Made by a program: the position numbers and the translations under genes | Shown: piece after piece, positions 1 to 64,000 of the stretch | How the letters are laid out: the number at the start of each line of letters is the position of its first letter | Numbering within the stretch: the stretch's first letter is position 1 | The notes under the pieces: model-generated | The model's database searches: none | Told to the model about the DNA's origin: nothing | What the model saw: only the letters and a program-made list of their open reading frames with translations | Assembly (NCBI GenBank): GCA_000002445.1 | Contig: AE017150.2 | Span: forward strand, 288,001 to 352,000 | Reading direction: 5' to 3' | Length of the DNA stretch: 64,000 nt | From: Trypanosoma brucei | Taxonomy: Eukaryota

Positions 1-13841: not shown

Positions 13842-14438
13842 TGACAGATTGCATACTACGACGCATATAGAATTTGATCATACACTTCATGAAACTGAGA
13901 GTAGACATGTCGTTTCAGTTTGTGTTTTTTTAATTGCGGCATCCCGAGAAATGCCAAAATAGACGAGCTCCCAAACAAAGAAAAACATATGCCGTCAATT
14001 TGTAGTTCACAGATCACCAACATTGTCACAGGTATAACGCGCCAATTATGTAATTAAGCACAATGCGAGTTTGCTGAAGGCCGAGGCCCAAACATATACT
14101 GCAGTGTTTTACTAAACCATGTAAAACCGACATACAAAATCAAGGCGCTAGACATGTATGATGAGTCACTGTTGGCTCAATTTAAAACAGGGACTTCAAA
14201 ACATTTTGGATGGACACATAGGGTGATCACATGAACAGGTGAATAACTGAAGTGCAGATGGTGTACAAAGTACACGGGAAACAATCTCAAAAACACCCCT
14301 TACCCCACTCAAAACACCGTAAAGATGTAATAAACTGAGGAAGGCAAGGTGGCAATAGCTGCAAGACAGAACGACCCAGTCATATGCCCAGTTTGCAACA
14401 TCGTCTGTGTGACATGACAGGCGGGAGTTGTTCACACG

Positions 14439-14768
14439 ATGAAAATACATCAGTGTGTTCGTGAAAGTACACTAGCTGCATTAAAGATTGCGCCGAGAGA
14501 AGCACAGGTGTATAATGACGTCTATAAATGTCACGTATGTGGTAAGGTATTTGACGGAATGGGATTACTGCAACAACACATGCCACAACACCCTCCGACA
14601 ATTCCAGTAGTATGGACAGAGCAACAAAAGAGGAGGCGAGAAGAAAATTCGGTACAAACAGTCTACAAGTGTCGATGGTGCCCGGAGCAGTATGCCACGT
14701 ATGGCTGGTTGACCCGACATATACGACTGAAACGTCTTGAAAAGAGAAACCTGCCTTACCAAACATAA
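14439..14768 (+). pseudogene. C-terminal C2H2 zinc-finger region of the ingi-like element
   Basis: The pattern CHVCGKVFDGMGLLQQHMPQH ... YKCRWCPEQYATYGWLTRHIRLK is typical of the ingi/L1Tc ORF C-terminus. Confidence 0.6.
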
Positions 14769-16139
14769 GTGCAATCCGGAGCATAGTGAAGGAAAACCAA
14801 GTACACCGCTATAGGAAGTACTGCCCGAAAGAGAAGCATGTAAGATATGCGGTGAAGAGTATCACCACAGCTGGATGTTACGTCATATGAATGCGAAACA
14901 CCCCTGGAATGATATCTTACTCGGACCCTAGCCGATAAAAAGAGAAAAAGTGATGAATGAGATGTCAAAGTCACAAGCGACGGGAGACACTAGTGGTTAC
15001 AACAAATGATGAGGATGACAATTAACCACTACTTTATGTTTGCGACAAATATAAGAGGGGTTTCAAAAGCAATACATGGCTAACACGTCATAAGTGCGTG
15101 AGTATTTAGAAAGTGGACCAGAAAGATGAGAAGGTGAACAACACCCATGGAGCAGTTACCCGACTAGAAACCACCACCAAAAGTGGATTGAAGCCTGGCT
15201 CAATAAATAGAGCACTTCTCAACTCAGACTCGTTACACACAACAAAACTTGAGCTTTATGGCAAGAAAGAGAATAATAGACCGAGCATGATACGCCAGCA
15301 AATGAGATGGCAGTGAGCGATCAGAGATAAGAGCCCAAAAACAAACGACAAAAAGGCTCAATGGCAAACAGATAACCCACGTAGAGAGTTTGCATGTGGA
15401 AGGCGTAAGAACTCCTACATATCATTGTGTACACTAGTATGACATACCAGGACACACCGCACAAAAATGCAATCACTTTCAAGAGAATGTGTGAGAAAGG
15501 CCCTTTAAATCACGCTGCTGGCCCCTTTTTTACAGCAATGCCAACTCTGGTCGAAGGTTTGTGCACACACGAAATATCTAACAATGCTCCTCCAAGCACC
15601 ACATGGGCAGTCACGTACATCTGATAGGGGAAATGAACTAAAAGAGAAATGTAAAAAAAACATCAGCTCACCTGTTAAAGTGTTCGGCTTTGAGTAAACT
15701 AAGGTCTGAGCATGAAGTAGACAGTCCGAAAGGCGAAGATATAGATATTTTAGCATTAAACTTACCAACTTCTTAAGGGCACTCTTCGTTACGACGGTAA
15801 ATCCGGCTTCCACCGTAGACACGAAGAAATTGATAACCCAACTGCGAATGAAGAAAGAAAGGTTACTCACGCTAAACATCCATCGACTCCGTGCGACACA
15901 CTTGGATGACAGCCAGTGAGATTTTCCTCAACTGATGGAAAACAGTATCTGAAGGGGGGTTTCCTCAACAAGGCACCGTTAGCCAGGCCCCAGCGGAGGA
16001 AGCGAGTGGCGGGCCTTGAGGATGGAGAACATATCGGTGGAGAAAGTGGCCACACCGCAAGTCTATATGGATTAGTTGAGGTGCGAGCAGATTAAATGCA
16101 CATTGGAAAAAAAAAACGCAACTTTCTGACTGTTGTGCA

Positions 16140-16235
16140 TAGATGCGTGTTTTATGTGAAAAAGCGCCGCAGATGGCGTTGTAACGCCGTCTTTACAAAA
16201 TAAAGCGCAATAACATGCGTTTTACGCAAAAAATA
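16140..16235. repeat. Three degenerate relic units of the 29-bp satellite
   Basis: The units 'gatgcgtgttttatgtgaaaaagc', 'gtaacgccgtctttacaaaataaagc' and 'aacatgcgttttacgcaaaaaat' align to the satellite unit. They lie on the far side of the retroelement, just before the inverted-repeat arm. Confidence 0.6.
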
Positions 16236-16237
16236 CT

Positions 16238-17553
16238 CCGAAGTCGCGCAGCAAATCACGGGTTTACCGCTCACGGTGACTCACGTGGTGGAGGAGCAGA
16301 ACCCCCCCCCCGAAGTAGGAAGTGAGTGTTGTTTCAGTAGTGCCACAAGTGATAGGCACGACAGACCGATATTATATTCATTATTTAAACTAATGCTACT
16401 GGGTTAAAGAAAAAGGGAGGTAGGAGAAAGAGATTGAGAGGTGCATTGAAACTCCCGCAGGAAACCAGCCACTGGAAACACCAGGAGGTCAGAGGTGCGC
16501 TGCCACATGCAAGGCGAAGGAACCTGCGCAGATGGGGAAGGAAATAACGAGGCAACACACAATCGAACTTGATCACAGTCCTAAGTGAAAAAAAAACAAA
16601 AAAGCTCGCGTACTTTTTAACACAGTTACCACAACCGTAACAGCCGTTGTTAACTTCCTGAGAATGCCCTTATCCCTGTTCAATTTGGCCACAATCCATG
16701 ATGGTGATGGGCTGACGTGTGGCACCTGACTGGCTGCCGTTGGTTTCAACCTTCTCAATGACTTCGTATCCCTTCGTTACTTGTCCAAAAACAACATGTT
16801 TCCCATCCAACCAGGGAGTTGCAGCTGTGCAGATGAAGAATTGCGATCCATTTGTGTTGCGGCCTGCATTTGCCATGGAGAGCGTCCCGGGACCAAAGTG
16901 CTTCCCAGCGCGGCCCGCGAAGGACTCATCGGGAAATTTCAATCCGTATATTGACTCTCCACCCGTACCGTTACCGCTCGTGAAGTCTCCTCCCTGACAC
17001 ATGAACTGAGGGATGACGCGATGGAACTTGCTTCCCTTGTACGACAATGCCTTGCCAGATCGTCCCAGGCCCTTTTCACCTGTACATAATGCACGGAAAT
17101 TCTCCGCCGTTTTCGGTACCACATCCTTGAAGAGCTCCATTTCTACCCTTCCAGCCTTCTGGGAGCCAATGGAAATATCAAAATACACAAGTGGGTTGCT
17201 TGGATTGACAGGATAGAACGGTATCTTCCTCTGAGCTGCAAAAAAGGTGCGCGACAACATGTGTGCGGCAGGAACTAATTCTACAGCAGTGAACTTATGG
17301 GTTGTCCTTTGACCGGATGACTTGAATGAAGGAGCAACGAAAGCGCAAATATATGTACTTTTCTTTGGGGGGGGGGGGGTGGCAGTTAGTCTCGCACAAC
17401 AGTTAGCACCCGATTCCAACGCAAGTATTGACATAAACACGAGAAGGTAAACCCTTCGCGTGGCAACGCCGGTGCACAAACACTGGAAATGCATTTAACA
17501 AAAGCCGAGGGCAACCACAAGGTAACGATGCTGCTACCTCGCAGTGTAAAGGA
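16238..17553. repeat. Left arm of a roughly 1.3 kb inverted repeat carrying the cyclophilin gene and its flanks
   Basis: This arm is the reverse complement of 27413-28714 and is near-identical. The embedded ORFs are identical. The only differences I saw are G/C homopolymer lengths. Confidence 0.9.
16670..17260 (-). CDS. Cyclophilin-type peptidyl-prolyl cis-trans isomerase, 196 aa with an N-terminal extension relative to CypA
   Basis: Cyclophilin signature motifs are present: [48 protein letters not shown] and [10 protein letters not shown]. The ORF track extends this copy to 274 aa (to 17494), but only because a G13 tract fuses it to an upstream frame. The Met at 17258-17260 matches the start of the other copy. 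Confidence 0.85.
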
Positions 17554-18670
17554 GGAAGGGAGAGTCACCGACAGTGGGACTTTTCTATTAGTATGCGCTA
17601 TCCCTTGTGGATGGCAAAATAATGACGCGGTAGACCCTGTTGTTGCCTCCCCAAAATAACTGACGCATAATTCCTGACGCTGCACAAAGTTTGACTTGGG
17701 CACGCTACATCACAGCCTGGGAAGAAAGCGAGATGCCAGACAGACGTTCTTAAAGTGCATTTTCTGCGCGACTTACTTTACTTTTGCTGAAGGGAAATGG
17801 GGCATTGTCGCTTCATGTACAGAGCATGTGCCCTTGTATTTTTTTTTTTAAAGCGTGTTTCCACGAGTTTTGGTGAGAGCATGTTGCTAGAGTAGTGTTG
17901 AAAGACGGGATTGGCCTACAACTTGAAATGCATGACAGAATAACGAGCACCACCCTTCCTGGAGAACAGATCATAAAAATAGTCTTCACAACTTTGTTCG
18001 GGTGCGTGCGGAAAAAGAGTCTCGAACATTGGGCCATTTCGTTCAGCCATCTATTCCCATCATAGGGACTCCGCCAGTGGCTATTCATATTAGAGGTGTG
18101 AGCACTTTGGATTGGATTTCCCTTAGTACGGCCGTTACACCGCGGAGCCTGACCACCGCACTAGAGGCAGTTTCCGTGGAAAACTGTTTATTGCATCTTT
18201 CCTCTCTCGGTCCAACCCACTTTGAATTGAATGACCGTCGCACCATACCTCCATTTTTCTTCCAATTCCCAGCTTAATTTCAACATTGCAGCACGTTCAG
18301 TGAGTTCCTTCCACCGCAATCAGCTTATCCCAGCCGTTCAGCGTACCAGCACCAAGATTTGAAAAGCTTTGTGAGCTTAATTTGCCACGCACCGGTGCTA
18401 CCAACGTGAGTTTCTACAAGTGCTTGCTACCATTCGAGAAGAATTACTTCAGTTATTCGGAGGTTTACACACAACGTACAAACCTTGATAAACGTTAGAG
18501 AAGATGATTCTCCAAAAGAAAGAGCGCAGTCATGAGTCACATTGCGAAGTCCCCGAAACAAGAACCGCACAGCGTGAATGCGCTAAACAGTGTGGTGAAT
18601 CGCCGAACGGTGCCGAGTACAGCACCAGCGTAGCGCACAAGGTGTTCATATCTGCCTCACAATATTGAGA

Positions 18671-19603
18671 CTAAATTTGCACAGCGACAAGAATCGACAC
18701 CAGACGGCTCAATTCGGTAAGTGTACCACAATCATAGACGGTATGGTTATTTCCTAGAAGGAACTGCACGGTCGGACCAGCTGTCGCTTCTTCTAACCCT
18801 AACTCAAGTCCACGTGGGATGCCTTGCGGCTTGCTTTCCACTTCTTGCACGGTTTGGCCAGTTGCCTCCTCAACAACAACCTCCAGCTCACGTAGCTTCA
18901 AGGTTGCAGCAACAAAGGAAGACCGCCAGTGTTTTTCAGAAACAGTACAAGGCATCGTGGAGTAACCATCGATCTTGCACTTCGAGGCAGCAGCTTCGTA
19001 GCTCTGTTTGCTTCTGTAACTGTTACCATCTGCCCCTTTTGATGCAGTGGGCTTCACTTCGTCCCACATTCGCACGAGGTTGTTCATATCACGGGATGAG
19101 GGTCCACGTGTGCTGTTGGCGCCCGACTCGACAGTAGCATCGCAAGTAATCTCCTCCTTTAATTTGTGGTCAGGTGGTTCAATAGGAGATACGCTCCTGT
19201 CACAATTTTGGCTGAATGGAAGGTGATGGTTTTCATCAGGATTCCTGCAGTGAGTACTCAATACTGTGCTCAAACCCCTCGCACTTTTCGCTGCTTCTGA
19301 CTTTACTTCCTCGGCCAATTCCATTGCTCTCCTTCCTAGTGATTTGTTGCCCTCAACCATTTTGGAGAGTTGATCGACTCTCTCCTGAACCTTTTCGATG
19401 TGCTCCTTGAGACGGCACAATGCTCTTGCAGCTGGGAGTTTAAGGTCATTGCGATACCTATATCCAGTGTCGGCTGCCGGCTGCTGGTCATCTAAAGCCA
19501 TCACGGCCATTGTGAGGCACAGTTTAACAAAAGCGGGAACCACTAACGCGGCTCCGTACCCCAACGTGTTGAGTATTTCTCTGCTATCAGAAGGTGATGC
19601 CAT
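18671..19603 (-). CDS. Hypothetical protein, 310 aa, with one predicted N-proximal hydrophobic segment
   Basis: This is the longest ORF in the region. Its non-repetitive composition resembles the neighbouring genes. Its orientation fits the leftward unit, pointing away from the strand-switch region. I recognise no domain. Confidence 0.5.
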   Translation of the reverse strand: MASPSDSREILNTLGYGAALVVPAFVKLCLTMAVMALDDQQPAADTGYRYRNDLKLPAARALCRLKEHIEKVQERVDQLSKMVEGNKSLGRRAMELAEEVKSEAAKSARGLSTVLSTHCRNPDENHHLPFSQNCDRSVSPIEPPDHKLKEEITCDATVESGANSTRGPSSRDMNNLVRMWDEVKPTASKGADGNSYRSKQSYEAAASKCKIDGYSTMPCTVSEKHWRSSFVAATLKLRELEVVVEEATGQTVQEVESKPQGIPRGLELGLEEATAGPTVQFLLGNNHTVYDCGTLTELSRLVSILVAVQI

Positions 19604-22600
19604 GCATAAAGCCCCTTTCTCTTTGCAGTCGGAGGGAGAATACTATGGGTACAAAAACAGCGTGACGAGTGTGGCAGCCGAGATAAGAAGCATTGAATTT
19701 TAGCGCTTGACTGGACATTATTATTATTATTATTTCCACAGTAACCCCTTACATCATTCCATGAACGCCAAAACCCCAAGGAAGGCGTTTCTACATGGGT
19801 TGGACCTGTTATCGACATCTGCCAAGGGCCATGCACACAAAAAACAATGTAAGGATGGTGTTGACCTTAAGCCAGCTCACCAGCAGGTTGATGACCTCTG
19901 ACTGGTTGCTTTCCCCCTCCTGACAAAGAAACCCGCTGATATATCTGGTGAGTAAATACTGGTACTCAAATACAGAGCCGAATCTGATCACTCATACACA
20001 CGCTGCAGTGCGAGGGACAACACGCCACTTATATGTAGGTGCAACAATCATATCGATATTGGAAACGCAGACGCATAATCGTGAGCACCGTGTGGTTCAC
20101 AGACTACACCACCGTCGCGGGCAAGTGGGGCGAAAAATTACTCCTGCTACGAAAACACATGGAAAACTCACAAAAAATGACGAGAATCAACTGGTACACG
20201 AGACACTAAAATCCCGTTGAGAAACCAACGTATTTTACACCGTCGTTGATCTTGCCATTTTTTCCCCTGCGTAATCAACGGACATTATGCGGCTTCCGAA
20301 CAATGAAGAAACCGCTAGGTCAAGTGAGGAAAAGCGACCACTCCATGGTGTGCGAACACGAGTAATACGTTTAAAAGACATTCTAAAGATGTTCCTGTAC
20401 GCTGGTGCAACCACTGAATGGCACCCCCCAGAAACGACCAACACAAGTAAGCGCAACACGCTAGGTTAAACACAATGATGTATCTAGAGGTGGACAAAAC
20501 GACGTTTACTTACCAGAACCGGCGAGGCTCGTATCTCTCTTCACCACTGTGTCGAGTGACTCACAGACCACGTCTTTGAAATACAGACGGTAAGTCCCAA
20601 AATACATATAACATCTTCCGTTGACAATTCTCAGTATAACAGCTGCATCGGCGGTACATCTGAGAGTTTTTTTTTTCGTAACTCAGAAGGGAGCCACCGA
20701 AGCAACAGTATAAGCATTGTATAGAATACGGTGAACACCGAATAGACAATTCACTACAGGGGAAAAAATATATTGTGAACACACCTTCGGGTGTACAATA
20801 TGTAGTGGGAATCCAACCGAAAGGACAAACATTAACATATCATCCTCCCTTGTAAGCACAATGAAGCTACCAAATAAAGTGTTGACTAACCACTGAGAAA
20901 ACTAACGGGTAATTCGCAGCCGCAAACCGTTCACATTTATTTTCAGACATTTACATCTTACCGACAGTCCCTTTTCTAATTAGTAAACGGTGCACTCATA
21001 ACGTCACTCACTTTCCCTCCCTGTGCTATCGAAGGATGCTCTGTTCCCCCTTTGTTTCAGCGACTGACGGCTGCAGCGATAAAGCATTACAAGCTCTTCA
21101 AAGACATGAAGAAATCGTTATCGTAGTCATTCGACTTGCACATCAATGCACATGTTGGGCGTGTTTCCTCCTTTACGCAGAGATGTTGTTTATAGTTTCG
21201 AAGTGACACTCTTTTGCTGTGCACAGCCGAAGTGACTACATCATATTTGCTGCATATAACGAACTGGATTATTCGTGCATTTGGTTCAATTGTCACTGCT
21301 ATTCGACCAATAGCCAAGCAACATACAGGAGTCTATGCGTTCTATGGATTACTCAGGACGCATATGCACATATATTTGTGACCGATATGGACAAAACATC
21401 GTACTGGCATTAGCAATACGGATTGTTCTTGAGGTGCAGACCCCTTTTCGTCAGGTTTGACCTTGTGTCGCCGCCATGTACAGTTATTATCTCCTTTGGG
21501 AGACAGAAGCCTCCCTTTCATTGGCACTGAGCTTCGCATAAAAAAAAAAGGTTTAGTCGGTGCGTATTGATGCTTCAAATGTACTACAGTATATCATTAA
21601 TCACCGCGAATACAGGAACCGTTCGTAACTTGCATTTCCAAATGCCCACGTTCGACAATTCGGACCATCTGAGTCATCTTGTTGACAGTCCTTTTTATTT
21701 TGCAGATACGCGAAGTATGCTAGTGTAGAAAACACCGTTGCAAAATGTAATATTTCTTAACAGACCGATTTCAGCACGCGTGACAATCCTGCATGCGTGA
21801 GTTCAAATTCCGTTGGCGCAACCACCGGATGTTTGGATCAAGCTGTGTTCAGTAGCTACCGCGAAGAGACGACAACTTTTTTCTTGTGAGATCGAAAGCT
21901 TCCAGCAGCCACCAGCCCCTGGTCGGTCACTCGTTCTCAGGGGAAGAAAATCCCAAGTATAGCAGGGACTGTCTGCTAGAGAAGAAGGAATTTCCCTCAA
22001 ATAAACACACCTGAAGCATATCGTACTCCAACGGGATATGTACCATCAGGCCACAGGTTCACACTTGAGGTAGGAAACCATCAATGCCACCAATTACTTG
22101 GTGGGAGTTCAGTGTGAAGCGAAACAAAATCGACTGCATTCGTACCGCATCACCGCCTAGACAGTGAAAGTTACGACATACCTGCTTGTTATTCTTCGTA
22201 TACTTCTGCTTCTTTTCCAGAGGCCGCACTATTCTAACGGGCCCACTTTCAGAAGTTCTGCACCAATGATGCACTATTACCTTCCTTCCAGTACACCGAA
22301 CCCTTCAAAGTCTTTTCCATATGCATATACCACCACATGCGGTGATGAAGCGTTGTACAGCACATCCAAACCCAGCTGATCCCGACATACAACACACCAC
22401 CTTGGGACCAATGCGTGCGGAAAATCCTGAGTGCTTGAGCCACTCTTTGATACAAGTCAGCTCCACCTAAGGAATCTTCGTTGGTCACTTTTACGATTGC
22501 CCGCTCGGCGCGCAGCGCCTGGCCCTCCATGAAAAATAGGAGGACACGTGGACGCATATACTTTCCACTTCGCTGTAAAGGTCCGCTGCCCAGCCATTTG

Positions 22601-25600
22601 TGCTACCACCAATGAATCACCTGCTGCCGCTACATGCGTACCATGCTCTTGGTTTTCAAGGGGTGCACAGCGGCAGGGAGCGTTGCTCGAATCCGTCCTG
22701 TGTGACGTTAACTCCACAAGCGCAACCGGCGAGGGCCTTGCTATTTCAGGGCAGCCTCATTTCAGTATCAATCACGCTTCACTCCCTCACGGTAGACATC
22801 CAGCGGCTGTTCGTAAACTTCGCTTCGCCCATCAGATAAAACTCCCCCCTCTTTCCCATTCAGCGCCCACTAACTCCGCGATATCGCAGCCAGCACATCT
22901 GCCCTCCTCAGCGCTGGATATTTCACAATATTGCAACCCGGGGCTGACCCCTACGGTGCCCCTTTCCCTCTTTCCAAACCCTCGGTAGCGCACCCCCCTA
23001 CTGTTTTTTCCATAGCAGCAGTCAAACGCCAGAATGTTTTATACCGCATTCGCCTCAGTCATTTGCCACCGCGGACGGGGCCTGCGGAGAATATCTCCAC
23101 TCCCATTGGTCAGACCACATGTCAATATCTTCACAATTTCCCAGCGTACGCCGCTGCAGCGTATGCAACAGAAAAAAAAACTTTTGCAGGGCCCCGACTA
23201 ACTTTCACACAAGGGGTTGGGGCATAACATTGTGTTGGGCAGCCTCAGCTCGGACTGACAGCCCGATGCGATTAGAGCCACCAAAAGCTCGAAAATACGG
23301 ATTCCGTGACTAACGTAAGGGCAACCCGGACACCTCTGGTGCTTAACCGGTCCCCTCCCGGCGACCGGAATGACAAAGGTGGCATGTCAGTCCTTTGCAG
23401 CTGAATTCAGCATTGGTTGATTCCGACGTCGGTGGCAAAACAGCGCTCTCCACATAAATAATTTATCCATCTCCCGATCTGCGTCGGAAATGTAGGGGGC
23501 TGGACAGCGTTACCACACTGAGCCGACCGTAATTACAAAGGAGCACTTCGTATGGGTTCCCACTGGCATCGATCGGCATTTCCGATTTTGTTTTGTTCTT
23601 CATGTGCTGCCAGGGGACTGGCGACGGCGTTCGCCCCCGGTGAATATGGCTGCTGCGCCGTACGGCCGGCGAGCCGGCGATATTGAAGGGGCTTCTGCGG
23701 GGCCACCATGAGGTCACTCACGTTTTTTTTTTTTAAATGGGGAAGAAACCGAATTACTCACTTCAGTTTCAGTACTTCTGTTTCCCGCTTTCTGCAAGAT
23801 GGGACGCTATGCCCAAGACCTGTGGCTCCAAGGTATCGCGTAGGGGCTTTTGGCTAGGGATGCGATTAGAAGAAGTACGGGAGCCGGACTTGGTGCGAAA
23901 GGATTCTCACGGGATCGCGTTGAATACTGCCCCGTCACCGACCATCGAACCGCCGTTCACCACTTGCTTTTTTCTTTTTCCCCATGGATGTCAGGGTCCC
24001 TGCAGCGCATGAGTTTGTGACTGTGTGTGTGTCTGTGTCGCTCACGTCTAATGGTGTGGAGTCAACGGGATGACCTTCACGATTACTTCAATATCTCTGT
24101 CTGGGCTTTAATGTAAGTTTTTTCCCTGTTGAGCTGCTTACCAAAGACGGCGCATACGATTGTGGCGTCTTTGCTAACGCAAGACATTTCTGAAAGGTGG
24201 GTTCTTGGCACTTCTTGCGCGACCGCAACTTGATCCTTACGAAGTTGATTTTTTTTTTTCCAGCCGCTGCATTCAATGGCGTCTGAGCGGCTTAGTTACG
24301 GAGCGGATAAGTGATGGTGGTGAACATTTGGGCCATTGGCCGTTGCTGCACAACTTTATTTGCACACTGAGAGTTGCCCAACGCATTATGCCCGCACTGG
24401 CACGCAATGAGACCATGTGGGATTGAAGAAAACGACAACAACAAAAACGCCGAAGTTCCCCTCTCTGGTGTAACATGGTTTAACATGAGTTGATTAGTGT
24501 CCCGGAGGATTTACAGTTATAACGATATTGTGGTGCTTACCTTTCCTCCAGAGCAAACTCGACAAAAACTGTTCATGTTTGGGTCTCTGTGACGTGGATG
24601 GAGTGTTCGTAAGCATATGGAAGCTGATGAAAAGGCTGTTGACAATATCAACGGTGACGTGACACTTTGTGTGAGCAGAAAGGAATTCCAATTTAAACTA
24701 AAACCAGGCCAACCAAACGATTTCTGGGGCCCGCACGGGTGATTGTTGACACTAAAGGCGGAATCAGTCGGGCGCTAAAGGATATATATTTTCTTTTTAC
24801 CGAAGGTCTGTAAGAAATGATGGGGCAGAAACGAGGTACACTGCTACCGTGCACACATTTAACCAGTTGACGCCAAGATAACTAAATGATGTCATAAAGT
24901 TTCTGCATGATAGCCTGTAATGTGTTGTGTGGAAACGACTCACTACGGATGCACAATCGTAAGCAACACTCGGTTCTTTATCGGAGGTTAAGCTGTGCTG
25001 CATATACATATGAATTGGTTACATGCTAGCTTATGCGGTTATTTTCCTATTTTTTGAGGACCAATATAAAAATGAAAAGACCACTCAGGGGATGACCGTG
25101 TCTGCGTGAGCCGTTGCGGGTTATCAGAGGCTTGGAAGCAATTTACCATGTTATCGGCGTGTGGTATCGCGTACACATGTGTATAAATGAGCTGTATGCA
25201 AGTGGAGCTATACCGAAACAGAAGTCTGAAAGATATTGTGAATCACTTTCCCCCCTTTGATATTGTGTGGTTGATCTACGTGAGTCTGAGGATACTTGGG
25301 ATTTCAGTGCTGCCATTGTAAAAGTTTGGATTGTCAGCAGCTTTTAAATGAATGCTGAAAAAACAGAGGGTATGGTGGGTACGTGACATGCTGCAAACTT
25401 GTGTTTGTGACGGTAGGGAGAGTGGTGCACACTGACAGGTGACATCAACGTGTTCACATCAACTCTCCAACTCGATACGTTGCTCGCGTTGTGAAGGGAT
25501 GCTTCTCACATGAAGTGACGGGGTAATTGTTAGACAAAAGGGAGGTGATGACTCCATTTCGGTATGTTTTTTCTTTTGGACGCAAACTGATCAACCAATA

Positions 25601-27688
25601 AGAATGACACGCGCACATTCTTCTGAAGCAGAAGCTTCAGTGGCAAGTTGGTTTCCATCCCCCAATGATAGAATGGGGCGCCCTCCGAAGACACACTGCT
25701 GTTTTTTTAAACAGTATGCCGATCTAAGCGCGCACTGCAGGTACATGATGTGCTGAATAAAGGTTCAAGTTTCATTAGAAAAAAAGATCAATACTAGCAA
25801 AAAAAGTGGCTTCAGCAACGCTGACAACTATGATGTTTTAGAAAGCAGCGGCATGGTCGGTGAAACGGACTACAGCGCACGACACGTAGATGCGTGGAAA
25901 AGGTAAGACCGGAAATTAGTCGTTTTCTGTTAAAACACCCCCCTTTTGTGTGTTAGCAGCGGACGCAAAACCATCTATTCGGGTGCGAGACGTAGTGAGC
26001 CGACAAACAGGTTTCCACTCGGTATGCCCCAAGAGCAGGATTTTTTTTTCGATTTCTTACAAGAAACTCCCACAATGAGACATGCCGCGTGCCGTTAGCT
26101 GCTGATAAGAATTGTATTAATCCCGATTAGAATTCTGGATCTGCTGTATGAGAGTCCGAATCGTGTTCTCCAGTATCTCACGTGTTAATGAGAGAGAGAT
26201 TTGTATACCGGAACCCTATGAATATATGTGTGAATGTGTATGTGTGTATTAATGTGCTACAGCAGTGTACAAACCTATGGAAGTCTCATGGTGAAAATGT
26301 GAACGGACAAGAACAGACACCGGTGGTGTTGTTGCTGCTTCCTGCATCAATACATCTTTGACTTGACCTAACAGGAGACGGACACTGGAAAGTTGGAGCA
26401 TGCTGTGGAATCGTAAGGGGCTTTGCACCGCAGCGGAAGAACACATGAAAGGGTCCGATGTATTATATTTCATACAAAAACCTACGGATTTTTTTTGGAG
26501 GATATGCTGTGACACCCTTTCTAAGGTGAGGAGGAGGAGGAAGTAGTAGCAACAAGCGGCACAACACCAGCACGCGCAGGAACCAGTTATCACTCATTTT
26601 TATGTATTATTACTTGCGTATGACCGCACTGACCAGCCGCTGAGGAAAGACTGTTGCAAAGTGTTCGATAACTTTGGTTTCCTTGTGAGGTGAATGAGAC
26701 ATTATTTGCTTTGCCTACCATTCGAAAGCAAAATAATGTTTAGGTGAGTGTATGCATGCACCGTGGCATCCCAGCTTCTGATATCGTCTCCTTGCCTATC
26801 TGTACCAAACGTCGACGCACGTGAAACCACCGCTGAAGGGGGATACGGGTGATCTACATTAAGGTGATGATGAAACGACTCTCCCCCCGTGCAGTTGCTG
26901 TTCTCGGGGAGTGGCGCTGGTAATGTATTCGATAGAATCTATTTATCAGAAACCGATGCGTTGCCAACCATAAACACTCAGCGCTCCCCCAAAAAGAGGG
27001 AGTGAAGTCGGCAAGAATCTCAGTGTTGTTGCCTTGGGGTGAAGCCATTAGAATAATCAACCCTAACCCTCATGCTCTCCAAATCTGGGGGATGAGGTGT
27101 GTGGTTGAAAAGGGATTCTAGCTGACTGGATGCACAAAGTCATGTTGTTCCACCAAATGTAACGAACACACGCGCACTCGTTCATTTATTTGCTAACAGC
27201 ATCTAATAGGTCTTTTAGTACATACAAAGTCTTCAGGCAGTTCGATTTAGACATATATGTACATGTTGCGCACTTACCAGTTTGTAAAGAGTGGGCTGCC
27301 ACCAATTTTGAAAGATTGTTGACTCTTAAAACCAAAGACTGGGAAGTGTTGTTCCACTACTTGACAAGTCTGACACCGCACTCGTAGGACGATAGTGTCT
27401 TTTTTAACACTGCGAGGTAGCAGCATCGTTACCTTGTGGTTGCCCTCGGCTTTTGTTAAATGCATTTCCAGTGTTTGTGCACCGGCGTTGCCACGCGAAG
27501 GGTTTACCTTCTCGTGTTTATGTCAATACTTGCGTTGGAATCGGGTGCTAACTGTTGTGCGAGACTAACTGCCACCCCCCCCAAAGAAAAGTACATATAT
27601 TTGCGCTTTCGTTGCTCCTTCATTCAAGTCATCCGGTCAAAGGACAACCCATAAGTTCACTGCTGTAGAATTAGTTCCTACCGCACAC
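19604..27688. promoter_or_regulatory. Divergent strand-switch region, a putative bidirectional Pol II transcription start zone of about 8 kb with no convincing ORF
   Basis: Genes to the left are on the - strand and genes to the right are on the + strand. Only short overlapping ORFs lie in between. In kinetoplastids such divergent strand-switch regions are the sites where polycistronic transcription starts. Confidence 0.5.
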
Positions 27689-28714
27689 ATGTTGTCGCGC
27701 ACCTTTTTTGCAGCTCAGAGGAAGATACCGTTCTATCCTGTCAATCCAAGCAACCCACTTGTGTATTTTGATATTTCCATTGGCTCCCAGAAGGCTGGAA
27801 GGGTAGAAATGGAGCTCTTCAAGGATGTGGTACCGAAAACGGCGGAGAATTTCCGTGCATTATGTACAGGTGAAAAGGGCCTGGGACGATCTGGCAAGGC
27901 ATTGTCGTACAAGGGAAGCAAGTTCCATCGCGTCATCCCTCAGTTCATGTGTCAGGGAGGAGACTTCACGAGCGGTAACGGTACGGGTGGAGAGTCAATA
28001 TACGGATTGAAATTTCCCGATGAGTCCTTCGCGGGCCGCGCTGGGAAGCACTTTGGTCCCGGGACGCTCTCCATGGCAAATGCAGGCCGCAACACAAATG
28101 GATCGCAATTCTTCATCTGCACAGCTGCAACTCCCTGGTTGGATGGGAAACATGTTGTTTTTGGACAAGTAACGAAGGGATACGAAGTCATTGAGAAGGT
28201 TGAAACCAACGGCAGCCAGTCAGGTGCCACACGTCAGCCCATCACCATCATGGATTGTGGCCAAATTGAACAGGGATAAGGGCATTCTCAGGAAGTTAAC
28301 AACGGCTGTTACGGTTGTGGTAACTGTGTTAAAAAGTACGCGAGCTTTTTTGTTTTTTTTTCACTTAGGACTGTGATCAAGTTCGATTGTGTGTTGCCTC
28401 GTTATTTCCTTCCCCATCTGCGCAGGTTCCTTCGCCTTGCATGTGGCAGCGCACCTCTGACCTCCTGGTGTTTCCAGTGGCTGGTTTCCTGCGGGAGTTT
28501 CAATGCACCTCTCAATCTCTTTCTCCTACCTCCCTTTTTCTTTAACCCAGTAGCATTAGTTTAAATAATGAATATAATATCGGTCTGTCGTGCCTATCAC
28601 TTGTGGCACTACTGAAACAACACTCACTTCCTACTTCGGGGGGGGGGGGGTTCTGCTCCTCCACCACGTGAGTCACCGTGAGCGGTAAACCCGTAATTTG
28701 CTGCGCGACTTCGG
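27413..28714. repeat. Right arm of the inverted repeat
   Basis: This arm is the reverse complement of 16238-17553. Confidence 0.9.
27689..28279 (+). CDS. Cyclophilin-type peptidyl-prolyl cis-trans isomerase, 196 aa, inverted duplicate
   Basis: The protein is identical to the minus-strand copy. The cyclophilin motifs are as listed for that copy. Confidence 0.9.
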
Positions 28715-29224
28715 TGTGTGGTTTCGGTGCGTTAACATGTAACAGTAACATGCTAGTGAGTTAGAGTCGGAGGATACCCATTCCTTTGCTTACACATGGA
28801 TGACACGTTGTGGGGAAAGTTAGGCATGCATTCGTGGTAGGATTACGTCAGTCACTTCTTCCTGCAGTAAAGCTGTAGTCCCCGGAGAAAAGGGGTACGT
28901 ATTGTTTGGGGGTGCGTTTGTGTGTCATTCCGTGAGTTGGGGCGATGCAGTTGTGCGGTCTTGCAGTCAATACTGGTTTGTTGAGGTTTGCCCTCCTCAT
29001 GAATTGTTGTTTTGTATTCTGTTTACAGTTGACGACTGCAGGCCAGCCGTTTGTTGATGGCATGCGCACTACCCAAATGGGGGTACAACTGAGAATTGCT
29101 GCTGCAGCGTCTCACTTTAACGCTGGTGTTGCCTGACCTTATCGACCGCGTTAATACCTTTGTTTTTCTTTTACAACCTACTGCACCACAAGTTTAGTTT
29201 GCGAAGTGTTTCTTTCTACGAGTT

Positions 29225-31513
29225 ATGCTTGTCGGGGTGCTTGTTTTGTACATCCTGTGCGCACCGCTCGCTGCTGTCGGAAGCATTGCAAAGTACAGTA
29301 AGACTGTCGTGACCAAAAGGCGGCTGAGAGGCGACGATGACACGTGGACGCGATATAAACCCACACCACCAGGGGCGCAACGTCTATTTGATAGTTTAGA
29401 TGAAAATACGCCCCTTCCCAAACTTCCCATTAAAACTCCGTTCTTCAGTTACGACAGTGTCGAATGGTACGTTTCTCCTTATGGGTTCCTCACCCTCACG
29501 GCGGTTCCCATGTGCAACTCGTTCTGCAGGGAGGGTTTGGATTCACCACTCACTGGCAGCTATCGGTTTGCCCGAAGGAATATTTCTGAGGGCGGTGACT
29601 GGCCGTTAATTGGGCTATTTGTTGCTGACCTTGATGTAACGAATTTGGCAGGGGATGCAGGCGTATACTATTACACACTGGATGGTGAAGAAAACCCCAC
29701 GAAGGTGATCGTGGAATATAGAGACATCCCCGTCCTGAATTGCCATGCTGACGGCAACGAACTACTGACCGCACAGGTTGAAATTTCAACCGATGGAGTT
29801 ATTGTAGCACGCTATGAAAAGGTTCCAAGATGCCGAGGCTCCGTGGGCATCGTGTTGTCGAAGAGCCAGCGAGATATCGTACAGTTTAGGCAACGCGAAA
29901 TGGGTCTCGTCGCGGTACAGTATACTCCCGTTCCTGATACCTGTGGAGAGCGGAACGAAGGATCATGTTCTGAGACGTGTACGTGGTGTGCAGCAACAAG
30001 TAGCTGCATGTCGGCGCCACTTGCAGGTGAAATATGCCCGAGAGTGTCTTCGAATAGTTCGTTAAATCATAACCACTATTACACCGTTACCGCAAAGACG
30101 GAATCAGGGAGCACCCAAGGAGGCCAGTCAGGGGGTGAGCCACTGGATACCACCGGTAGCAGTGTGAAAGTTCCCCTTCGTTTTGAGTTTCCTTTCTTCA
30201 CAAAGGGTGTGGGGAAGCACAAAATAAATAGTGTGTATATACTCTCATCTGGAGTTGTTTCGCTACTCTCCAACAAGCAAGACTGTGGTCCACTGAAGAA
30301 TGTGTGCAGCAACGGAAATTACAGCTATGCCATCATGCCATTTGTTACGTCTCAAACATGGGGCAATTCAAACGCGGTGGTTTTGAGAAGAGAAAGCGAA
30401 TCCATTACCATTTTCATAACGACTAGATCCTTCGGTGAGCTATACCACACGTACACGTATTGGTTGCGCCTTGAAAAGAGCGGTGCTATCACGTTTCACT
30501 ATCTGGCGTCTACTGTAGCAGGGTCGAGAGAAGCTTTGAGTGGGTTTTTCGCGTTCCCCCCACCGATGATTGGAGTCGCTCGTTACGGTATGGGCGATAA
30601 TGCAAGCATGATCGTTCCTTCCGCAGTGGCACGTCCAGGCACCACTGTGCGCTTCGAACCCCGGAATGAGCACGACGACTGTGGAATCAACGGGAGGTAT
30701 GAAAATGGAGGGTGTGTGTGTTCAGAAGGATTCCAAGGTAACTTCTGCGATGATTGCACTTCAGGTCATTATGGACCCAGGTGTACCAAATGCCCCAACT
30801 GCCAGAATGGGGGTGTATGCGACAGTGGCCGAGGTGGATCGGGCCGTTGCAAGTGCGCATCCTCTTTTGGTGGGAAAAACTGCGAAAAGAATTGCGGGAA
30901 CAAGGGTTGCGTGAACTGCAATTCTGTGGGGGGCTACTGTGACTGCGGCGTCTGCCGCTGCCATGAGGATAGTGGATGGAGTGGTCCGGACTGTACCACC
31001 TTTGAAGATCCGTGCCTGAAATTCTCCCTTCAGGGTTGCGATGCCTGCATGAGTCAAGAAGAACACGGCTGTGCGTTTTGTGCTGATGGCGCGTGCTATT
31101 CTACGAAATTGGAGGGAACCTCGCTTAGCCATGCGTGTTCTTACAAGGCTGAGACCCGTGATGCTCCAATCTGTCAAAAAGTCCTGCAGATTGCGCAGTC
31201 CGGCACTGACTTTGGCTATATAATATTTTTCGTCTTATGCTTGAGCGCTATTTCACTCGCTGTCATCATATCCCTTCTATCGCGCTACCTGATGTATGCG
31301 CGGAGAGTGGTTAATGTCCACGTTGCCGCAGCTGCGGGAGGCGCTCCCGACTACGTTCCTGTTCGACGGGAGCGAGAAGTTGTGCAGGCTGGTTTTGTAC
31401 CAGTGAACTTACCCAAGGGTAAAAAGTACGTTTTGGGTGTCCCACTGAAGCAGATATCGCTTCACAAACTGTATAAGGAACAGCAGAATGAAGGGTTCCC
31501 TAACAAGGAATGA
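29225..31513 (+). CDS. Type I membrane protein with laminin-type EGF-like cysteine-rich repeats (paralogue 1), 762 aa
   Basis: An N-terminal signal peptide (MLVGVLVLYILCAPLAAVGS) is followed by a roughly 450-aa ectodomain. That leads into clustered Cys modules (CxCxxGFxGxxCDDC, HYGPRC, CKC..GKNC) and a PSI-like CDAC...CAFC..GAC segment. A TM helix (FGYIIFFVLCLSAISLAVIISLL) and a 90-aa cytoplasmic tail follow. Confidence 0.8.
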   Translation: MLVGVLVLYILCAPLAAVGSIAKYSKTVVTKRRLRGDDDTWTRYKPTPPGAQRLFDSLDENTPLPKLPIKTPFFSYDSVEWYVSPYGFLTLTAVPMCNSFCREGLDSPLTGSYRFARRNISEGGDWPLIGLFVADLDVTNLAGDAGVYYYTLDGEENPTKVIVEYRDIPVLNCHADGNELLTAQVEISTDGVIVARYEKVPRCRGSVGIVLSKSQRDIVQFRQREMGLVAVQYTPVPDTCGERNEGSCSETCTWCAATSSCMSAPLAGEICPRVSSNSSLNHNHYYTVTAKTESGSTQGGQSGGEPLDTTGSSVKVPLRFEFPFFTKGVGKHKINSVYILSSGVVSLLSNKQDCGPLKNVCSNGNYSYAIMPFVTSQTWGNSNAVVLRRESESITIFITTRSFGELYHTYTYWLRLEKSGAITFHYLASTVAGSREALSGFFAFPPPMIGVARYGMGDNASMIVPSAVARPGTTVRFEPRNEHDDCGINGRYENGGCVCSEGFQGNFCDDCTSGHYGPRCTKCPNCQNGGVCDSGRGGSGRCKCASSFGGKNCEKNCGNKGCVNCNSVGGYCDCGVCRCHEDSGWSGPDCTTFEDPCLKFSLQGCDACMSQEEHGCAFCADGACYSTKLEGTSLSHACSYKAETRDAPICQKVLQIAQSGTDFGYIIFFVLCLSAISLAVIISLLSRYLMYARRVVNVHVAAAAGGAPDYVPVRREREVVQAGFVPVNLPKGKKYVLGVPLKQISLHKLYKEQQNEGFPNKE

Positions 31514-33286
31514 CATCCACCCCTGGGTGCGCCGTTCCCAGAAGATGCTGAGGGCAGCGGTTCCCCACCAAAATCAGCTATATAAATTTCCCGCTGTGTA
31601 AGCGGCGCCCTCCCTATTGCCATATATTAAATTAATCTTGCTTTTGCGATGTGACAGCAACAGCTGATGTCGCGTGAGGCCCCAGCGTGGAAGAGAGAGT
31701 TGAACAACTTATCACTTAGAGGGGTGCCTTAGGTCTTGGAATCGGCGTATGGGATCGGCTAGCATATAAAAAGCCACTTGAATACCCTGTGTGTGTGTTT
31801 GGTGGTTATCACTTGGAGTCGTTGCTATGACCCCGGCGTTGGAAGTAGTTGCCTTCTTCCCGTTTGTATTATTGGCATAATGTTGTATATAGCGTTAAGG
31901 AAGATAGTACAGAAGCGACTGTGGTCTGAGTGGTGTCCGATGTAACTTTGGACGTCCGTGGTACCGACCCTTGCACACATCCAGTTGTCTGCGTATAACT
32001 GTGTGTCAAAGGGTTGCGGCACCCGGCTGCGCCTTGCTCCTGTGCACTTTCCGTAGTTTTATTCGGTTTGTCAGGAAAAATGATTGACGGAGGGGCTGCA
32101 CCGCGGCCGGATAACCATCACATTCAATGTGAGTCTCCCACACAACTTCTCAGGACAACTCAGAAGGCCCATTCCATAAGGTGGCATTTGTCTAAGATCA
32201 GCGCGTATAACCGAATCACAGGAGGTTATGAATCGAGTGATTTTGAGTCACTTGGTTTTCTGGTCACGGTCGTGACGTCAGCTTGTTCTGCTCTGGCGGT
32301 CTTAGGAAATGAACTAGCCCTAAAGCGTCGTGCCTGCTGTGGGATGCATATCGCACCCCCGCAAGTTCCCACGCCGCAGATACGTTAAGATCTATTTTAC
32401 GAGGGTATTCAGTTTGCTGAGCGGTGGTGGCTACTGCGATTGTGGCCAAGTCTGCATGACCTCCGGGGAGCTTCGATAACAGCAGGACCGTGCCTGGCGG
32501 ACAGCGTCTCGAGCACCTTCTGAAGGGGCCTTGTCAAATTCCTAAAACAGGGATATGTGAGTTGGGTTGTTTCTTATTAATGTGGCGGCCGCCGTTTCTT
32601 GCCGTGACAGGGTTTTGATGGGATTCTGTTTTCCGATGGAAAGGAGCATTACCGTTGCTGGCTCATAGGTGCAGTGACTCACCAAAACGAATAGGTACGA
32701 CTAAAGGAGGCGAAGCGGGAAGGCTGAATGTCGTTGACATTTTTTTGAGTTCCAGTACTTGGTGGCGTCAGAGTCTTTGAGTTTCCCCGTTTGGAGGAAA
32801 ATGTGAGCACTGTGGCAGTGTGTCAAGTTAGGTGGCGAATTTTCTTAGCATTTCCGACTCCTTTGTGTGTAAATGATGCTTTAGGTGTGGAAAGGAGTGT
32901 ATGCCTCTTCAACGCTCGGTGTTGTTGGCGACAACATTGGAGGTTGAACTGCAAGGGTCATACATACAGTGAAGCTTTGCCACCAATGGAGCCATCAGTG
33001 CCGCAGTGCCGCGCTGTTTGCCCGCACCCCCTTGGGTATGAGGTTTGTGCAAAAGTGCAGGTGGATGCGGCTCGCGTAAGAAAAAAACAGCCATGCACCT
33101 TTCCTATCAGACGAAAACAAAGGGTGTAACCTCAGATACCGTGGATAGAGTAATATGAAGGGGAACTCACGAGGCTGCGTTAGTACTTTTGTTGCATGGT
33201 ACCTTCTACCGTAACCCCAACTTTGTCTTGCTGTGATTTCTCCGCTTCTAATCCTGACAAGGCCCGTACATTGAAATATAGGAAAT

Positions 33287-33655
33287 ATGGACAGCAACGT
33301 CACTTACGCCGCACAACTTGAGAGCGCTGCAGAGGAGGTAGCCGAGGCGAAACAGTACCTCATAAAACTTGACAGGAGGCAGCACCAACTGAAGGAGGCG
33401 AGTCGAGCCCTAAAGAAAACACCAGTGTTGGGCGACGTTTGGCTGCTGTGCAGTGGGGGCGTCTTTGTGCGTTCTGAGTTGAAATACGAAGACACTCTGC
33501 GTTACTTGTCGTGGAAAATGGGCGCTGGTGAGCGAGACATTGAGGATTGTCGTGACGCTCTTAAGAGGAAGGTGGCATACTTGGCGGAGCTGGAGGGCCC
33601 CGATAACGCAATAGCAAAGCTGTACGAGGGCTTTGAACTGACCCCAGTGAATTAG
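33287..33655 (+). CDS. Small coiled-coil protein, 122 aa, possibly prefoldin-like or PDRG1-like
   Basis: This is a clean ORF in the rightward unit. The heptad-rich N and C termini flank a short beta-hairpin-like centre, DVWLLCSGGVFVR, the architecture of prefoldin beta-type subunits. The similarity is judged by eye only. Confidence 0.45.
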   Translation: MDSNVTYAAQLESAAEEVAEAKQYLIKLDRRQHQLKEASRALKKTPVLGDVWLLCSGGVFVRSELKYEDTLRYLSWKMGAGERDIEDCRDALKRKVAYLAELEGPDNAIAKLYEGFELTPVN

Positions 33656-33826
33656 TACCAATACGTTGCCTCCTTTTGAGACTTTTAAATTCCCTTATAC
33701 ACAACAAAATTGAGTAAGGGTATGCCTTGCGAACGTGCGTATTCCCGTGTTGCATTCAGGATTTTTCCTTGAGAGCGTCATCCAATCTTCTTTGCTCAAT
33801 TCTCCCCGTAGCAACTCAAAGGGCCC

Positions 33827-34639
33827 ATGAACACGGAGGACTCCTCCCTGTTTACCCTAAAATTTCTTTCTGTTAGGGCGGTTATTCATAGTTTGAGGTA
33901 TCTTTGTTCGCGGGACGCTAGCGTGAGGTTTGTTGTGTCCGTCGCCGGAGGTTCGCCAGAGGTACGCTTGACAAGGGTGGGAGTTCCAGACTACAGTTAC
34001 ACCGAAGTTGTTCTGAGAGCTGGAGACGCAGGGAAGAAGTGGAAAGAGGTTCAGCTCCACGACTCTAATGACGAAGATGTATTCTCATTTGTGATTCATG
34101 GACCGCTGCTTCTTCGCACCCTCCAGATGTTCGAACGGAGCAAACCCGTAAAGCTGGGGTTGTGCAGCGACTTGACAAGTATCTTTTTGTACTCCGATGG
34201 GTACGAACGCTGGGTGCGGCTTGGTGTTTTCCACGACCTTGGACCGATGCTCAACGTCAGGCAGCCAATATCCGCTTTACATCGCGTCGCCGACCTTCAA
34301 GCGTTCTGCCATATTGCGCGGTTTGTTAGGAATTCTCAGGATGGCACATGCGTTGTGGTTCTGGGTTTCGATAACATGAACTCCTTTATAGAGCTAAGGA
34401 CAACAGAGGCTATGGTGTCCGTCCTTCTTGATGGTGAGACTCTTCGGCGCCGTTATGAGGGCAGGGCGGGGAAAGAGGAAGTGACTGCGTTTGCTGAATA
34501 TGCATCCCGTGTGGCCGATGATGCCGTTCTTAGCGTTGGTTTTGGCACGGATGGATTGGCCGTGTTTCAGCTGAAATGGGGCGGCCCTCCGGCGCATTGT
34601 GAGGAATCATCTGCGTATTTGTATTTTTGTGCTATCTGA
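33827..34639 (+). CDS. Hypothetical protein, 270 aa, possibly a PCNA-fold sliding-clamp-like protein
   Basis: The ORF is in the unit orientation. Its size and its N-terminal pattern F-x-L-K-F-x5-V-x3-L-x2-L resemble PCNA/Hus1/Rad1-type clamp subunits. The family assignment is speculative. Confidence 0.45.
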   Translation: MNTEDSSLFTLKFLSVRAVIHSLRYLCSRDASVRFVVSVAGGSPEVRLTRVGVPDYSYTEVVLRAGDAGKKWKEVQLHDSNDEDVFSFVIHGPLLLRTLQMFERSKPVKLGLCSDLTSIFLYSDGYERWVRLGVFHDLGPMLNVRQPISALHRVADLQAFCHIARFVRNSQDGTCVVVLGFDNMNSFIELRTTEAMVSVLLDGETLRRRYEGRAGKEEVTAFAEYASRVADDAVLSVGFGTDGLAVFQLKWGGPPAHCEESSAYLYFCAI

Positions 34640-34756
34640 GTAACTTGCGCATGTAAATGTTCTTCCATTTGAGTTAGATGAAAATGCTTAAAGTAGTGTA
34701 AACATACTCGTATTCATGACTTTCCCCTTTCCTCTATCTTTTTGAATGACCCCTAA

Positions 34757-35380
34757 GTGAAAATGTCTCTAGGGAGTGCGCTTGCGCCAACCCACAATGT
34801 ATTGGTATGCCATTCGCCAGAGCTACCGCCGCAGCAAGTGCGTTGTGTAGCTGAATGCTACGGTGTAGTGTTGGATATTTCCTCGTACCACCTCGTTGAC
34901 AACACCGATCTTGTTAGCATCGTACAATATCGCGATCCAGAGAGCGTCGTGCTGTGCTACGAGTCTCTGAAAGCTCACATGTCGCAAAAGGGGTCTCCAG
35001 TCAAGAAGGTTGCCTGGGTCCATGCGAAGGCCACATCAGAGATATTACATAAGTCGTATATTCGGTGCCCGTATAAGGAGGAAGATACAGCTCCGACCAA
35101 CCATGCACACGGGTTTTTAGTGGCCTACCTTGGCGAGTTGGAAGACACCGTTCGCTCTCAGTTTCTTTGCTCGGTGAAAGCCGACACAAATGCGGTGGAC
35201 TTCTTCGTGGATACAGAATATAAAGGGAGGTGTTTTCTCCACTATCCTACTGTTGAGGCAGCTGAGGAGACACGTCGCGGCTTTTCCATGTGTCATCCCA
35301 GCTTGAGGAGGGCAATCCACCACTGTGACGAGGCTGATTATTTTAATGCGAGGAAGAAACAACTGCAAGTGGACAGATGA
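34757..35380 (+). CDS. Hypothetical protein, 207 aa
   Basis: The ORF is in the unit orientation and has a complex composition. I recognise no domain. The C-terminal KGRCFLHYPTVEAAEE segment is faintly RNP-like. Confidence 0.45.
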   Translation: MKMSLGSALAPTHNVLVCHSPELPPQQVRCVAECYGVVLDISSYHLVDNTDLVSIVQYRDPESVVLCYESLKAHMSQKGSPVKKVAWVHAKATSEILHKSYIRCPYKEEDTAPTNHAHGFLVAYLGELEDTVRSQFLCSVKADTNAVDFFVDTEYKGRCFLHYPTVEAAEETRRGFSMCHPSLRRAIHHCDEADYFNARKKQLQVDR

Positions 35381-36696
35381 CGTTTTTTTTTGATCATTGC
35401 CCAGAATTTGCTACTCTGGCGGTGAGTTTAGTTTGACACATTTTTATTTTAGCACTGTGGGTGGTAGTCTGGTCCTTTCTGTTGGTACTATTACTGGGAG
35501 GGGGAAGGGGGCTAGCGGTGATGAACATTGGGTTCTATATTTATCGACCCTATCAAGCAATACGCGTAATGCGGCACAAGAGCAAGTCGTTAGCCACACT
35601 GTTTGTTTTCTCCACTATTTCGCGGACGTCGCAGGTCGCCGGCAGCAGCTTTTTTTTTTTTTGGCTTCTGGTGGATATTACCGCTTGCGCGGTGTCCTTT
35701 GTGTTTTTTTCGTTGATGGTTTTCGACGCTGTTAGCTGCGGTGCTGCAGGTGCTACCTGTCTTTCCCCCACCTGAACCATTACACATCCAGTGGTTTATG
35801 AGCGCTTTACTTGGGTGCATTTGTACACGTTAGTTCGGGCTCATGTGTGAGTTAGGTGGGAATATTCTTTGCATTCAAGAACCCACACAACCCGTTTGAG
35901 ACTTTGACCCCGAAATTCTTGTTTAACGTCGTTTCGTGACATGTTCTCTTTGGCAGCTCGTAGCTTGAGGATTTCATTGCGTATCGGAGGAGATGTCCCC
36001 GTGGTTCCCATAATTTCACTTTTGTCAAAGAAAAGGTGTTTCACCACCTAAAACATCATATTTGCCATTATTGGATCTGCCTCAGCGTTGGTATGGTTTC
36101 AATACCGCAACCCCACGTGAGGAGACGAGATTTCTGGGCGGTGATTTTATTGATGCCAGGGCTGGCCCGCCTCCTCGACCCGCTCCGTTTCTACCAGATT
36201 GGTAAAGGCTAGAAGTGGTTTTATTATAAGGGGGACAGTATCAGGGGTTTTTCTTTTCTTTTACAAACAGCATATAACTACACTATGACCGTTATAGATG
36301 TCACTTTAACCCGTCGAGCCGCAACATAAGTGGTCCAGTGGGAGTTTGTTAGCCTCTTTGCACGATTGCTTTTGTGGTGAGAGTAGCGAATTCGTTGCAC
36401 ACCTTCTGCCCCCTCAAATGTTTTTGTAAAAGTGCGTAGGAACGTATAGTAGGATCAGTCAGTTCTTGTCTTCACTAATAATTATCCATGTGAGTTATCA
36501 CCTTATGTGTGTATTCTGTGTTTAGAGAGCTTGCAAAAGGTCCACGTTTTCTTGGATCAGACCATATGGCCGAGTTGAACGGCCCTTTTTATATCAGGGT
36601 TTCGTGTTTAAATACCCCTGTTTGTGCTGTAGGCATTAGTGCCGTCGCTTGACGGCATCCCCTAGTGCAATTATTGTAAATGCTGTTTACCATTTC

Positions 36697-36790
36697 TCAG
36701 AGAGAACGACAGAACCAAAGTCAAGATAGTCCCTTTACTTTTACTCACTCATCTGACCGTGAGTGATAAAGTTTCCCGTGTCTCTATTGT
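36697..36790 (+). pseudogene. Orphan 3' fragment of an EGF-like membrane protein gene, encoding ...QRERQNQSQDSPFTFTHSSDRE*
   Basis: This stretch is identical to the 3' end of CDS 37391-39799 but is preceded by unrelated sequence. Confidence 0.7.
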
Positions 36791-37312
36791 GCAATGAATC
36801 CTCGCAATGCTTCACGGCATGATTTGTGGGAGTCTCACCCGAAATGTTGCGACCTGTGAGTGGCCCCCGTAATCTGCGGTTTTCTGTTCAACGGGAGTGT
36901 AACTAATCCCAACGTTGTGTGGTTTTATTTATTTTTTACATCTCTTTTTAACCCTCCGCTGCTTTCTGCAGAAGATGCACTCGGGACTCGTTTAGTTTGG
37001 TCTAACCACCTTTCTTTCTCTTTTTTACTTTGTTCCCCTTTACTTACTTTTGTTTGATTGTATCGGCTACAGATGGTGACACCTCCTCTCAATGTATTTA
37101 GCGGGAGTGCGGTGCTACCTTCTTTTTGATGATGACTGGTACTTACACACATGGTAGCTGGCCATAGGCTTGTTGTTAGGGTGTAATTTCCATGACGAGC
37201 GGCTATTGTTAAATTCACCTTCCTGTCCATTTTTTTTCTCATCAATTCACTCAACTGTTGGCTTTCTTTCCTTTTTGCAAAATCCGTTGTGTGTACAGAC
37301 TCACTCCCACAC

Positions 37313-37382
37313 TTCTTATGTTCTTTCCCTTTTTCTTTCCTTATTTTCTCTTATTTTCCCTTGTTATCTTTTGCATTTTAAG
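37313..37382 (+). promoter_or_regulatory. Polypyrimidine tract plus AG, a putative trans-splice acceptor for the downstream EGF-like gene
   Basis: A roughly 65-nt C/T-rich run (ttctttccctttttctttccttattttctcttattttcccttgttatcttttgc) is followed by AG at 37381-37382, 9 nt before the ATG. Confidence 0.5.
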
Positions 37383-37390
37383 TTATCGAA

Positions 37391-39799
37391 ATGAGTATTC
37401 TGTGGCTTACTTGTATCGTTGTAGTTGCAACAAATGTTGCTTCTGGTCGTGCTGCTATAGTGGGATATGAGACTGAGATTGTGCGTGCAGGTGATTTTAG
37501 CAAAGGTTCGTACCATTGGGCAAAATACATCGAAGGAACCGGACCGAATACCCGTCGCATATCTTCCTTTCGTGATGGAATTGTACACCATGAGGAACTC
37601 GGCTTCATGTCACCATTTTTTAGCAGTGATAACATAAGTTGGCATGTTTCACCATTTGGATTCCTAACGTCTCTATCGTTTCCCCCATGTTCATCATCTT
37701 GTGTGAGAACCACACTTCGCTCACTGCGTAAACAAAGTGAGCAACCCAAGAGCAGTGACCGTTTCTTGCCAATGATCGGAGTGTACGTTGCAGATTTTAG
37801 TCCTTTCACTAAAGTGTTTACTTTTAAAACGCGGTACCCAAACGATGAACGCGCAGAGAGTGGGGGATGCCACATAGTGGAATATAGAAGTATGCTGATG
37901 CATGGTTGCAGCTCCAGCGAAAAGAGTAGACTGAAAGCACAGGTGGAGGTTTGCTCTGACGGATTGATAGTGATGCGTTACAGAGAGGTGCCGAAGTGTG
38001 GTCCTGTTTCTGTGGGCATTGCATTGTCTGCAAGAGAGCAAAACTTTACATTTATCGACTCAGACCTTGAGGATATTGTTGCCATACGTTACAGCCCCGT
38101 CCACGACAACTGCAGTAAGTTCAGTACTAACCGAAGTTGCAATGATATGCACGGAAGGTGTAAGTGGCATGAGACTACGGACGAATGCGTGGATGAATCA
38201 GTCGCAAAAAGTAGATCTCCCCGCCGGACGCGCAGTGAATCAATACCAGCATCTAATGAATACTACGATCTAAAAGTCTCGCGCAGTTCCCGCAATGTAG
38301 ACTACGACGACCTCCAGAAGCACTTCAAATTGCTTACAGTGGGAAAAGTTGTTGGACTTGACCTAGGGTTTAGTTTCCCATTCTTTGCTAGGGATCAGCC
38401 GAATCTCCGCACGAATAGGGTGTACATACACTCATCTGGTGTAATTTCACTTTTTTCTGAGAAGCAAAACTGCAAGCCAGTCCGAAACATGTGCCCTAAT
38501 GGAGATTACAGCTTTGCCATTATGCCGTTTGTCACACCGCAGACTTGGGCGAGTAGAACGTCGGTTGAATACAGTCCACTTGGAAAACGGGTAAAGGGGG
38601 ATCCATTCTGTAATGATTCCCACTGTCTGGAGGGAATTGCCATTCGTGTATCAAGCCGGACGTACGACTTGTCCCTTCACAAATATCAACATATTGTATA
38701 CCTTGACCAAAGTGGCGCCATCGAGTTTCGATACAGTGAAGGTATTGAAACCTTTTTAGTGTTGACTGGTAAGGAGTTTTCTGCTGTTCCGCCACCATAC
38801 ATTGGAATATCTCGGTCCGGTATAAATGATAAAAACACCATTATTGTTCCTCCATCCCTTATAGGTGAGGACAAGCAGGTTCGTTTTGACACCTCACAGA
38901 GCTGCAGCCACTGTGGAGCCAATGGACGATGCGTCTCTCCAACAGGGAAATGTGAATGTTTTGAAGGGCATATTGGGAAGTTCTGTGAGGAGTGCTCTCC
39001 AGGCCATTACGGTCCGAGTTGTATTAAATGCCGGAAGTGCGAGAACGGAGGGACTTGTGACGACGGTAGAAAAGGATCTGGGGGGTGCAAATGCATGGGA
39101 ATGTTCAGTGGAGAGAATTGCACCACGAAGTGCGCCAATTCGTTTGACTGCAGTAATTGCAACCTCCATGGGGGGTACTGCGAATGCGGCACTTGCCATT
39201 GCTATGGAACGAATGGCTGGAGTGGAGAAAACTGCAGCGTTTTTCAAGACCCCTGCCAGCGACTGTCGTTTGGGGGTTGTAAGGTGTGCCTAAACGACAC
39301 GGCCAACGAATGTGCCTTCTGCAGCGATTGGATGTGTTATTCGAAGCGCTTGAAAGGGACAATGAATGAATACCATTGCCCCGGTAATATATTCGATGAG
39401 GACCCGTCACTTTGCTTACCCCTGCCGCAGCCGGATGCGCCAATGAAGGAAAACGGCATTGCTATACCTCTTGGTCTTTCATTGTGCGCTCTTTTTTTGG
39501 CCTGCGTTACGTTGATTCTACTCCGATTTGTCCTTTTGACGAGGGGAATCGTTAACTTTCTTGATGTGGGTGCTGCGGGAGGTGCCCCAAGTCATGTTCC
39601 CGCACGCCGCGAGAGAGAAGTGGTACAATTTACGTTCATACCGCGTGCAGCAGCGGAAGGAAAGAAGTATGTACTTGGGATTCCGCTGAAGCAGATACCA
39701 TTGCAAAAACTATACAATTATCAGGAGGCTCAGAGAGAACGACAGAACCAAAGTCAAGATAGTCCCTTTACTTTTACTCACTCATCTGACCGTGAGTGA
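37391..39799 (+). CDS. Type I membrane protein with laminin-type EGF-like cysteine-rich repeats (paralogue 2), 802 aa
   Basis: The architecture matches paralogue 1: a signal peptide, a conserved N-domain (WHVSPFGFL, VYIHSSGVISLFSEKQNC, AIMPFVTPQTW), EGF/PSI-like Cys modules, a TM helix and a conserved tail (GGAPSHVPARREREVVQ...GKKYVLGIPLKQIPLQKLY). Overall identity to paralogue 1 is about 35-40%. Confidence 0.85.
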   Translation: MSILWLTCIVVVATNVASGRAAIVGYETEIVRAGDFSKGSYHWAKYIEGTGPNTRRISSFRDGIVHHEELGFMSPFFSSDNISWHVSPFGFLTSLSFPPCSSSCVRTTLRSLRKQSEQPKSSDRFLPMIGVYVADFSPFTKVFTFKTRYPNDERAESGGCHIVEYRSMLMHGCSSSEKSRLKAQVEVCSDGLIVMRYREVPKCGPVSVGIALSAREQNFTFIDSDLEDIVAIRYSPVHDNCSKFSTNRSCNDMHGRCKWHETTDECVDESVAKSRSPRRTRSESIPASNEYYDLKVSRSSRNVDYDDLQKHFKLLTVGKVVGLDLGFSFPFFARDQPNLRTNRVYIHSSGVISLFSEKQNCKPVRNMCPNGDYSFAIMPFVTPQTWASRTSVEYSPLGKRVKGDPFCNDSHCLEGIAIRVSSRTYDLSLHKYQHIVYLDQSGAIEFRYSEGIETFLVLTGKEFSAVPPPYIGISRSGINDKNTIIVPPSLIGEDKQVRFDTSQSCSHCGANGRCVSPTGKCECFEGHIGKFCEECSPGHYGPSCIKCRKCENGGTCDDGRKGSGGCKCMGMFSGENCTTKCANSFDCSNCNLHGGYCECGTCHCYGTNGWSGENCSVFQDPCQRLSFGGCKVCLNDTANECAFCSDWMCYSKRLKGTMNEYHCPGNIFDEDPSLCLPLPQPDAPMKENGIAIPLGLSLCALFLACVTLILLRFVLLTRGIVNFLDVGAAGGAPSHVPARREREVVQFTFIPRAAAEGKKYVLGIPLKQIPLQKLYNYQEAQRERQNQSQDSPFTFTHSSDRE

Positions 39800-40687
39800 T
39801 AAAGTTTCCCGTGTCTCTTTTATTGTGCAATGAATCCTCGCAATGCTTCACGGCATGATTTGTGGGAGTCTCAGCCGAAATGTTGCGACCTGTGAGTGGC
39901 CCCCGTAATCTGCGGTTTTCTGTTCAACGGGAGTGTAACTAATCCCAACGTTGTGTGGTTTTATTTATTTTTTACATCTCTTTTTAACCCTCCGCTGCTT
40001 TCTGCAGAAGATGCACTCGGGACTCGTTTAGTTTGGTCTAACCACCTTTCTTTCTCTTTTTTACTTTGTTCCCCTTTACTTACTTTTGTTTGATTGTATC
40101 GGCTACAGATGGTGACACCTCCTCTCAATGTATTTAGCGGGAGTGCGGTGCTACCTTCTTTTTGATGATGACTGGTACTTACACACATGGTAGCTGGCCA
40201 TAGGCTTGTTGTTAGGGTGTAATTTCCATGACGAGCGGCTATTGTTAAATTCACCTTCCTGTCCATTTTTTTTCTCATCAATTCACTCAACTGTTGGCTT
40301 TCTTTCCTTTTTGCAAAATCCGTTGTGTGTACAGACTCACTCCCACACTTCTTATGTTCTTTCCCTTTTTCTTTCCTTATTTTCTCTTATTTTCCCTTGT
40401 TATCTTTTGCATTTTAAGTTATCGAAATGAATATTCTGTGGCTTACTTGTATCGTTGTAGTTGCAACAAATGTTGCTTCTGGTCGTGCTGCTATAGTGGG
40501 ATATGAGACTGAGATTGTGCGTGCAGGTGATGTTAGCAAAGGTTCGTACCATTGGGCAAAATACATCGAAGGAACCGGACCGAATACCCGTCGCATATCT
40601 TCCTTTCGTGATGGAATTGTACACCATGAGGAACTCGGCTTCATGTCACCATTTTTTAGCAGTGATAACATAAGTTGGCATGTGACT
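39731..40687 (+). repeat. Downstream copy of the roughly 955-bp direct repeat
   Basis: See the entry for 36697-37651. Confidence 0.9.
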
Positions 40688-40705
40688 ACTCCCTTCAGTG
40701 AATGA
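40427..40705 (+). pseudogene. Truncated 5' fragment (92 codons) of an EGF-like membrane protein gene
   Basis: This copies the first about 87 codons of 37391-39799 with three substitutions (S2N, F36V, and divergence after WHV). Homology ends at about 40687 and a stop follows. Confidence 0.75.
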
Positions 40706-40957
40706 CATTGACGGCACGGGCTGATAAAGGTAATTTGACGTAATCTATGTAATATGAGGAGGGCATCTATACATATGTGGTTCCGTTTCAGGAAGGAGGG
40801 AAGATGAGGGGAGGGGGCGCTATGTTTGCTGATATATAATTGTTTTGTTGATAACTTTCCTTATGTCATTGTTTTTTTTTTCTCATGTTGAGAGTAGTAT
40901 TTGTTTTTTTTTTGTTTTTAAATATATTTATTACTTTTGTAACCTTGTCAAGTGTAG

Positions 40958-42346
40958 TTGGGCCGACCCATTGGTGCGATGCGTCGTCACCGCGTGGCGG
41001 TGGTTTCGGACTTTTTCTACCCGGGGTTTGGTGGTGTGGAGGTGCACATTTATAGTTTGGGGCAGTGTCTTATGCGTAGGGGCCACAAGGTTATTGTCAT
41101 TACTAGGGCTTACGGTGACACATGTGGTGTGCGGTATTTGACGAATGGAATGAAGGTGTATTATTTACCTCTGATGGCTGTTAAGCTTCCTGCGGGATCT
41201 GTTACGCTTCCAACCATGTATTTGACTTTCGCAACAATGCGGTCTATATTCATCCGAGAGCGCATTACAGTTGTTCACGGGCACCAAAACACGTCGAACC
41301 TCTGCCATGAGGCACTATTTCATGCCGGTACGCTGGGTCTTAAAACGTGTTTTACCGACCACTCGCTGTTTGGTTTTGCGGACGTGTCATCGATTCACAT
41401 CAACAAAGTGTGCGAGTGGAGTTTGCGCAACGTTGACCAGGTTATTTGTGTGAGTAACACCTCGAGAGAAAACACGGTGCTACGGGCGAAAATCGATCCG
41501 CAACGTGTCAGCGTTATACCAAACGCGACTGATTGTTCCTTTTTTACACCGCCGGATGATATGAAGTACAAATCATGGGCGTCGAAGGTTGAGAATGAGG
41601 GGCTAACGATTGTTGTGATTGGTCGCTTAGTTTACCGTAAGGGTTCTGACCTTTTTGTGGATGTGATTCCTGAAATATGCAAACGGCATCCGAACATAAG
41701 GTGGATTGTTGGGGGTGATGGTCCCCGTAGGTCGCAGTTTCAACAGATGATTGAACGGCATGACTTGATGGATCGTGTGAAGATGTTAGGTTCGCTACCT
41801 CACTCTGGGGTGCGTAATGTGCTGATACAGGGGCAAATATTTCTGAATTGCAGCTTAACTGAAGCTTTTTGTATCGCACTGATTGAGGCCGCATCATGTG
41901 GTTTGTTATGTGTTTCCACTCGTGTTGGTGGTGTGCCTGAAGTCCTGCCTCCCAACATGCTCTTGCTTGCGGAACCCGATCCATCTTCCATCATTACAAC
42001 ACTGGAGGAAGCTATTGCCAGTGTTCCATATATTTCTCCGTGGGAGCTGCACGACAATGTGAGGAGGTTCTATAGGTGGGATTGGGTTGCAGAGCGTACA
42101 GAGAGAGTGTATGATAAGATTATGTGCACCAAATCACCGTCTCTGTATGAAAGACTAATGAACTATGCATCGGTGGGCTGCGTGTACGGTGTCATTTGTT
42201 GGTTGTTGTGTATTGGTGACTGGTTGATGCTAACTTTTCTGGAGTTTTGGTTTCCGTCGGAGTTGATTGATATTGCACCAGATTTTCCACTGGAGTTGTA
42301 CTCTCGTAACCGGGAGAAGCTTCAAGTTGTGGGAAGCCCATCCTGA
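40958..42346 (+). CDS. GPI3: Phosphatidylinositol N-acetylglucosaminyltransferase catalytic subunit (PIG-A/GPI3), the first step of GPI anchor synthesis
   Basis: The GT4 PIG-A signature VVSDFFYPGFGGVEVHIYSLGQCLMRRGHKVIVIT is present near the N-terminus. There is a C-terminal hydrophobic region. The start codon could instead be the internal Met at codon 8. Confidence 0.85.
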   Translation: MGRPIGAMRRHRVAVVSDFFYPGFGGVEVHIYSLGQCLMRRGHKVIVITRAYGDTCGVRYLTNGMKVYYLPLMAVKLPAGSVTLPTMYLTFATMRSIFIRERITVVHGHQNTSNLCHEALFHAGTLGLKTCFTDHSLFGFADVSSIHINKVCEWSLRNVDQVICVSNTSRENTVLRAKIDPQRVSVIPNATDCSFFTPPDDMKYKSWASKVENEGLTIVVIGRLVYRKGSDLFVDVIPEICKRHPNIRWIVGGDGPRRSQFQQMIERHDLMDRVKMLGSLPHSGVRNVLIQGQIFLNCSLTEAFCIALIEAASCGLLCVSTRVGGVPEVLPPNMLLLAEPDPSSIITTLEEAIASVPYISPWELHDNVRRFYRWDWVAERTERVYDKIMCTKSPSLYERLMNYASVGCVYGVICWLLCIGDWLMLTFLEFWFPSELIDIAPDFPLELYSRNREKLQVVGSPS

Positions 42347-42689
42347 GGGTATGGGCGGGGTCCTCTCTACCGCGATCCTTTTTGTTTTCGCCCTTCTCTC
42401 TCTCTCTCTGTCATTGTTTCGCGTTGAACCTTAAAGGGTGGGGGAAATAAAAAAAAAAGAAAATATTACCGCAACTCTTTTTTTTTTTTTGGGTAGTTTT
42501 TCTTTCCCTCTCATCCATCCCCATTTTGTTCTGTTTTGGCGTGTCCTTTGCAATAACTCCAATGCCCTTGCGCGCCGTTACGTCTGATATTATAATAATG
42601 ATAATGATTAACCCTCCTCCTTTCTACCTTTTTTTTTATTTTTCACTGTTGCTCATTCCTACGGGGCCGTCTCGGAGACTCTAGCATTA

Positions 42690-42791
42690 TCCGTCCCCTC
42701 CTTTTGAGTCTCTCTTTCTTTCTTTCTCTCTTTGTCTGTGTCTGTCTTTGTGTGTTTGTATCTGCTCGCTTTCATTCTTTCTCGCCCTGAA
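42690..42791 (+). promoter_or_regulatory. Polypyrimidine tract plus AG upstream of the small ORF at 42815
   Basis: The run ctctttctttctttctctctttgtctgtgtctgtctttgtgtgtttgtatctgctcgctttcattctttctcgccctg is followed by AG at 42790-42791. Confidence 0.45.
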
Positions 42792-42814
42792 GCGGCGCTG
42801 AACCAAATGCAACC

Positions 42815-43162
42815 ATGAAGCACATGCCATTCAGAGAGATTGCGCAATTGTGCTGTCGTCTGCAGTCGAGTCAAGGCAACGACACCCGCATTCAAAGTGC
42901 CGTAATTGATTCAATTCGCTCACAGGTGCTGGACGGTAGCACGCTTCCGCTAGTTATGCAGCGGCTGGTGAAGGACGGAAACTGGAAACTTGCGTTATGT
43001 GTTATTAAAAGCCATCACTTAGACAAGGCTGGAATTAGGCGAGATCATAATATTTGGCCCATTATGGAGCGTGCAGCACCCTGCGATGAGAGCCGCAGTG
43101 CAATGCGGAAGGCACTCATAACTTTGTTTGCCTCGACATGTTGTTTTCACAGGCGGAGCTAA
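42815..43162 (+). CDS. Hypothetical small protein, 115 aa
   Basis: This is an ORF in the unit orientation, preceded by a strong polypyrimidine/AG signal. I found no recognisable motifs. Confidence 0.4.
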   Translation: MKHMPFREIAQLCCRLQSSQGNDTRIQSAVIDSIRSQVLDGSTLPLVMQRLVKDGNWKLALCVIKSHHLDKAGIRRDHNIWPIMERAAPCDESRSAMRKALITLFASTCCFHRRS

Positions 43163-43631
43163 TGTGGTGGGTTGCACCGTTTGGAGTTAACGGGACTACG
43201 TGTGATAGATGCTGCACATGCATCACAATTTCCCTGTTGACGTTTGTCTCATCACTCTTTTTTTTTCCTACTAAAGCTGCTGCTATGTTTACGGTCGTAT
43301 AGTGTTGTTTTCCTACTTGTACGACATACGCATACAGATACACACATATGTTTATATATATATATATATTTGTTTATTTATTGAATATCAGTTACAAAAT
43401 TCTGATTCTTCTCCCCCCATTTTATTTTTTTAGGTTTGTGCCACTGGGAGGAGACGGTGCTGACTTCGTTCGTCTGTGCGAGGTGCTGGTGTCATATATA
43501 CTTGAGTTTATTTTGTCTTTTGGCAAACACCGTTGTTTACCTTGCAGTACCCTGAGCATTACTGCGTCAAGTAAAGGCCCGGCTCGCACTTAAACACAGC
43601 TCGTGTGTGCGTGTGTGCGTGAGAGGAAAGA

Positions 43632-46600
43632 GTGAGGGGAGGAACAGAAAGGCGAAAAGGGTTGTATAGTGCAGCAAGCCACAACATAAGAATCCAGCGA
43701 ATGACTGATTCACCTGATCTCTCTCGCCCACCTGTGCCACCCGATTACCTTCAGAGCGACTTACTCTTTCAACTGCTCGACTGCTGTCAAACTCAAGGCA
43801 GTCCCCATGGCATAGTTTCAACTGTTAAACACGAGGATGTCCCAATCGTGCGTATTTACGGCGTGACCAAGGAGGGTCACAGTGTTCTTGTACACTGCTA
43901 CAACTTTGAACCCCATCTGTGGATTCGTGCCCCCAATCGGTGGCTTGACGTATACTCGAAAACGTTCGTGCAAGAGTTAAACGCTAGTTTGGACCCGCTA
44001 ACTCACGTGTCCAACACAGTGGTGCGCATCGAGAGGCACAAGCGCAGGAGCCTCATGTATTACAATCCGGATGGTGAATGTGATTACCTTAAGGTTATTG
44101 TTCAGCTCCCACAGCACATTCCAAGGTTGCGCACGCTTCTTTCCTCTGGCGTGATGTGTGTCGGTGCGTGGGAAGGGCTACGTGCGTTTCCGACATTTGA
44201 AAGCAACGTCATTTTCCCGTTGCGCTTTATGGTAGATGGCAATATTGGAGGTTGCAACTGGATTACTGTCCCAGCGGGCCAGTTTCACCTGTTCAGCCCA
44301 CGTACTTCGACTTGTCAGATTGAGGTCTGTTGTTCTCATGAAGTGCTGCAGAGTCACGAAGCGGTTGGAGATTACCTTTTAATTGCTCCCTTCAGGATCC
44401 TTTCTATTGATATTGAATGTGAGGGGAGAAAAGGCCTCTTTCCTGAGGCTGAGAGGGACCCTGTTATTCAAATCGCTAATCACTGCGTCAATTACGGCAA
44501 GGAGGAGGATGCTCTTACGCGAACTATCTTCACGCTCAAGAGTTGTGGAGCTATTGCCGGTGCTAATGTGTGCTCGTTTGAGACTGAAGAAGAGATGCTC
44601 GTGCAATGGGCTCGCTTCGTCAAGAGAATTGACCCCGATTTTCTCACTGGCTATAACATATGCAATTTCGATTTCCCGTATCTTCTTTCCCGTGGAATCA
44701 CGCTGAAGGTGAATGACAGCTTTTTCTACTGGGGGAGGCAACTCAACGAGCGGACAGTGCATCGTGAAAAGAAGTTCCTCTCACGACAACTGGGGAATCG
44801 TGAATATACGGAATTGACGATGGAGGGCCGTGTTGTCATGGACGTGATGGCTGTCATACAGCGTGACTATAAGCTGCGCGCCTACTCTCTCAATGCTGTC
44901 TCGCAACACTTCCTGGGGGAGCAGAAGGAGGACGTTCACCACTCCATCATTTCGGATCTTCAGCAGGGAAATGATGAGACACGGCGGCGCCTGGCAGTGT
45001 ATTGCCTAAAAGATGCCTATTTACCGGTTAAGCTTTTAGAACGACTGATGGTTGTGGTAAATAATGTGGAGATGGCCCGTGTGACGGGTGTACCGATTGG
45101 TTGGCTACTGGAACGCGGTCAACAAATTAAGGTTTTCTCCATGTTGTTGCGTAAGGCGCGGGCAAGAAATTTTGTGGTCCCCACGGTGGAAACTACAGGA
45201 GCTGAACAGCGTCGTTACGAAGGCGCTACCGTCATCGAGCCTAAGAAGGGGCACTACATTGAGCCAATTGTTACATTGGACTTTGCCTCACTCTACCCTT
45301 CCATCATCATTGCTCACAACTTGTGTTACTCAACGCTGCTTCCTGGGCATGAGGTGAACAATTACGAGTCAGGGATGAAGGAAGACACCCCCACGGAACA
45401 CAAGTTTATCCGGAAGGAGGTTTTCCCCGGTGTGTTGCCCGAAGTCCTGCGGGATCTGCTTGCCGCTCGAAGGCAGGCCCGAGCGCTAATGAAGGATGTT
45501 TCGCAGGACTCTCTTGAATACAAGGTTCTTAACGGCCGTCAGCTGGCGCTGAAGGTGAGCGCTAATTCTGTCTACGGATTCACTGGCGCCCAGGTGGGTA
45601 GGTTGCCGTGTTTAGAGTTGAGTGCGACTGTGACGAGCTACGGGCGAAGGATGATTGAGGAGACAAAGCAGTTCGTAGAGAAGAAATACGTGGGAGCGGA
45701 GGTGATTTATGGTGATACTGACTCTGTTATGATTCGATGCGTTATAAATGCCGATGAAAGTGACACCAATAAATTGCAACAGGCGATGGATTTTGGAAAG
45801 GAAGCTGCGGAGGCTGTGTCCAGCACCTTTCCGGACCCCATCAGGTTGGAATTCGAAAAAGTGTACTACCCTTTCTTACTAATGAATAAGAAGCGCTACG
45901 CTGGGTTGCTATGGACCAACACCGTGCGGTACGACAAGTTGGATGCAAAGGGAATAGAGACCGTTCGTCGGGACAGTTGCCCGCTTGTCGCCAGCGTCAT
46001 CTCCGGAGTGCTTAACCGAATGCTGATTCAGCGCTCCGTAGAGAGTGCGGTGGAGTTTGTGAAGGGAACGATTCGCGATCTCCTACATAACCGACTCGAC
46101 ATCTCGCAGCTGGTCATCACGAAGTCTTTCTCCAAGTCTGAGTCCGAGTACGCTGGAGCACAGGCCCATATTGCCCTGGTGGAGCGCATGCGAAGGCGAG
46201 ACCCCGCTTCTGCCCCGAACGTTGGTGACCGCGTGGCGTATGTGATTGTCCGCGCCGCCAAGGGGGCCAAGGCGTATGAGCGCAGTGAGGATCCCATATA
46301 CGTGCTGGAAAACAACATTCCTATCGATACGCAGCATTACCTTGAGCACCAACTCGGGCCTCCGCTCCTTCGTGTTTTTGAGGGTGTTCTTCAGGACCCG
46401 AGCGTGTTGACGAAGGGAGATCACACGCGGTACGTTTCTGTTTCGGCTCCGAACAGGAACGCAGGGGGGCTGATGAAGTTTGTGAAGTTTCAACTCCAGT
46501 GCATTTCTTGTCGTTCTGTAATACAGGAAGGGGCCCTGTGCGATGCGTGCAGCGTTATGGGTCCCGACATTTATGGGAAGATTGTAGCGAAGCGCAATCA

Positions 46601-46781
46601 CTACGAGGCTGTTTATTCACAGGTATGGACACAGTGCCAACAATGTCAGGGATCACTGAATCAAGAGGTAATTTGCACGAGTAGAGATTGCCCCGTGTTT
46701 TACCTGAGGAAGAAAGTTCAGAAAGATGTGCATGAGCAGCAAACACTCCTGGATCGCTTCGGTGTAGTGGACGATTGGTGA
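43632..46781 (+). CDS. DNA polymerase delta catalytic subunit (family B polymerase)
   Basis: Exonuclease motifs are present: FDIECEG (Exo I), YNICNFDFPYLL (Exo II) and YCLKDAYL (Exo III). Polymerase motifs are present: DFASLYPSIIIAHN (A), KVSANSVYGFTG (B) and YGDTDSVM (C). The C-terminal CysA/CysB zinc modules are present (CISCRSV...CDAC; CQQCQG...CTSRDCPVFY). The true start may be the downstream Met at 43701 (MTDSP...), which would give 1026 aa. Confidence 0.92.
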   Translation: MRGGTERRKGLYSAASHNIRIQRMTDSPDLSRPPVPPDYLQSDLLFQLLDCCQTQGSPHGIVSTVKHEDVPIVRIYGVTKEGHSVLVHCYNFEPHLWIRAPNRWLDVYSKTFVQELNASLDPLTHVSNTVVRIERHKRRSLMYYNPDGECDYLKVIVQLPQHIPRLRTLLSSGVMCVGAWEGLRAFPTFESNVIFPLRFMVDGNIGGCNWITVPAGQFHLFSPRTSTCQIEVCCSHEVLQSHEAVGDYLLIAPFRILSIDIECEGRKGLFPEAERDPVIQIANHCVNYGKEEDALTRTIFTLKSCGAIAGANVCSFETEEEMLVQWARFVKRIDPDFLTGYNICNFDFPYLLSRGITLKVNDSFFYWGRQLNERTVHREKKFLSRQLGNREYTELTMEGRVVMDVMAVIQRDYKLRAYSLNAVSQHFLGEQKEDVHHSIISDLQQGNDETRRRLAVYCLKDAYLPVKLLERLMVVVNNVEMARVTGVPIGWLLERGQQIKVFSMLLRKARARNFVVPTVETTGAEQRRYEGATVIEPKKGHYIEPIVTLDFASLYPSIIIAHNLCYSTLLPGHEVNNYESGMKEDTPTEHKFIRKEVFPGVLPEVLRDLLAARRQARALMKDVSQDSLEYKVLNGRQLALKVSANSVYGFTGAQVGRLPCLELSATVTSYGRRMIEETKQFVEKKYVGAEVIYGDTDSVMIRCVINADESDTNKLQQAMDFGKEAAEAVSSTFPDPIRLEFEKVYYPFLLMNKKRYAGLLWTNTVRYDKLDAKGIETVRRDSCPLVASVISGVLNRMLIQRSVESAVEFVKGTIRDLLHNRLDISQLVITKSFSKSESEYAGAQAHIALVERMRRRDPASAPNVGDRVAYVIVRAAKGAKAYERSEDPIYVLENNIPIDTQHYLEHQLGPPLLRVFEGVLQDPSVLTKGDHTRYVSVSAPNRNAGGLMKFVKFQLQCISCRSVIQEGALCDACSVMGPDIYGKIVAKRNHYEAVYSQVWTQCQQCQGSLNQEVICTSRDCPVFYLRKKVQKDVHEQQTLLDRFGVVDDW

Positions 46782-46826
46782 CAATTTCATTCGAGTGCTT
46801 TTCCATTTATACCCCTTCACCGCATA

Positions 46827-46828
<2 letters not shown>

Positions 46829-46873
<45 letters not shown>
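46829..46873. repeat. (TA)n microsatellite, about 22 units, in the 3' flank of the polymerase delta gene
   Basis: Read directly from the sequence. Confidence 0.9.
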
Positions 46874-46876
<3 letters not shown>

Positions 46877-47280
46877 TGTATGCGCGTGTATGTGTGTGGG
46901 CTCGTCACCTTCAGGTCCGCTCAGTTTTACCACTTTGTCTCTGTTTGGTCTGTTGATGTTGGACCACGATAGAAAAGTACCAGTGCTGTTGGGCCACCTT
47001 CCATTTATTTATTTTTTTCCTTTCTCCTTCGACACTTTACAACATCCTCTTAATCGGGGAGCTTGCATGCTTGTGTGTGCGCGCGCGCCGAGCATCAAAG
47101 TATGCGTTTACTGACATAAATGAGGGCGCAGGTGAGAGAGGGGCGGTGTGCAATCGTGTGCTGCGTCCATCCGCTGGTGGAATATATATTCATATATATA
47201 AGGTTGCATGCCGGTACAACAGCAAGGGGAAATGGCGGGCCTATGACTGCTCTAATTTTTTTCCCGGTAGTTGCTGTGAA

Positions 47281-47450
47281 GTAACCCTCTCTCCCTCCCT
47301 CTCTTTTTCTTTCTCTCTTCCCGCGTTTTCCTTCATTTCTACATTCGTCCTTCCTTCACCATTATGTAGGGTTGCCTTACTCCCACTTCGAGTGGTTTGA
47401 CTCTACCTTGCCTGTTAGTATTTCTTTTTTCCCCTCTACTCTTTACGCAG
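47281..47450 (+). promoter_or_regulatory. Extended polypyrimidine tracts plus AG upstream of ISWI
   Basis: C/T-rich runs (ctctctccctccctctctttttctttctctcttcc..., tttcttttttcccctctactctttacgcag) lie 30-190 nt upstream of the ATG. Confidence 0.4.
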
Positions 47451-47475
47451 TTTCATAGAACCAGATAAGGTACCG

Positions 47476-50400
47476 ATGGAGGCACCAGCAGGACGCAGCA
47501 TACGGCAACGGCAGGACTTACAGACGACGAGCAGCGTGGACCGCCACGTCAAGGATCTCTCAGCCATCGAGTTATACGAGCAAATATTACTCGGTTGCAT
47601 CCGGGCTGGGGATGACCCCAACGCTGCCGTTAAAATAGAGCACTTTGAGGGTTATGTGGAACCAACGTTTGATCTGCTGCACGGTGCACATGTAGTGGCA
47701 CACCAGCGCCAGCGGTTAAGCGACATTTACCACGAGCGGGAGCACATAATCGGTACCCTCCGCGCCTCCCCGGAGCATCAACAGCGGAATGCCTTTGATC
47801 GACTGCTGTTGGAAACGGAGTACTGGACGGGCCTTCGCGAATGGAACGAAACCACGCGAAGTGGCAGCGGAGACACAACTCGGGGACGACTGCGACGGCG
47901 GCTTGAGGCGACTGTTGGAGGGAAGGGGGGGAGTGAGGGAATGGAATCTGAGATGTTACACCTGACCGAGTCGCCGTCATATATCCGCGGTAAACTACGG
48001 CCGTACCAAATTGAGGGTGTAAATTGGTTGCTGGGTCTGTATTCCCGTTGCATCAATGGCATCCTGGCGGATGAGATGGGCTTAGGAAAAACTCTGCAAA
48101 CCATCTCCACGCTAGCGTATCTTAAGTTCAGCCATGGTCTCCCGGGACCCCATCTGGTGGTATGCCCCAAATCTGTTATGGGCAATTGGTATCGTGAGGT
48201 TCGGCAGTGGTGCCCAGCCCTCTCCGTGTTGAAGTTCCACTGCTCATCCAACATACGTCCTCAGCTCGTCCGCGCACATTTGATGCCGTGTGGAAATATC
48301 AAATATGACATTATTGTAACTACCTTTGAGATGGTCTTGGAGGAGCACGGAGCTTTCAGGAAGATACCTTGGCAGTACCTTATCGTCGATGAGGCTCACA
48401 AACTGAAAAATGAAGAAGGCAGAGCCCACGTTACGTTGGGATCGATTAATGCTAATTATCGACTCATCATCACGGGTACACCTCTGCAGAATAACCTGAA
48501 GGAACTGTGGGCCCTTCTACACTTTCTTACTCCCCGTCTTTTTGATGATTCGAAGTCCTTTGACAGCTGGTTTGACACGGCAAGTGGCCAGGAGGACAGT
48601 GAGGCGCTAAGTAACATGCACCAGATACTCGCCCCACTCATGATCCGCCGACTGAAGTCAGAGGTGAGCACTGGCATTCCACCAAAGAAGGAGATCTACG
48701 TGTCGTGCAGATTATCCAAAGTTCAGAGGCGGTGGTATATGCAAGTTTTAGCCAAGGATGCGGAGGTGCTCAACAAAGGCAGCGGAGGAAGCTCTGCTTT
48801 TCTGACGAATACACTGATGAGTTTGCGTAAAGTTATCAATCACCCGTATATGATGGATGGGGGGGAGGAAGGCCCTCCCTTCATCACAGACGAGCGAATT
48901 GTGAAGTACAGTGGTAAAATGCTGTTGCTGGACAAACTGCTACACCGACTACGGCGCGACGAAAAGGAGGGGCACAAAGTTCTGATTTTTTCTCAATTTA
49001 CTTCCATGCTGGACATACTGGAGGATTATTGCTCGATGCGTGGCTTTAAGGTCTGCCGTATCGATGGTAGTACAAGTGGTTATGACCGCGATTCTCAGAT
49101 GGCTGCTTTTAACGCACCCAAAAGCGATTACTTTATATTTTTGCTCTCTACCCGCGCGGGAGGTCTCGGTATCAACCTGCAGGCTGCGAATAATGTCATA
49201 ATATACGATTCAGATTGGAATCCGCAGATGGATTTGCAAGCACAGGATCGAGCACATCGCATTGGCCAGAAGCGCGTTGTGCGCGTGTACCGTTTTGTCA
49301 CAGATGGTACCGTGGAGGAGAGGATATACCACCGGGCACTGAAGAAACTCTATCTTGATGCAATGGTAGTGCAACAGGGTCGGGCTAGCGGGGGCGGAAA
49401 TGGAAACAATTTGTCACGGGAGGAATTGCTCTCCATGATTAAGTTTGGTGCTGAGGAGATATTCAAGGCAAAGGATGAGGACATCACGGAGGCTGACATT
49501 GATTGCCTCTTCGACGATGATAGAAAGTCACGGGAACTCAACGATGCGGTCCGTCAGCAGGTTCAAATGTCTCTTGCGAGCTTTAAGTTGGGTGCTGACG
49601 AGACCAATATCTACGATTTCGAGGGTGTAAGCTTCCGCGAGGGCGTAGAGTCGCGTCTGCTTCATATTACCCTTTCCGATCCCGTTTCACAAGACGAACT
49701 CCACAAACAGTGTTCGCAGTTTGGTGATGTGATTAAGGTTGTTCTCCACACGAATCTCAAAGAGGCACTTGCATCCTTCCGCACTACAGCTGGGGCCATG
49801 GATGCGAAGGATGGCTTACCGTACAAGTGCGAGTTCGCTTCAAAGGAAGCGCGGAGGGTGGTACCCAAAGAGATAATTACGGAATACTACAACACTGAGG
49901 AAAAACTTGGCCGTGGTCACCGACAACGGGAACCGGTGCAGTTTTATACGGAAGAGGAGGTGGAGACAATTCAAAAGCAGAAGAAGGGACCACCACTAAA
50001 ACTTCCGCGCGCCCCCCAGTTCAAGTCTCATCAGCTGTTTAACATGAAGCGTTTACTGGAGCTTCATGCTACTGAAGTTTCCCTAATGGTACGAAACTGG
50101 GAGCGCGGGATTAACGGCACCGGAAATGGTACGAGCGGAACTGGCAATGGCGGTGCGGATGAGAACACAGATCACGTGAAGGACGCTGGTAATGAGGTGG
50201 TGGGAGCTGAAGAAAAGCGGAACAAAGATGAAGGTAATAACGAAACAACGAAGGTGGAGGAACGTGATGATGTGAAGGAGACTTCAAAACAAGAGGGAAA
50301 TGGTGAGGTAGAGACTGGAGTGGAGGAAGAAACTTTAACTGCTGTGGAGCGTGAGGAGAGGGAACGGTTAATGAAGGAGGGTTTCCCCGACTGGACTATC

Positions 50401-50958
50401 AACGAGTACCGTACACTTGTCGGCGTCATCACTAGTGGCAGCGTCGACATTAGCGACTACCCAGCCATCACAGCAGCGGTTAATGCTCGCCGTTGTAACA
50501 AAACTGTGGAGGAAGTACGAAAGTATCTTACTGCGTTACTTGAAAGGGGCAGCCAATACATTAAGAACTTTGCGCGTGTAGAGGAGAGGATACAGCGTAT
50601 GCAGGAAAGGCGGAAGGCGCAGGAGGATGAGTTGCGAGCCGCAAAATGGAAAGTGGAAAGTTATGAAGATCCCGAGACTCAACTCACATTTAAGGGCCGC
50701 TGCAACGACGACTTCGACCGCAAGTTATTTCTTATGGCGTACGACGTCGGATTCGCTCGGCAAAACTGGGAAACATTTATACGACGAATGCCTGAGAGCC
50801 GCTTTGATGTTTGGTTGCAATCGAGGGATAGCGGCTATTGTGAACGCCGGTTGAGAGGATTAAAGGCTGCCGTAAAGAGGGAATGGCAACCTCCAAATGA
50901 TGAAGACACTGAGGTGGTGGGGCGTCGCAGGAGGCTGGAGCGGAAGTTTCCGGAATAA
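47476..50958 (+). CDS. ISWI: ISWI-type SNF2 family chromatin-remodelling ATPase
   Basis: An SNF2 N-domain is present (LRPYQIEGVNWL, DEMGLGKT, DEAHKLKN). A helicase-C domain is present (VLIFSQFTSMLDIL, LSTRAGGLGINL, DSDWNPQMDLQAQDRAHRIGQ). C-terminal SANT/SLIDE-like modules are present (FPDWTINEYRTL; YDVGFARQNWETF). Confidence 0.9.
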   Translation: MEAPAGRSIRQRQDLQTTSSVDRHVKDLSAIELYEQILLGCIRAGDDPNAAVKIEHFEGYVEPTFDLLHGAHVVAHQRQRLSDIYHEREHIIGTLRASPEHQQRNAFDRLLLETEYWTGLREWNETTRSGSGDTTRGRLRRRLEATVGGKGGSEGMESEMLHLTESPSYIRGKLRPYQIEGVNWLLGLYSRCINGILADEMGLGKTLQTISTLAYLKFSHGLPGPHLVVCPKSVMGNWYREVRQWCPALSVLKFHCSSNIRPQLVRAHLMPCGNIKYDIIVTTFEMVLEEHGAFRKIPWQYLIVDEAHKLKNEEGRAHVTLGSINANYRLIITGTPLQNNLKELWALLHFLTPRLFDDSKSFDSWFDTASGQEDSEALSNMHQILAPLMIRRLKSEVSTGIPPKKEIYVSCRLSKVQRRWYMQVLAKDAEVLNKGSGGSSAFLTNTLMSLRKVINHPYMMDGGEEGPPFITDERIVKYSGKMLLLDKLLHRLRRDEKEGHKVLIFSQFTSMLDILEDYCSMRGFKVCRIDGSTSGYDRDSQMAAFNAPKSDYFIFLLSTRAGGLGINLQAANNVIIYDSDWNPQMDLQAQDRAHRIGQKRVVRVYRFVTDGTVEERIYHRALKKLYLDAMVVQQGRASGGGNGNNLSREELLSMIKFGAEEIFKAKDEDITEADIDCLFDDDRKSRELNDAVRQQVQMSLASFKLGADETNIYDFEGVSFREGVESRLLHITLSDPVSQDELHKQCSQFGDVIKVVLHTNLKEALASFRTTAGAMDAKDGLPYKCEFASKEARRVVPKEIITEYYNTEEKLGRGHRQREPVQFYTEEEVETIQKQKKGPPLKLPRAPQFKSHQLFNMKRLLELHATEVSLMVRNWERGINGTGNGTSGTGNGGADENTDHVKDAGNEVVGAEEKRNKDEGNNETTKVEERDDVKETSKQEGNGEVETGVEEETLTAVEREERERLMKEGFPDWTINEYRTLVGVITSGSVDISDYPAITAAVNARRCNKTVEEVRKYLTALLERGSQYIKNFARVEERIQRMQERRKAQEDELRAAKWKVESYEDPETQLTFKGRCNDDFDRKLFLMAYDVGFARQNWETFIRRMPESRFDVWLQSRDSGYCERRLRGLKAAVKREWQPPNDEDTEVVGRRRRLERKFPE

Positions 50959-51807
50959 TCATATTGAAGGGGGATCCTTTTTTCTTTTTTGTGAAGGATT
51001 CAAAGGGGACGTGTGTGAGCAAAGGGTATTGGTTATGGTGCGAGCGATATAGGCTATCAACGAGTACCCATGACCATATCTTTCTTTAATTTTTCAATGC
51101 GTTGACATTTTTCCTTCTTTTTCTTTTCAGATTTTCTTTCGTTTCTTCTTCTTCAGGAAGGAAAAACGAAACAAAACAAAAATCACGTGGTACCGTGAAG
51201 TCTGCACTTATACCGTGCCTCTCAATCGAGTGAGGGAGGGGTTCTGATGCGCTAAATAGACGCGGACTAATTTTTTAAATTTTATGCGAGCATCCATCTG
51301 GTTCCTTTAACCTTCCTTTCGTATAAATAAGCAATATATATATATATATATATATATATGAATAAATTATGAATGAACGCATGTGTGCTTTCTCACCCTT
51401 TCTGTGTCTATCATGTTTGTGGCTGTAACATTGTTGTTATTGTTATTGTTACTTTTCCCTTCCTTTTGTGAGTTGCCTTTCTGGTGGTTAGTGGTACCAC
51501 ATTCTTGTATTGCCATTACACGCATAGGAACATCAAGGTGCAATTGTGTTTCTTTCCCTTCACCGTAGTGGTGCTTTTACAAGGTTTATATTTGTATTAT
51601 TGAAAATAAAATTAAAGAAAAAAAGAAAAAAAAATCCATTTTTATTATTACCATCATCATCATCATTAATATTAAAATATCTCCCCCCCTTTTGAAAATT
51701 TCGTTGTTGTCTCTTTTTTTTTTCTTTTTTTCGTTGTGCTTGCGCTCAATTTTTGTTGAGAGTGGCGCAACGTCCTTCCCCACCTCCACACGTACCAACG
51801 CCGCCCA

Positions 51808-53673
51808 ATGGAGTTTAGTACGGAACCTCAGGTAATTGGTGGCACGGTGGAGTTGGGCCACTTATTAGGTTCCGGTGGCTTTGGGAAGGTGTATTACGGT
51901 TATGACAAGAAACGAAAGATGGATGTGGCGGTGAAGGTTATTGAGAAGGAACTCGTTGAGATGTTTGAGATCCGTGCGTATGTTGATCGGGAGATTGAAG
52001 TGATGCGTAAGCTCCGAAATCGTTTTGTTGTGCGATTGTTGGATTCGGTGGAGTCACCCACCGCCTACAACCTCATCATGGAGTTAGCTCCCAATGGAGA
52101 GCTTTTTGATAAAATTGTGAATGCCGACCGTTTCGATGAAGCCACGGCTCGGCTATACTTTCAGCAGCTTATTTGTGCGGTGCACTATTGCCACGGACTC
52201 AATATTGTGCACCGTGATCTGAAAGCAGAAAACCTTTTATTGGGAAAAGACAATGAGCTAAAAATATGTGACTGGGGTCTCTCACGGTACACACGCGAGG
52301 CGCCAATGAGAGGTGACCGTCGAATTCGGTTTCATTCTCTTGCGGGGAGTATTGACTACCAAGCGCCTGAAGTGCTTAGTGGGCGAGGTTACGAGGGAAG
52401 TGCATGTGACATTTGGAGTTGCGGGGCCATTCTGTTCTTTATGCTCTGTGGTTATCTTCCCTTCACTGACACAAGTGATGCATTGACGAAACGGCGTATT
52501 CTCAATTGTGAGTACAATCGCACGAACCGGTATCTTTCCTCCGGTGCCAGTGATCTCATATCCCATCTGTTGGAGGTGGATCCGGTGACACGATATAACA
52601 CCACAGATGTTATAAATCACCCGTGGTTTCAAACGGATCTTGACCCAACCCTCTTTCCCGATGTGCCGCGTTCCCCCCATTCCGCAACAACTGCTGCGGA
52701 AGCTTCCATTACTAGTTTTGCAAAGCAGGATGTATCGCTTTCTGTGAGTCGTGATGATGTCACAACTGCGGCGTCTAGTGTCGACTTACAGGCGATCCGT
52801 CGCGCTTTTGCCACATGTAATGTAAATGGGACGGGGTTTTTAGATGCAGAGGAGGTACGTGATGCACTGATTAAGTTGAATGGTAACAACCATATTTCTG
52901 CTGAGGAGGTGACTGCCTTCATGTCGAACTTCACTTTAGATGCCGCTGGCCGCATATCCGAGGAGGAGTTTGTTGCAGGTTGGACGAGGAATGAAGAGTT
53001 GGGGAAGAAATATGACGTTAATCACATGGCTGGTCTTTTCCACTATGATTTAGAAGCGGAATACTTGGCGGAGGTGCGCCGGGCCTTCGACTCCATTGAT
53101 GTGAATCATACCGGTTTAATAACGACGGAAAGCCTTAAAAAACTTTCGCTCAACTGCACAGATGAAGAGATAAAAGACTTCTTTAATGTTGTCGATCCGG
53201 AGAAGGTGGGAAATGGGATGCTGAGCTTTGAGCAATTTGTTCATCTTTGCTCAAGACACGACCTTTTCAAGAACCACCCCATCGTGCAGCGACTGCGGCG
53301 TTTGGAGAAAATATTTGTTATTACAGATATTCGCTGGATGCAAAGTTACACCGGTACGGGATTTACTGTGGCTGGGACTCGGGAGAATGTTGCATTACAC
53401 ATTAAGTCCCACAAGGCCCTTTCCACAAAGTTTGAAGGAAAGGATCAGGGCTTCATGTACGGAACATATACGGTGAATGACAATGTTGTGTTGCGAGTTG
53501 GCCTCCACTTAATTTCTACATTACCGGGTTACACTCGTGTGTCGCCGTATCGCATTGTTGGAAAGACAAAAGACTTTCACGCATGGATTTTGCAATTACG
53601 GAAGGTACTGCGCCATGAAATATTACGGTGTGAGGAGGATACATTGATAAAGGGGAAACCGGAACTGATGTAG
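51808..53673 (+). CDS. Serine/threonine protein kinase with a C-terminal EF-hand pair (CDPK/CaMK-like), 621 aa
   Basis: Kinase subdomains are present: LGSGGFGKVYYG...VAVKVI, HRDLKAENLLL, ICDWGLSR (DWG in place of DFG), DYQAPEV and DIWSCGAILFFM. Two EF-hand loops are present: DVNGTGFLDAEE and DVNHTGLITTES. Confidence 0.85.
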   Translation: MEFSTEPQVIGGTVELGHLLGSGGFGKVYYGYDKKRKMDVAVKVIEKELVEMFEIRAYVDREIEVMRKLRNRFVVRLLDSVESPTAYNLIMELAPNGELFDKIVNADRFDEATARLYFQQLICAVHYCHGLNIVHRDLKAENLLLGKDNELKICDWGLSRYTREAPMRGDRRIRFHSLAGSIDYQAPEVLSGRGYEGSACDIWSCGAILFFMLCGYLPFTDTSDALTKRRILNCEYNRTNRYLSSGASDLISHLLEVDPVTRYNTTDVINHPWFQTDLDPTLFPDVPRSPHSATTAAEASITSFAKQDVSLSVSRDDVTTAASSVDLQAIRRAFATCNVNGTGFLDAEEVRDALIKLNGNNHISAEEVTAFMSNFTLDAAGRISEEEFVAGWTRNEELGKKYDVNHMAGLFHYDLEAEYLAEVRRAFDSIDVNHTGLITTESLKKLSLNCTDEEIKDFFNVVDPEKVGNGMLSFEQFVHLCSRHDLFKNHPIVQRLRRLEKIFVITDIRWMQSYTGTGFTVAGTRENVALHIKSHKALSTKFEGKDQGFMYGTYTVNDNVVLRVGLHLISTLPGYTRVSPYRIVGKTKDFHAWILQLRKVLRHEILRCEEDTLIKGKPELM

Positions 53674-54542
53674 TGCCATTAGCAAAGTCTGATTTGGTAT
53701 ATAATTATACACATTTATATAACTATATGTTTCATGTCCGTGAGAAACGGCCAGAGGCAGATAAAAAGAGGGAGAGAGAGAGAGAGAAAAAAAAAAAGGG
53801 AAAGAGAAGGGAAGAGGGATGTTGGAAGAAGGGTGAAAAATAAAAATAAAAATAAAGATGAAATAATAATAATAATAAAATACAACACAATACAATAAAA
53901 TGAAAAGGAGAGAAGAAAAGAAAGGGAAAAGAAAGGGAAAGGGAGCAATCAAAAGGCATTATTGATGGAAAGAGTGCGGTGGTTGAGTAAATGTTGTAGA
54001 TGAGTAAAGTTGTGTTACGCAAATGGAAGCAGAGCGTAGCTCTAAATGAAGGTAATTACAATAATAACGAAAGAGCACAGGCGATGTTTATGTTGTTTAC
54101 GGTCCTTTTTTTTCTTTTTTTTTTGTTTTGGTGCTTTAATAGTTTAGTGGTGTTTCCCACCCATGTTGGTGGTGTTTTTTTTTCTTTTTTTTCTTTTGTG
54201 TGTTTTTTTTTTTGGAGCAGGAGAGATCGGGTTGCAGCGGGGTCCCGGCAGAAGAAAAGGATAAAAAAGTAATCTTTTTTGTGCTTTTTTTTGTTTCCTT
54301 AAAACAAAAAAAAAAAGAAAGAGGAGAGAAAAAATTGAGAAAAAAAAATGAATGCGTTGCAAATGTATTTGTGGACAATATGTATACCTTGAAGGAACAT
54401 AGATATATTTGTTCTTATATGTATGCATGTATATGTTTGTGGTGTATCTCTGTATTTCTGTATTTCTGTATTTGTTTGTTTGTTCGTCTGTTTGTGCTGT
54501 TTATTTAAGTGCGCAAAGTGCCGGTGATGAAGTGAAGATTAT

Positions 54543-54546
<4 letters not shown>

Positions 54547-54586
<40 letters not shown>
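54547..54586. repeat. (TG)n microsatellite, about 20 units
   Basis: Read directly from the sequence. It lies within the 3.4 kb low-complexity intergenic/UTR region 53674-57062. Confidence 0.9.
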
Positions 54587-54589
<3 letters not shown>

Positions 54590-56769
54590 ATCAAAATGTG
54601 AGTACGTGCAATTTGTAAGCAAAAATATATAAATTTCAATAAATTAATGAATTAAATAATATATATATATATATATTTCCTTTTTCCAATGTCTACATGC
54701 ACTGTGGGGAGAAGGACGGAAGTGAAGGCAACGTGAGAAACCGCTTAGGCTTAAGGCCTGACTCTGTTCCCACCTTTTTTTTTCTGTTTCCAATTGCATG
54801 GTAACCTCTTTTATTTTTATTTATTTTTATAGATATTTCTTTTTCTTACCTTTATTTCCTATATAGAGCGCACTTTCATCATTGATGGCACGATTTCTGG
54901 CCCATTTGATTAAAGTGAACAGAGAGAATAATAAGTAGTTTTTTTTCTCAATTTTTTTCTTCGTCTAATCTTTCTTTTTTTTTTTTGAAAAAGAAATTAT
55001 TTCGTGTACGTATGTTATTAAGTCAGTACGAAAAGTGATGACAGTGATATAATATCTCCCAACATCTCTGCATTTTAGTCTTTTTTTTTTCCTTTTGAGT
55101 TCATATCTTTACGAATTTATTTATTTATTATTGGATGACATGGTGTCGCAATTTTTTTCTTTTTTTTTTTCTTAAAGAAAAGGAGGTCGTGGCGAAATGT
55201 GCCAACTGAAAAAACAAAAAAAAAAAAGGGGAAAAAAACTGCGATGCTGAAGGAAGTTATGTGGAGGGGCTCGGCACTTGGGGGAGAGGAGTGATTTTTC
55301 TTTTTTTTTCTTTATTATTATTATTAATTTTGGATGATGTGTGAGGCAGGGGAAAAAGTGACGTGCGTACATTTTTGTCTTTTGTTTTCTTTTTTTTTTA
55401 AAAAAAAAACACAGCTCTGGTTATTATTAATATTATTAAAATAATGAAATAAGTTAGGTGGGATGAGTTAGGAGGGGGGGGAAAAAAAAGATAAAACTGA
55501 AGGATTTATTTGCTGCGTGTTTTCAGTTGTTTTGGTGGTGACCGGTCATCACTTTTGATTTTTTGATTTTCTTTTTGTTATTTAATTTAATTTATTTTGT
55601 TTCGTTTTGTTTTTGGTTGAATATTTGTGGAAAACTATGAGGTGATGAGAAAAAGAAGAATATGTAGTCTTATTGCGGAAGGTAGTTTTTTTTTTTCATT
55701 GTGTTTGTATGGATTTAAAAGAATATCAGGTAACAAAAGTTCACGTTAGGAAGAGATTAAAATTTTTTTTCTTTTTTTCTTTTTTCTTTTTCTAACTTAT
55801 ACCTTCACTGGTTTATTTGGTGAGTGAAGCATTTAGGCGGAGGAATAACTCCCTCGGGATGATTTTCCTCGATTTTTTTTTTTTGTAAGTTGTCCACACA
55901 AACACAAACACAAACACAAATACGTAAATGTACATATTTATATATTTATATATTTATATAATTATATATTTATATATTTGTATATTATTGGTGCGTATAA
56001 TTTTTATTATTTATTATTTTTGACCTCTCCGACGTGTTCAATGCGGATGTACTCAATTTTCTTCCCCCAATCGTTCACCCCAAAGCACAACAATAATGAT
56101 AATAATTATCTTTATCACCATCATCATTATAATAATAATATTATTATTATTATCATTAAAATGTTTTGTTGTTAATTATATTCACCTTATCTCATCTCAC
56201 CTGATACGCTCTTTAACATTATTATGACATAGAAAAGTGTAGCCACCTTTTTTTTTTTTTTTGAACCACTTGCTGTAGGTTTCATTGTCTCATTCTGTTG
56301 AGTGCAATATGTCCTTCTCATAAAGACACTTCATCAACTCTTCGAACTCTACTTCCTTTTTTTTCCCCTTTTTTCTTGTTATTCACTCACAGTTGTGGTT
56401 GTGCATTTACTTCCTTTTTTTTTTCCTTTAGGGCTCTCTTCTCCCCATTCCCTTCTTTTTTTTTTTCGGTTCCTCTTGTTTTAACCACAAATGTTACTTA
56501 TTTTCTCTTCTTTTGTGGTGCGAAACCTTATGGGAGGGAACTCTCTGAAGGGTATCTTAAAGAGAGCTGCTCTGCATATTTATATATCTTCAATAAATGA
56601 ATAAATATAGTTATATAATTATATAATTATATATATATATATATATATTTGTTTATTTATTGATGGATATTTTATATTGTGGCGGCATTCCTGCCATCGT
56701 GTAGGTTTTTTTTTGTTTTCCCCCCTTTCCCCTTCTTTTCCCTCTCATGTTCTTCCCTTCACATCTTGT

Positions 56770-56808
<39 letters not shown>
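56770..56808. repeat. (CT)n followed by (AT)n compound microsatellite
   Basis: Read directly from the sequence. Confidence 0.85.
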
Positions 56809-57062
56809 TTTTATATTTTTTCTTTGTTCTATGCACCACTTCTAATGTTTTTGACATTTAAATTCCTTACATTGCAGCTCTTCTCATTGATTATAATTTT
56901 GGTTATAGAGGCGTAGAATAGGAATAAAAAAAAAGAGAGAGAGAGATAGAGAGGAAAGGAAAGAGGGAGGGAAGAGCCACAATCAGAGGCACATTCTGCA
57001 AATTGAGAGAAAGACAAAAAAAAAAAAAGGAAAAAAAAAGGAACCTCATAACTTAGGCAGTC

Positions 57063-58475
57063 ATGGCAGAGGGGGGTTTTAATATGCCCTCAGAGCAGAG
57101 ACAATTGGCGTGTGCACGTGTGAGAATGGTGGATGGAATTGTGAATAATAACTCTAACCTCAACATTGAGAGCCACAGCGCTTATAGCGGTACTTATACC
57201 AATGGTAGCATACCTGTAGAAAATAATAGTCGTCCTTTATGTGATGCGGAAGGTGGTAAAACTATTGTCTCCAATACCCGGCGTCGTTACACCGTCCTTC
57301 CTTCAGCTTCACAAAACTTATTGAAGATTACGGACTTGCGGTCTATTGAACGCTACATTGAACTCAACAAAAACCATCGTTTCATGGATCGTGACCCACC
57401 ACCTGCTGAAGTTATACCTGATGTTCCATTTGTACGAGTGTGTGGAGGAGATGAGGTGTTACAAATGGCTGTGAAGCCAATTCATCGCCGTGAGAGCGCC
57501 CTCGATGTTCCGCTTCGATTTGTTGCACCCGAATGTTTTCACATCCCTCCATTGGAGGACGCTCCAAGTTATTTTCCTCTCGCCCGCCGTATTGCTGCTT
57601 TACTAAAAGGTGCCGAATCCGTGCAGCCGCGCTGGTTGGAACGTCGGCCCGATTTGGCAGCGAGTGAAGCCACGAGGGGCGTGGTGGAAGTTCGAGTGCT
57701 GAAGGAAGCGGAGGTACGCCGACGTGCAGCCGTCCGTGCGGGTAACGTTTTGGCTGCTGGAATTCAATTTTGCACAACCGCCTCGCTGCATTACAACAGC
57801 GGCAACATGGAACTGGCGAGGGCTTCCTTTACGAAAGCGTTGGTTGCTTTTGAAGCTGCAGGGGATGTGCGTGGTGTTGCCCTTTGCCACAACCTATTAG
57901 GTATTTGTCACTACCGACTACAGGAATACAAAGTTTCTCTTTTGCATCATAAACAACAGGAGTCTGTGGGCGGGTGCTATGCACGTGCGGTTGCTCAAAT
58001 TAATATGGGGGTTTGTTATGCTGCTCTGGGTGAGTTGGATTTTGCAGAGGCGGCGCTTGAGGATGCGCTCGCAAATGCTCGCGCTTGTGAAAATAGTATG
58101 CTTGAGACGGTGGCGTTGGGAAATCAGGGACTGACATACCTTCGTATGGGTAATATGCGAGCGGCGCAAGCAAGTTTGGAACAATGTCTAGAACGGTGCA
58201 GTCTTGCTGGTGATAAAAGCGGGGCATCAATTTGTTTGCTTCTCCTTGGTGAGTTGTACTCTCTCATACAGGATCATAGTCATGCACTGTTTTATTTTGA
58301 GCATGCCTATCGCGTAGGGGGTGAGGCTGGTTGTGCTGATGTGGTAGATCTTGCTCGAGTTAACATCGGTATTTCCCGTGGCACGGGAGCATTGAGAGAT
58401 GCGATGATTCTACAGGCTAAACGTATGGGGGTGAAAGTTGGAGTGAAGGATGTTGTGAGTCTCCTCCCATCATGA
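57063..58475 (+). CDS. TPR-like repeat protein, hypothetical, 470 aa
   Basis: This is a long ORF in the unit orientation. Its C-terminal half has repeated helical A/L/G-rich 34-residue-like units (AVAQINMGVCYAALGELDFAEAALEDAL...; GNQGLTYLRMGNMRAAQASLEQCLE...). Confidence 0.6.
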   Translation: MAEGGFNMPSEQRQLACARVRMVDGIVNNNSNLNIESHSAYSGTYTNGSIPVENNSRPLCDAEGGKTIVSNTRRRYTVLPSASQNLLKITDLRSIERYIELNKNHRFMDRDPPPAEVIPDVPFVRVCGGDEVLQMAVKPIHRRESALDVPLRFVAPECFHIPPLEDAPSYFPLARRIAALLKGAESVQPRWLERRPDLAASEATRGVVEVRVLKEAEVRRRAAVRAGNVLAAGIQFCTTASLHYNSGNMELARASFTKALVAFEAAGDVRGVALCHNLLGICHYRLQEYKVSLLHHKQQESVGGCYARAVAQINMGVCYAALGELDFAEAALEDALANARACENSMLETVALGNQGLTYLRMGNMRAAQASLEQCLERCSLAGDKSGASICLLLLGELYSLIQDHSHALFYFEHAYRVGGEAGCADVVDLARVNIGISRGTGALRDAMILQAKRMGVKVGVKDVVSLLPS

Positions 58476-58606
58476 AAACAACAACAACAAGAACAACAAC
58501 AACAAGGAAGATAAGCGGCTTGCAAGCAGTGAATTCAAGAAGGGCCGTATATCACATGAAAGAGTAGAAAAACAGAGAAAAAAATATATACAAATGAACA
58601 CACACA

Positions 58607-58614
58607 CACACACG

Positions 58615-58645
<31 letters not shown>
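58607..58645. repeat. (CA)n followed by (TA)n compound microsatellite
   Basis: Read directly from the sequence. Confidence 0.85.
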
Positions 58646-59029
58646 GACAAGGAATATGTAGAATTTTGGTCCCCCTTTTCACTCAAATACTCTTTTTTCT
58701 TTTTTTCTTTTTTCTTCGCTTGAGCTAGCGTCCCCGCTACTTCTCGTTGTGGTATGTAGCATGTGTATTTGTTTCCCTTCCAGTTTCCATCCGGTGGTTG
58801 TTTGTGCAGTCCGACAATTTCCCTGTGTGGTTATGTTCTTTTCTTCCAGTTGAAGTTTTCCCTTTTTTTTTTTGCTTTGACGCTTTACTCAAGTATTTGA
58901 TACACTTCTCCCACTTTTTGGTATTTTACTTTACTTTATTGCTATTACTTTTTCACCTCTGCATGATTGTTGACGTTCATGCACGTGCTGACACGCGTTT
59001 AGATTTCGTGTAGTTTCTCTTACTCGGTT

Positions 59030-61648
59030 ATGCTGCTGCCCACTCTCGAGCGGTTGTTGGAGCGGTGTGGACGCCCCATTTTTAGTAATGTTGAGGACGT
59101 GCGAATGGTAATGGCATCATTGCTCGACATTTCCGCCTACGTGGACCGAGCGAGTACAAAAGTGATTGCGAAACCGCTTCGGCGTTTCTGCCACAAGGAT
59201 CCCGACACGGTTGCATCCGTCATGGAGGCGGTTCCTATTGACGCTGCGGAGCCCACTCATGGTCGCCGGGCCGCGATGTTACTCCGCTGTTTACCAAAGC
59301 ACAGTTGTGATGAGGTTATTTGGGAGCGAGCAGTTGCCGCTACACTGGCGGGTCTGAAAAGCCGGAAATGGGATTTACATGATTATCGTGTTGCCATGGC
59401 TCATGCAGGTAGAGGGGGCCGTCACGCACCAGCGTTGGCTGCGGCTGCGGAGGAATTCGTGAGTTCTTCAGCGCGCACGGCCTCGCAAAGTGAGCTTCCA
59501 GCCCTTCTAGTCATTTTAACATCGCTTCCGGAGTTAAAGCGCTCTCCATGTTTGCAAGTGGCAGCTGACCGCATTGTGCAGCTTTCGGAGATTCTTTCGC
59601 CAGCAGCGATTGGCCAAATATGCGCAAGTGTAAATAAGGTATCTTTTAGACATACAGCTATGGCAATTGCTCTTCAGGAGGAGGCTATTCGGTTTGCAGA
59701 AGAGAGTGATCTTTTTAGTGCTGTTCAACTCTTTAGTTTTATCTGCCAACAGGAGAAGGAAGCCATCAGTCCGGATGCTGTTAAATGTTTGGCGGAACGA
59801 GTAATTGAAGGGAAGGATTTGGACCAGGAGACCGTTTCGGTACTCTGTCGGGCTTTGCGCTCGATACCGCGGCCACATCGGCCCGAGCTGCTGCGTGAAA
59901 TTGGGGAGATGATGGAGTTTTTAGGTGGGGAAGTGAAGGAATTGTTGGAGTTGCCAGTAGCCAAAGGTGGGCTTAAAGGTGATGTGTCAGCGGGGGACAT
60001 TCAGTCATTCATTTCCAAGTTCCTTTCACTGGATGGCTTGTTACCTGCGGATCATGATCGTCCTGGCACCTACATGGCCGCTATTGTGGCTTGCGTGGAT
60101 TACATCACCGAGAGGTTGGAGGACATTGTGTCTGATGAAAATCCACCCTTTTCCATAATTCCCCACCTTCTTAATATTAATATGGAGGAGACGCGACGGT
60201 GTGGACAAGCGATTATTAGGGAGGCAGCTGAGCAGGGAATTCACTTTCCCACTTTACAGGTTTTTCGTTTCCTTCTTGCCTTAGGGGACCATAACATGCG
60301 GGACCAGCGTGTGTACAGACACCTCCGCAACGAGTTCGCCAAGACAGCCTCTGATATTCCGATGATTCAACTCTGTGCCGCCCTAAAATGTTTTGTGCGA
60401 GGCCTCATGCAGAATGTTGAGACACAGTCGTTAGATGAGCAGGTGGAGCATGAGCTAGAGAAAGAGGATATGGATGCCTTCCTGCGATTTTGTGTAGAGA
60501 ACCTTCGGCGTGGATTTGCCGACGGGATGGAGGTGAAGTGCGTGATGGCCGCCACGGAGAGTTTATATCAACTTGGTTACACATCCACAGAATTTTATGA
60601 GCAGGTGGCGCGTTACCTCGGTTCCAAGTGCTCCTCCGCGTCGGCTTCTGTGAACAGCAGCGAAACGGCCACTGCGGTGTGTTTAGCCCTCGGTGAAGAT
60701 ATTCTTGACCGCCATCCGGATGTTCATACCTTTCTTTTAGAGGTGGAGAAAAGCGGGTTGAAAGGTGAGGCGTCTCTTTCACCCACAGAATGGATGAACA
60801 AAAACGACCCGGCGAACTTTATAACGCCCCTCACTGAAATTCAGCAGGAGGGATGGAATATTATTAACCGCATGGTTGAGACGCGTGCGGCGGACACTGA
60901 GAAGTTGACGGCTCTCGCCAATGAGTACGTGGCAATATTGAAATCCACACGTGTGGACGATCTCAAGTACTTTTTTGGGGTCTTTGAGGAAAAGGTGTTT
61001 AAGCAGGATAGGATATTGAAACAGTGCTTAGATTACCTTGTGGAAAGCAACGCAGCTGTTAAACTTTCCGCGACGAGCATTGGAGCCATGCTCAACAGTC
61101 TTGCTGCCATCCGTTTCACATATCACAGGAGCGTGAAACAATTTATGATCGCCATTAGTACAGAGCAATGGAGTGAGATGGATGCATCACCCCTCGTAAA
61201 GATTGTGTCTGCGATGGCAAAACTTTCTTTGCGGCTCCCGCAAGTGTTGGTACATGTGGGCGATCGGCTGCTGGATGTTTACACGTTTCTTTCTCCATTG
61301 GACACGGCTCTTGTTATTAATTCTCTGCAGTCCATCGGGTACGGCAATGACGAAGTGTTGATGATGTTGATGCGGCATGCAGCAAGTAGTGCACGACGAT
61401 GGGATGAAGTTTCATTAACATTGTTATTTGGTGCATCTGGTGTGCATCGGTTACTGAGGAATGTTGAGGTAGCAGCGCCACTTCTCGAGCAGGCTGCGGG
61501 TAAAACTTCCTCACCGCATCTCCGCCAGCGTATTGCTGCATCATTACGCCGTTCAGCGCTTCCCCGTGCATTAGTGCAGTCATCCACCAGTTTATTAACA
61601 GGAGGGGCACATGAGGTGGTGAATAATCCGCCTTTACAGCTGGTGTGA
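59030..61648 (+). CDS. Hypothetical alpha-helical protein, 872 aa
   Basis: This is a long uninterrupted ORF in the unit orientation, leucine/alanine-rich with a helical-repeat character. I recognise no catalytic motif. Confidence 0.6.
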   Translation: MLLPTLERLLERCGRPIFSNVEDVRMVMASLLDISAYVDRASTKVIAKPLRRFCHKDPDTVASVMEAVPIDAAEPTHGRRAAMLLRCLPKHSCDEVIWERAVAATLAGLKSRKWDLHDYRVAMAHAGRGGRHAPALAAAAEEFVSSSARTASQSELPALLVILTSLPELKRSPCLQVAADRIVQLSEILSPAAIGQICASVNKVSFRHTAMAIALQEEAIRFAEESDLFSAVQLFSFICQQEKEAISPDAVKCLAERVIEGKDLDQETVSVLCRALRSIPRPHRPELLREIGEMMEFLGGEVKELLELPVAKGGLKGDVSAGDIQSFISKFLSLDGLLPADHDRPGTYMAAIVACVDYITERLEDIVSDENPPFSIIPHLLNINMEETRRCGQAIIREAAEQGIHFPTLQVFRFLLALGDHNMRDQRVYRHLRNEFAKTASDIPMIQLCAALKCFVRGLMQNVETQSLDEQVEHELEKEDMDAFLRFCVENLRRGFADGMEVKCVMAATESLYQLGYTSTEFYEQVARYLGSKCSSASASVNSSETATAVCLALGEDILDRHPDVHTFLLEVEKSGLKGEASLSPTEWMNKNDPANFITPLTEIQQEGWNIINRMVETRAADTEKLTALANEYVAILKSTRVDDLKYFFGVFEEKVFKQDRILKQCLDYLVESNAAVKLSATSIGAMLNSLAAIRFTYHRSVKQFMIAISTEQWSEMDASPLVKIVSAMAKLSLRLPQVLVHVGDRLLDVYTFLSPLDTALVINSLQSIGYGNDEVLMMLMRHAASSARRWDEVSLTLLFGASGVHRLLRNVEVAAPLLEQAAGKTSSPHLRQRIAASLRRSALPRALVQSSTSLLTGGAHEVVNNPPLQLV

Positions 61649-62840
61649 AGTGTGTTGGAGTTTATTTAAGAAATGGGGCGGGAAGGGGGAGGGAGGGAGA
61701 AATAAATAATGGTGTGTGCGTGTGTGTGTGTGTGTGTGTGGTGGGGGGAAAAGAAGGAGGGAAAAAGGGAAGATCAGAACAAATGGTGCACATGATGACG
61801 CGGAATTTGGGGATAGGCGTGGAAAATGGACGGATAATGGGAAGTGTATCGTTTTCGTTTTTTCGTTTTGTTTTTGTTTTTGTTTTGTCTCTCTTTCTTT
61901 CTCTCTCTCTCTCTCCGCTCGTGTAAAGGAGTGAGAGGAGAGTCAGTGAGGTGATTATATGACCACGTGCGGTCGCGCGCTCATTCACTCAGAGTTTTGG
62001 ATACCTTTTACCCATCCGTAACATTAAATGACACACGCCCCCTTTTCTTTTTTTCTTTTTTCCTCCCTTTGGTTCAGTTATTAAATGTTTGTGCATCCGT
62101 GTGTTTGTGCTTGTGTGTCTGTTTCTTTCCCCCCTTTCCCCCCTTGTGGTGACTTTATCGTAATCTTCAGCCGCTAATTATATTCTCTACGTTGCATGTG
62201 TGCATTTGTTTTCGGTCCTCTTTCTGAGGAATTTATGACCGTACATTTCCTTTTTCATTCACAGTTTGTCCATAAGAGACATGTGATGACATGTAATTCC
62301 TGCTGCATTTCCATCAGTTCCATCATTTCCATCTCTATCATCTTTCTTTTTTTTTTTTTCTTTTTCTGCCTTTTCTCCACTCACTTCAAATCCCCCCTGT
62401 CCCTTCACTTCCACAACATTCATTTACTCACCTCAGGATTGGTTTCTTAAAGCACATTACCTTTGGTTATAAATCACTATTAGTATTATTATCAGTATTT
62501 TTTTCCTTTTTGTTTTTTTACTTCAGTTTCAAGTTTTGTTTTTTTTAATTTTTATAAATATTATTATTATTCCTTTTTGCCCCGTTACTCCTGTTTTCTT
62601 TTTTCTTTTCCTTTTGAGAGTGCCATTTTGAGGGGTACTGTTTCGGGCAAGAGCATATATATATATATATATTTTGTTCTTACAAAAAGAAAAATAAAAT
62701 AAAACAAAAGGAAAGGAAAGGAAAGGAAAGAACACGAAAGAGAAGAAAACAAAAGCAACTTGTGTTGCGTTGCGTTGGCAAAATTAACAACGGCACCAAC
62801 ACTTGAAGAGGTGAGGAAAAAAAAAAGAAGCAAAAAAAAC

Positions 62841-62870
62841 ATATATATATATATTTATATATATATATAT
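62841..62870. repeat. (AT)n microsatellite immediately upstream of ATG3
   Basis: Read directly from the sequence. Confidence 0.85.
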
Positions 62871-62880
62871 AATAAAAGCG

Positions 62881-63765
62881 TTGAGGATGAACAAACAAAG
62901 TTTGTATGAAGGTTTCAAGAAAGTTTACAACAGTGTTGTTGGTGTTAAAACGACTTCAAGCTTCCATGAAACGGGAACTTTAACCCCGATGGAATTTATT
63001 CAAGCTGGAGATGAACTGCTGCACAAAATGCCCGTGTGGTCATGGGCTGAAGGACCTGAAAACATCCAACCATTTCTTCCACCGAACAAAAAGTACCTCG
63101 TTTATCGTGGCGCTCCCTGTTATGAGCGGGCAGCGGTGGCGGGAAATGATGATGCAGATGAAATTGTAGAAGATGATGATGATGAGTGGATAACAACGCA
63201 TGCAAATCGCGTATTAAAAGCAACCACAGAAATAGCTGCCGAAAAGACCATAAACTGGGACGATGATGATGATGATGATGATGCTAATAATAATAATAAT
63301 GTTGTTGTTGTTGACAGTAGCCGTAAAGATGAAGGTGACGACGACGAGGATGCGGACAGGGACCAAACGGAGCGGCGACGGTGTCGACTGTATGATGTTT
63401 ATATGGTATACGATCAATATTATCAAACTCCACGTATATTTCTTATTGGTTACGCTGAAGATCACGTCACACCTCTCACAACATCCGAAATGATGGAAGA
63501 TGTTTATCCGGTGAATCGTGAGAGAACTGTTTCAATTGATCCTCATCCATTCCTGCAAGCCGCTTGCATCAGCATTCATCCGTGTCGCCATGCTGAAACA
63601 ATGCGGCGGATGATTCAACACATGAAGCAACGATTTGAGGAAAGTTCACCAGAAACGGCAAAGTTTGTCTTCCCAACACATATGGCATTATTTCTTTTCC
63701 TCAAATTCATTTCCTCTGCAGTGCCGAGCATCGAATATGATTTGTCGACAGGTATCGACATTTAA
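62881..63765 (+). CDS. ATG3: Autophagy-related protein 3 (ATG3), the E2-like enzyme for ATG8 lipidation
   Basis: The N-terminal helix and the HETGTLTPMEFIQAGDELLH...WSWA segment match ATG3. The catalytic HPC motif is present in FLQAACISIHPCRHAETM. An acidic flexible region (DDDDDDDD...) is present. The conserved C-terminus FLFLKFISSAVPSIEYDLS matches the ...LKF..VIPTIEYDYT tail of ATG3. Confidence 0.85.
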   Translation: MRMNKQSLYEGFKKVYNSVVGVKTTSSFHETGTLTPMEFIQAGDELLHKMPVWSWAEGPENIQPFLPPNKKYLVYRGAPCYERAAVAGNDDADEIVEDDDDEWITTHANRVLKATTEIAAEKTINWDDDDDDDDANNNNNVVVVDSSRKDEGDDDEDADRDQTERRRCRLYDVYMVYDQYYQTPRIFLIGYAEDHVTPLTTSEMMEDVYPVNRERTVSIDPHPFLQAACISIHPCRHAETMRRMIQHMKQRFEESSPETAKFVFPTHMALFLFLKFISSAVPSIEYDLSTGIDI

Positions 63766-64000
63766 AAATGGACCACGTGCGTTTGTTTGTGTTTGTGTTC
63801 ATTATCTATCGCCGTGCTTATGGGCGAGGTCTAACTCCTTGCATTTCTTTTCTCTTTCTTTTTTCGTTTTTGCCAATTTTGCAATCCGCCGGTTAGTTCC
63901 GTCTCATATTTGTATAATGTAATGTAATGTATTTATTATTATTATTACTATTATTAAGTGTTGCCGATCCTCTTTTGCTACCGTGTTTTCCCTCCCATAT

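Follow-up and report, generated by a model that had tools for sequence, protein, structure and literature searches.

The palindromes of the human Y chromosome, with arms of 9 kb to 1.45 Mb, are reportedly maintained by arm-to-arm gene conversion, as Rozen and colleagues are said to have described in 2003. For the plastid inverted repeat and the yeast 2-micron plasmid, both isomers have been demonstrated, and the 2-micron plasmid is flipped by a dedicated recombinase. In the genome of Trypanosoma brucei TREU927, seven large inverted repeats of 422–10,011 bp have been catalogued, all of which are sources of small RNAs (Tschudi et al., 2012; PMC3447711, Table 3). The only chromosome 2 entries in that catalogue are located at 898.6–902.2 kb (422 bp) and at about 994 kb (10,011 bp). 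The same authors remarked on the high identity of the arms and suspected that it is maintained by something (PMC3447711). Tandem gene arrays of T. brucei consist of cassettes that are homogenised, together with their flanks, by conversion (Jackson, 2007, PMC1855330; PMC2854126). The centromeric array that Obado et al. (2007; PMC1868937, Table 1) give for chromosome 2 measures 8.0 kb, has a 29-bp unit and lies between Tb927.2.1470 and Tb927.2.1560; the repeat-array paper (PMC3292466) makes no statement on chromosome 2.

The window analysed here is a 64,000-nucleotide stretch of chromosome 2 of T. brucei brucei TREU927, and its proteins match TREU927 chromosome 2 accessions exactly. It contains a pair of 1.3-kb inverted arms, each with one cyclophilin gene, on either side of a unique spacer. 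This structure is most probably an inverted segmental duplication of a cyclophilin cassette beside the chromosome 2 centromere, which predates the split between the TREU927 and DAL972 lineages and whose arms have been homogenised by conversion. The kind of structure is ordinary, yet this particular repeat does not figure in the published T. brucei catalogue, being absent from the seven large siRNA repeats listed there (PMC3447711, Table 3).

Like the catalogued repeats, which belong to the same genome, the cyclophilin repeat has essentially identical arms, and its total span of about 11–12 kb is similar to that of IR5, IR6 and IR7. Unlike them, its arms read outwards from a divergent region, so that a single hairpin transcript is not expected. 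With the human Y palindromes it shares inverted arms carrying intact genes, a unique spacer and an arm-to-arm identity much higher than that of orthologous arms in related lineages. However, the arms here are only 1.3 kb long, contain one housekeeping gene each and lie next to a centromere on a diploid chromosome that recombines. The plastid and 2-micron repeats likewise have identical inverted arms and a unique segment, the inversion of which leaves the genes intact, but at this locus only one isomer was found (in two assemblies) and no recombinase is involved. The centromere-flanking repeats of S. pombe are also inverted repeats close to a regional centromere that contains satellites and retroelements (PMC1868937; PMC3292466). 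In contrast to that arrangement, the arms on chromosome 2 bracket a strand-switch region and not the centromeric array, which in its entirety (2384–10393) lies outside the repeat, to the left of both arms. Finally, the T. brucei tandem arrays resemble this locus in having conversion-homogenised cassettes that include the flanks, and in differing in copy number or content between subspecies. Their copies are arranged head-to-tail in one transcription unit, whereas there are just two cyclophilin genes here, inverted relative to each other and belonging to opposed units.

Structure of the cyclophilin repeat

The left arm (16235–17550, minus strand), the right arm (27403–28717, plus strand) and the spacer between them (17551–27402; 9,852 bp) were delimited by repeat search and blastn. 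The arms are reverse complements of each other, with 1308 of 1320 aligned positions identical (three substitutions and three indels by blastn); two of the three indels are differences in the length of homopolymer runs. Each arm consists of a cyclophilin coding sequence with flanks of 286 bp (5') and 438 bp (3'). A sequence-only reading had described a near-perfect 1.3-kb inverted repeat with a complete 196-aa cyclophilin gene in each arm and about 300 bp of 5' and 430 bp of 3' flank, and the measured limits agree with it. Sensitive blastn of flank against flank detected no similarity outside the arm limits, and the spacer displayed neither internal repeats nor similarity to the rest of the window. 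A longer, hidden palindrome was rejected on the same searches, which gave no extension into the spacer or the flanks. Near-identical inverted arms around a unique spacer are the layout of an inverted duplication or palindrome. Sanger assemblies may blend reads of near-identical repeats, which would inflate identity in the arm interior; arm-specific differences lie mainly near the ends.

The left (16670–17260, minus strand) and right (27689–28279, plus strand) cyclophilin coding sequences are identical to each other and encode 196 aa. The protein is a full-length Pro_isomerase match (Pfam PF00160, residues 27–191; E = 2e-47, 161.7 bits against a cut-off of 21.7). It is 87% identical to the 21-kDa cyclophilin of T. 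cruzi and belongs to the same 90% cluster. The closest named relatives and the conserved downstream genes place it in the orthologue group of that protein, the right copy (XP_951505) being the orthologue. The left copy is annotated at NCBI as a 274-aa 'precursor' (XP_951503). A poly-C tract 5' of the ATG is five bases longer in the left copy than in the right, and the upstream reading frame is shifted. The longer tract would explain the 274-aa open frame, and the 274-aa annotation is probably wrong. Origin of the cassette as a retrocopy was rejected, as the arm contains the upstream pyrimidine tract and its 3' end has no poly(A). A link to the five-copy 'cyclophilin + hypothetical' array of chromosome 6 (PMC2854126) was also rejected, given that the locus is on chromosome 2 and that the 310-aa protein encoded in the spacer has no other homologue cluster.

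This 310-aa protein is the product of Tb927.2.1600 (18671–19603, minus strand), the first gene of a short leftward unit. It is ISG65/75-like (PF11727, E = 7e-20) and specific to T. brucei; exact-protein look-ups of the 310-aa protein and of a 270-aa protein returned no contigs. The other part of the spacer is a non-coding divergent strand-switch region (19604–27402), in which about 7.8 kb contain no ORF longer than 146 aa. The flanking genes point outwards, and GC and AT skew change sign near 23 kb. Both the proposed content of the spacer, one 310-aa gene plus a strand-switch region, and the divergent character of that region were supported by these features. The layout suggests that transcription starts within the spacer. 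No RNA genes were found in the whole window by an Rfam gathering scan and a tRNA scan. The NCBI accessions XP_951503 to XP_951506 are consecutive and correspond to the left cyclophilin, Tb927.2.1600, the right cyclophilin and ESP10. This order matches the earlier placement of the cyclophilin copies as second gene of the leftward unit and first gene of the rightward unit. ESP10 (Tb927.2.1700; 29225–31513, plus strand), which contains an EGF-like domain, comes second in the rightward unit. To the right of the inverted repeat, 8 kb further on, a 3-kb segment lies between the copies of a 955-bp direct repeat; TREU927 has this segment and the DAL972 assembly lacks it.

The centromeric side

The centromeric satellite of chromosome 2, an AT-rich array of about 277 copies of a 29-bp unit, occupies 8.0 kb of the window (2384–10393, plus strand) and equals the published centromeric array of this chromosome (PMC1868937). 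A degenerate non-LTR retroelement relic with reverse-transcriptase and C2H2 zinc-finger fragments fills the interval between the array and the left arm (10394–16133, plus strand), and identity to DAL972 in this region is only 78–92%. Sequence comparison located 29-bp satellite relics at 16134–16233, where the outer edge of the left arm had been said to abut such relics. Among them, a 70-bp stretch of TREU927 (16149–16218) is missing in DAL972. A further relic (17802–17885, plus strand), degenerate and of about three 29-bp units, lies in the spacer some 250 bp away from the left arm; its local score is 23, whereas 2000 shuffled windows reached no more than 17. It is oriented as the main array.

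Presence in other genomes and the ancestral copy

The repeat is present in several genomes. In T. b. gambiense DAL972, both arms were found in gap-free sequence with the same boundaries and the same orientation as in TREU927, and the arms are nearly identical in each strain. The DAL972 sequence is colinear with the window over 16219–37647 at 98.9% identity and without gaps. The T. equiperdum assembly contains two cyclophilin copies with differing flanks. Its left-flank and right-flank contigs are separate, each starting 22 bp inside the arm and carrying the variant of its own arm, with the left/right difference at 28695 (G versus A) as in TREU927.

T. vivax, T. cruzi (two strains) and two other trypanosomatid contigs have one cyclophilin each. 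In these outgroups the gene is followed by genes for a 122-aa protein, a DUF7881 protein, a protein of about 204 aa and PIGA, which is the order downstream of the right copy; the left arm has no synteny with any of them. Because the outgroups have a single copy with the same downstream genes, gene order identifies the right copy (27403–28717) as the one in the ancestral, syntenic position. The left copy, which has satellite relics on both its sides, is the derived one and was inserted at the former edge of the satellite. Since the boundaries are common to both subspecies, the duplication is older than the split between TREU927 and DAL972.

Concerted evolution of the arms

The left and right arms of TREU927 and DAL972 were compared in a four-arm alignment with the changes unpolarised. 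Inside the arms, 13 substitutions are the same in both arms of one strain and different between the two strains, and four are private to one arm. Fixed left/right differences were looked for, and no substitution in the arm interior separates left from right in both strains. The only left/right differences common to both are at the outermost arm bases, 27406 and 28715, which indicates that the arm boundaries are old and shared by the two strains. Arms are closer to each other within a genome (2–3 differences) than orthologous arms are between genomes (13 differences), with the changes in both arms, as gene conversion would leave them. The between-strain divergence of the arms (13/1308 = 1.0%) equals that of the spacer (1.1%). 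Concerted evolution of the arms is evident in this alignment.

The cyclophilin proteins of TREU927 and DAL972 differ only at M188T, so that of the four shared substitutions within the coding sequence, three have to be silent. Selection at the protein level therefore cannot account for the identity of the arms, and the mechanism is presumably intrachromosomal conversion and not selection. The near-identity had earlier been attributed to either recent duplication or ongoing gene conversion. Conversion is favoured by the 13 both-arm changes that differ between TREU927 and DAL972, whereas recent duplication is contradicted by boundaries that are common to two subspecies and predate their split.

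A sequence of events can be proposed on this basis. The copy at 27403–28717 occupies the ancestral place, where it opens the long rightward transcription unit. About 10 kb away, across the divergent strand-switch region, another copy was probably added, facing the other way, within the decaying satellite edge before the lineages of TREU927 (T. b. brucei) and DAL972 (T. b. gambiense) separated. Thereafter, arm-to-arm gene conversion, a non-reciprocal form of homologous recombination, has probably kept the arms nearly the same over a tract comprising essentially the whole arm (27407–28714). Conversion might occasionally have been resolved as a crossover, with inversion of the spacer.

Orientation of the spacer and other explanations

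Such inversion raises the idea of a flip-flop, in which reciprocal recombination between the arms inverts the 9.9-kb spacer and both isomers coexist or differ between strains. Arms of 1.3 kb at more than 99% identity are good substrates for homologous recombination, arm-to-arm conversion clearly occurred, and gene conversion can resolve with crossover. The gene orientations confirm the earlier geometric claim that all genes would still point outwards after inversion, leaving the spacer divergent. Tb927.2.1600 would move from a two-gene centromere-ward unit to the head of the long rightward unit. The 955-bp direct repeat and the 3-kb segment by which TREU927 and DAL972 differ also make local repeat-mediated rearrangement plausible. 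Nevertheless, the orientation is the same in TREU927 and DAL972 over a gap-free alignment, although two assemblies have little power against polymorphism. No second orientation was found in these two contiguous assemblies, which is a weak test; inversion of the spacer creates no new junction sequence, and neither isomer has a specific junction. The spacer relic at 17802–17885, oriented as the main array, fits the present orientation being the original one. In T. equiperdum, a scaffold joins the side of the 310-aa gene to ESP10 through two N gaps, with the left flank between. Its interpretation as a flipped isomer was rejected, the N-gap joins being a scaffolding effect of the collapsed repeat. 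Coexisting or strain-specific isomers are unlikely.

It is far less probable still that the repeat acts as a reversible switch, with both isomers kept and a crossover flipping the putative polymerase II start region to alter the expression of Tb927.2.1600. If true, a eukaryotic parasite would have an inversion akin to phase variation, by which an ISG-like surface-protein gene is relocated from a pericentromere-directed unit.

A very recent duplication without conversion, with arms alike for lack of divergence time, is hardly tenable. It would agree with the sharp boundaries and with only three substitutions between the arms, but T. b. gambiense has the same boundaries and edge differences (27406 and 28715), which makes the duplication older than the 1% strain divergence, and 13 changes postdating the split are nevertheless common to the two arms within a strain. 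Assemblies often go wrong at near-identical repeats, and the T. equiperdum short-read assembly did collapse the arm, but an artefact, with a single-copy gene placed a second time to give one of the arms, can practically be dismissed: two independent Sanger assemblies are concordant base for base at both boundaries, each arm has private variants, the T. equiperdum flank contigs, starting 22 bp inside the arm, each carry their own-arm variant, and the repeat is real in three genomes (TREU927, DAL972 and T. equiperdum).

Significance

An inverted duplication homogenised by conversion has practical consequences at this locus. Sequencing reads from the two cyclophilin copies are indistinguishable, which affects expression and knock-out work on the gene. 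The locus also illustrates the way in which the chromosome 2 centromere acquired its right edge, with a retroelement and a gene cassette inserted into decaying satellite. The cyclophilin repeat is the eighth large inverted repeat for the T. brucei catalogue, and one for which homogenisation is shown by comparison of subspecies and not merely suspected. It offers a well-defined target for measurements of mitotic gene conversion and crossing-over beside a trypanosome centromere that doubles as an early-firing replication origin.

Structure and location of the cyclophilin inverted repeat

Between 14 and 31 kb, a repeat search found a single inverted repeat, divided by indels into three collinear pieces. 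These merge into a left arm at 16235-17550 (- strand) and a right arm at 27403-28717 (+ strand), which agree at 1308 of 1320 aligned positions in gapped blastn and lie 9,852 bp apart. The arms differ by three substitutions and three indels (blastn), two of the latter being length changes of homopolymer runs. Each arm holds a 196-aa ORF (16670-17260, - strand; 27689-28279, + strand) with 286 bp of 5' and 438 bp of 3' flank, and the similarity ends sharply on both sides. The two ORFs are identical and encode a full-length cyclophilin-type isomerase (PF00160, 161.7 bits). Repeat search, gapped blastn, ORF and Pfam matches thus bear out the arms and genes described in the sequence-only reading. 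No other inverted repeat of at least 150 nt was found in the entire 64-kb window.

The annotation extends the left cyclophilin to a 274-aa 'precursor' (XP_951503; 16670-17494, - strand), and ORF finding also gave 274 aa on the left and 196 aa on the right. A poly-C tract 5' of the ATG has five more bases in the left copy than in the right, which shifts the upstream reading frame. Because the orthologues are of 194-196 aa, apart from some T. cruzi annotations at 210 aa, the longer left form probably reflects an annotation artefact.

The 310-aa ORF of the spacer (17551-27402) is 100% identical to Tb927.2.1600 of T. brucei brucei TREU927. The cyclophilin, Tb927.2.1600, a 762-aa ORF and a 270-aa ORF all have exact matches on the TREU927 chromosome 2 record (1,193,948 bp). 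The order of XP_951503-XP_951506 is left cyclophilin, Tb927.2.1600, right cyclophilin and an EGF-domain protein, ESP10 / Tb927.2.1700 (PMC11732084). Besides Tb927.2.1600, ORF, tRNA and Rfam scans of the spacer detected no ORF >146 aa, tRNA or Rfam family, and no internal repeats were found in it. The genes flanking the strand switch are both directed outwards; GC skew is negative at ~17-23 kb and positive further right, and AT skew switches in the opposite sense. Judged by these features, the spacer looks like a divergent strand-switch region, within which transcription may start. The leftward 'unit' consists of just two genes, followed by retroelement and satellite DNA.

An 8.0-kb array of 29-bp units at 2384-10393 agrees with the centromere-associated array of chromosome 2, listed in Table 1 of Obado et al. 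(2007) as '8.0 kb, 29 bp, 66% AT, Tb927.2.1470 - Tb927.2.1560' (PMC1868937) and also mentioned by Tschudi et al. (2012). A degenerate non-LTR retroelement with reverse-transcriptase and zinc-finger fragments separates the array from the left arm; satellite array plus retroelement is the usual composition of T. brucei centromeric regions. The inverted repeat is thus pericentromeric. Its arms do not enclose the centromere, because the entire array is situated to the left of both, and they do not match the centromere-flanking repeat type of S. pombe. Tschudi et al. (2012) surveyed large inverted repeats in TREU927 and noted their near-identity. The cyclophilin repeat is absent from the seven listed; those on chromosome 2 lie at other positions and have arms of 422 bp and 10,011 bp, unlike the cyclophilin arms.

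TREU927 and T. b. gambiense DAL972 are ~99% identical everywhere right of ~15.87 kb and 78-92% identical over 10394-15850, the degenerate retroelement adjoining the array. Over this stretch transitions outnumber transversions 1.2-fold, vs 2.3-fold to the right, and one 500-bp bin, 12501-13000 (reverse-transcriptase core), keeps 97% identity. Rapid turnover near the centromere, deep haplotypes or a comparison of non-orthologous copies could account for the low identity. Directly outside the left arm, a 70-bp satellite-like stretch containing a small near-palindrome (16149-16218) is present in TREU927 and missing from DAL972.

The repeat in other genomes of the T. brucei group

The DAL972 chromosome 2 record (FN554965.1) contains two identical cyclophilin genes. 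Two fetched loci of this record, joined before alignment, matched window positions 16219-37647 as one collinear 21.5-kb block of 98.9% identity, with both arms and no N runs. In a T. equiperdum OVI scaffold, one contig comprises the spacer and the greater part of one arm; beyond N gaps follow a left-flank and then a right-flank contig, each beginning 22 bp inside the arm and each carrying the base that tells the TREU927 left arm from the right at 28695. This pattern is the mark of a true repeat in two copies that short-read assembly has collapsed, and the scaffold carries no information on spacer orientation. The gap-free DAL972 block and the two-copy signature in T. equiperdum show that the inverted repeat is real, and the concern that one arm was an assembly artefact is thereby answered.

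In the T. equiperdum scaffold (CZPT02001626.1, 10857-12692), spacer and arm, 1.6 kb of left flank and the right flank are joined via three N gaps, likely a mis-scaffold from the collapsed inverted repeat. Further right in the window, a 955-bp direct repeat of 99.4% identity (36696-37647 and 39729-40683) encloses an 802-aa EGF-domain gene (37391-39799). This gene is missing from the DAL972 assembly, which has one copy of the repeat, either because T. b. gambiense lost it by repeat-mediated deletion or because the assembly collapsed; in T. vivax a 784-aa gene occupies this position.

Origin of the two copies

A single cyclophilin was found in T. vivax (L004), two T. cruzi strains (L009, L010), a trypanosomatid contig (L005) and a Logan contig (L006), and no second copy occurs within the fetched DNA of these five loci. 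Downstream, all five have a ~122-aa gene, a DUF7881 gene, a ~204-aa gene and a PIGA-type glycosyltransferase. The same order is found right of the right arm, where T. brucei additionally has ESP10 inserted. The left copy has no outgroup-type synteny and sits among 29-bp satellite relics, one against its outer edge (16134-16233) and one of ~3 units within the spacer (17802-17885), in the orientation of the main array and scoring 23 against a maximum of 17 among 2,000 shuffled windows. On these grounds, we conclude that the left copy is derived, a DNA-level insertion into an old satellite edge. Inspection of the arm boundaries led us to reject a retrocopy origin. A 16-nt stretch of the spacer (17759-17774), just ahead of the inner relic, matches the final bases of the arm 3' end at 15 of 16 positions in orientation opposite to the left arm; by itself non-significant (blast E=0.13), it may be left over from an earlier rearrangement.

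The T. cruzi cyclophilin heads its cluster too; immediately upstream of it are reverse-transcriptase fragments and ORFs on the opposite strand (L009 1-9000, L010 1-6200), and the position by a retroelement-rich strand switch is therefore old. This setting is similar to the strand-switch domains, rich in retroelements, that have been described as centromeres of T. cruzi (PMC1868937), and it hints at a centromere-adjacent position common to T. cruzi and T. brucei chromosome 2.

Concerted evolution of the arms

The left and right arms of TREU927 and DAL972 were aligned over the interior 27407-28714. Thirteen substitutions (27586, 27609, 28171, 28222, 28251, 28267, 28430, 28447, 28541, 28545, 28589, 28618 and 28668) have one base in both TREU927 arms and another in both DAL972 arms, and four changes are private to one arm (two each in the TREU927 and DAL972 right arms). 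No interior position splits left from right arms in both strains, a result to be read knowing that Sanger assembly may mix reads from the two copies inside the arms; arm-specific variants close to the arm ends show at least partial resolution of the copies. A left/right split common to both strains is confined to the two end positions, 27406 and 28715, and to everything beyond them, so the boundaries predate the split of the two subspecies.

Between strains, the arms diverge by 1.0% and the unique spacer by 1.1%; thus each arm evolves at an ordinary rate and both arms jointly. Four of the 13 shared changes are in coding sequence, and M188T is the sole protein difference between the strains, so that three of the four are silent. 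Protein-level selection was accordingly rejected as cause of the shared pattern, the other changes lying in the flanks.

The four-arm comparison is best explained by concerted evolution through arm-to-arm gene conversion. At least one nearly full-length conversion would have taken place since the subspecies split, and conversions more likely happened in both lineages than in one. Of the earlier suggestion of recent duplication or ongoing conversion, conversion is supported by the 13 strain-shared changes; recency is not, the repeat being older than the split of T. b. brucei TREU927 and T. b. gambiense DAL972.

Orientation of the spacer and comparison with known systems

The sequence-only reading had proposed a possible flip of the spacer between the arms. 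Its geometry is right, in that the divergent start region stays divergent after inversion, Tb927.2.1600 being the only gene to switch units. Crossover can accompany conversion between inverted repeats, and rare inverted molecules would therefore be expected. No stable or frequent second isomer was seen in the two informative assemblies, TREU927 and DAL972, which are alike in orientation, and the orientation of the spacer relic at 17802-17885 is consistent with the present arrangement being the original. Inversion gives no new junction sequence, so short reads are uninformative on orientation. The flip-flop is an unproven hypothesis, and an orientation polymorphism at appreciable frequency seems unlikely.

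Conversion between the arms has its closest analogue in mechanism in the human Y palindromes, which undergo arm-to-arm conversion. In T. brucei, concerted evolution has been well described for tandem arrays (PMC1855330, PMC2854126).

Follow-up and report, generated by a model that had tools for sequence, protein, structure and literature searches.

ESP10 and its paralogue in Trypanosoma brucei: putative tandem NIDO-like domains and a conserved bipartite cytoplasmic tail

Two open reading frames on chromosome 2 of Trypanosoma brucei brucei TREU927 encode membrane proteins with a receptor-like layout and a conserved cytoplasmic tail. Both are found on the forward strand of the window, i.e., the whole stretch of 64,000 nucleotides that was analysed (Table 1). 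The first one, paralogue 1, is identical to ESP10, also recorded as FS133; the gene ID Tb927.2.1700 is tied to the name ESP10 in PMC11732084 and in the supplement of PMC4587319. That this protein was already named and localised had been overlooked in the initial annotation. Paralogue 2 is listed in the database as "hypothetical, EGF-like domain-containing", and no literature match was obtained for its guessed gene IDs, Tb927.2.1740-1770. It has the same architecture as ESP10 and is 37% identical to it over 782 columns (BLASTP, E 2e-168), in agreement with the 35-40% estimated earlier. The pair thus consists of ESP10 and a 37%-identical paralogue, with membership of the ESP10 family given by full-length homology. 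ESP10 and its family are already known, and the genes are ordinary, annotated and partly characterised.

The description of both frames as type I membrane paralogues, with a signal peptide, an N-region of ~460 aa, an EGF-like block, a PSI-like module, a TM segment and a tail, was confirmed. The conserved blocks quoted for the N-region (WYVSPYGFL/WHVSPFGFL, VYI(L/H)SSGV(V/I)SL..KQ(D/N)C and AIMPFVT(S/P)QTW) were all seen in the BLASTP alignment, and so were those quoted for the Cys-rich region (C..C..GF.G.FC..C..GHYGP.C.KC..C.NGG.CD and CxxC..CAFC) and for the tail (AAGGAP..VP.RREREVVQ..GKKYVLG.PLKQI.L.KLY). Hydropathy gave a hydrophobic N-terminal segment and a single C-terminal TM segment, as anticipated, and type I topology was predicted. 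The full layout of each protein, as read from sequence comparison, is predicted to be signal peptide, NIDO-like subdomain A, PSI-like module, short low-complexity linker, NIDO-like subdomain B, three EGF-like modules, a second module of PSI-like type and a single TM helix, with some 70 aa of tail behind it. The structure model of full-length paralogue 1 had a pLDDT of 81.9, and its N-region was modelled as all-beta with pLDDT 88.5 and pTM 0.88.

Table 1. Positions of the features in the window, in order of first nucleotide
Feature	Position	Strand	Basis or content
Paralogue 1, ESP10 / FS133 / Tb927.2.1700 (XP_951506.1, Q585S0)	29225..31513	+	ORF, 762 aa; 100% identity to database protein
Predicted signal peptide (aa 1 to about 19), paralogue 1	29225..29281	+	Hydrophobic N-terminus; P(signal peptide) of 0.997 as given in the supplement of PMC4587319
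NIDO-like subdomain A (aa about 62-236), paralogue 1	29408..29932	+	hhalign; all-beta, high pLDDT
PSI-like module 1 (aa 237-275), paralogue 1	29933..30049	+	Cys pattern read from sequence
NIDO-like subdomain B (aa about 306-482), paralogue 1	30140..30670	+	hhalign against A and against A4
Three EGF-like modules (aa 483-592), paralogue 1	30671..31000	+	Pfam, PDB sequence and weak Foldseek matches
PSI-like module 2 (aa 593-650, 8 Cys), paralogue 1	31001..31174	+	Cys pattern read from sequence
Transmembrane helix (aa 663-690), paralogue 1	31211..31294	+	Hydropathy peak 2.92; model helix 663-692
Tail block 1, RREREVV (aa 714-720), paralogue 1	31364..31384	+	R717 invariant in 33/33
Tail block 2, VLGVPLKQISLHKLY (aa 736-750), paralogue 1	31430..31474	+	Conserved columns
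Upstream repeat copy	36696..37647	+	3' stump of lost upstream gene copy (36696-36766), intergenic, first 257 nt of paralogue 2
Paralogue 2 (XP_951510.1, Q585S4)	37391..39799	+	ORF, 802 aa; layout as paralogue 1
N-region (aa about 65-503), paralogue 2			
Cys-rich region (aa about 504-672), paralogue 2			
TM (aa 689-716), paralogue 2			
Tail block 1, RREREVV (aa 739-745), paralogue 2	39605..39625	+	
Tail block 2, VLGIPLKQIPLQKLY (aa 761-775), paralogue 2	39671..39715	+	
Downstream repeat copy	39729..40683	+	Last 71 nt of paralogue 2, intergenic, 5' stump of another copy
5' stump, 92-aa ORF (protein P0044)	40427-40705	+	Pseudogene by T. b. gambiense annotation

ESP10 was found to be surface-accessible in bloodstream forms in a surface proteome (PMC4587319). 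ESP10-sfGFP was seen solely in the flagellar pocket of T. brucei, and the T. congolense homologue in the pocket region (PMC4587319, PMC7870057). It is among only four exclusively pocket proteins, and no common sorting motif was recognized among pocket proteins (Gadelha et al. 2015). In the papers and database names searched ESP10/FS133 is merely "hypothetical, TMD, EGF-like domain", and the tandem NIDO-like domains, the euglenid homologues and the tail motif are not mentioned for it. We consider it moderately probable that, taken as a whole, the pair is best explained as ESP10-family pocket proteins with a NIDO-like head, an EGF/PSI stalk and a docking tail.

The EGF-like modules were of different types: a short EGF with four Cys, a laminin-type EGF with eight Cys, and an integrin-type EGF, also with eight Cys (CxCGxCxC). 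They had been proposed to be laminin-type throughout; the assignment to EGF stood at the family level, but the laminin eight-Cys spacing was present in just one of the three. As is typical of EGF-like domains, the block has a Gly/aromatic core and a conserved spacing of six or eight Cys. Cys residues invariant or nearly so were C486, C497, C499, C520, C523, C526, C532, C542, C562, C565, C572, C577, C579 and C590, as were the Gly residues G535, G538, G540, G584 and G587. Among 36 family members, Pfam EGF_2 and EGF_Teneurin were matched in 22 and EGF_laminin in 20 (best E 1.4e-8). The EGF scores of the pair fell just under gathering (24.0 bits vs. a cutoff of 24.3 for paralogue 1, 20.9 vs. 22.1 for paralogue 2), while members P0045 (EGF_2, 26.8), P0017 (EGF_laminin, 24.3) and P0046 (EGF_STAB1-2, 41) were above cutoff. 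PDB sequences matched by the block were EGF modules of DLK1, Notch1 and factor VII/X (E 6.6e-4), and the best Foldseek matches, all weak, were Notch EGF11-13 and the leg of integrin beta2. The recurrent EGF families, the invariant Cys columns and the high-confidence model largely refute the view that the Cys-rich region is an unrelated cysteine pattern of low complexity.

For the PSI-like modules, the Pfam PSI profile (PF01437, gathering 23.1 bits) had no match in either paralogue. It was found below cutoff in four of the 36 members (best E 0.0024), and P0041 matched it with E 0.035 at the place equivalent to PSI-like module 2. The 8-Cys pattern C..C..C..C.(W/F)C..C is present, the weak Foldseek matches were to the PSI/I-EGF leg of integrin beta, and in PSI-like module 1 C240, C248, C252, C255, C261 and C271 were invariant or nearly so. 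Since the profile cutoff was missed and it is the Cys pattern and weak Foldseek matches that point to PSI, we use the label "PSI-like" only.

The N-region appears to contain a distant NIDO-like domain twice, through internal duplication, and the homology of this domain to NIDO is transitive through bridging proteins that score as NIDO themselves. Subdomain A aligned with B at an hhalign probability of 98.7% (E 2e-16), and each aligned with the bridging NIDO alignment A4, A at 99.7% (E 3e-25) and B at 98.5% (E 1.5e-15). The family N-region profile retrieved P0061 and P0066 at library-wide E-values of 5e-7 and 2.9e-5, respectively, and both proteins exceeded the Pfam NIDO gathering score (PF06119, SMART SM00539; 25 bits) on the residues matched by the N-region profile. 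Nine of 13 bridging segments matched Pfam NIDO, which was the sole recurrent family. Within the ESP10 family itself, the euglenid Entosiphon member P0046 gave 18.3 bits to NIDO (E 0.0025) inside subdomain A. Direct Pfam NIDO matches were found neither for the two paralogues nor for the consensus sequences of subdomains A and B, the N-region profile matched no sequence in the PDB, and NCBIfam has no model for the bridging domain. We found no NIDO-like structure in the PDB libraries searched, and as of 2014 neither a NIDO structure nor a structural homologue was known (PMC4227867). A homologue search with the NIDO-type segment of P0066 returned one fragment. The same domain type also occurs in Cys-poor proteins containing Calx-beta, CARDB and BACON, whose prokaryotic look is suggested by their domain content. 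The putative NIDO assignment gives about 60% of the ectodomain a first structural interpretation, and it suggests that the NIDO-type fold family is not limited to animals.

The EGF, PSI and NIDO domains are familiar above all from adhesion and extracellular matrix proteins of animals. The animal NIDO proteins (nidogen G1, MUC4, alpha-tectorin and SNED1) likewise combine a beta-rich extracellular domain of about 150 aa with EGF modules, and the pattern FPFF...(S/T)xNGFLSF...(I/V)APxWxDL...xIVEYxxV...TFQVxLxxxGxIxxxY is common to them and the trypanosome pair. The trypanosome proteins differ in that they stay below the Pfam NIDO threshold themselves, carry two copies on either side of a PSI-like knot, both of them with additional insertions that contain Cys, and are membrane-anchored with a conserved tail, without AMOP, vWD, G2 or ZP domains. 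The integrin beta leg consists of PSI plus four I-EGF modules, followed by TM and a short conserved tail. Like it, ESP10 has a disulphide-rich stalk of PSI/I-EGF type beside a single TM and a short tail, which in integrin beta holds conserved docking motifs; one EGF-like module of ESP10 bears the CxCGxCxC signature of I-EGF, and Foldseek ranked the leg first, if with weak scores (4nen_B, E 2e-3; 2p28_B, E 4.9e-3). However, ESP10 has neither a beta-I nor a hybrid domain, no alpha-subunit partner is known, and the modules come in another order, with PSI placed after the EGFs. Attractin, stabilin, MEGF/SREC and teneurin are also type I membrane proteins with laminin-type EGF, and the ESP10 module CxxGxYGxxCxxCxxCxNGGxCDxGxxGxGxCxC matches the EGF_laminin, EGF_STAB1-2, EGF_LMN_ATRN and EGF_Teneurin profiles, but ESP10 has far fewer EGF modules (three), other head domains and an unrelated tail.

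With animal integrin beta, Notch and DLK1 as the top fold and sequence matches, the module set could be thought to have been gained by the parasite from its animal host through horizontal transfer. The distribution of the family makes such an origin extremely improbable. An exhaustive profile search with the N-region alone gave 67 cluster representatives, without any close animal homologue among them; word-indexed searches with either full-length paralogue returned two to three proteins only, probably since the list of candidates fills up with words from the EGF part. The family is Euglenozoa-wide, with homologues in the trypanosomatids T. congolense, T. cruzi, T. melophagium, T. rangeli, Leishmania and Angomonas, in the free-living prokinetoplastids Papus and Apiculatamorpha, and in the euglenids Entosiphon and Rhabdomonas. 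Homologues from the latter four genera are full-length and share the tail, and the family is therefore older than trypanosomatid parasitism. The reading as an unusual metazoan-like ectodomain in a trypanosome is accordingly not supported, the more so as the largest part of the family proteins is the NIDO-like type that is also seen in the Cys-poor proteins of prokaryotic look. The duplication that gave rise to the pair was old, as suspected: a bootstrapped NJ tree placed it on the African-trypanosome stem, before the split of T. brucei and T. congolense.

The tail holds two conserved blocks, with the family consensus RRER-E-V-V followed by V-x-G-[IV]-P-L-x-Q-[IV]-x-L-x-x-L-Y. Block 1 stands at a fixed offset of about 24 residues past the TM, and block 2 begins 19-24 residues after it in the 33 tails. 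In block 2 Q743 is present in 33 of 33 tails, L741 in 32, and P740 and L749 in 31 each; the invariant R and Q bear out that the tail is under constraint. The claim that it is far better conserved than the ectodomain holds for the pair, whose tail cores are 69% identical vs. 34-41% at non-Cys positions of the ectodomain domains. Family-wide it is among the best conserved parts, with a majority fraction over 36 members of 0.45-0.47, compared with 0.51 for the EGF block and 0.44 for subdomain A. The suggested YxxPhi or di-leucine sorting signal was not borne out: YxxPhi and [DE]xxxL[LI] occurred anywhere in the tail in nine and one of the 33, respectively, and NPxY, at variance with integrin beta, in just one, none of them being conserved at an aligned position. 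Y710-V-P-V of paralogue 1, for instance, corresponds to H-V-P-A in paralogue 2.

Two other roles for the tail have to be weighed. It could chiefly set turnover, as a degron or docking site for a ubiquitin ligase or the TUSK deubiquitinase rather than as a localisation signal. ESP10 abundance falls on depletion of the TUSK deubiquitinase complex, and knockdown of SkpZ lowers it to 0.55, alongside ISG75, ESP9, ESP11 and ESP14, a cohort read as reversibly ubiquitylated TM proteins (PMC11732084). The T. brucei tails also contain four to seven lysines. We nevertheless regard this role as unlikely: lysine is absent from the T. cruzi tail and position 742 varies as K/R/Q across the family, therefore lysine ubiquitylation is not the conserved function of the motif, and the other TUSK-sensitive proteins belong to unrelated families. 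Alternatively, the tail could be a phospho-regulated or effector-binding signalling module that reports a ligand of the ectodomain, making ESP10 a signalling receptor. The layout is receptor-like, and FS133 was, by the account in PMC4587319, first recovered in a proteome of the flagellum surface that was meant to find signalling proteins (Oberholzer et al. 2011). Position 745 is S in 13 of the 33 tails, but it is P in 15, Y750 is found in 18, no S/T/Y is invariant, and the tail lacks an enzymatic domain; signalling seems quite improbable to us.

From these observations we infer a protein of receptor or adhesion type that resides in the pocket and binds, through its tail, a conserved partner in the cytosol. 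The paired NIDO-like domains would make up a compact head that binds a ligand or matrix, and possibly glycans, and the disulphide-rigid EGF/PSI stalk would lift it above the pocket membrane, like the integrin-beta leg. The tail would serve as a linear site at which this partner, itself just as ancient, docks; the partner may retain ESP10 in the flagellar pocket membrane or recycle it there; the pocket is a compartment common to kinetoplastids and euglenids. Paralogue 2 would most likely have the same function, differing in its ligand or in the life-cycle stage. A doubtful but conceivable extension is that the bipartite motif represents the first defined cis-acting signal for flagellar-pocket targeting or retention, with a reader conserved since the kinetoplastid/euglenid ancestor, and the NIDO-like head an ancient binder of ligand or matrix in the pocket lumen. 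Endocytosis and exocytosis take place in the flagellar pocket alone, and it is a target zone for drugs and vaccines. A short tail motif kept from euglenids to T. brucei offers a small concrete target for experiments on pocket confinement.

Paralogue 2 is surrounded by recent tandem remnants, as had been noticed, in the form of a 955-bp direct repeat of 99.4% identity (36696-37647 = 39729-40683). Truncated copies thus flank the gene, its product was absent from the surface-proteome tables searched, and the Pfam EGF scores of both proteins were just below cutoff, which together might suggest a spurious Cys-rich pattern and a decaying gene copy. We give this reading next to no credence, given the EGF families in 22 of 36 members, some above cutoff, the invariant Cys columns and the confident model. 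A pseudogene was rejected, because paralogue 2 is an intact ORF of 802 codons keeping every conserved block; moreover, T. b. gambiense has it as a conserved gene, and an orthologue in T. congolense groups with it at 100% bootstrap. The repeat was likewise rejected as an assembly artefact, since the 92-aa stump is annotated in both T. b. gambiense and T. equiperdum.

The two ORFs placed in this region by the initial annotation were both recovered in the ORF listing, with exactly matching coordinates and both on the + strand. Paralogue 1 is 100% identical to XP_951506.1/Q585S0 from chromosome 2 of T. brucei brucei TREU927, known as ESP10 (Tb927.2.1700, earlier named FS133; PMC4587319, PMC11732084). 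Paralogue 2 is XP_951510.1/Q585S4, carried in the databases as "hypothetical protein, conserved" or "EGF-like domain-containing protein"; the literature search found no paper on it, and the surface-proteome tables examined held no Tb927.2.17xx or 18xx identifier other than Tb927.2.1700. Both genes were thus already annotated, and ESP10 is already named, validated by proteomics and localised, with its EGF-like nature on record in UniProt and the literature. The two proteins align end to end by BLASTP (37% identity, 52% positives over 782 columns, E 2e-168), and all conserved blocks quoted in the initial annotation are present in this alignment. Hydropathy supported the topology read earlier, with a hydrophobic N-terminus and one strong hydrophobic segment on the C-terminal side in both proteins, and the AlphaFold model of paralogue 1 has a helix at residues 663-692. 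The genes around both fit a normal core-chromosome polycistron. The ORF running antisense across the start of paralogue 2 is in all likelihood a spurious by-product of mechanical ORF calling.

Features of the locus (positions in the window) and domains of paralogue 1 (residues)
Feature	Position	Strand	Remark
29-bp tandem array	2384-10393		8 kb
Cyclophilin gene	27689-28279		neighbour
Paralogue 1 (ESP10)	29225-31513	+	762 aa
DUF7881 protein gene	33827-34639		between the two paralogues; PF25365 E 6e-56, PF25363 E 5e-50
207-aa ORF	34757-35380		adjoins DUF7881 gene; without Pfam match
955-bp direct repeat, first copy	36696-37647		flanks paralogue 2
3' stump of lost upstream copy	36696-36766		product of 955-bp repeat
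Antisense ORF	37378-37875	-	165 aa
Paralogue 2	37391-39799	+	802 aa
955-bp direct repeat, second copy	39729-40683		flanks paralogue 2
5' stump ORF	40427-40705		92 codons; product of 955-bp repeat
PIG-A/GPI3 gene	40958-42346		neighbour
DNA polymerase delta gene			neighbour
ISWI-type SNF2 ATPase gene			neighbour
CDPK-like kinase gene	51808-53673		neighbour
GC-poor stretch	54001-56000		between CDPK-like kinase gene and ORF 57063-58475
Subdomain A	residues 62-236		NIDO-like
PSI-like Cys knot	residues 237-275		between subdomains A and B
Subdomain B	residues 306-482		NIDO-like
Short 4-Cys EGF	residues 483-509		Cys spacing
8-Cys laminin-type EGF	residues 510-552		Cys spacing
8-Cys module with integrin-type CxCGxCxC signature	residues 556-590		Cys spacing
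8-Cys PSI-like module	residues 597-650		Cys spacing

In the N-terminal half we found a duplicated domain. The N-region alone, used as profile query in an exhaustive search with a threshold of E 1e-3, matched 67 cluster representatives at that level or better, 38 of these at 1e-30 or better. Its two halves, subdomains A and B, are mutually homologous (hhalign probability 98.7%, E 2e-16, 160 columns), and the Cys knot between them is a second PSI-like knot in the protein. The link to NIDO (PF06119) is made step by step through library proteins that were the weakest matches of this search. The library proteins P0053, P0061, P0063, P0064, P0066, P0067 and P0070 carry one to four copies each of a domain of ~130 aa with the pattern FPFFG...VSSNGFLTF...(I/V)APLWxDL...IVEYxxV...TFQVxLxxxGxIExRY; nine of 13 bridging segments match NIDO, the sole recurrent family among them. 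P0066 and P0061 score 36.8 and 28.1 bits, both above the gathering cutoff of 25, and there the NIDO match covers the same residues as the subdomain HMM matches. The bridging alignment in turn matches subdomain A with hhalign 99.7% (E 3e-25) and subdomain B with 98.5% (E 1.5e-15), and the euglenid family member P0046 has a direct NIDO match within subdomain A (E 0.0025, below cutoff). No direct match was obtained in the Pfam scan for either T. brucei protein or for the subdomain consensus sequences, which is consistent with the 2014 statement that NIDO was without known structure or structural homologue (PMC4227867). We call the subdomains NIDO-like: transitive profile comparison makes them homologues of NIDO, and they are not members of the Pfam family.

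Two eukaryotic library proteins, P0055 (1103 aa) and P0067 (682 aa), contain repeated (NIDO-like + PSI) units, in P0055 four of them followed by a TM helix; the pairing found in ESP10 may be a reusable cassette beyond Euglenozoa. P0053 (2367 aa), P0061 (1188 aa) and P0070 (457 aa) are Cys-poor, with one to four NIDO-type domains each, adjoining Calx-beta, CARDB or BACON/Ig-like domains. These three look prokaryotic by their domain content, and if they are, the NIDO-type fold family extends beyond animals.

The Cys-rich half had been read as three to four laminin-type EGF modules and a PSI-like module. The kind of domain was correct according to Pfam, PDB matches and Cys spacing; the laminin type holds in just one module, as read directly from the Cys pattern of paralogue 1. 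In the Pfam scan of the two paralogues EGF_Teneurin reached 24.0 bits (cutoff 24.3) and EGF_2 20.9 (cutoff 22.1). Several members of the family exceeded the curated EGF cutoffs, and matches among 36 members comprised EGF_2 and EGF_Teneurin (22), EGF_laminin (20) and EGF (8), with a best EGF E-value of 1.4e-8, while PSI was matched in 4 of the 36 (best E 0.0024). A PDB sequence search with the Cys-rich segment of paralogue 1 returned EGF modules of DLK1, Notch1 and factors VII and X, from E 6.6e-4. With the full model of paralogue 1, Foldseek gave no match at E 1e-3 or better; its top matches, all weak, were the integrin beta2 PSI/I-EGF leg, which resembles the ESP10 stalk and shares the CxCGxCxC signature with its third module, and Notch EGF11-13. 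The alternative that the region is an artefact of Cys patterns is effectively refuted.

The check across kinetoplastids proposed in the initial annotation found homologues in trypanosomes (T. brucei subspecies, T. equiperdum, T. congolense, T. cruzi, T. melophagium, T. rangeli), other trypanosomatids (Leishmania donovani, L. infantum, Angomonas deanei), free-living prokinetoplastids (Papus ankaliazontas, Apiculatamorpha spiralis) and euglenids (Entosiphon sulcatum, Rhabdomonas costata). The family is therefore Euglenozoa-wide and older than parasitism. This removes the reading of the ectodomain as a metazoan-like oddity in a trypanosome, and transfer from a host is effectively refuted. In a bootstrapped NJ tree (344 columns; a simple method), one T. 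congolense copy grouped with paralogue 1 (99.5%) and another, partial one (CCD14565.1) with paralogue 2 (100%), and the node uniting both pairs had a moderate support of 77.5% only. The Trypanosoma sequences as a whole formed one group (98.5%), in which T. cruzi and T. melophagium were the sister pair. As each paralogue pairs with its own T. congolense copy and the pairs join, the duplication took place in the stem lineage of African trypanosomes, earlier than the separation of brucei and congolense, in line with the old duplication proposed earlier.

The recent tandem remnants noted around paralogue 2 are also real. The direct repeat, 99.4% identical between copies, corresponds to a 3,033-bp tandem unit present 1.3 times. 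The 92-aa stump protein occurs in T. b. gambiense, where the counterpart is annotated as pseudogene, and in T. equiperdum, the annotations in the two being pseudogene or 'T. brucei spp.-specific protein'; the repeat structure is therefore a true feature of the locus, and an assembly artefact as its origin was ruled out.

The tail is, as had been noticed, better conserved than the ectodomain, with 69% identity between the paralogues in its core versus 34-41% at non-Cys ectodomain positions. In the 33 family members retaining the tail, block 1 (R-R-E-R-E-V-V) starts at a fixed distance of ~24 residues past the TM, with R717 in all 33, and block 2 starts 19-24 residues further on, with V736 (28/33), G738 (29/33), P740 (31/33), L741 (32/33), Q743 (33/33), L746 (29/33), L749 (31/33) and Y750 (18/33). 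Outside Cys and Gly, very few positions of the whole protein are conserved to at least 90%; R717, L741 and Q743 belong to them. The suggested YxxPhi or dileucine-type sorting signal was not borne out: YxxPhi occurs in 9 of 33 tails, [DE]xxxL[LIM] in one and NPx[YF] in one. Confidence is low over the tail of the model (pLDDT 39-60), where a short helix spans 746-757; linear motifs that become folded when bound typically look like this.

What the literature reports of ESP10 is exposure at the surface, a localisation confined to the pocket and sensitivity to TUSK. In the surface proteome of bloodstream forms it was represented by 242 PSMs and 34 peptides (54% coverage, enrichment 14.9-fold); its predicted P(signal peptide) was 0.997, and its sfGFP fusion was found exclusively in the flagellar pocket, which makes it one of just four such ESPs (Gadelha et al. 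2015, PMC4587319). In T. congolense, too, the homologue localised to the pocket region (PMC7870057). In the TUSK study, where it is described as "TMD, EGF-like domain", ESP10 fell to 0.55 upon SkpZ knockdown, and reversible ubiquitylation is thought to control the cohort of TM surface proteins dropping alongside it (PMC11732084). A rival reading gives the tail a role in turnover, as a degron; the T. cruzi tail is without lysine. Another rival is signalling; the 33 tails share no invariant Ser, Thr or Tyr.

On the observed architecture, homology, distribution and tail motif we base the following proposal. The two NIDO-like domains and the knot between them would form one compact head, to judge by the pTM of 0.88 of the N-region model, and the disulphide-rigid EGF/PSI stalk, like the leg of an integrin beta subunit, would lift it over the pocket membrane. 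The head would be a ligand- or matrix-binding module; the only hint that it binds glycans is a weak supersandwich similarity. The tail with its invariant bipartite motif may serve to dock a cytosolic partner just as ancient, which would keep ESP10 in the flagellar pocket or recycle it there; kinetoplastids and euglenids both have this compartment. We consider it rather unlikely that the tail is a pocket-targeting signal of ancient origin. No mention was found, in annotation or searchable papers, of the tandem NIDO-like head, of the euglenid and prokinetoplastid homologues, or of the exact bipartite motif and the tail's lack of canonical sorting signals. How proteins are targeted to the flagellar pocket is an open question, and the motif offers a concrete, cheap way to approach it by experiment.

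Elsewhere in the window, the tandem array consists of 276.6 copies of the unit AAGCATGTCATTACGTGTTTTATGTGCAA with 92% matches, and accounts for overlapping multi-frame 'ORFs' at 2388-9728 and a GC dip to about 0.33. In the GC-poor stretch further downstream the GC content drops to 0.307, with strong positive GC skew (+0.29). ORFs of at least 200 aa occupy the - strand at 16670-19603 and the + strand from 27689 on, a pattern pointing to a divergent strand-switch region at about 19600-27600, where a polycistron may start.

Follow-up and report, generated by a model that had tools for sequence, protein, structure and literature searches.

The segment 36696–40683 of the window (the whole 64,000-nucleotide stretch analysed, which belongs to chromosome 2 of Trypanosoma brucei TREU927) is probably what remains of a surface-protein gene of the ESP10 family that was duplicated in tandem, head to tail, in the T. 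brucei (Trypanozoon) lineage. One complete gene lies between two nearly identical direct repeats, each of which runs from 3' coding sequence across an intergenic spacer into 5' coding sequence. The repeats are real, are common to the T. brucei subspecies and are ordinary for the T. brucei genome.

Self-BLAST of the window aligned 36696–37647 (copy A1, 952 bp) with 39729–40683 (copy A2, 955 bp) at 99.37% identity over 955 columns (E = 0), with three mismatches and one gap, a 3-bp indel. This bears out the preliminary description of about 99% identical repeats on either side of an EGF-like gene. In the base-by-base alignment, the copies differ by a TTT indel at 36784/5 (39818–39820), C/G at 36838, G/A at 37395 (Ser2Asn) and T/G at 37496 (Phe36Val). 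The edges of homology are sharp both on the left (36695|36696 and 39728|39729) and on the right (37647|37648 and 40683|40684). The repeats, the gene, the orphan parts and the two flanks are all on the forward (+) strand; the repeats start 3033 bp apart, and the same-strand period is 3033–3036 bp. As in a tandem duplication, the repeats are direct, the period equals gene plus spacer, and a junction of 3' end, spacer and 5' end is present in both. The segment comprises 1.31 copies of the 3033-bp unit, with one complete gene between two inter-copy junctions; at least two complete gene copies, as in a tandem array, are not present in the TREU927 assembly, which holds one complete ORF.

Each repeat consists of a coding tail of 71 bp, a spacer of 624–627 bp and a coding head of 257 bp. 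The head had been estimated closely, at about 260 bp, whereas the tail, put at about 95 bp, is shorter by this measurement, which includes the stop codon (39729–39799 in the gene). In A1, the tail is an orphan (36696–36766, ending in TGA) with no gene body upstream and an in-frame TAA just before it, within the left flank. It matches the tail of the gene without difference, all A1/A2 differences lying downstream of it, from 36784/5 on. It is followed by the first intergenic copy (36767–37390, 624 bp), which is T-rich (T 0.41) and has polypyrimidine tracts before the ATG, and then by the head of the intact gene. The single-copy body of the unit (37648–39728, 2081 bp) has no second match in the window. 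A2 contains the tail of the intact gene, the second intergenic copy (39800–40426) and an orphan head that opens a 92-residue ORF (40427–40705). The outermost copies are thus truncated inside the coding sequence, the left at the tail and the right at the head, with unrelated DNA beyond. The left flank (35381–36695) is downstream of a gene for a 205-residue protein, and in the right flank (40684–40978) the PIG-A/GPI3 gene is preceded by a polypyrimidine tract; neither flank shows similarity to the duplicated unit, and a search of both for decayed gene remnants, against both paralogues (tblastn and sensitive blastn), gave chance-level matches only. An Rfam scan of the whole window had no matches, and a bacterial promoter/terminator scan, irrelevant to a trypanosome, gave counts at background.

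The intact gene (37391–39799) encodes an 802-residue protein, identical to XP_951510, with a signal peptide, an EGF-like Cys-rich region, a transmembrane segment and a conserved cytoplasmic motif. Over 782 residues, it shares 37% identity with its neighbour ESP10 (Tb927.2.1700, 29225–31513), a surface-labelled, flagellar-pocket-associated protein of which it is a paralogue. The two share the same order of signal peptide, Cys-rich EGF-like region, transmembrane segment and cytoplasmic tail, the latter with the pattern REREVVQ...PLKQIPL..LY. The full-length homology, which includes the Cys-rich region and the cytoplasmic motif, places the protein in the ESP10-like family of kinetoplastid EGF-domain membrane proteins. 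At E < 1e-30 it is matched by 39 library representatives, and the cytoplasmic motif is alignable across members of the family; Pfam EGF matches in the protein are only near threshold. Unlike the repeat-flanked gene, ESP10, 6 kb upstream, has no flanking repeats. A full-text literature search with the candidate identifiers Tb927.2.1720–1770 found no papers.

The number of gene copies that the structure calls for depends on whether the orphan tail was once coding. A profile was built on 38 C termini of the family, and 3000 simulated read-through peptides drawn from the local intergenic DNA were used as the null. (A match of the residues QRER to family C termini, seen by eye, was set aside in favor of this test, as it needs a three-residue gap that MAFFT did not place.) The real C terminus scored 40.9 bits as compared with 31.3 ± 2.3 for the null; the 23 residues past the repeat boundary add 8.7 bits, and only 0.33% of the nulls reach 40.9 (p about 0.003). 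The composition of the first eight residues of the tail, taken alone, gives p = 0.02, and the base composition is coding-like (A 0.32, T 0.24) in contrast to the T-rich spacer. From these comparisons, the orphan tail is most likely genuine former coding sequence, in which case parts of at least three gene copies are required. The earlier argument that a tail-spacer-head junction needs a head-to-tail array of at least three partial copies is thus supported, as the junction is present twice and the tail peptide is family-like.

The same data bear on a simpler history in which a third copy never existed. In it, duplication first affected the unit 36696–39728, made up of the head, the body and non-coding DNA upstream of them; translation of copy 1 then ran across the junction into what had been non-coding upstream DNA, which added a C terminus of 23 new residues, and the original tail was later deleted together with the second body. 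A1 and the left flank would always have been contiguous, and the "orphan tail" would never have been coding. Two novel junctions suffice for this history as against three, a read-through of 23 codons is close to the chance length before a stop, and the tail past the LY motif has 27 residues here as compared with 9–13 in most trypanosome homologues. The upstream spacers would also match in length (2010 bp here and 1831 bp in T. vivax). The family signal in the tail, the composition of its first eight residues and its coding-like bases all stand against it, and we consider it very unlikely. Reading the segment as the residue of a tandem array, which we regard as probable, has costs of its own: two truncated ends need several rearrangements, namely one duplication and two illegitimate end junctions, and the lost parts of the genes have left no decayed remains detectable by tblastn or blastn in either flank.

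In T. vivax, one 784-residue gene lies between a gene for a 204-residue protein and PIG-A; it is free of self-repeats, and its flanks hold no remnants. The position of the repeat-flanked gene is thus occupied, whereas the position of ESP10 is empty of a gene. A T. congolense contig carries the syntenic orthologue, upstream of which there is no remnant of a C terminus, although this contig is incomplete and ends inside the gene. In a more distant trypanosomatid contig, with PIG-A 80% identical, a gene for a 216-residue protein is directly followed by PIG-A. Because the gene is single copy in T. vivax and T. congolense has no remnant upstream, the duplication, as judged by these sequence comparisons, arose in the T. 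brucei (Trypanozoon) lineage. PIG-A served as the synteny anchor, since a homologue search with the 205-residue upstream neighbour gave Trypanozoon sequences only. The T. melophagium homologue (P0002) was rejected as a synteny outgroup; it is located among adenylate-cyclase genes, away from this locus. Comparison of T. brucei intergenic DNA with T. vivax and T. congolense in search of the ancestral spacers aligned only low-complexity pyrimidine tracts or coding DNA. The intergenic DNA of the two species is otherwise unalignable to that of T. brucei and does not allow the ancestral flanks to be reconstructed, a point to be set against the tandem-array residue.

Within the T. brucei group, exact-protein look-ups with PIG-A and with the gene yielded T. 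b. gambiense DAL972, T. equiperdum OVI and a short Logan contig. DAL972 and OVI each contain the two outer junctions as well. A DAL972 contig (L003, 9196–12953) corresponds to 36581–40338 of the window: it begins in the left flank, continues through A1 and the body and ends within A2. In the main scaffold of DAL972 and in that of OVI, A2 runs on into the right flank. Only one body segment is assembled at the locus in each. In OVI, the left flank and the first 32 bp of A1 are followed by a 10-N gap that exactly replaces A1, whereas the DAL972 main scaffold consists of left flank, one repeat and right flank, with the gene contig located between N-gaps about 32 kb away. Both assemblies therefore break or collapse exactly at the repeat, which explains the misplacement of the gene in the former and the gap in the latter.

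An assembly artefact in TREU927 chromosome 2, be it a mis-join or a duplicated consensus, has nothing specific in its favor beyond the known tendency of repeats of such size to cause misassembly; it is essentially refuted, and extremely improbable, because the outer junctions and the repeat-to-body transitions recur in the assemblies of two other subspecies and all three carry an identical orphan-head ORF. It is unlikely that the reference has collapsed a longer array, in which the same outer junctions would enclose at least two complete 3033-bp units, merged as near-identical: the failure of DAL972 and OVI at precisely this repeat points that way, but the TREU927 sequence separates both copies by three substitutions and an indel, and the locus is absent from the published table that lists where T. 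b. brucei and T. b. gambiense differ in copy number (PMC2854126). The preliminary description had also predicted that recombination between the repeats would delete the gene. The layout of the DAL972 main scaffold is the very product so predicted, but it is more simply an assembly collapse. That the locus is a copy-number-variable cassette, and the one-repeat scaffold a real deletion allele produced by recombination between the 955-bp repeats and heterozygous with an intact allele, seems unlikely; if so, the dosage or loss of the surface protein would differ among strains or haplotypes.

DAL972 has its own bases at 37051, 37171, 37350, 37374 and 37579 in both copies, and both TREU927 copies share the other base. 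DAL972 is, however, a draft shotgun assembly in which reads of the copies may have been pooled, and a single contig shows the change in both copies at only two of these five sites (37051 and 37171). With the same junctions in three subspecies and lineage-specific changes common to both copies, the earlier suggestion of a nascent array is unlikely; the pattern suggests an established structure, perhaps homogenised by gene conversion.

Residues 1–86 of the orphan head copy the N terminus of the gene and are followed by six unrelated residues and a stop. Three substitutions had been assigned to it, and three exist, but only two are inside the repeat; Ser87Thr is past the homology boundary. The ORF had been described as stopping where homology ends; its end is seven codons beyond that boundary. 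The orphan-head ORF is identical in T. equiperdum and in DAL972, whose annotation calls it a pseudogene. Asn2 and Val36 are found in every available copy of DAL972 and OVI, so that by parsimony it is the intact TREU927 gene, and not the orphan head, that carries the derived residues. The 92-residue "T. brucei spp.-specific protein" is a truncated gene head and no new gene. Trypanosomes trans-splice their mRNAs, so that chimeric or spliced transcripts from the orphan head, suggested earlier as something to look for, are not expected, and a short, separately processed mRNA is likelier.

Following the tandem duplication, the locus may have expanded to at least three partial copies and then been truncated or contracted, probably in that order. 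Gene conversion or unequal exchange would keep the two 955-bp repeats near-identical. The intergenic copies would supply signals of the array type, with trans-splicing upstream of the gene and downstream polyadenylation coupled to the next splice site, and the repeats could act as substrates for homologous recombination that deletes the gene or adds copies. The locus is a small, datable example, placed after the split from T. congolense and before that of the T. brucei subspecies, of a pattern already known from the surface-protein genes of trypanosomes, in which tandem duplication goes with concerted evolution. Its practical value is limited; recombination here could remove or amplify a surface-protein gene, a point to consider when the flanks are to serve as targeting arms in knock-out or tagging experiments.

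Direct repeats of about 1 kb that bracket a gene are a classic substrate for deletion or amplification in trypanosomatids, by homologous recombination or single-strand annealing. The product that such a deletion would leave here matches the DAL972 main scaffold. T. brucei commonly has tandem arrays that show mosaics and concerted evolution, and the copy numbers assembled for them can be arbitrary, according to two studies (Jackson 2007, PMC1855330; PMC2854126). This locus is absent from the tables consulted in both. As in the arrays described there, it consists of head-to-tail units of gene and intergenic DNA in a polycistronic transcription unit, with near-identical copies that bear possible signs of gene conversion, in a cell-surface family and with a copy number poorly handled by assemblers. 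It differs from them in that one complete gene is assembled (1.31 units) where those arrays hold several complete copies, and in that the copies at either end break off within coding sequence.

The 802-residue open reading frame at 37391–39799 (plus strand) encodes an EGF-like membrane protein and is identical to XP_951510/AAQ15634 of Trypanosoma brucei brucei TREU927, chromosome 2. The neighboring genes, which encode a DUF7881 protein, a 205-residue protein, PIG-A/GPI3 (40979–42346), the DNA polymerase delta catalytic subunit and an ISWI-type SNF2 ATPase, fit the assignment to this chromosome. A second open reading frame (762 residues, 29225–31513) is Tb927.2.1700, or ESP10, which is enriched in the surface-labeled proteome (supplement of PMC4587319) and is 37% identical to the 802-residue protein over the whole length.

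In a self-comparison of the window, the intact gene is flanked by two direct repeats, A1 (36696–37647) and A2 (39729–40683), that are 99.37% identical over 955 columns, with three mismatches and one gap, and the identity stops abruptly at both ends. The differences are a TTT indel inside a T-run, 36838 C/G, 37395 G/A (Ser2Asn) and 37496 T/G (Phe36Val). Each copy comprises the final 71 bp of coding sequence including the stop, a T-rich spacer of 624–627 bp with long polypyrimidine tracts, and the initial 257 bp of coding sequence. The period is 3033 bp, so that 36696–40683 represents 1.31 units. Past the repeat, the orphan head that starts at 40427 is extended by six unrelated codons and closed by a stop at 40705, which makes it a 92-residue ORF. 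The repeat is real and non-random, and the preliminary description of it was essentially right in coordinates and in its tail-spacer-head makeup; the coding tail measures 71 bp, not the ∼95 bp given there, and only two of the three substitutions attributed to the orphan head lie inside the repeat.

The corresponding loci of T. b. gambiense DAL972 and T. equiperdum OVI were recovered via exact-protein look-ups and then aligned to the window. The DAL972 main scaffold leads from the left flank through one repeat copy into the right flank, and a separate contig, bounded by N runs and ∼32 kb downstream, spans window positions 36581–40338 with 115 bp of left flank, A1, the single-copy body (37648–39728) and the initial 610 bp of A2. 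This contig, which carries the intact gene, occupies 9096–13053 of L003 (DAL972 chromosome 2, record 67613–90021), between two 100-N gaps and beside retrotransposon (RVT_1) ORFs; the true DAL972 locus keeps the orphan head only. In the OVI scaffold, the left flank and then 32 bp of A1 are followed by 10 N, and the sequence restarts exactly at 37648, after which come the body, A2 and the right flank. Assemblies other than that of TREU927 thus contain the two outer junctions and the two transitions between repeat and body, and this recurrence excludes an artefact limited to the reference assembly. The 92-residue ORF is identical in TREU927, DAL972 and OVI; the DAL972 annotation lists it as a pseudogene. 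The misplaced DAL972 contig is probably a scaffolding error arising from the 955-bp repeat. Together, the scaffold and the contig show the pattern typical of an assembler that collapses a two-copy repeat and strands the segment in between; as judged from the assembled sequences, the one-repeat configuration would be either a real allele or such a collapse, and we prefer collapse as the simpler reading.

The comparison of repeat copies among the three genomes omitted the DAL972 contig ends, which are rich in errors. At 37051, 37171, 37350, 37374 and 37579, every DAL972 copy has one base, and both TREU927 copies and OVI A2 have the other; at 37051 and 37171, the two DAL972 copies are on the same contig. 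At 36838, A1 and A2 differ in TREU927 and OVI, and DAL972 carries the A1 base throughout. The coding differences at 37395 and 37496 are private to TREU927 A1. Because the junctions are common to the subspecies, the duplication predates their split, and lineage-specific changes in both copies of an older duplication point to homogenization by gene conversion or unequal exchange, with the proviso that the DAL972 draft may have merged reads from the two copies. Asn2 and Val36 are found in the TREU927 orphan head, in both copies of DAL972 and in the OVI copy, and Ser2 and Phe36 in the intact gene of TREU927, one of these two lying in the signal peptide; the derived non-synonymous changes thus sit in the functional copy and not in the pseudogene.

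The two tail-spacer-head junctions had been taken to require a head-to-tail array with parts of three copies. A tandem duplication of 36696–39728 (upstream non-coding DNA, head and body) would be a shorter route: copy 1 would run on across the junction into formerly non-coding DNA and so gain a new C terminus, and one later deletion would lead to the present structure, with the left flank and A1 contiguous throughout. Under this scheme, the 23 residues that follow Ala780 (QRERQNQSQDSPFTFTHSSDRE) should bear no relation to the family. With a profile built from the C termini of 38 family members found by exhaustive HMMER search, the real C terminus scored 40.9 bits and the pre-boundary part by itself 32.2, whereas 3000 null constructs that joined these pre-boundary residues to read-through translations of local intergenic DNA had a mean of 31.3 bits (S.D. 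2.3), and only 0.33% of them reached the real score. In a simpler composition test p was 0.02, and the tail has a coding-like base composition. The tail is thus most likely ancestral coding sequence, the read-through scheme is very improbable, and the three-copy argument stands.

The two end copies could have been truncated by two deletions or by insertion of a 1.31-unit fragment. The left and right flanks hold no remnants of the missing gene parts, and the spacers of T. vivax and T. congolense do not align to those of T. brucei. According to the T. b. gambiense genome paper, the number of repeats in an assembly can be arbitrary; its table of copy-number differences does not include the intact-gene locus (PMC2854126).

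In T. vivax the order is cyclophilin, a 121-residue gene, DUF7881, a 204-residue gene, one 784-residue EGF-like gene, PIG-A, a 114-residue gene, polymerase delta and ISWI; self-comparison revealed no repeat around the EGF-like gene and no remnants in its flanks. A T. congolense IL3000 contig has DUF7881 and, ∼2.7 kb on, the N-terminal 388 residues of the orthologue (40% identity to the intact gene, 34% to ESP10), with no C-terminal fragment upstream; the contig ends inside the gene, leaving the downstream side unseen. In a Logan contig from a more distant trypanosomatid (PIG-A 80% identical), a 216-residue gene is followed directly by PIG-A. The gene position is therefore ancestral for African trypanosomes, and the partial duplication arose after the T. 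congolense split and before the T. brucei subspecies diverged. The ESP10 position, between cyclophilin and the 121-residue gene (1464–2617 of the T. vivax record L005, compared with window 27689–33655), holds no gene in T. vivax, whose one EGF-like gene resembles the two T. brucei paralogues to about the same degree (39% each); ESP10 is either a later addition at a second site or was lost in T. vivax. The closest non-salivarian homologue of the intact gene (40% identity), at 10001–12382 of the T. melophagium record L004, lies inside a cluster of receptor-type adenylate-cyclase genes and not at the PIG-A locus, so the gene family has moved between genomic contexts.

In trypanosomes, polyadenylation of a gene is coupled to trans-splicing of the next. 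On this basis, the A1 spacer would provide the splice-acceptor region of the intact gene, and the A2 spacer with the orphan head its normal 3′-end formation signals, which would leave the surviving gene with array-type processing signals at either end. For the orphan head, a separate short mRNA is expected, with its end before the PIG-A polypyrimidine tract (40860–40920). The 955-bp repeats should be ample substrates for homologous recombination: intrachromosomal exchange would give a one-repeat product, as in the DAL972 main scaffold, and unequal sister exchange would give two complete genes.

Elsewhere in the window, positions 2384–10393 are taken up by 276.6 copies of a 29-bp AT-rich unit (AAGCATGTCATTACGTGTTTTATGTGCAA; 92% matches, GC ∼0.33), which form an array of 8 kb; by analogy with the several-kb AT-rich arrays described at putative T. 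brucei centromeres (PMC3035458), it may be the chromosome 2 centromeric array. A 1.3-kb inverted repeat (16238–17550 and 27403–28714, 99.2%) carries a cyclophilin-type PPIase gene in each arm (16670–17494, minus strand; 27689–28279, plus strand), and its arms enclose ∼9.85 kb with an ISG65/75-like ORF (18671–19603, minus strand) and few long ORFs; the interval 16238–28714 could be a strand-switch or rearranged region. A long AT-rich spacer at 54001–56000 (GC 0.31), with strong G-over-C skew and several short microsatellites, separates an EF-hand protein-kinase gene from a TPR-protein gene.

The tandem duplication of an ESP10-family surface-protein gene at this locus is specific to the T. brucei lineage, has in part decayed or contracted, and was probably homogenized by recombination; the main use of the finding is in annotation and assembly quality. 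Gene conversion and unequal exchange are well documented in T. brucei arrays (PMC1855330; PMC2854126), and the tandem duplication adds one more instance of a feature already well known from trypanosome genomes and will not surprise specialists.
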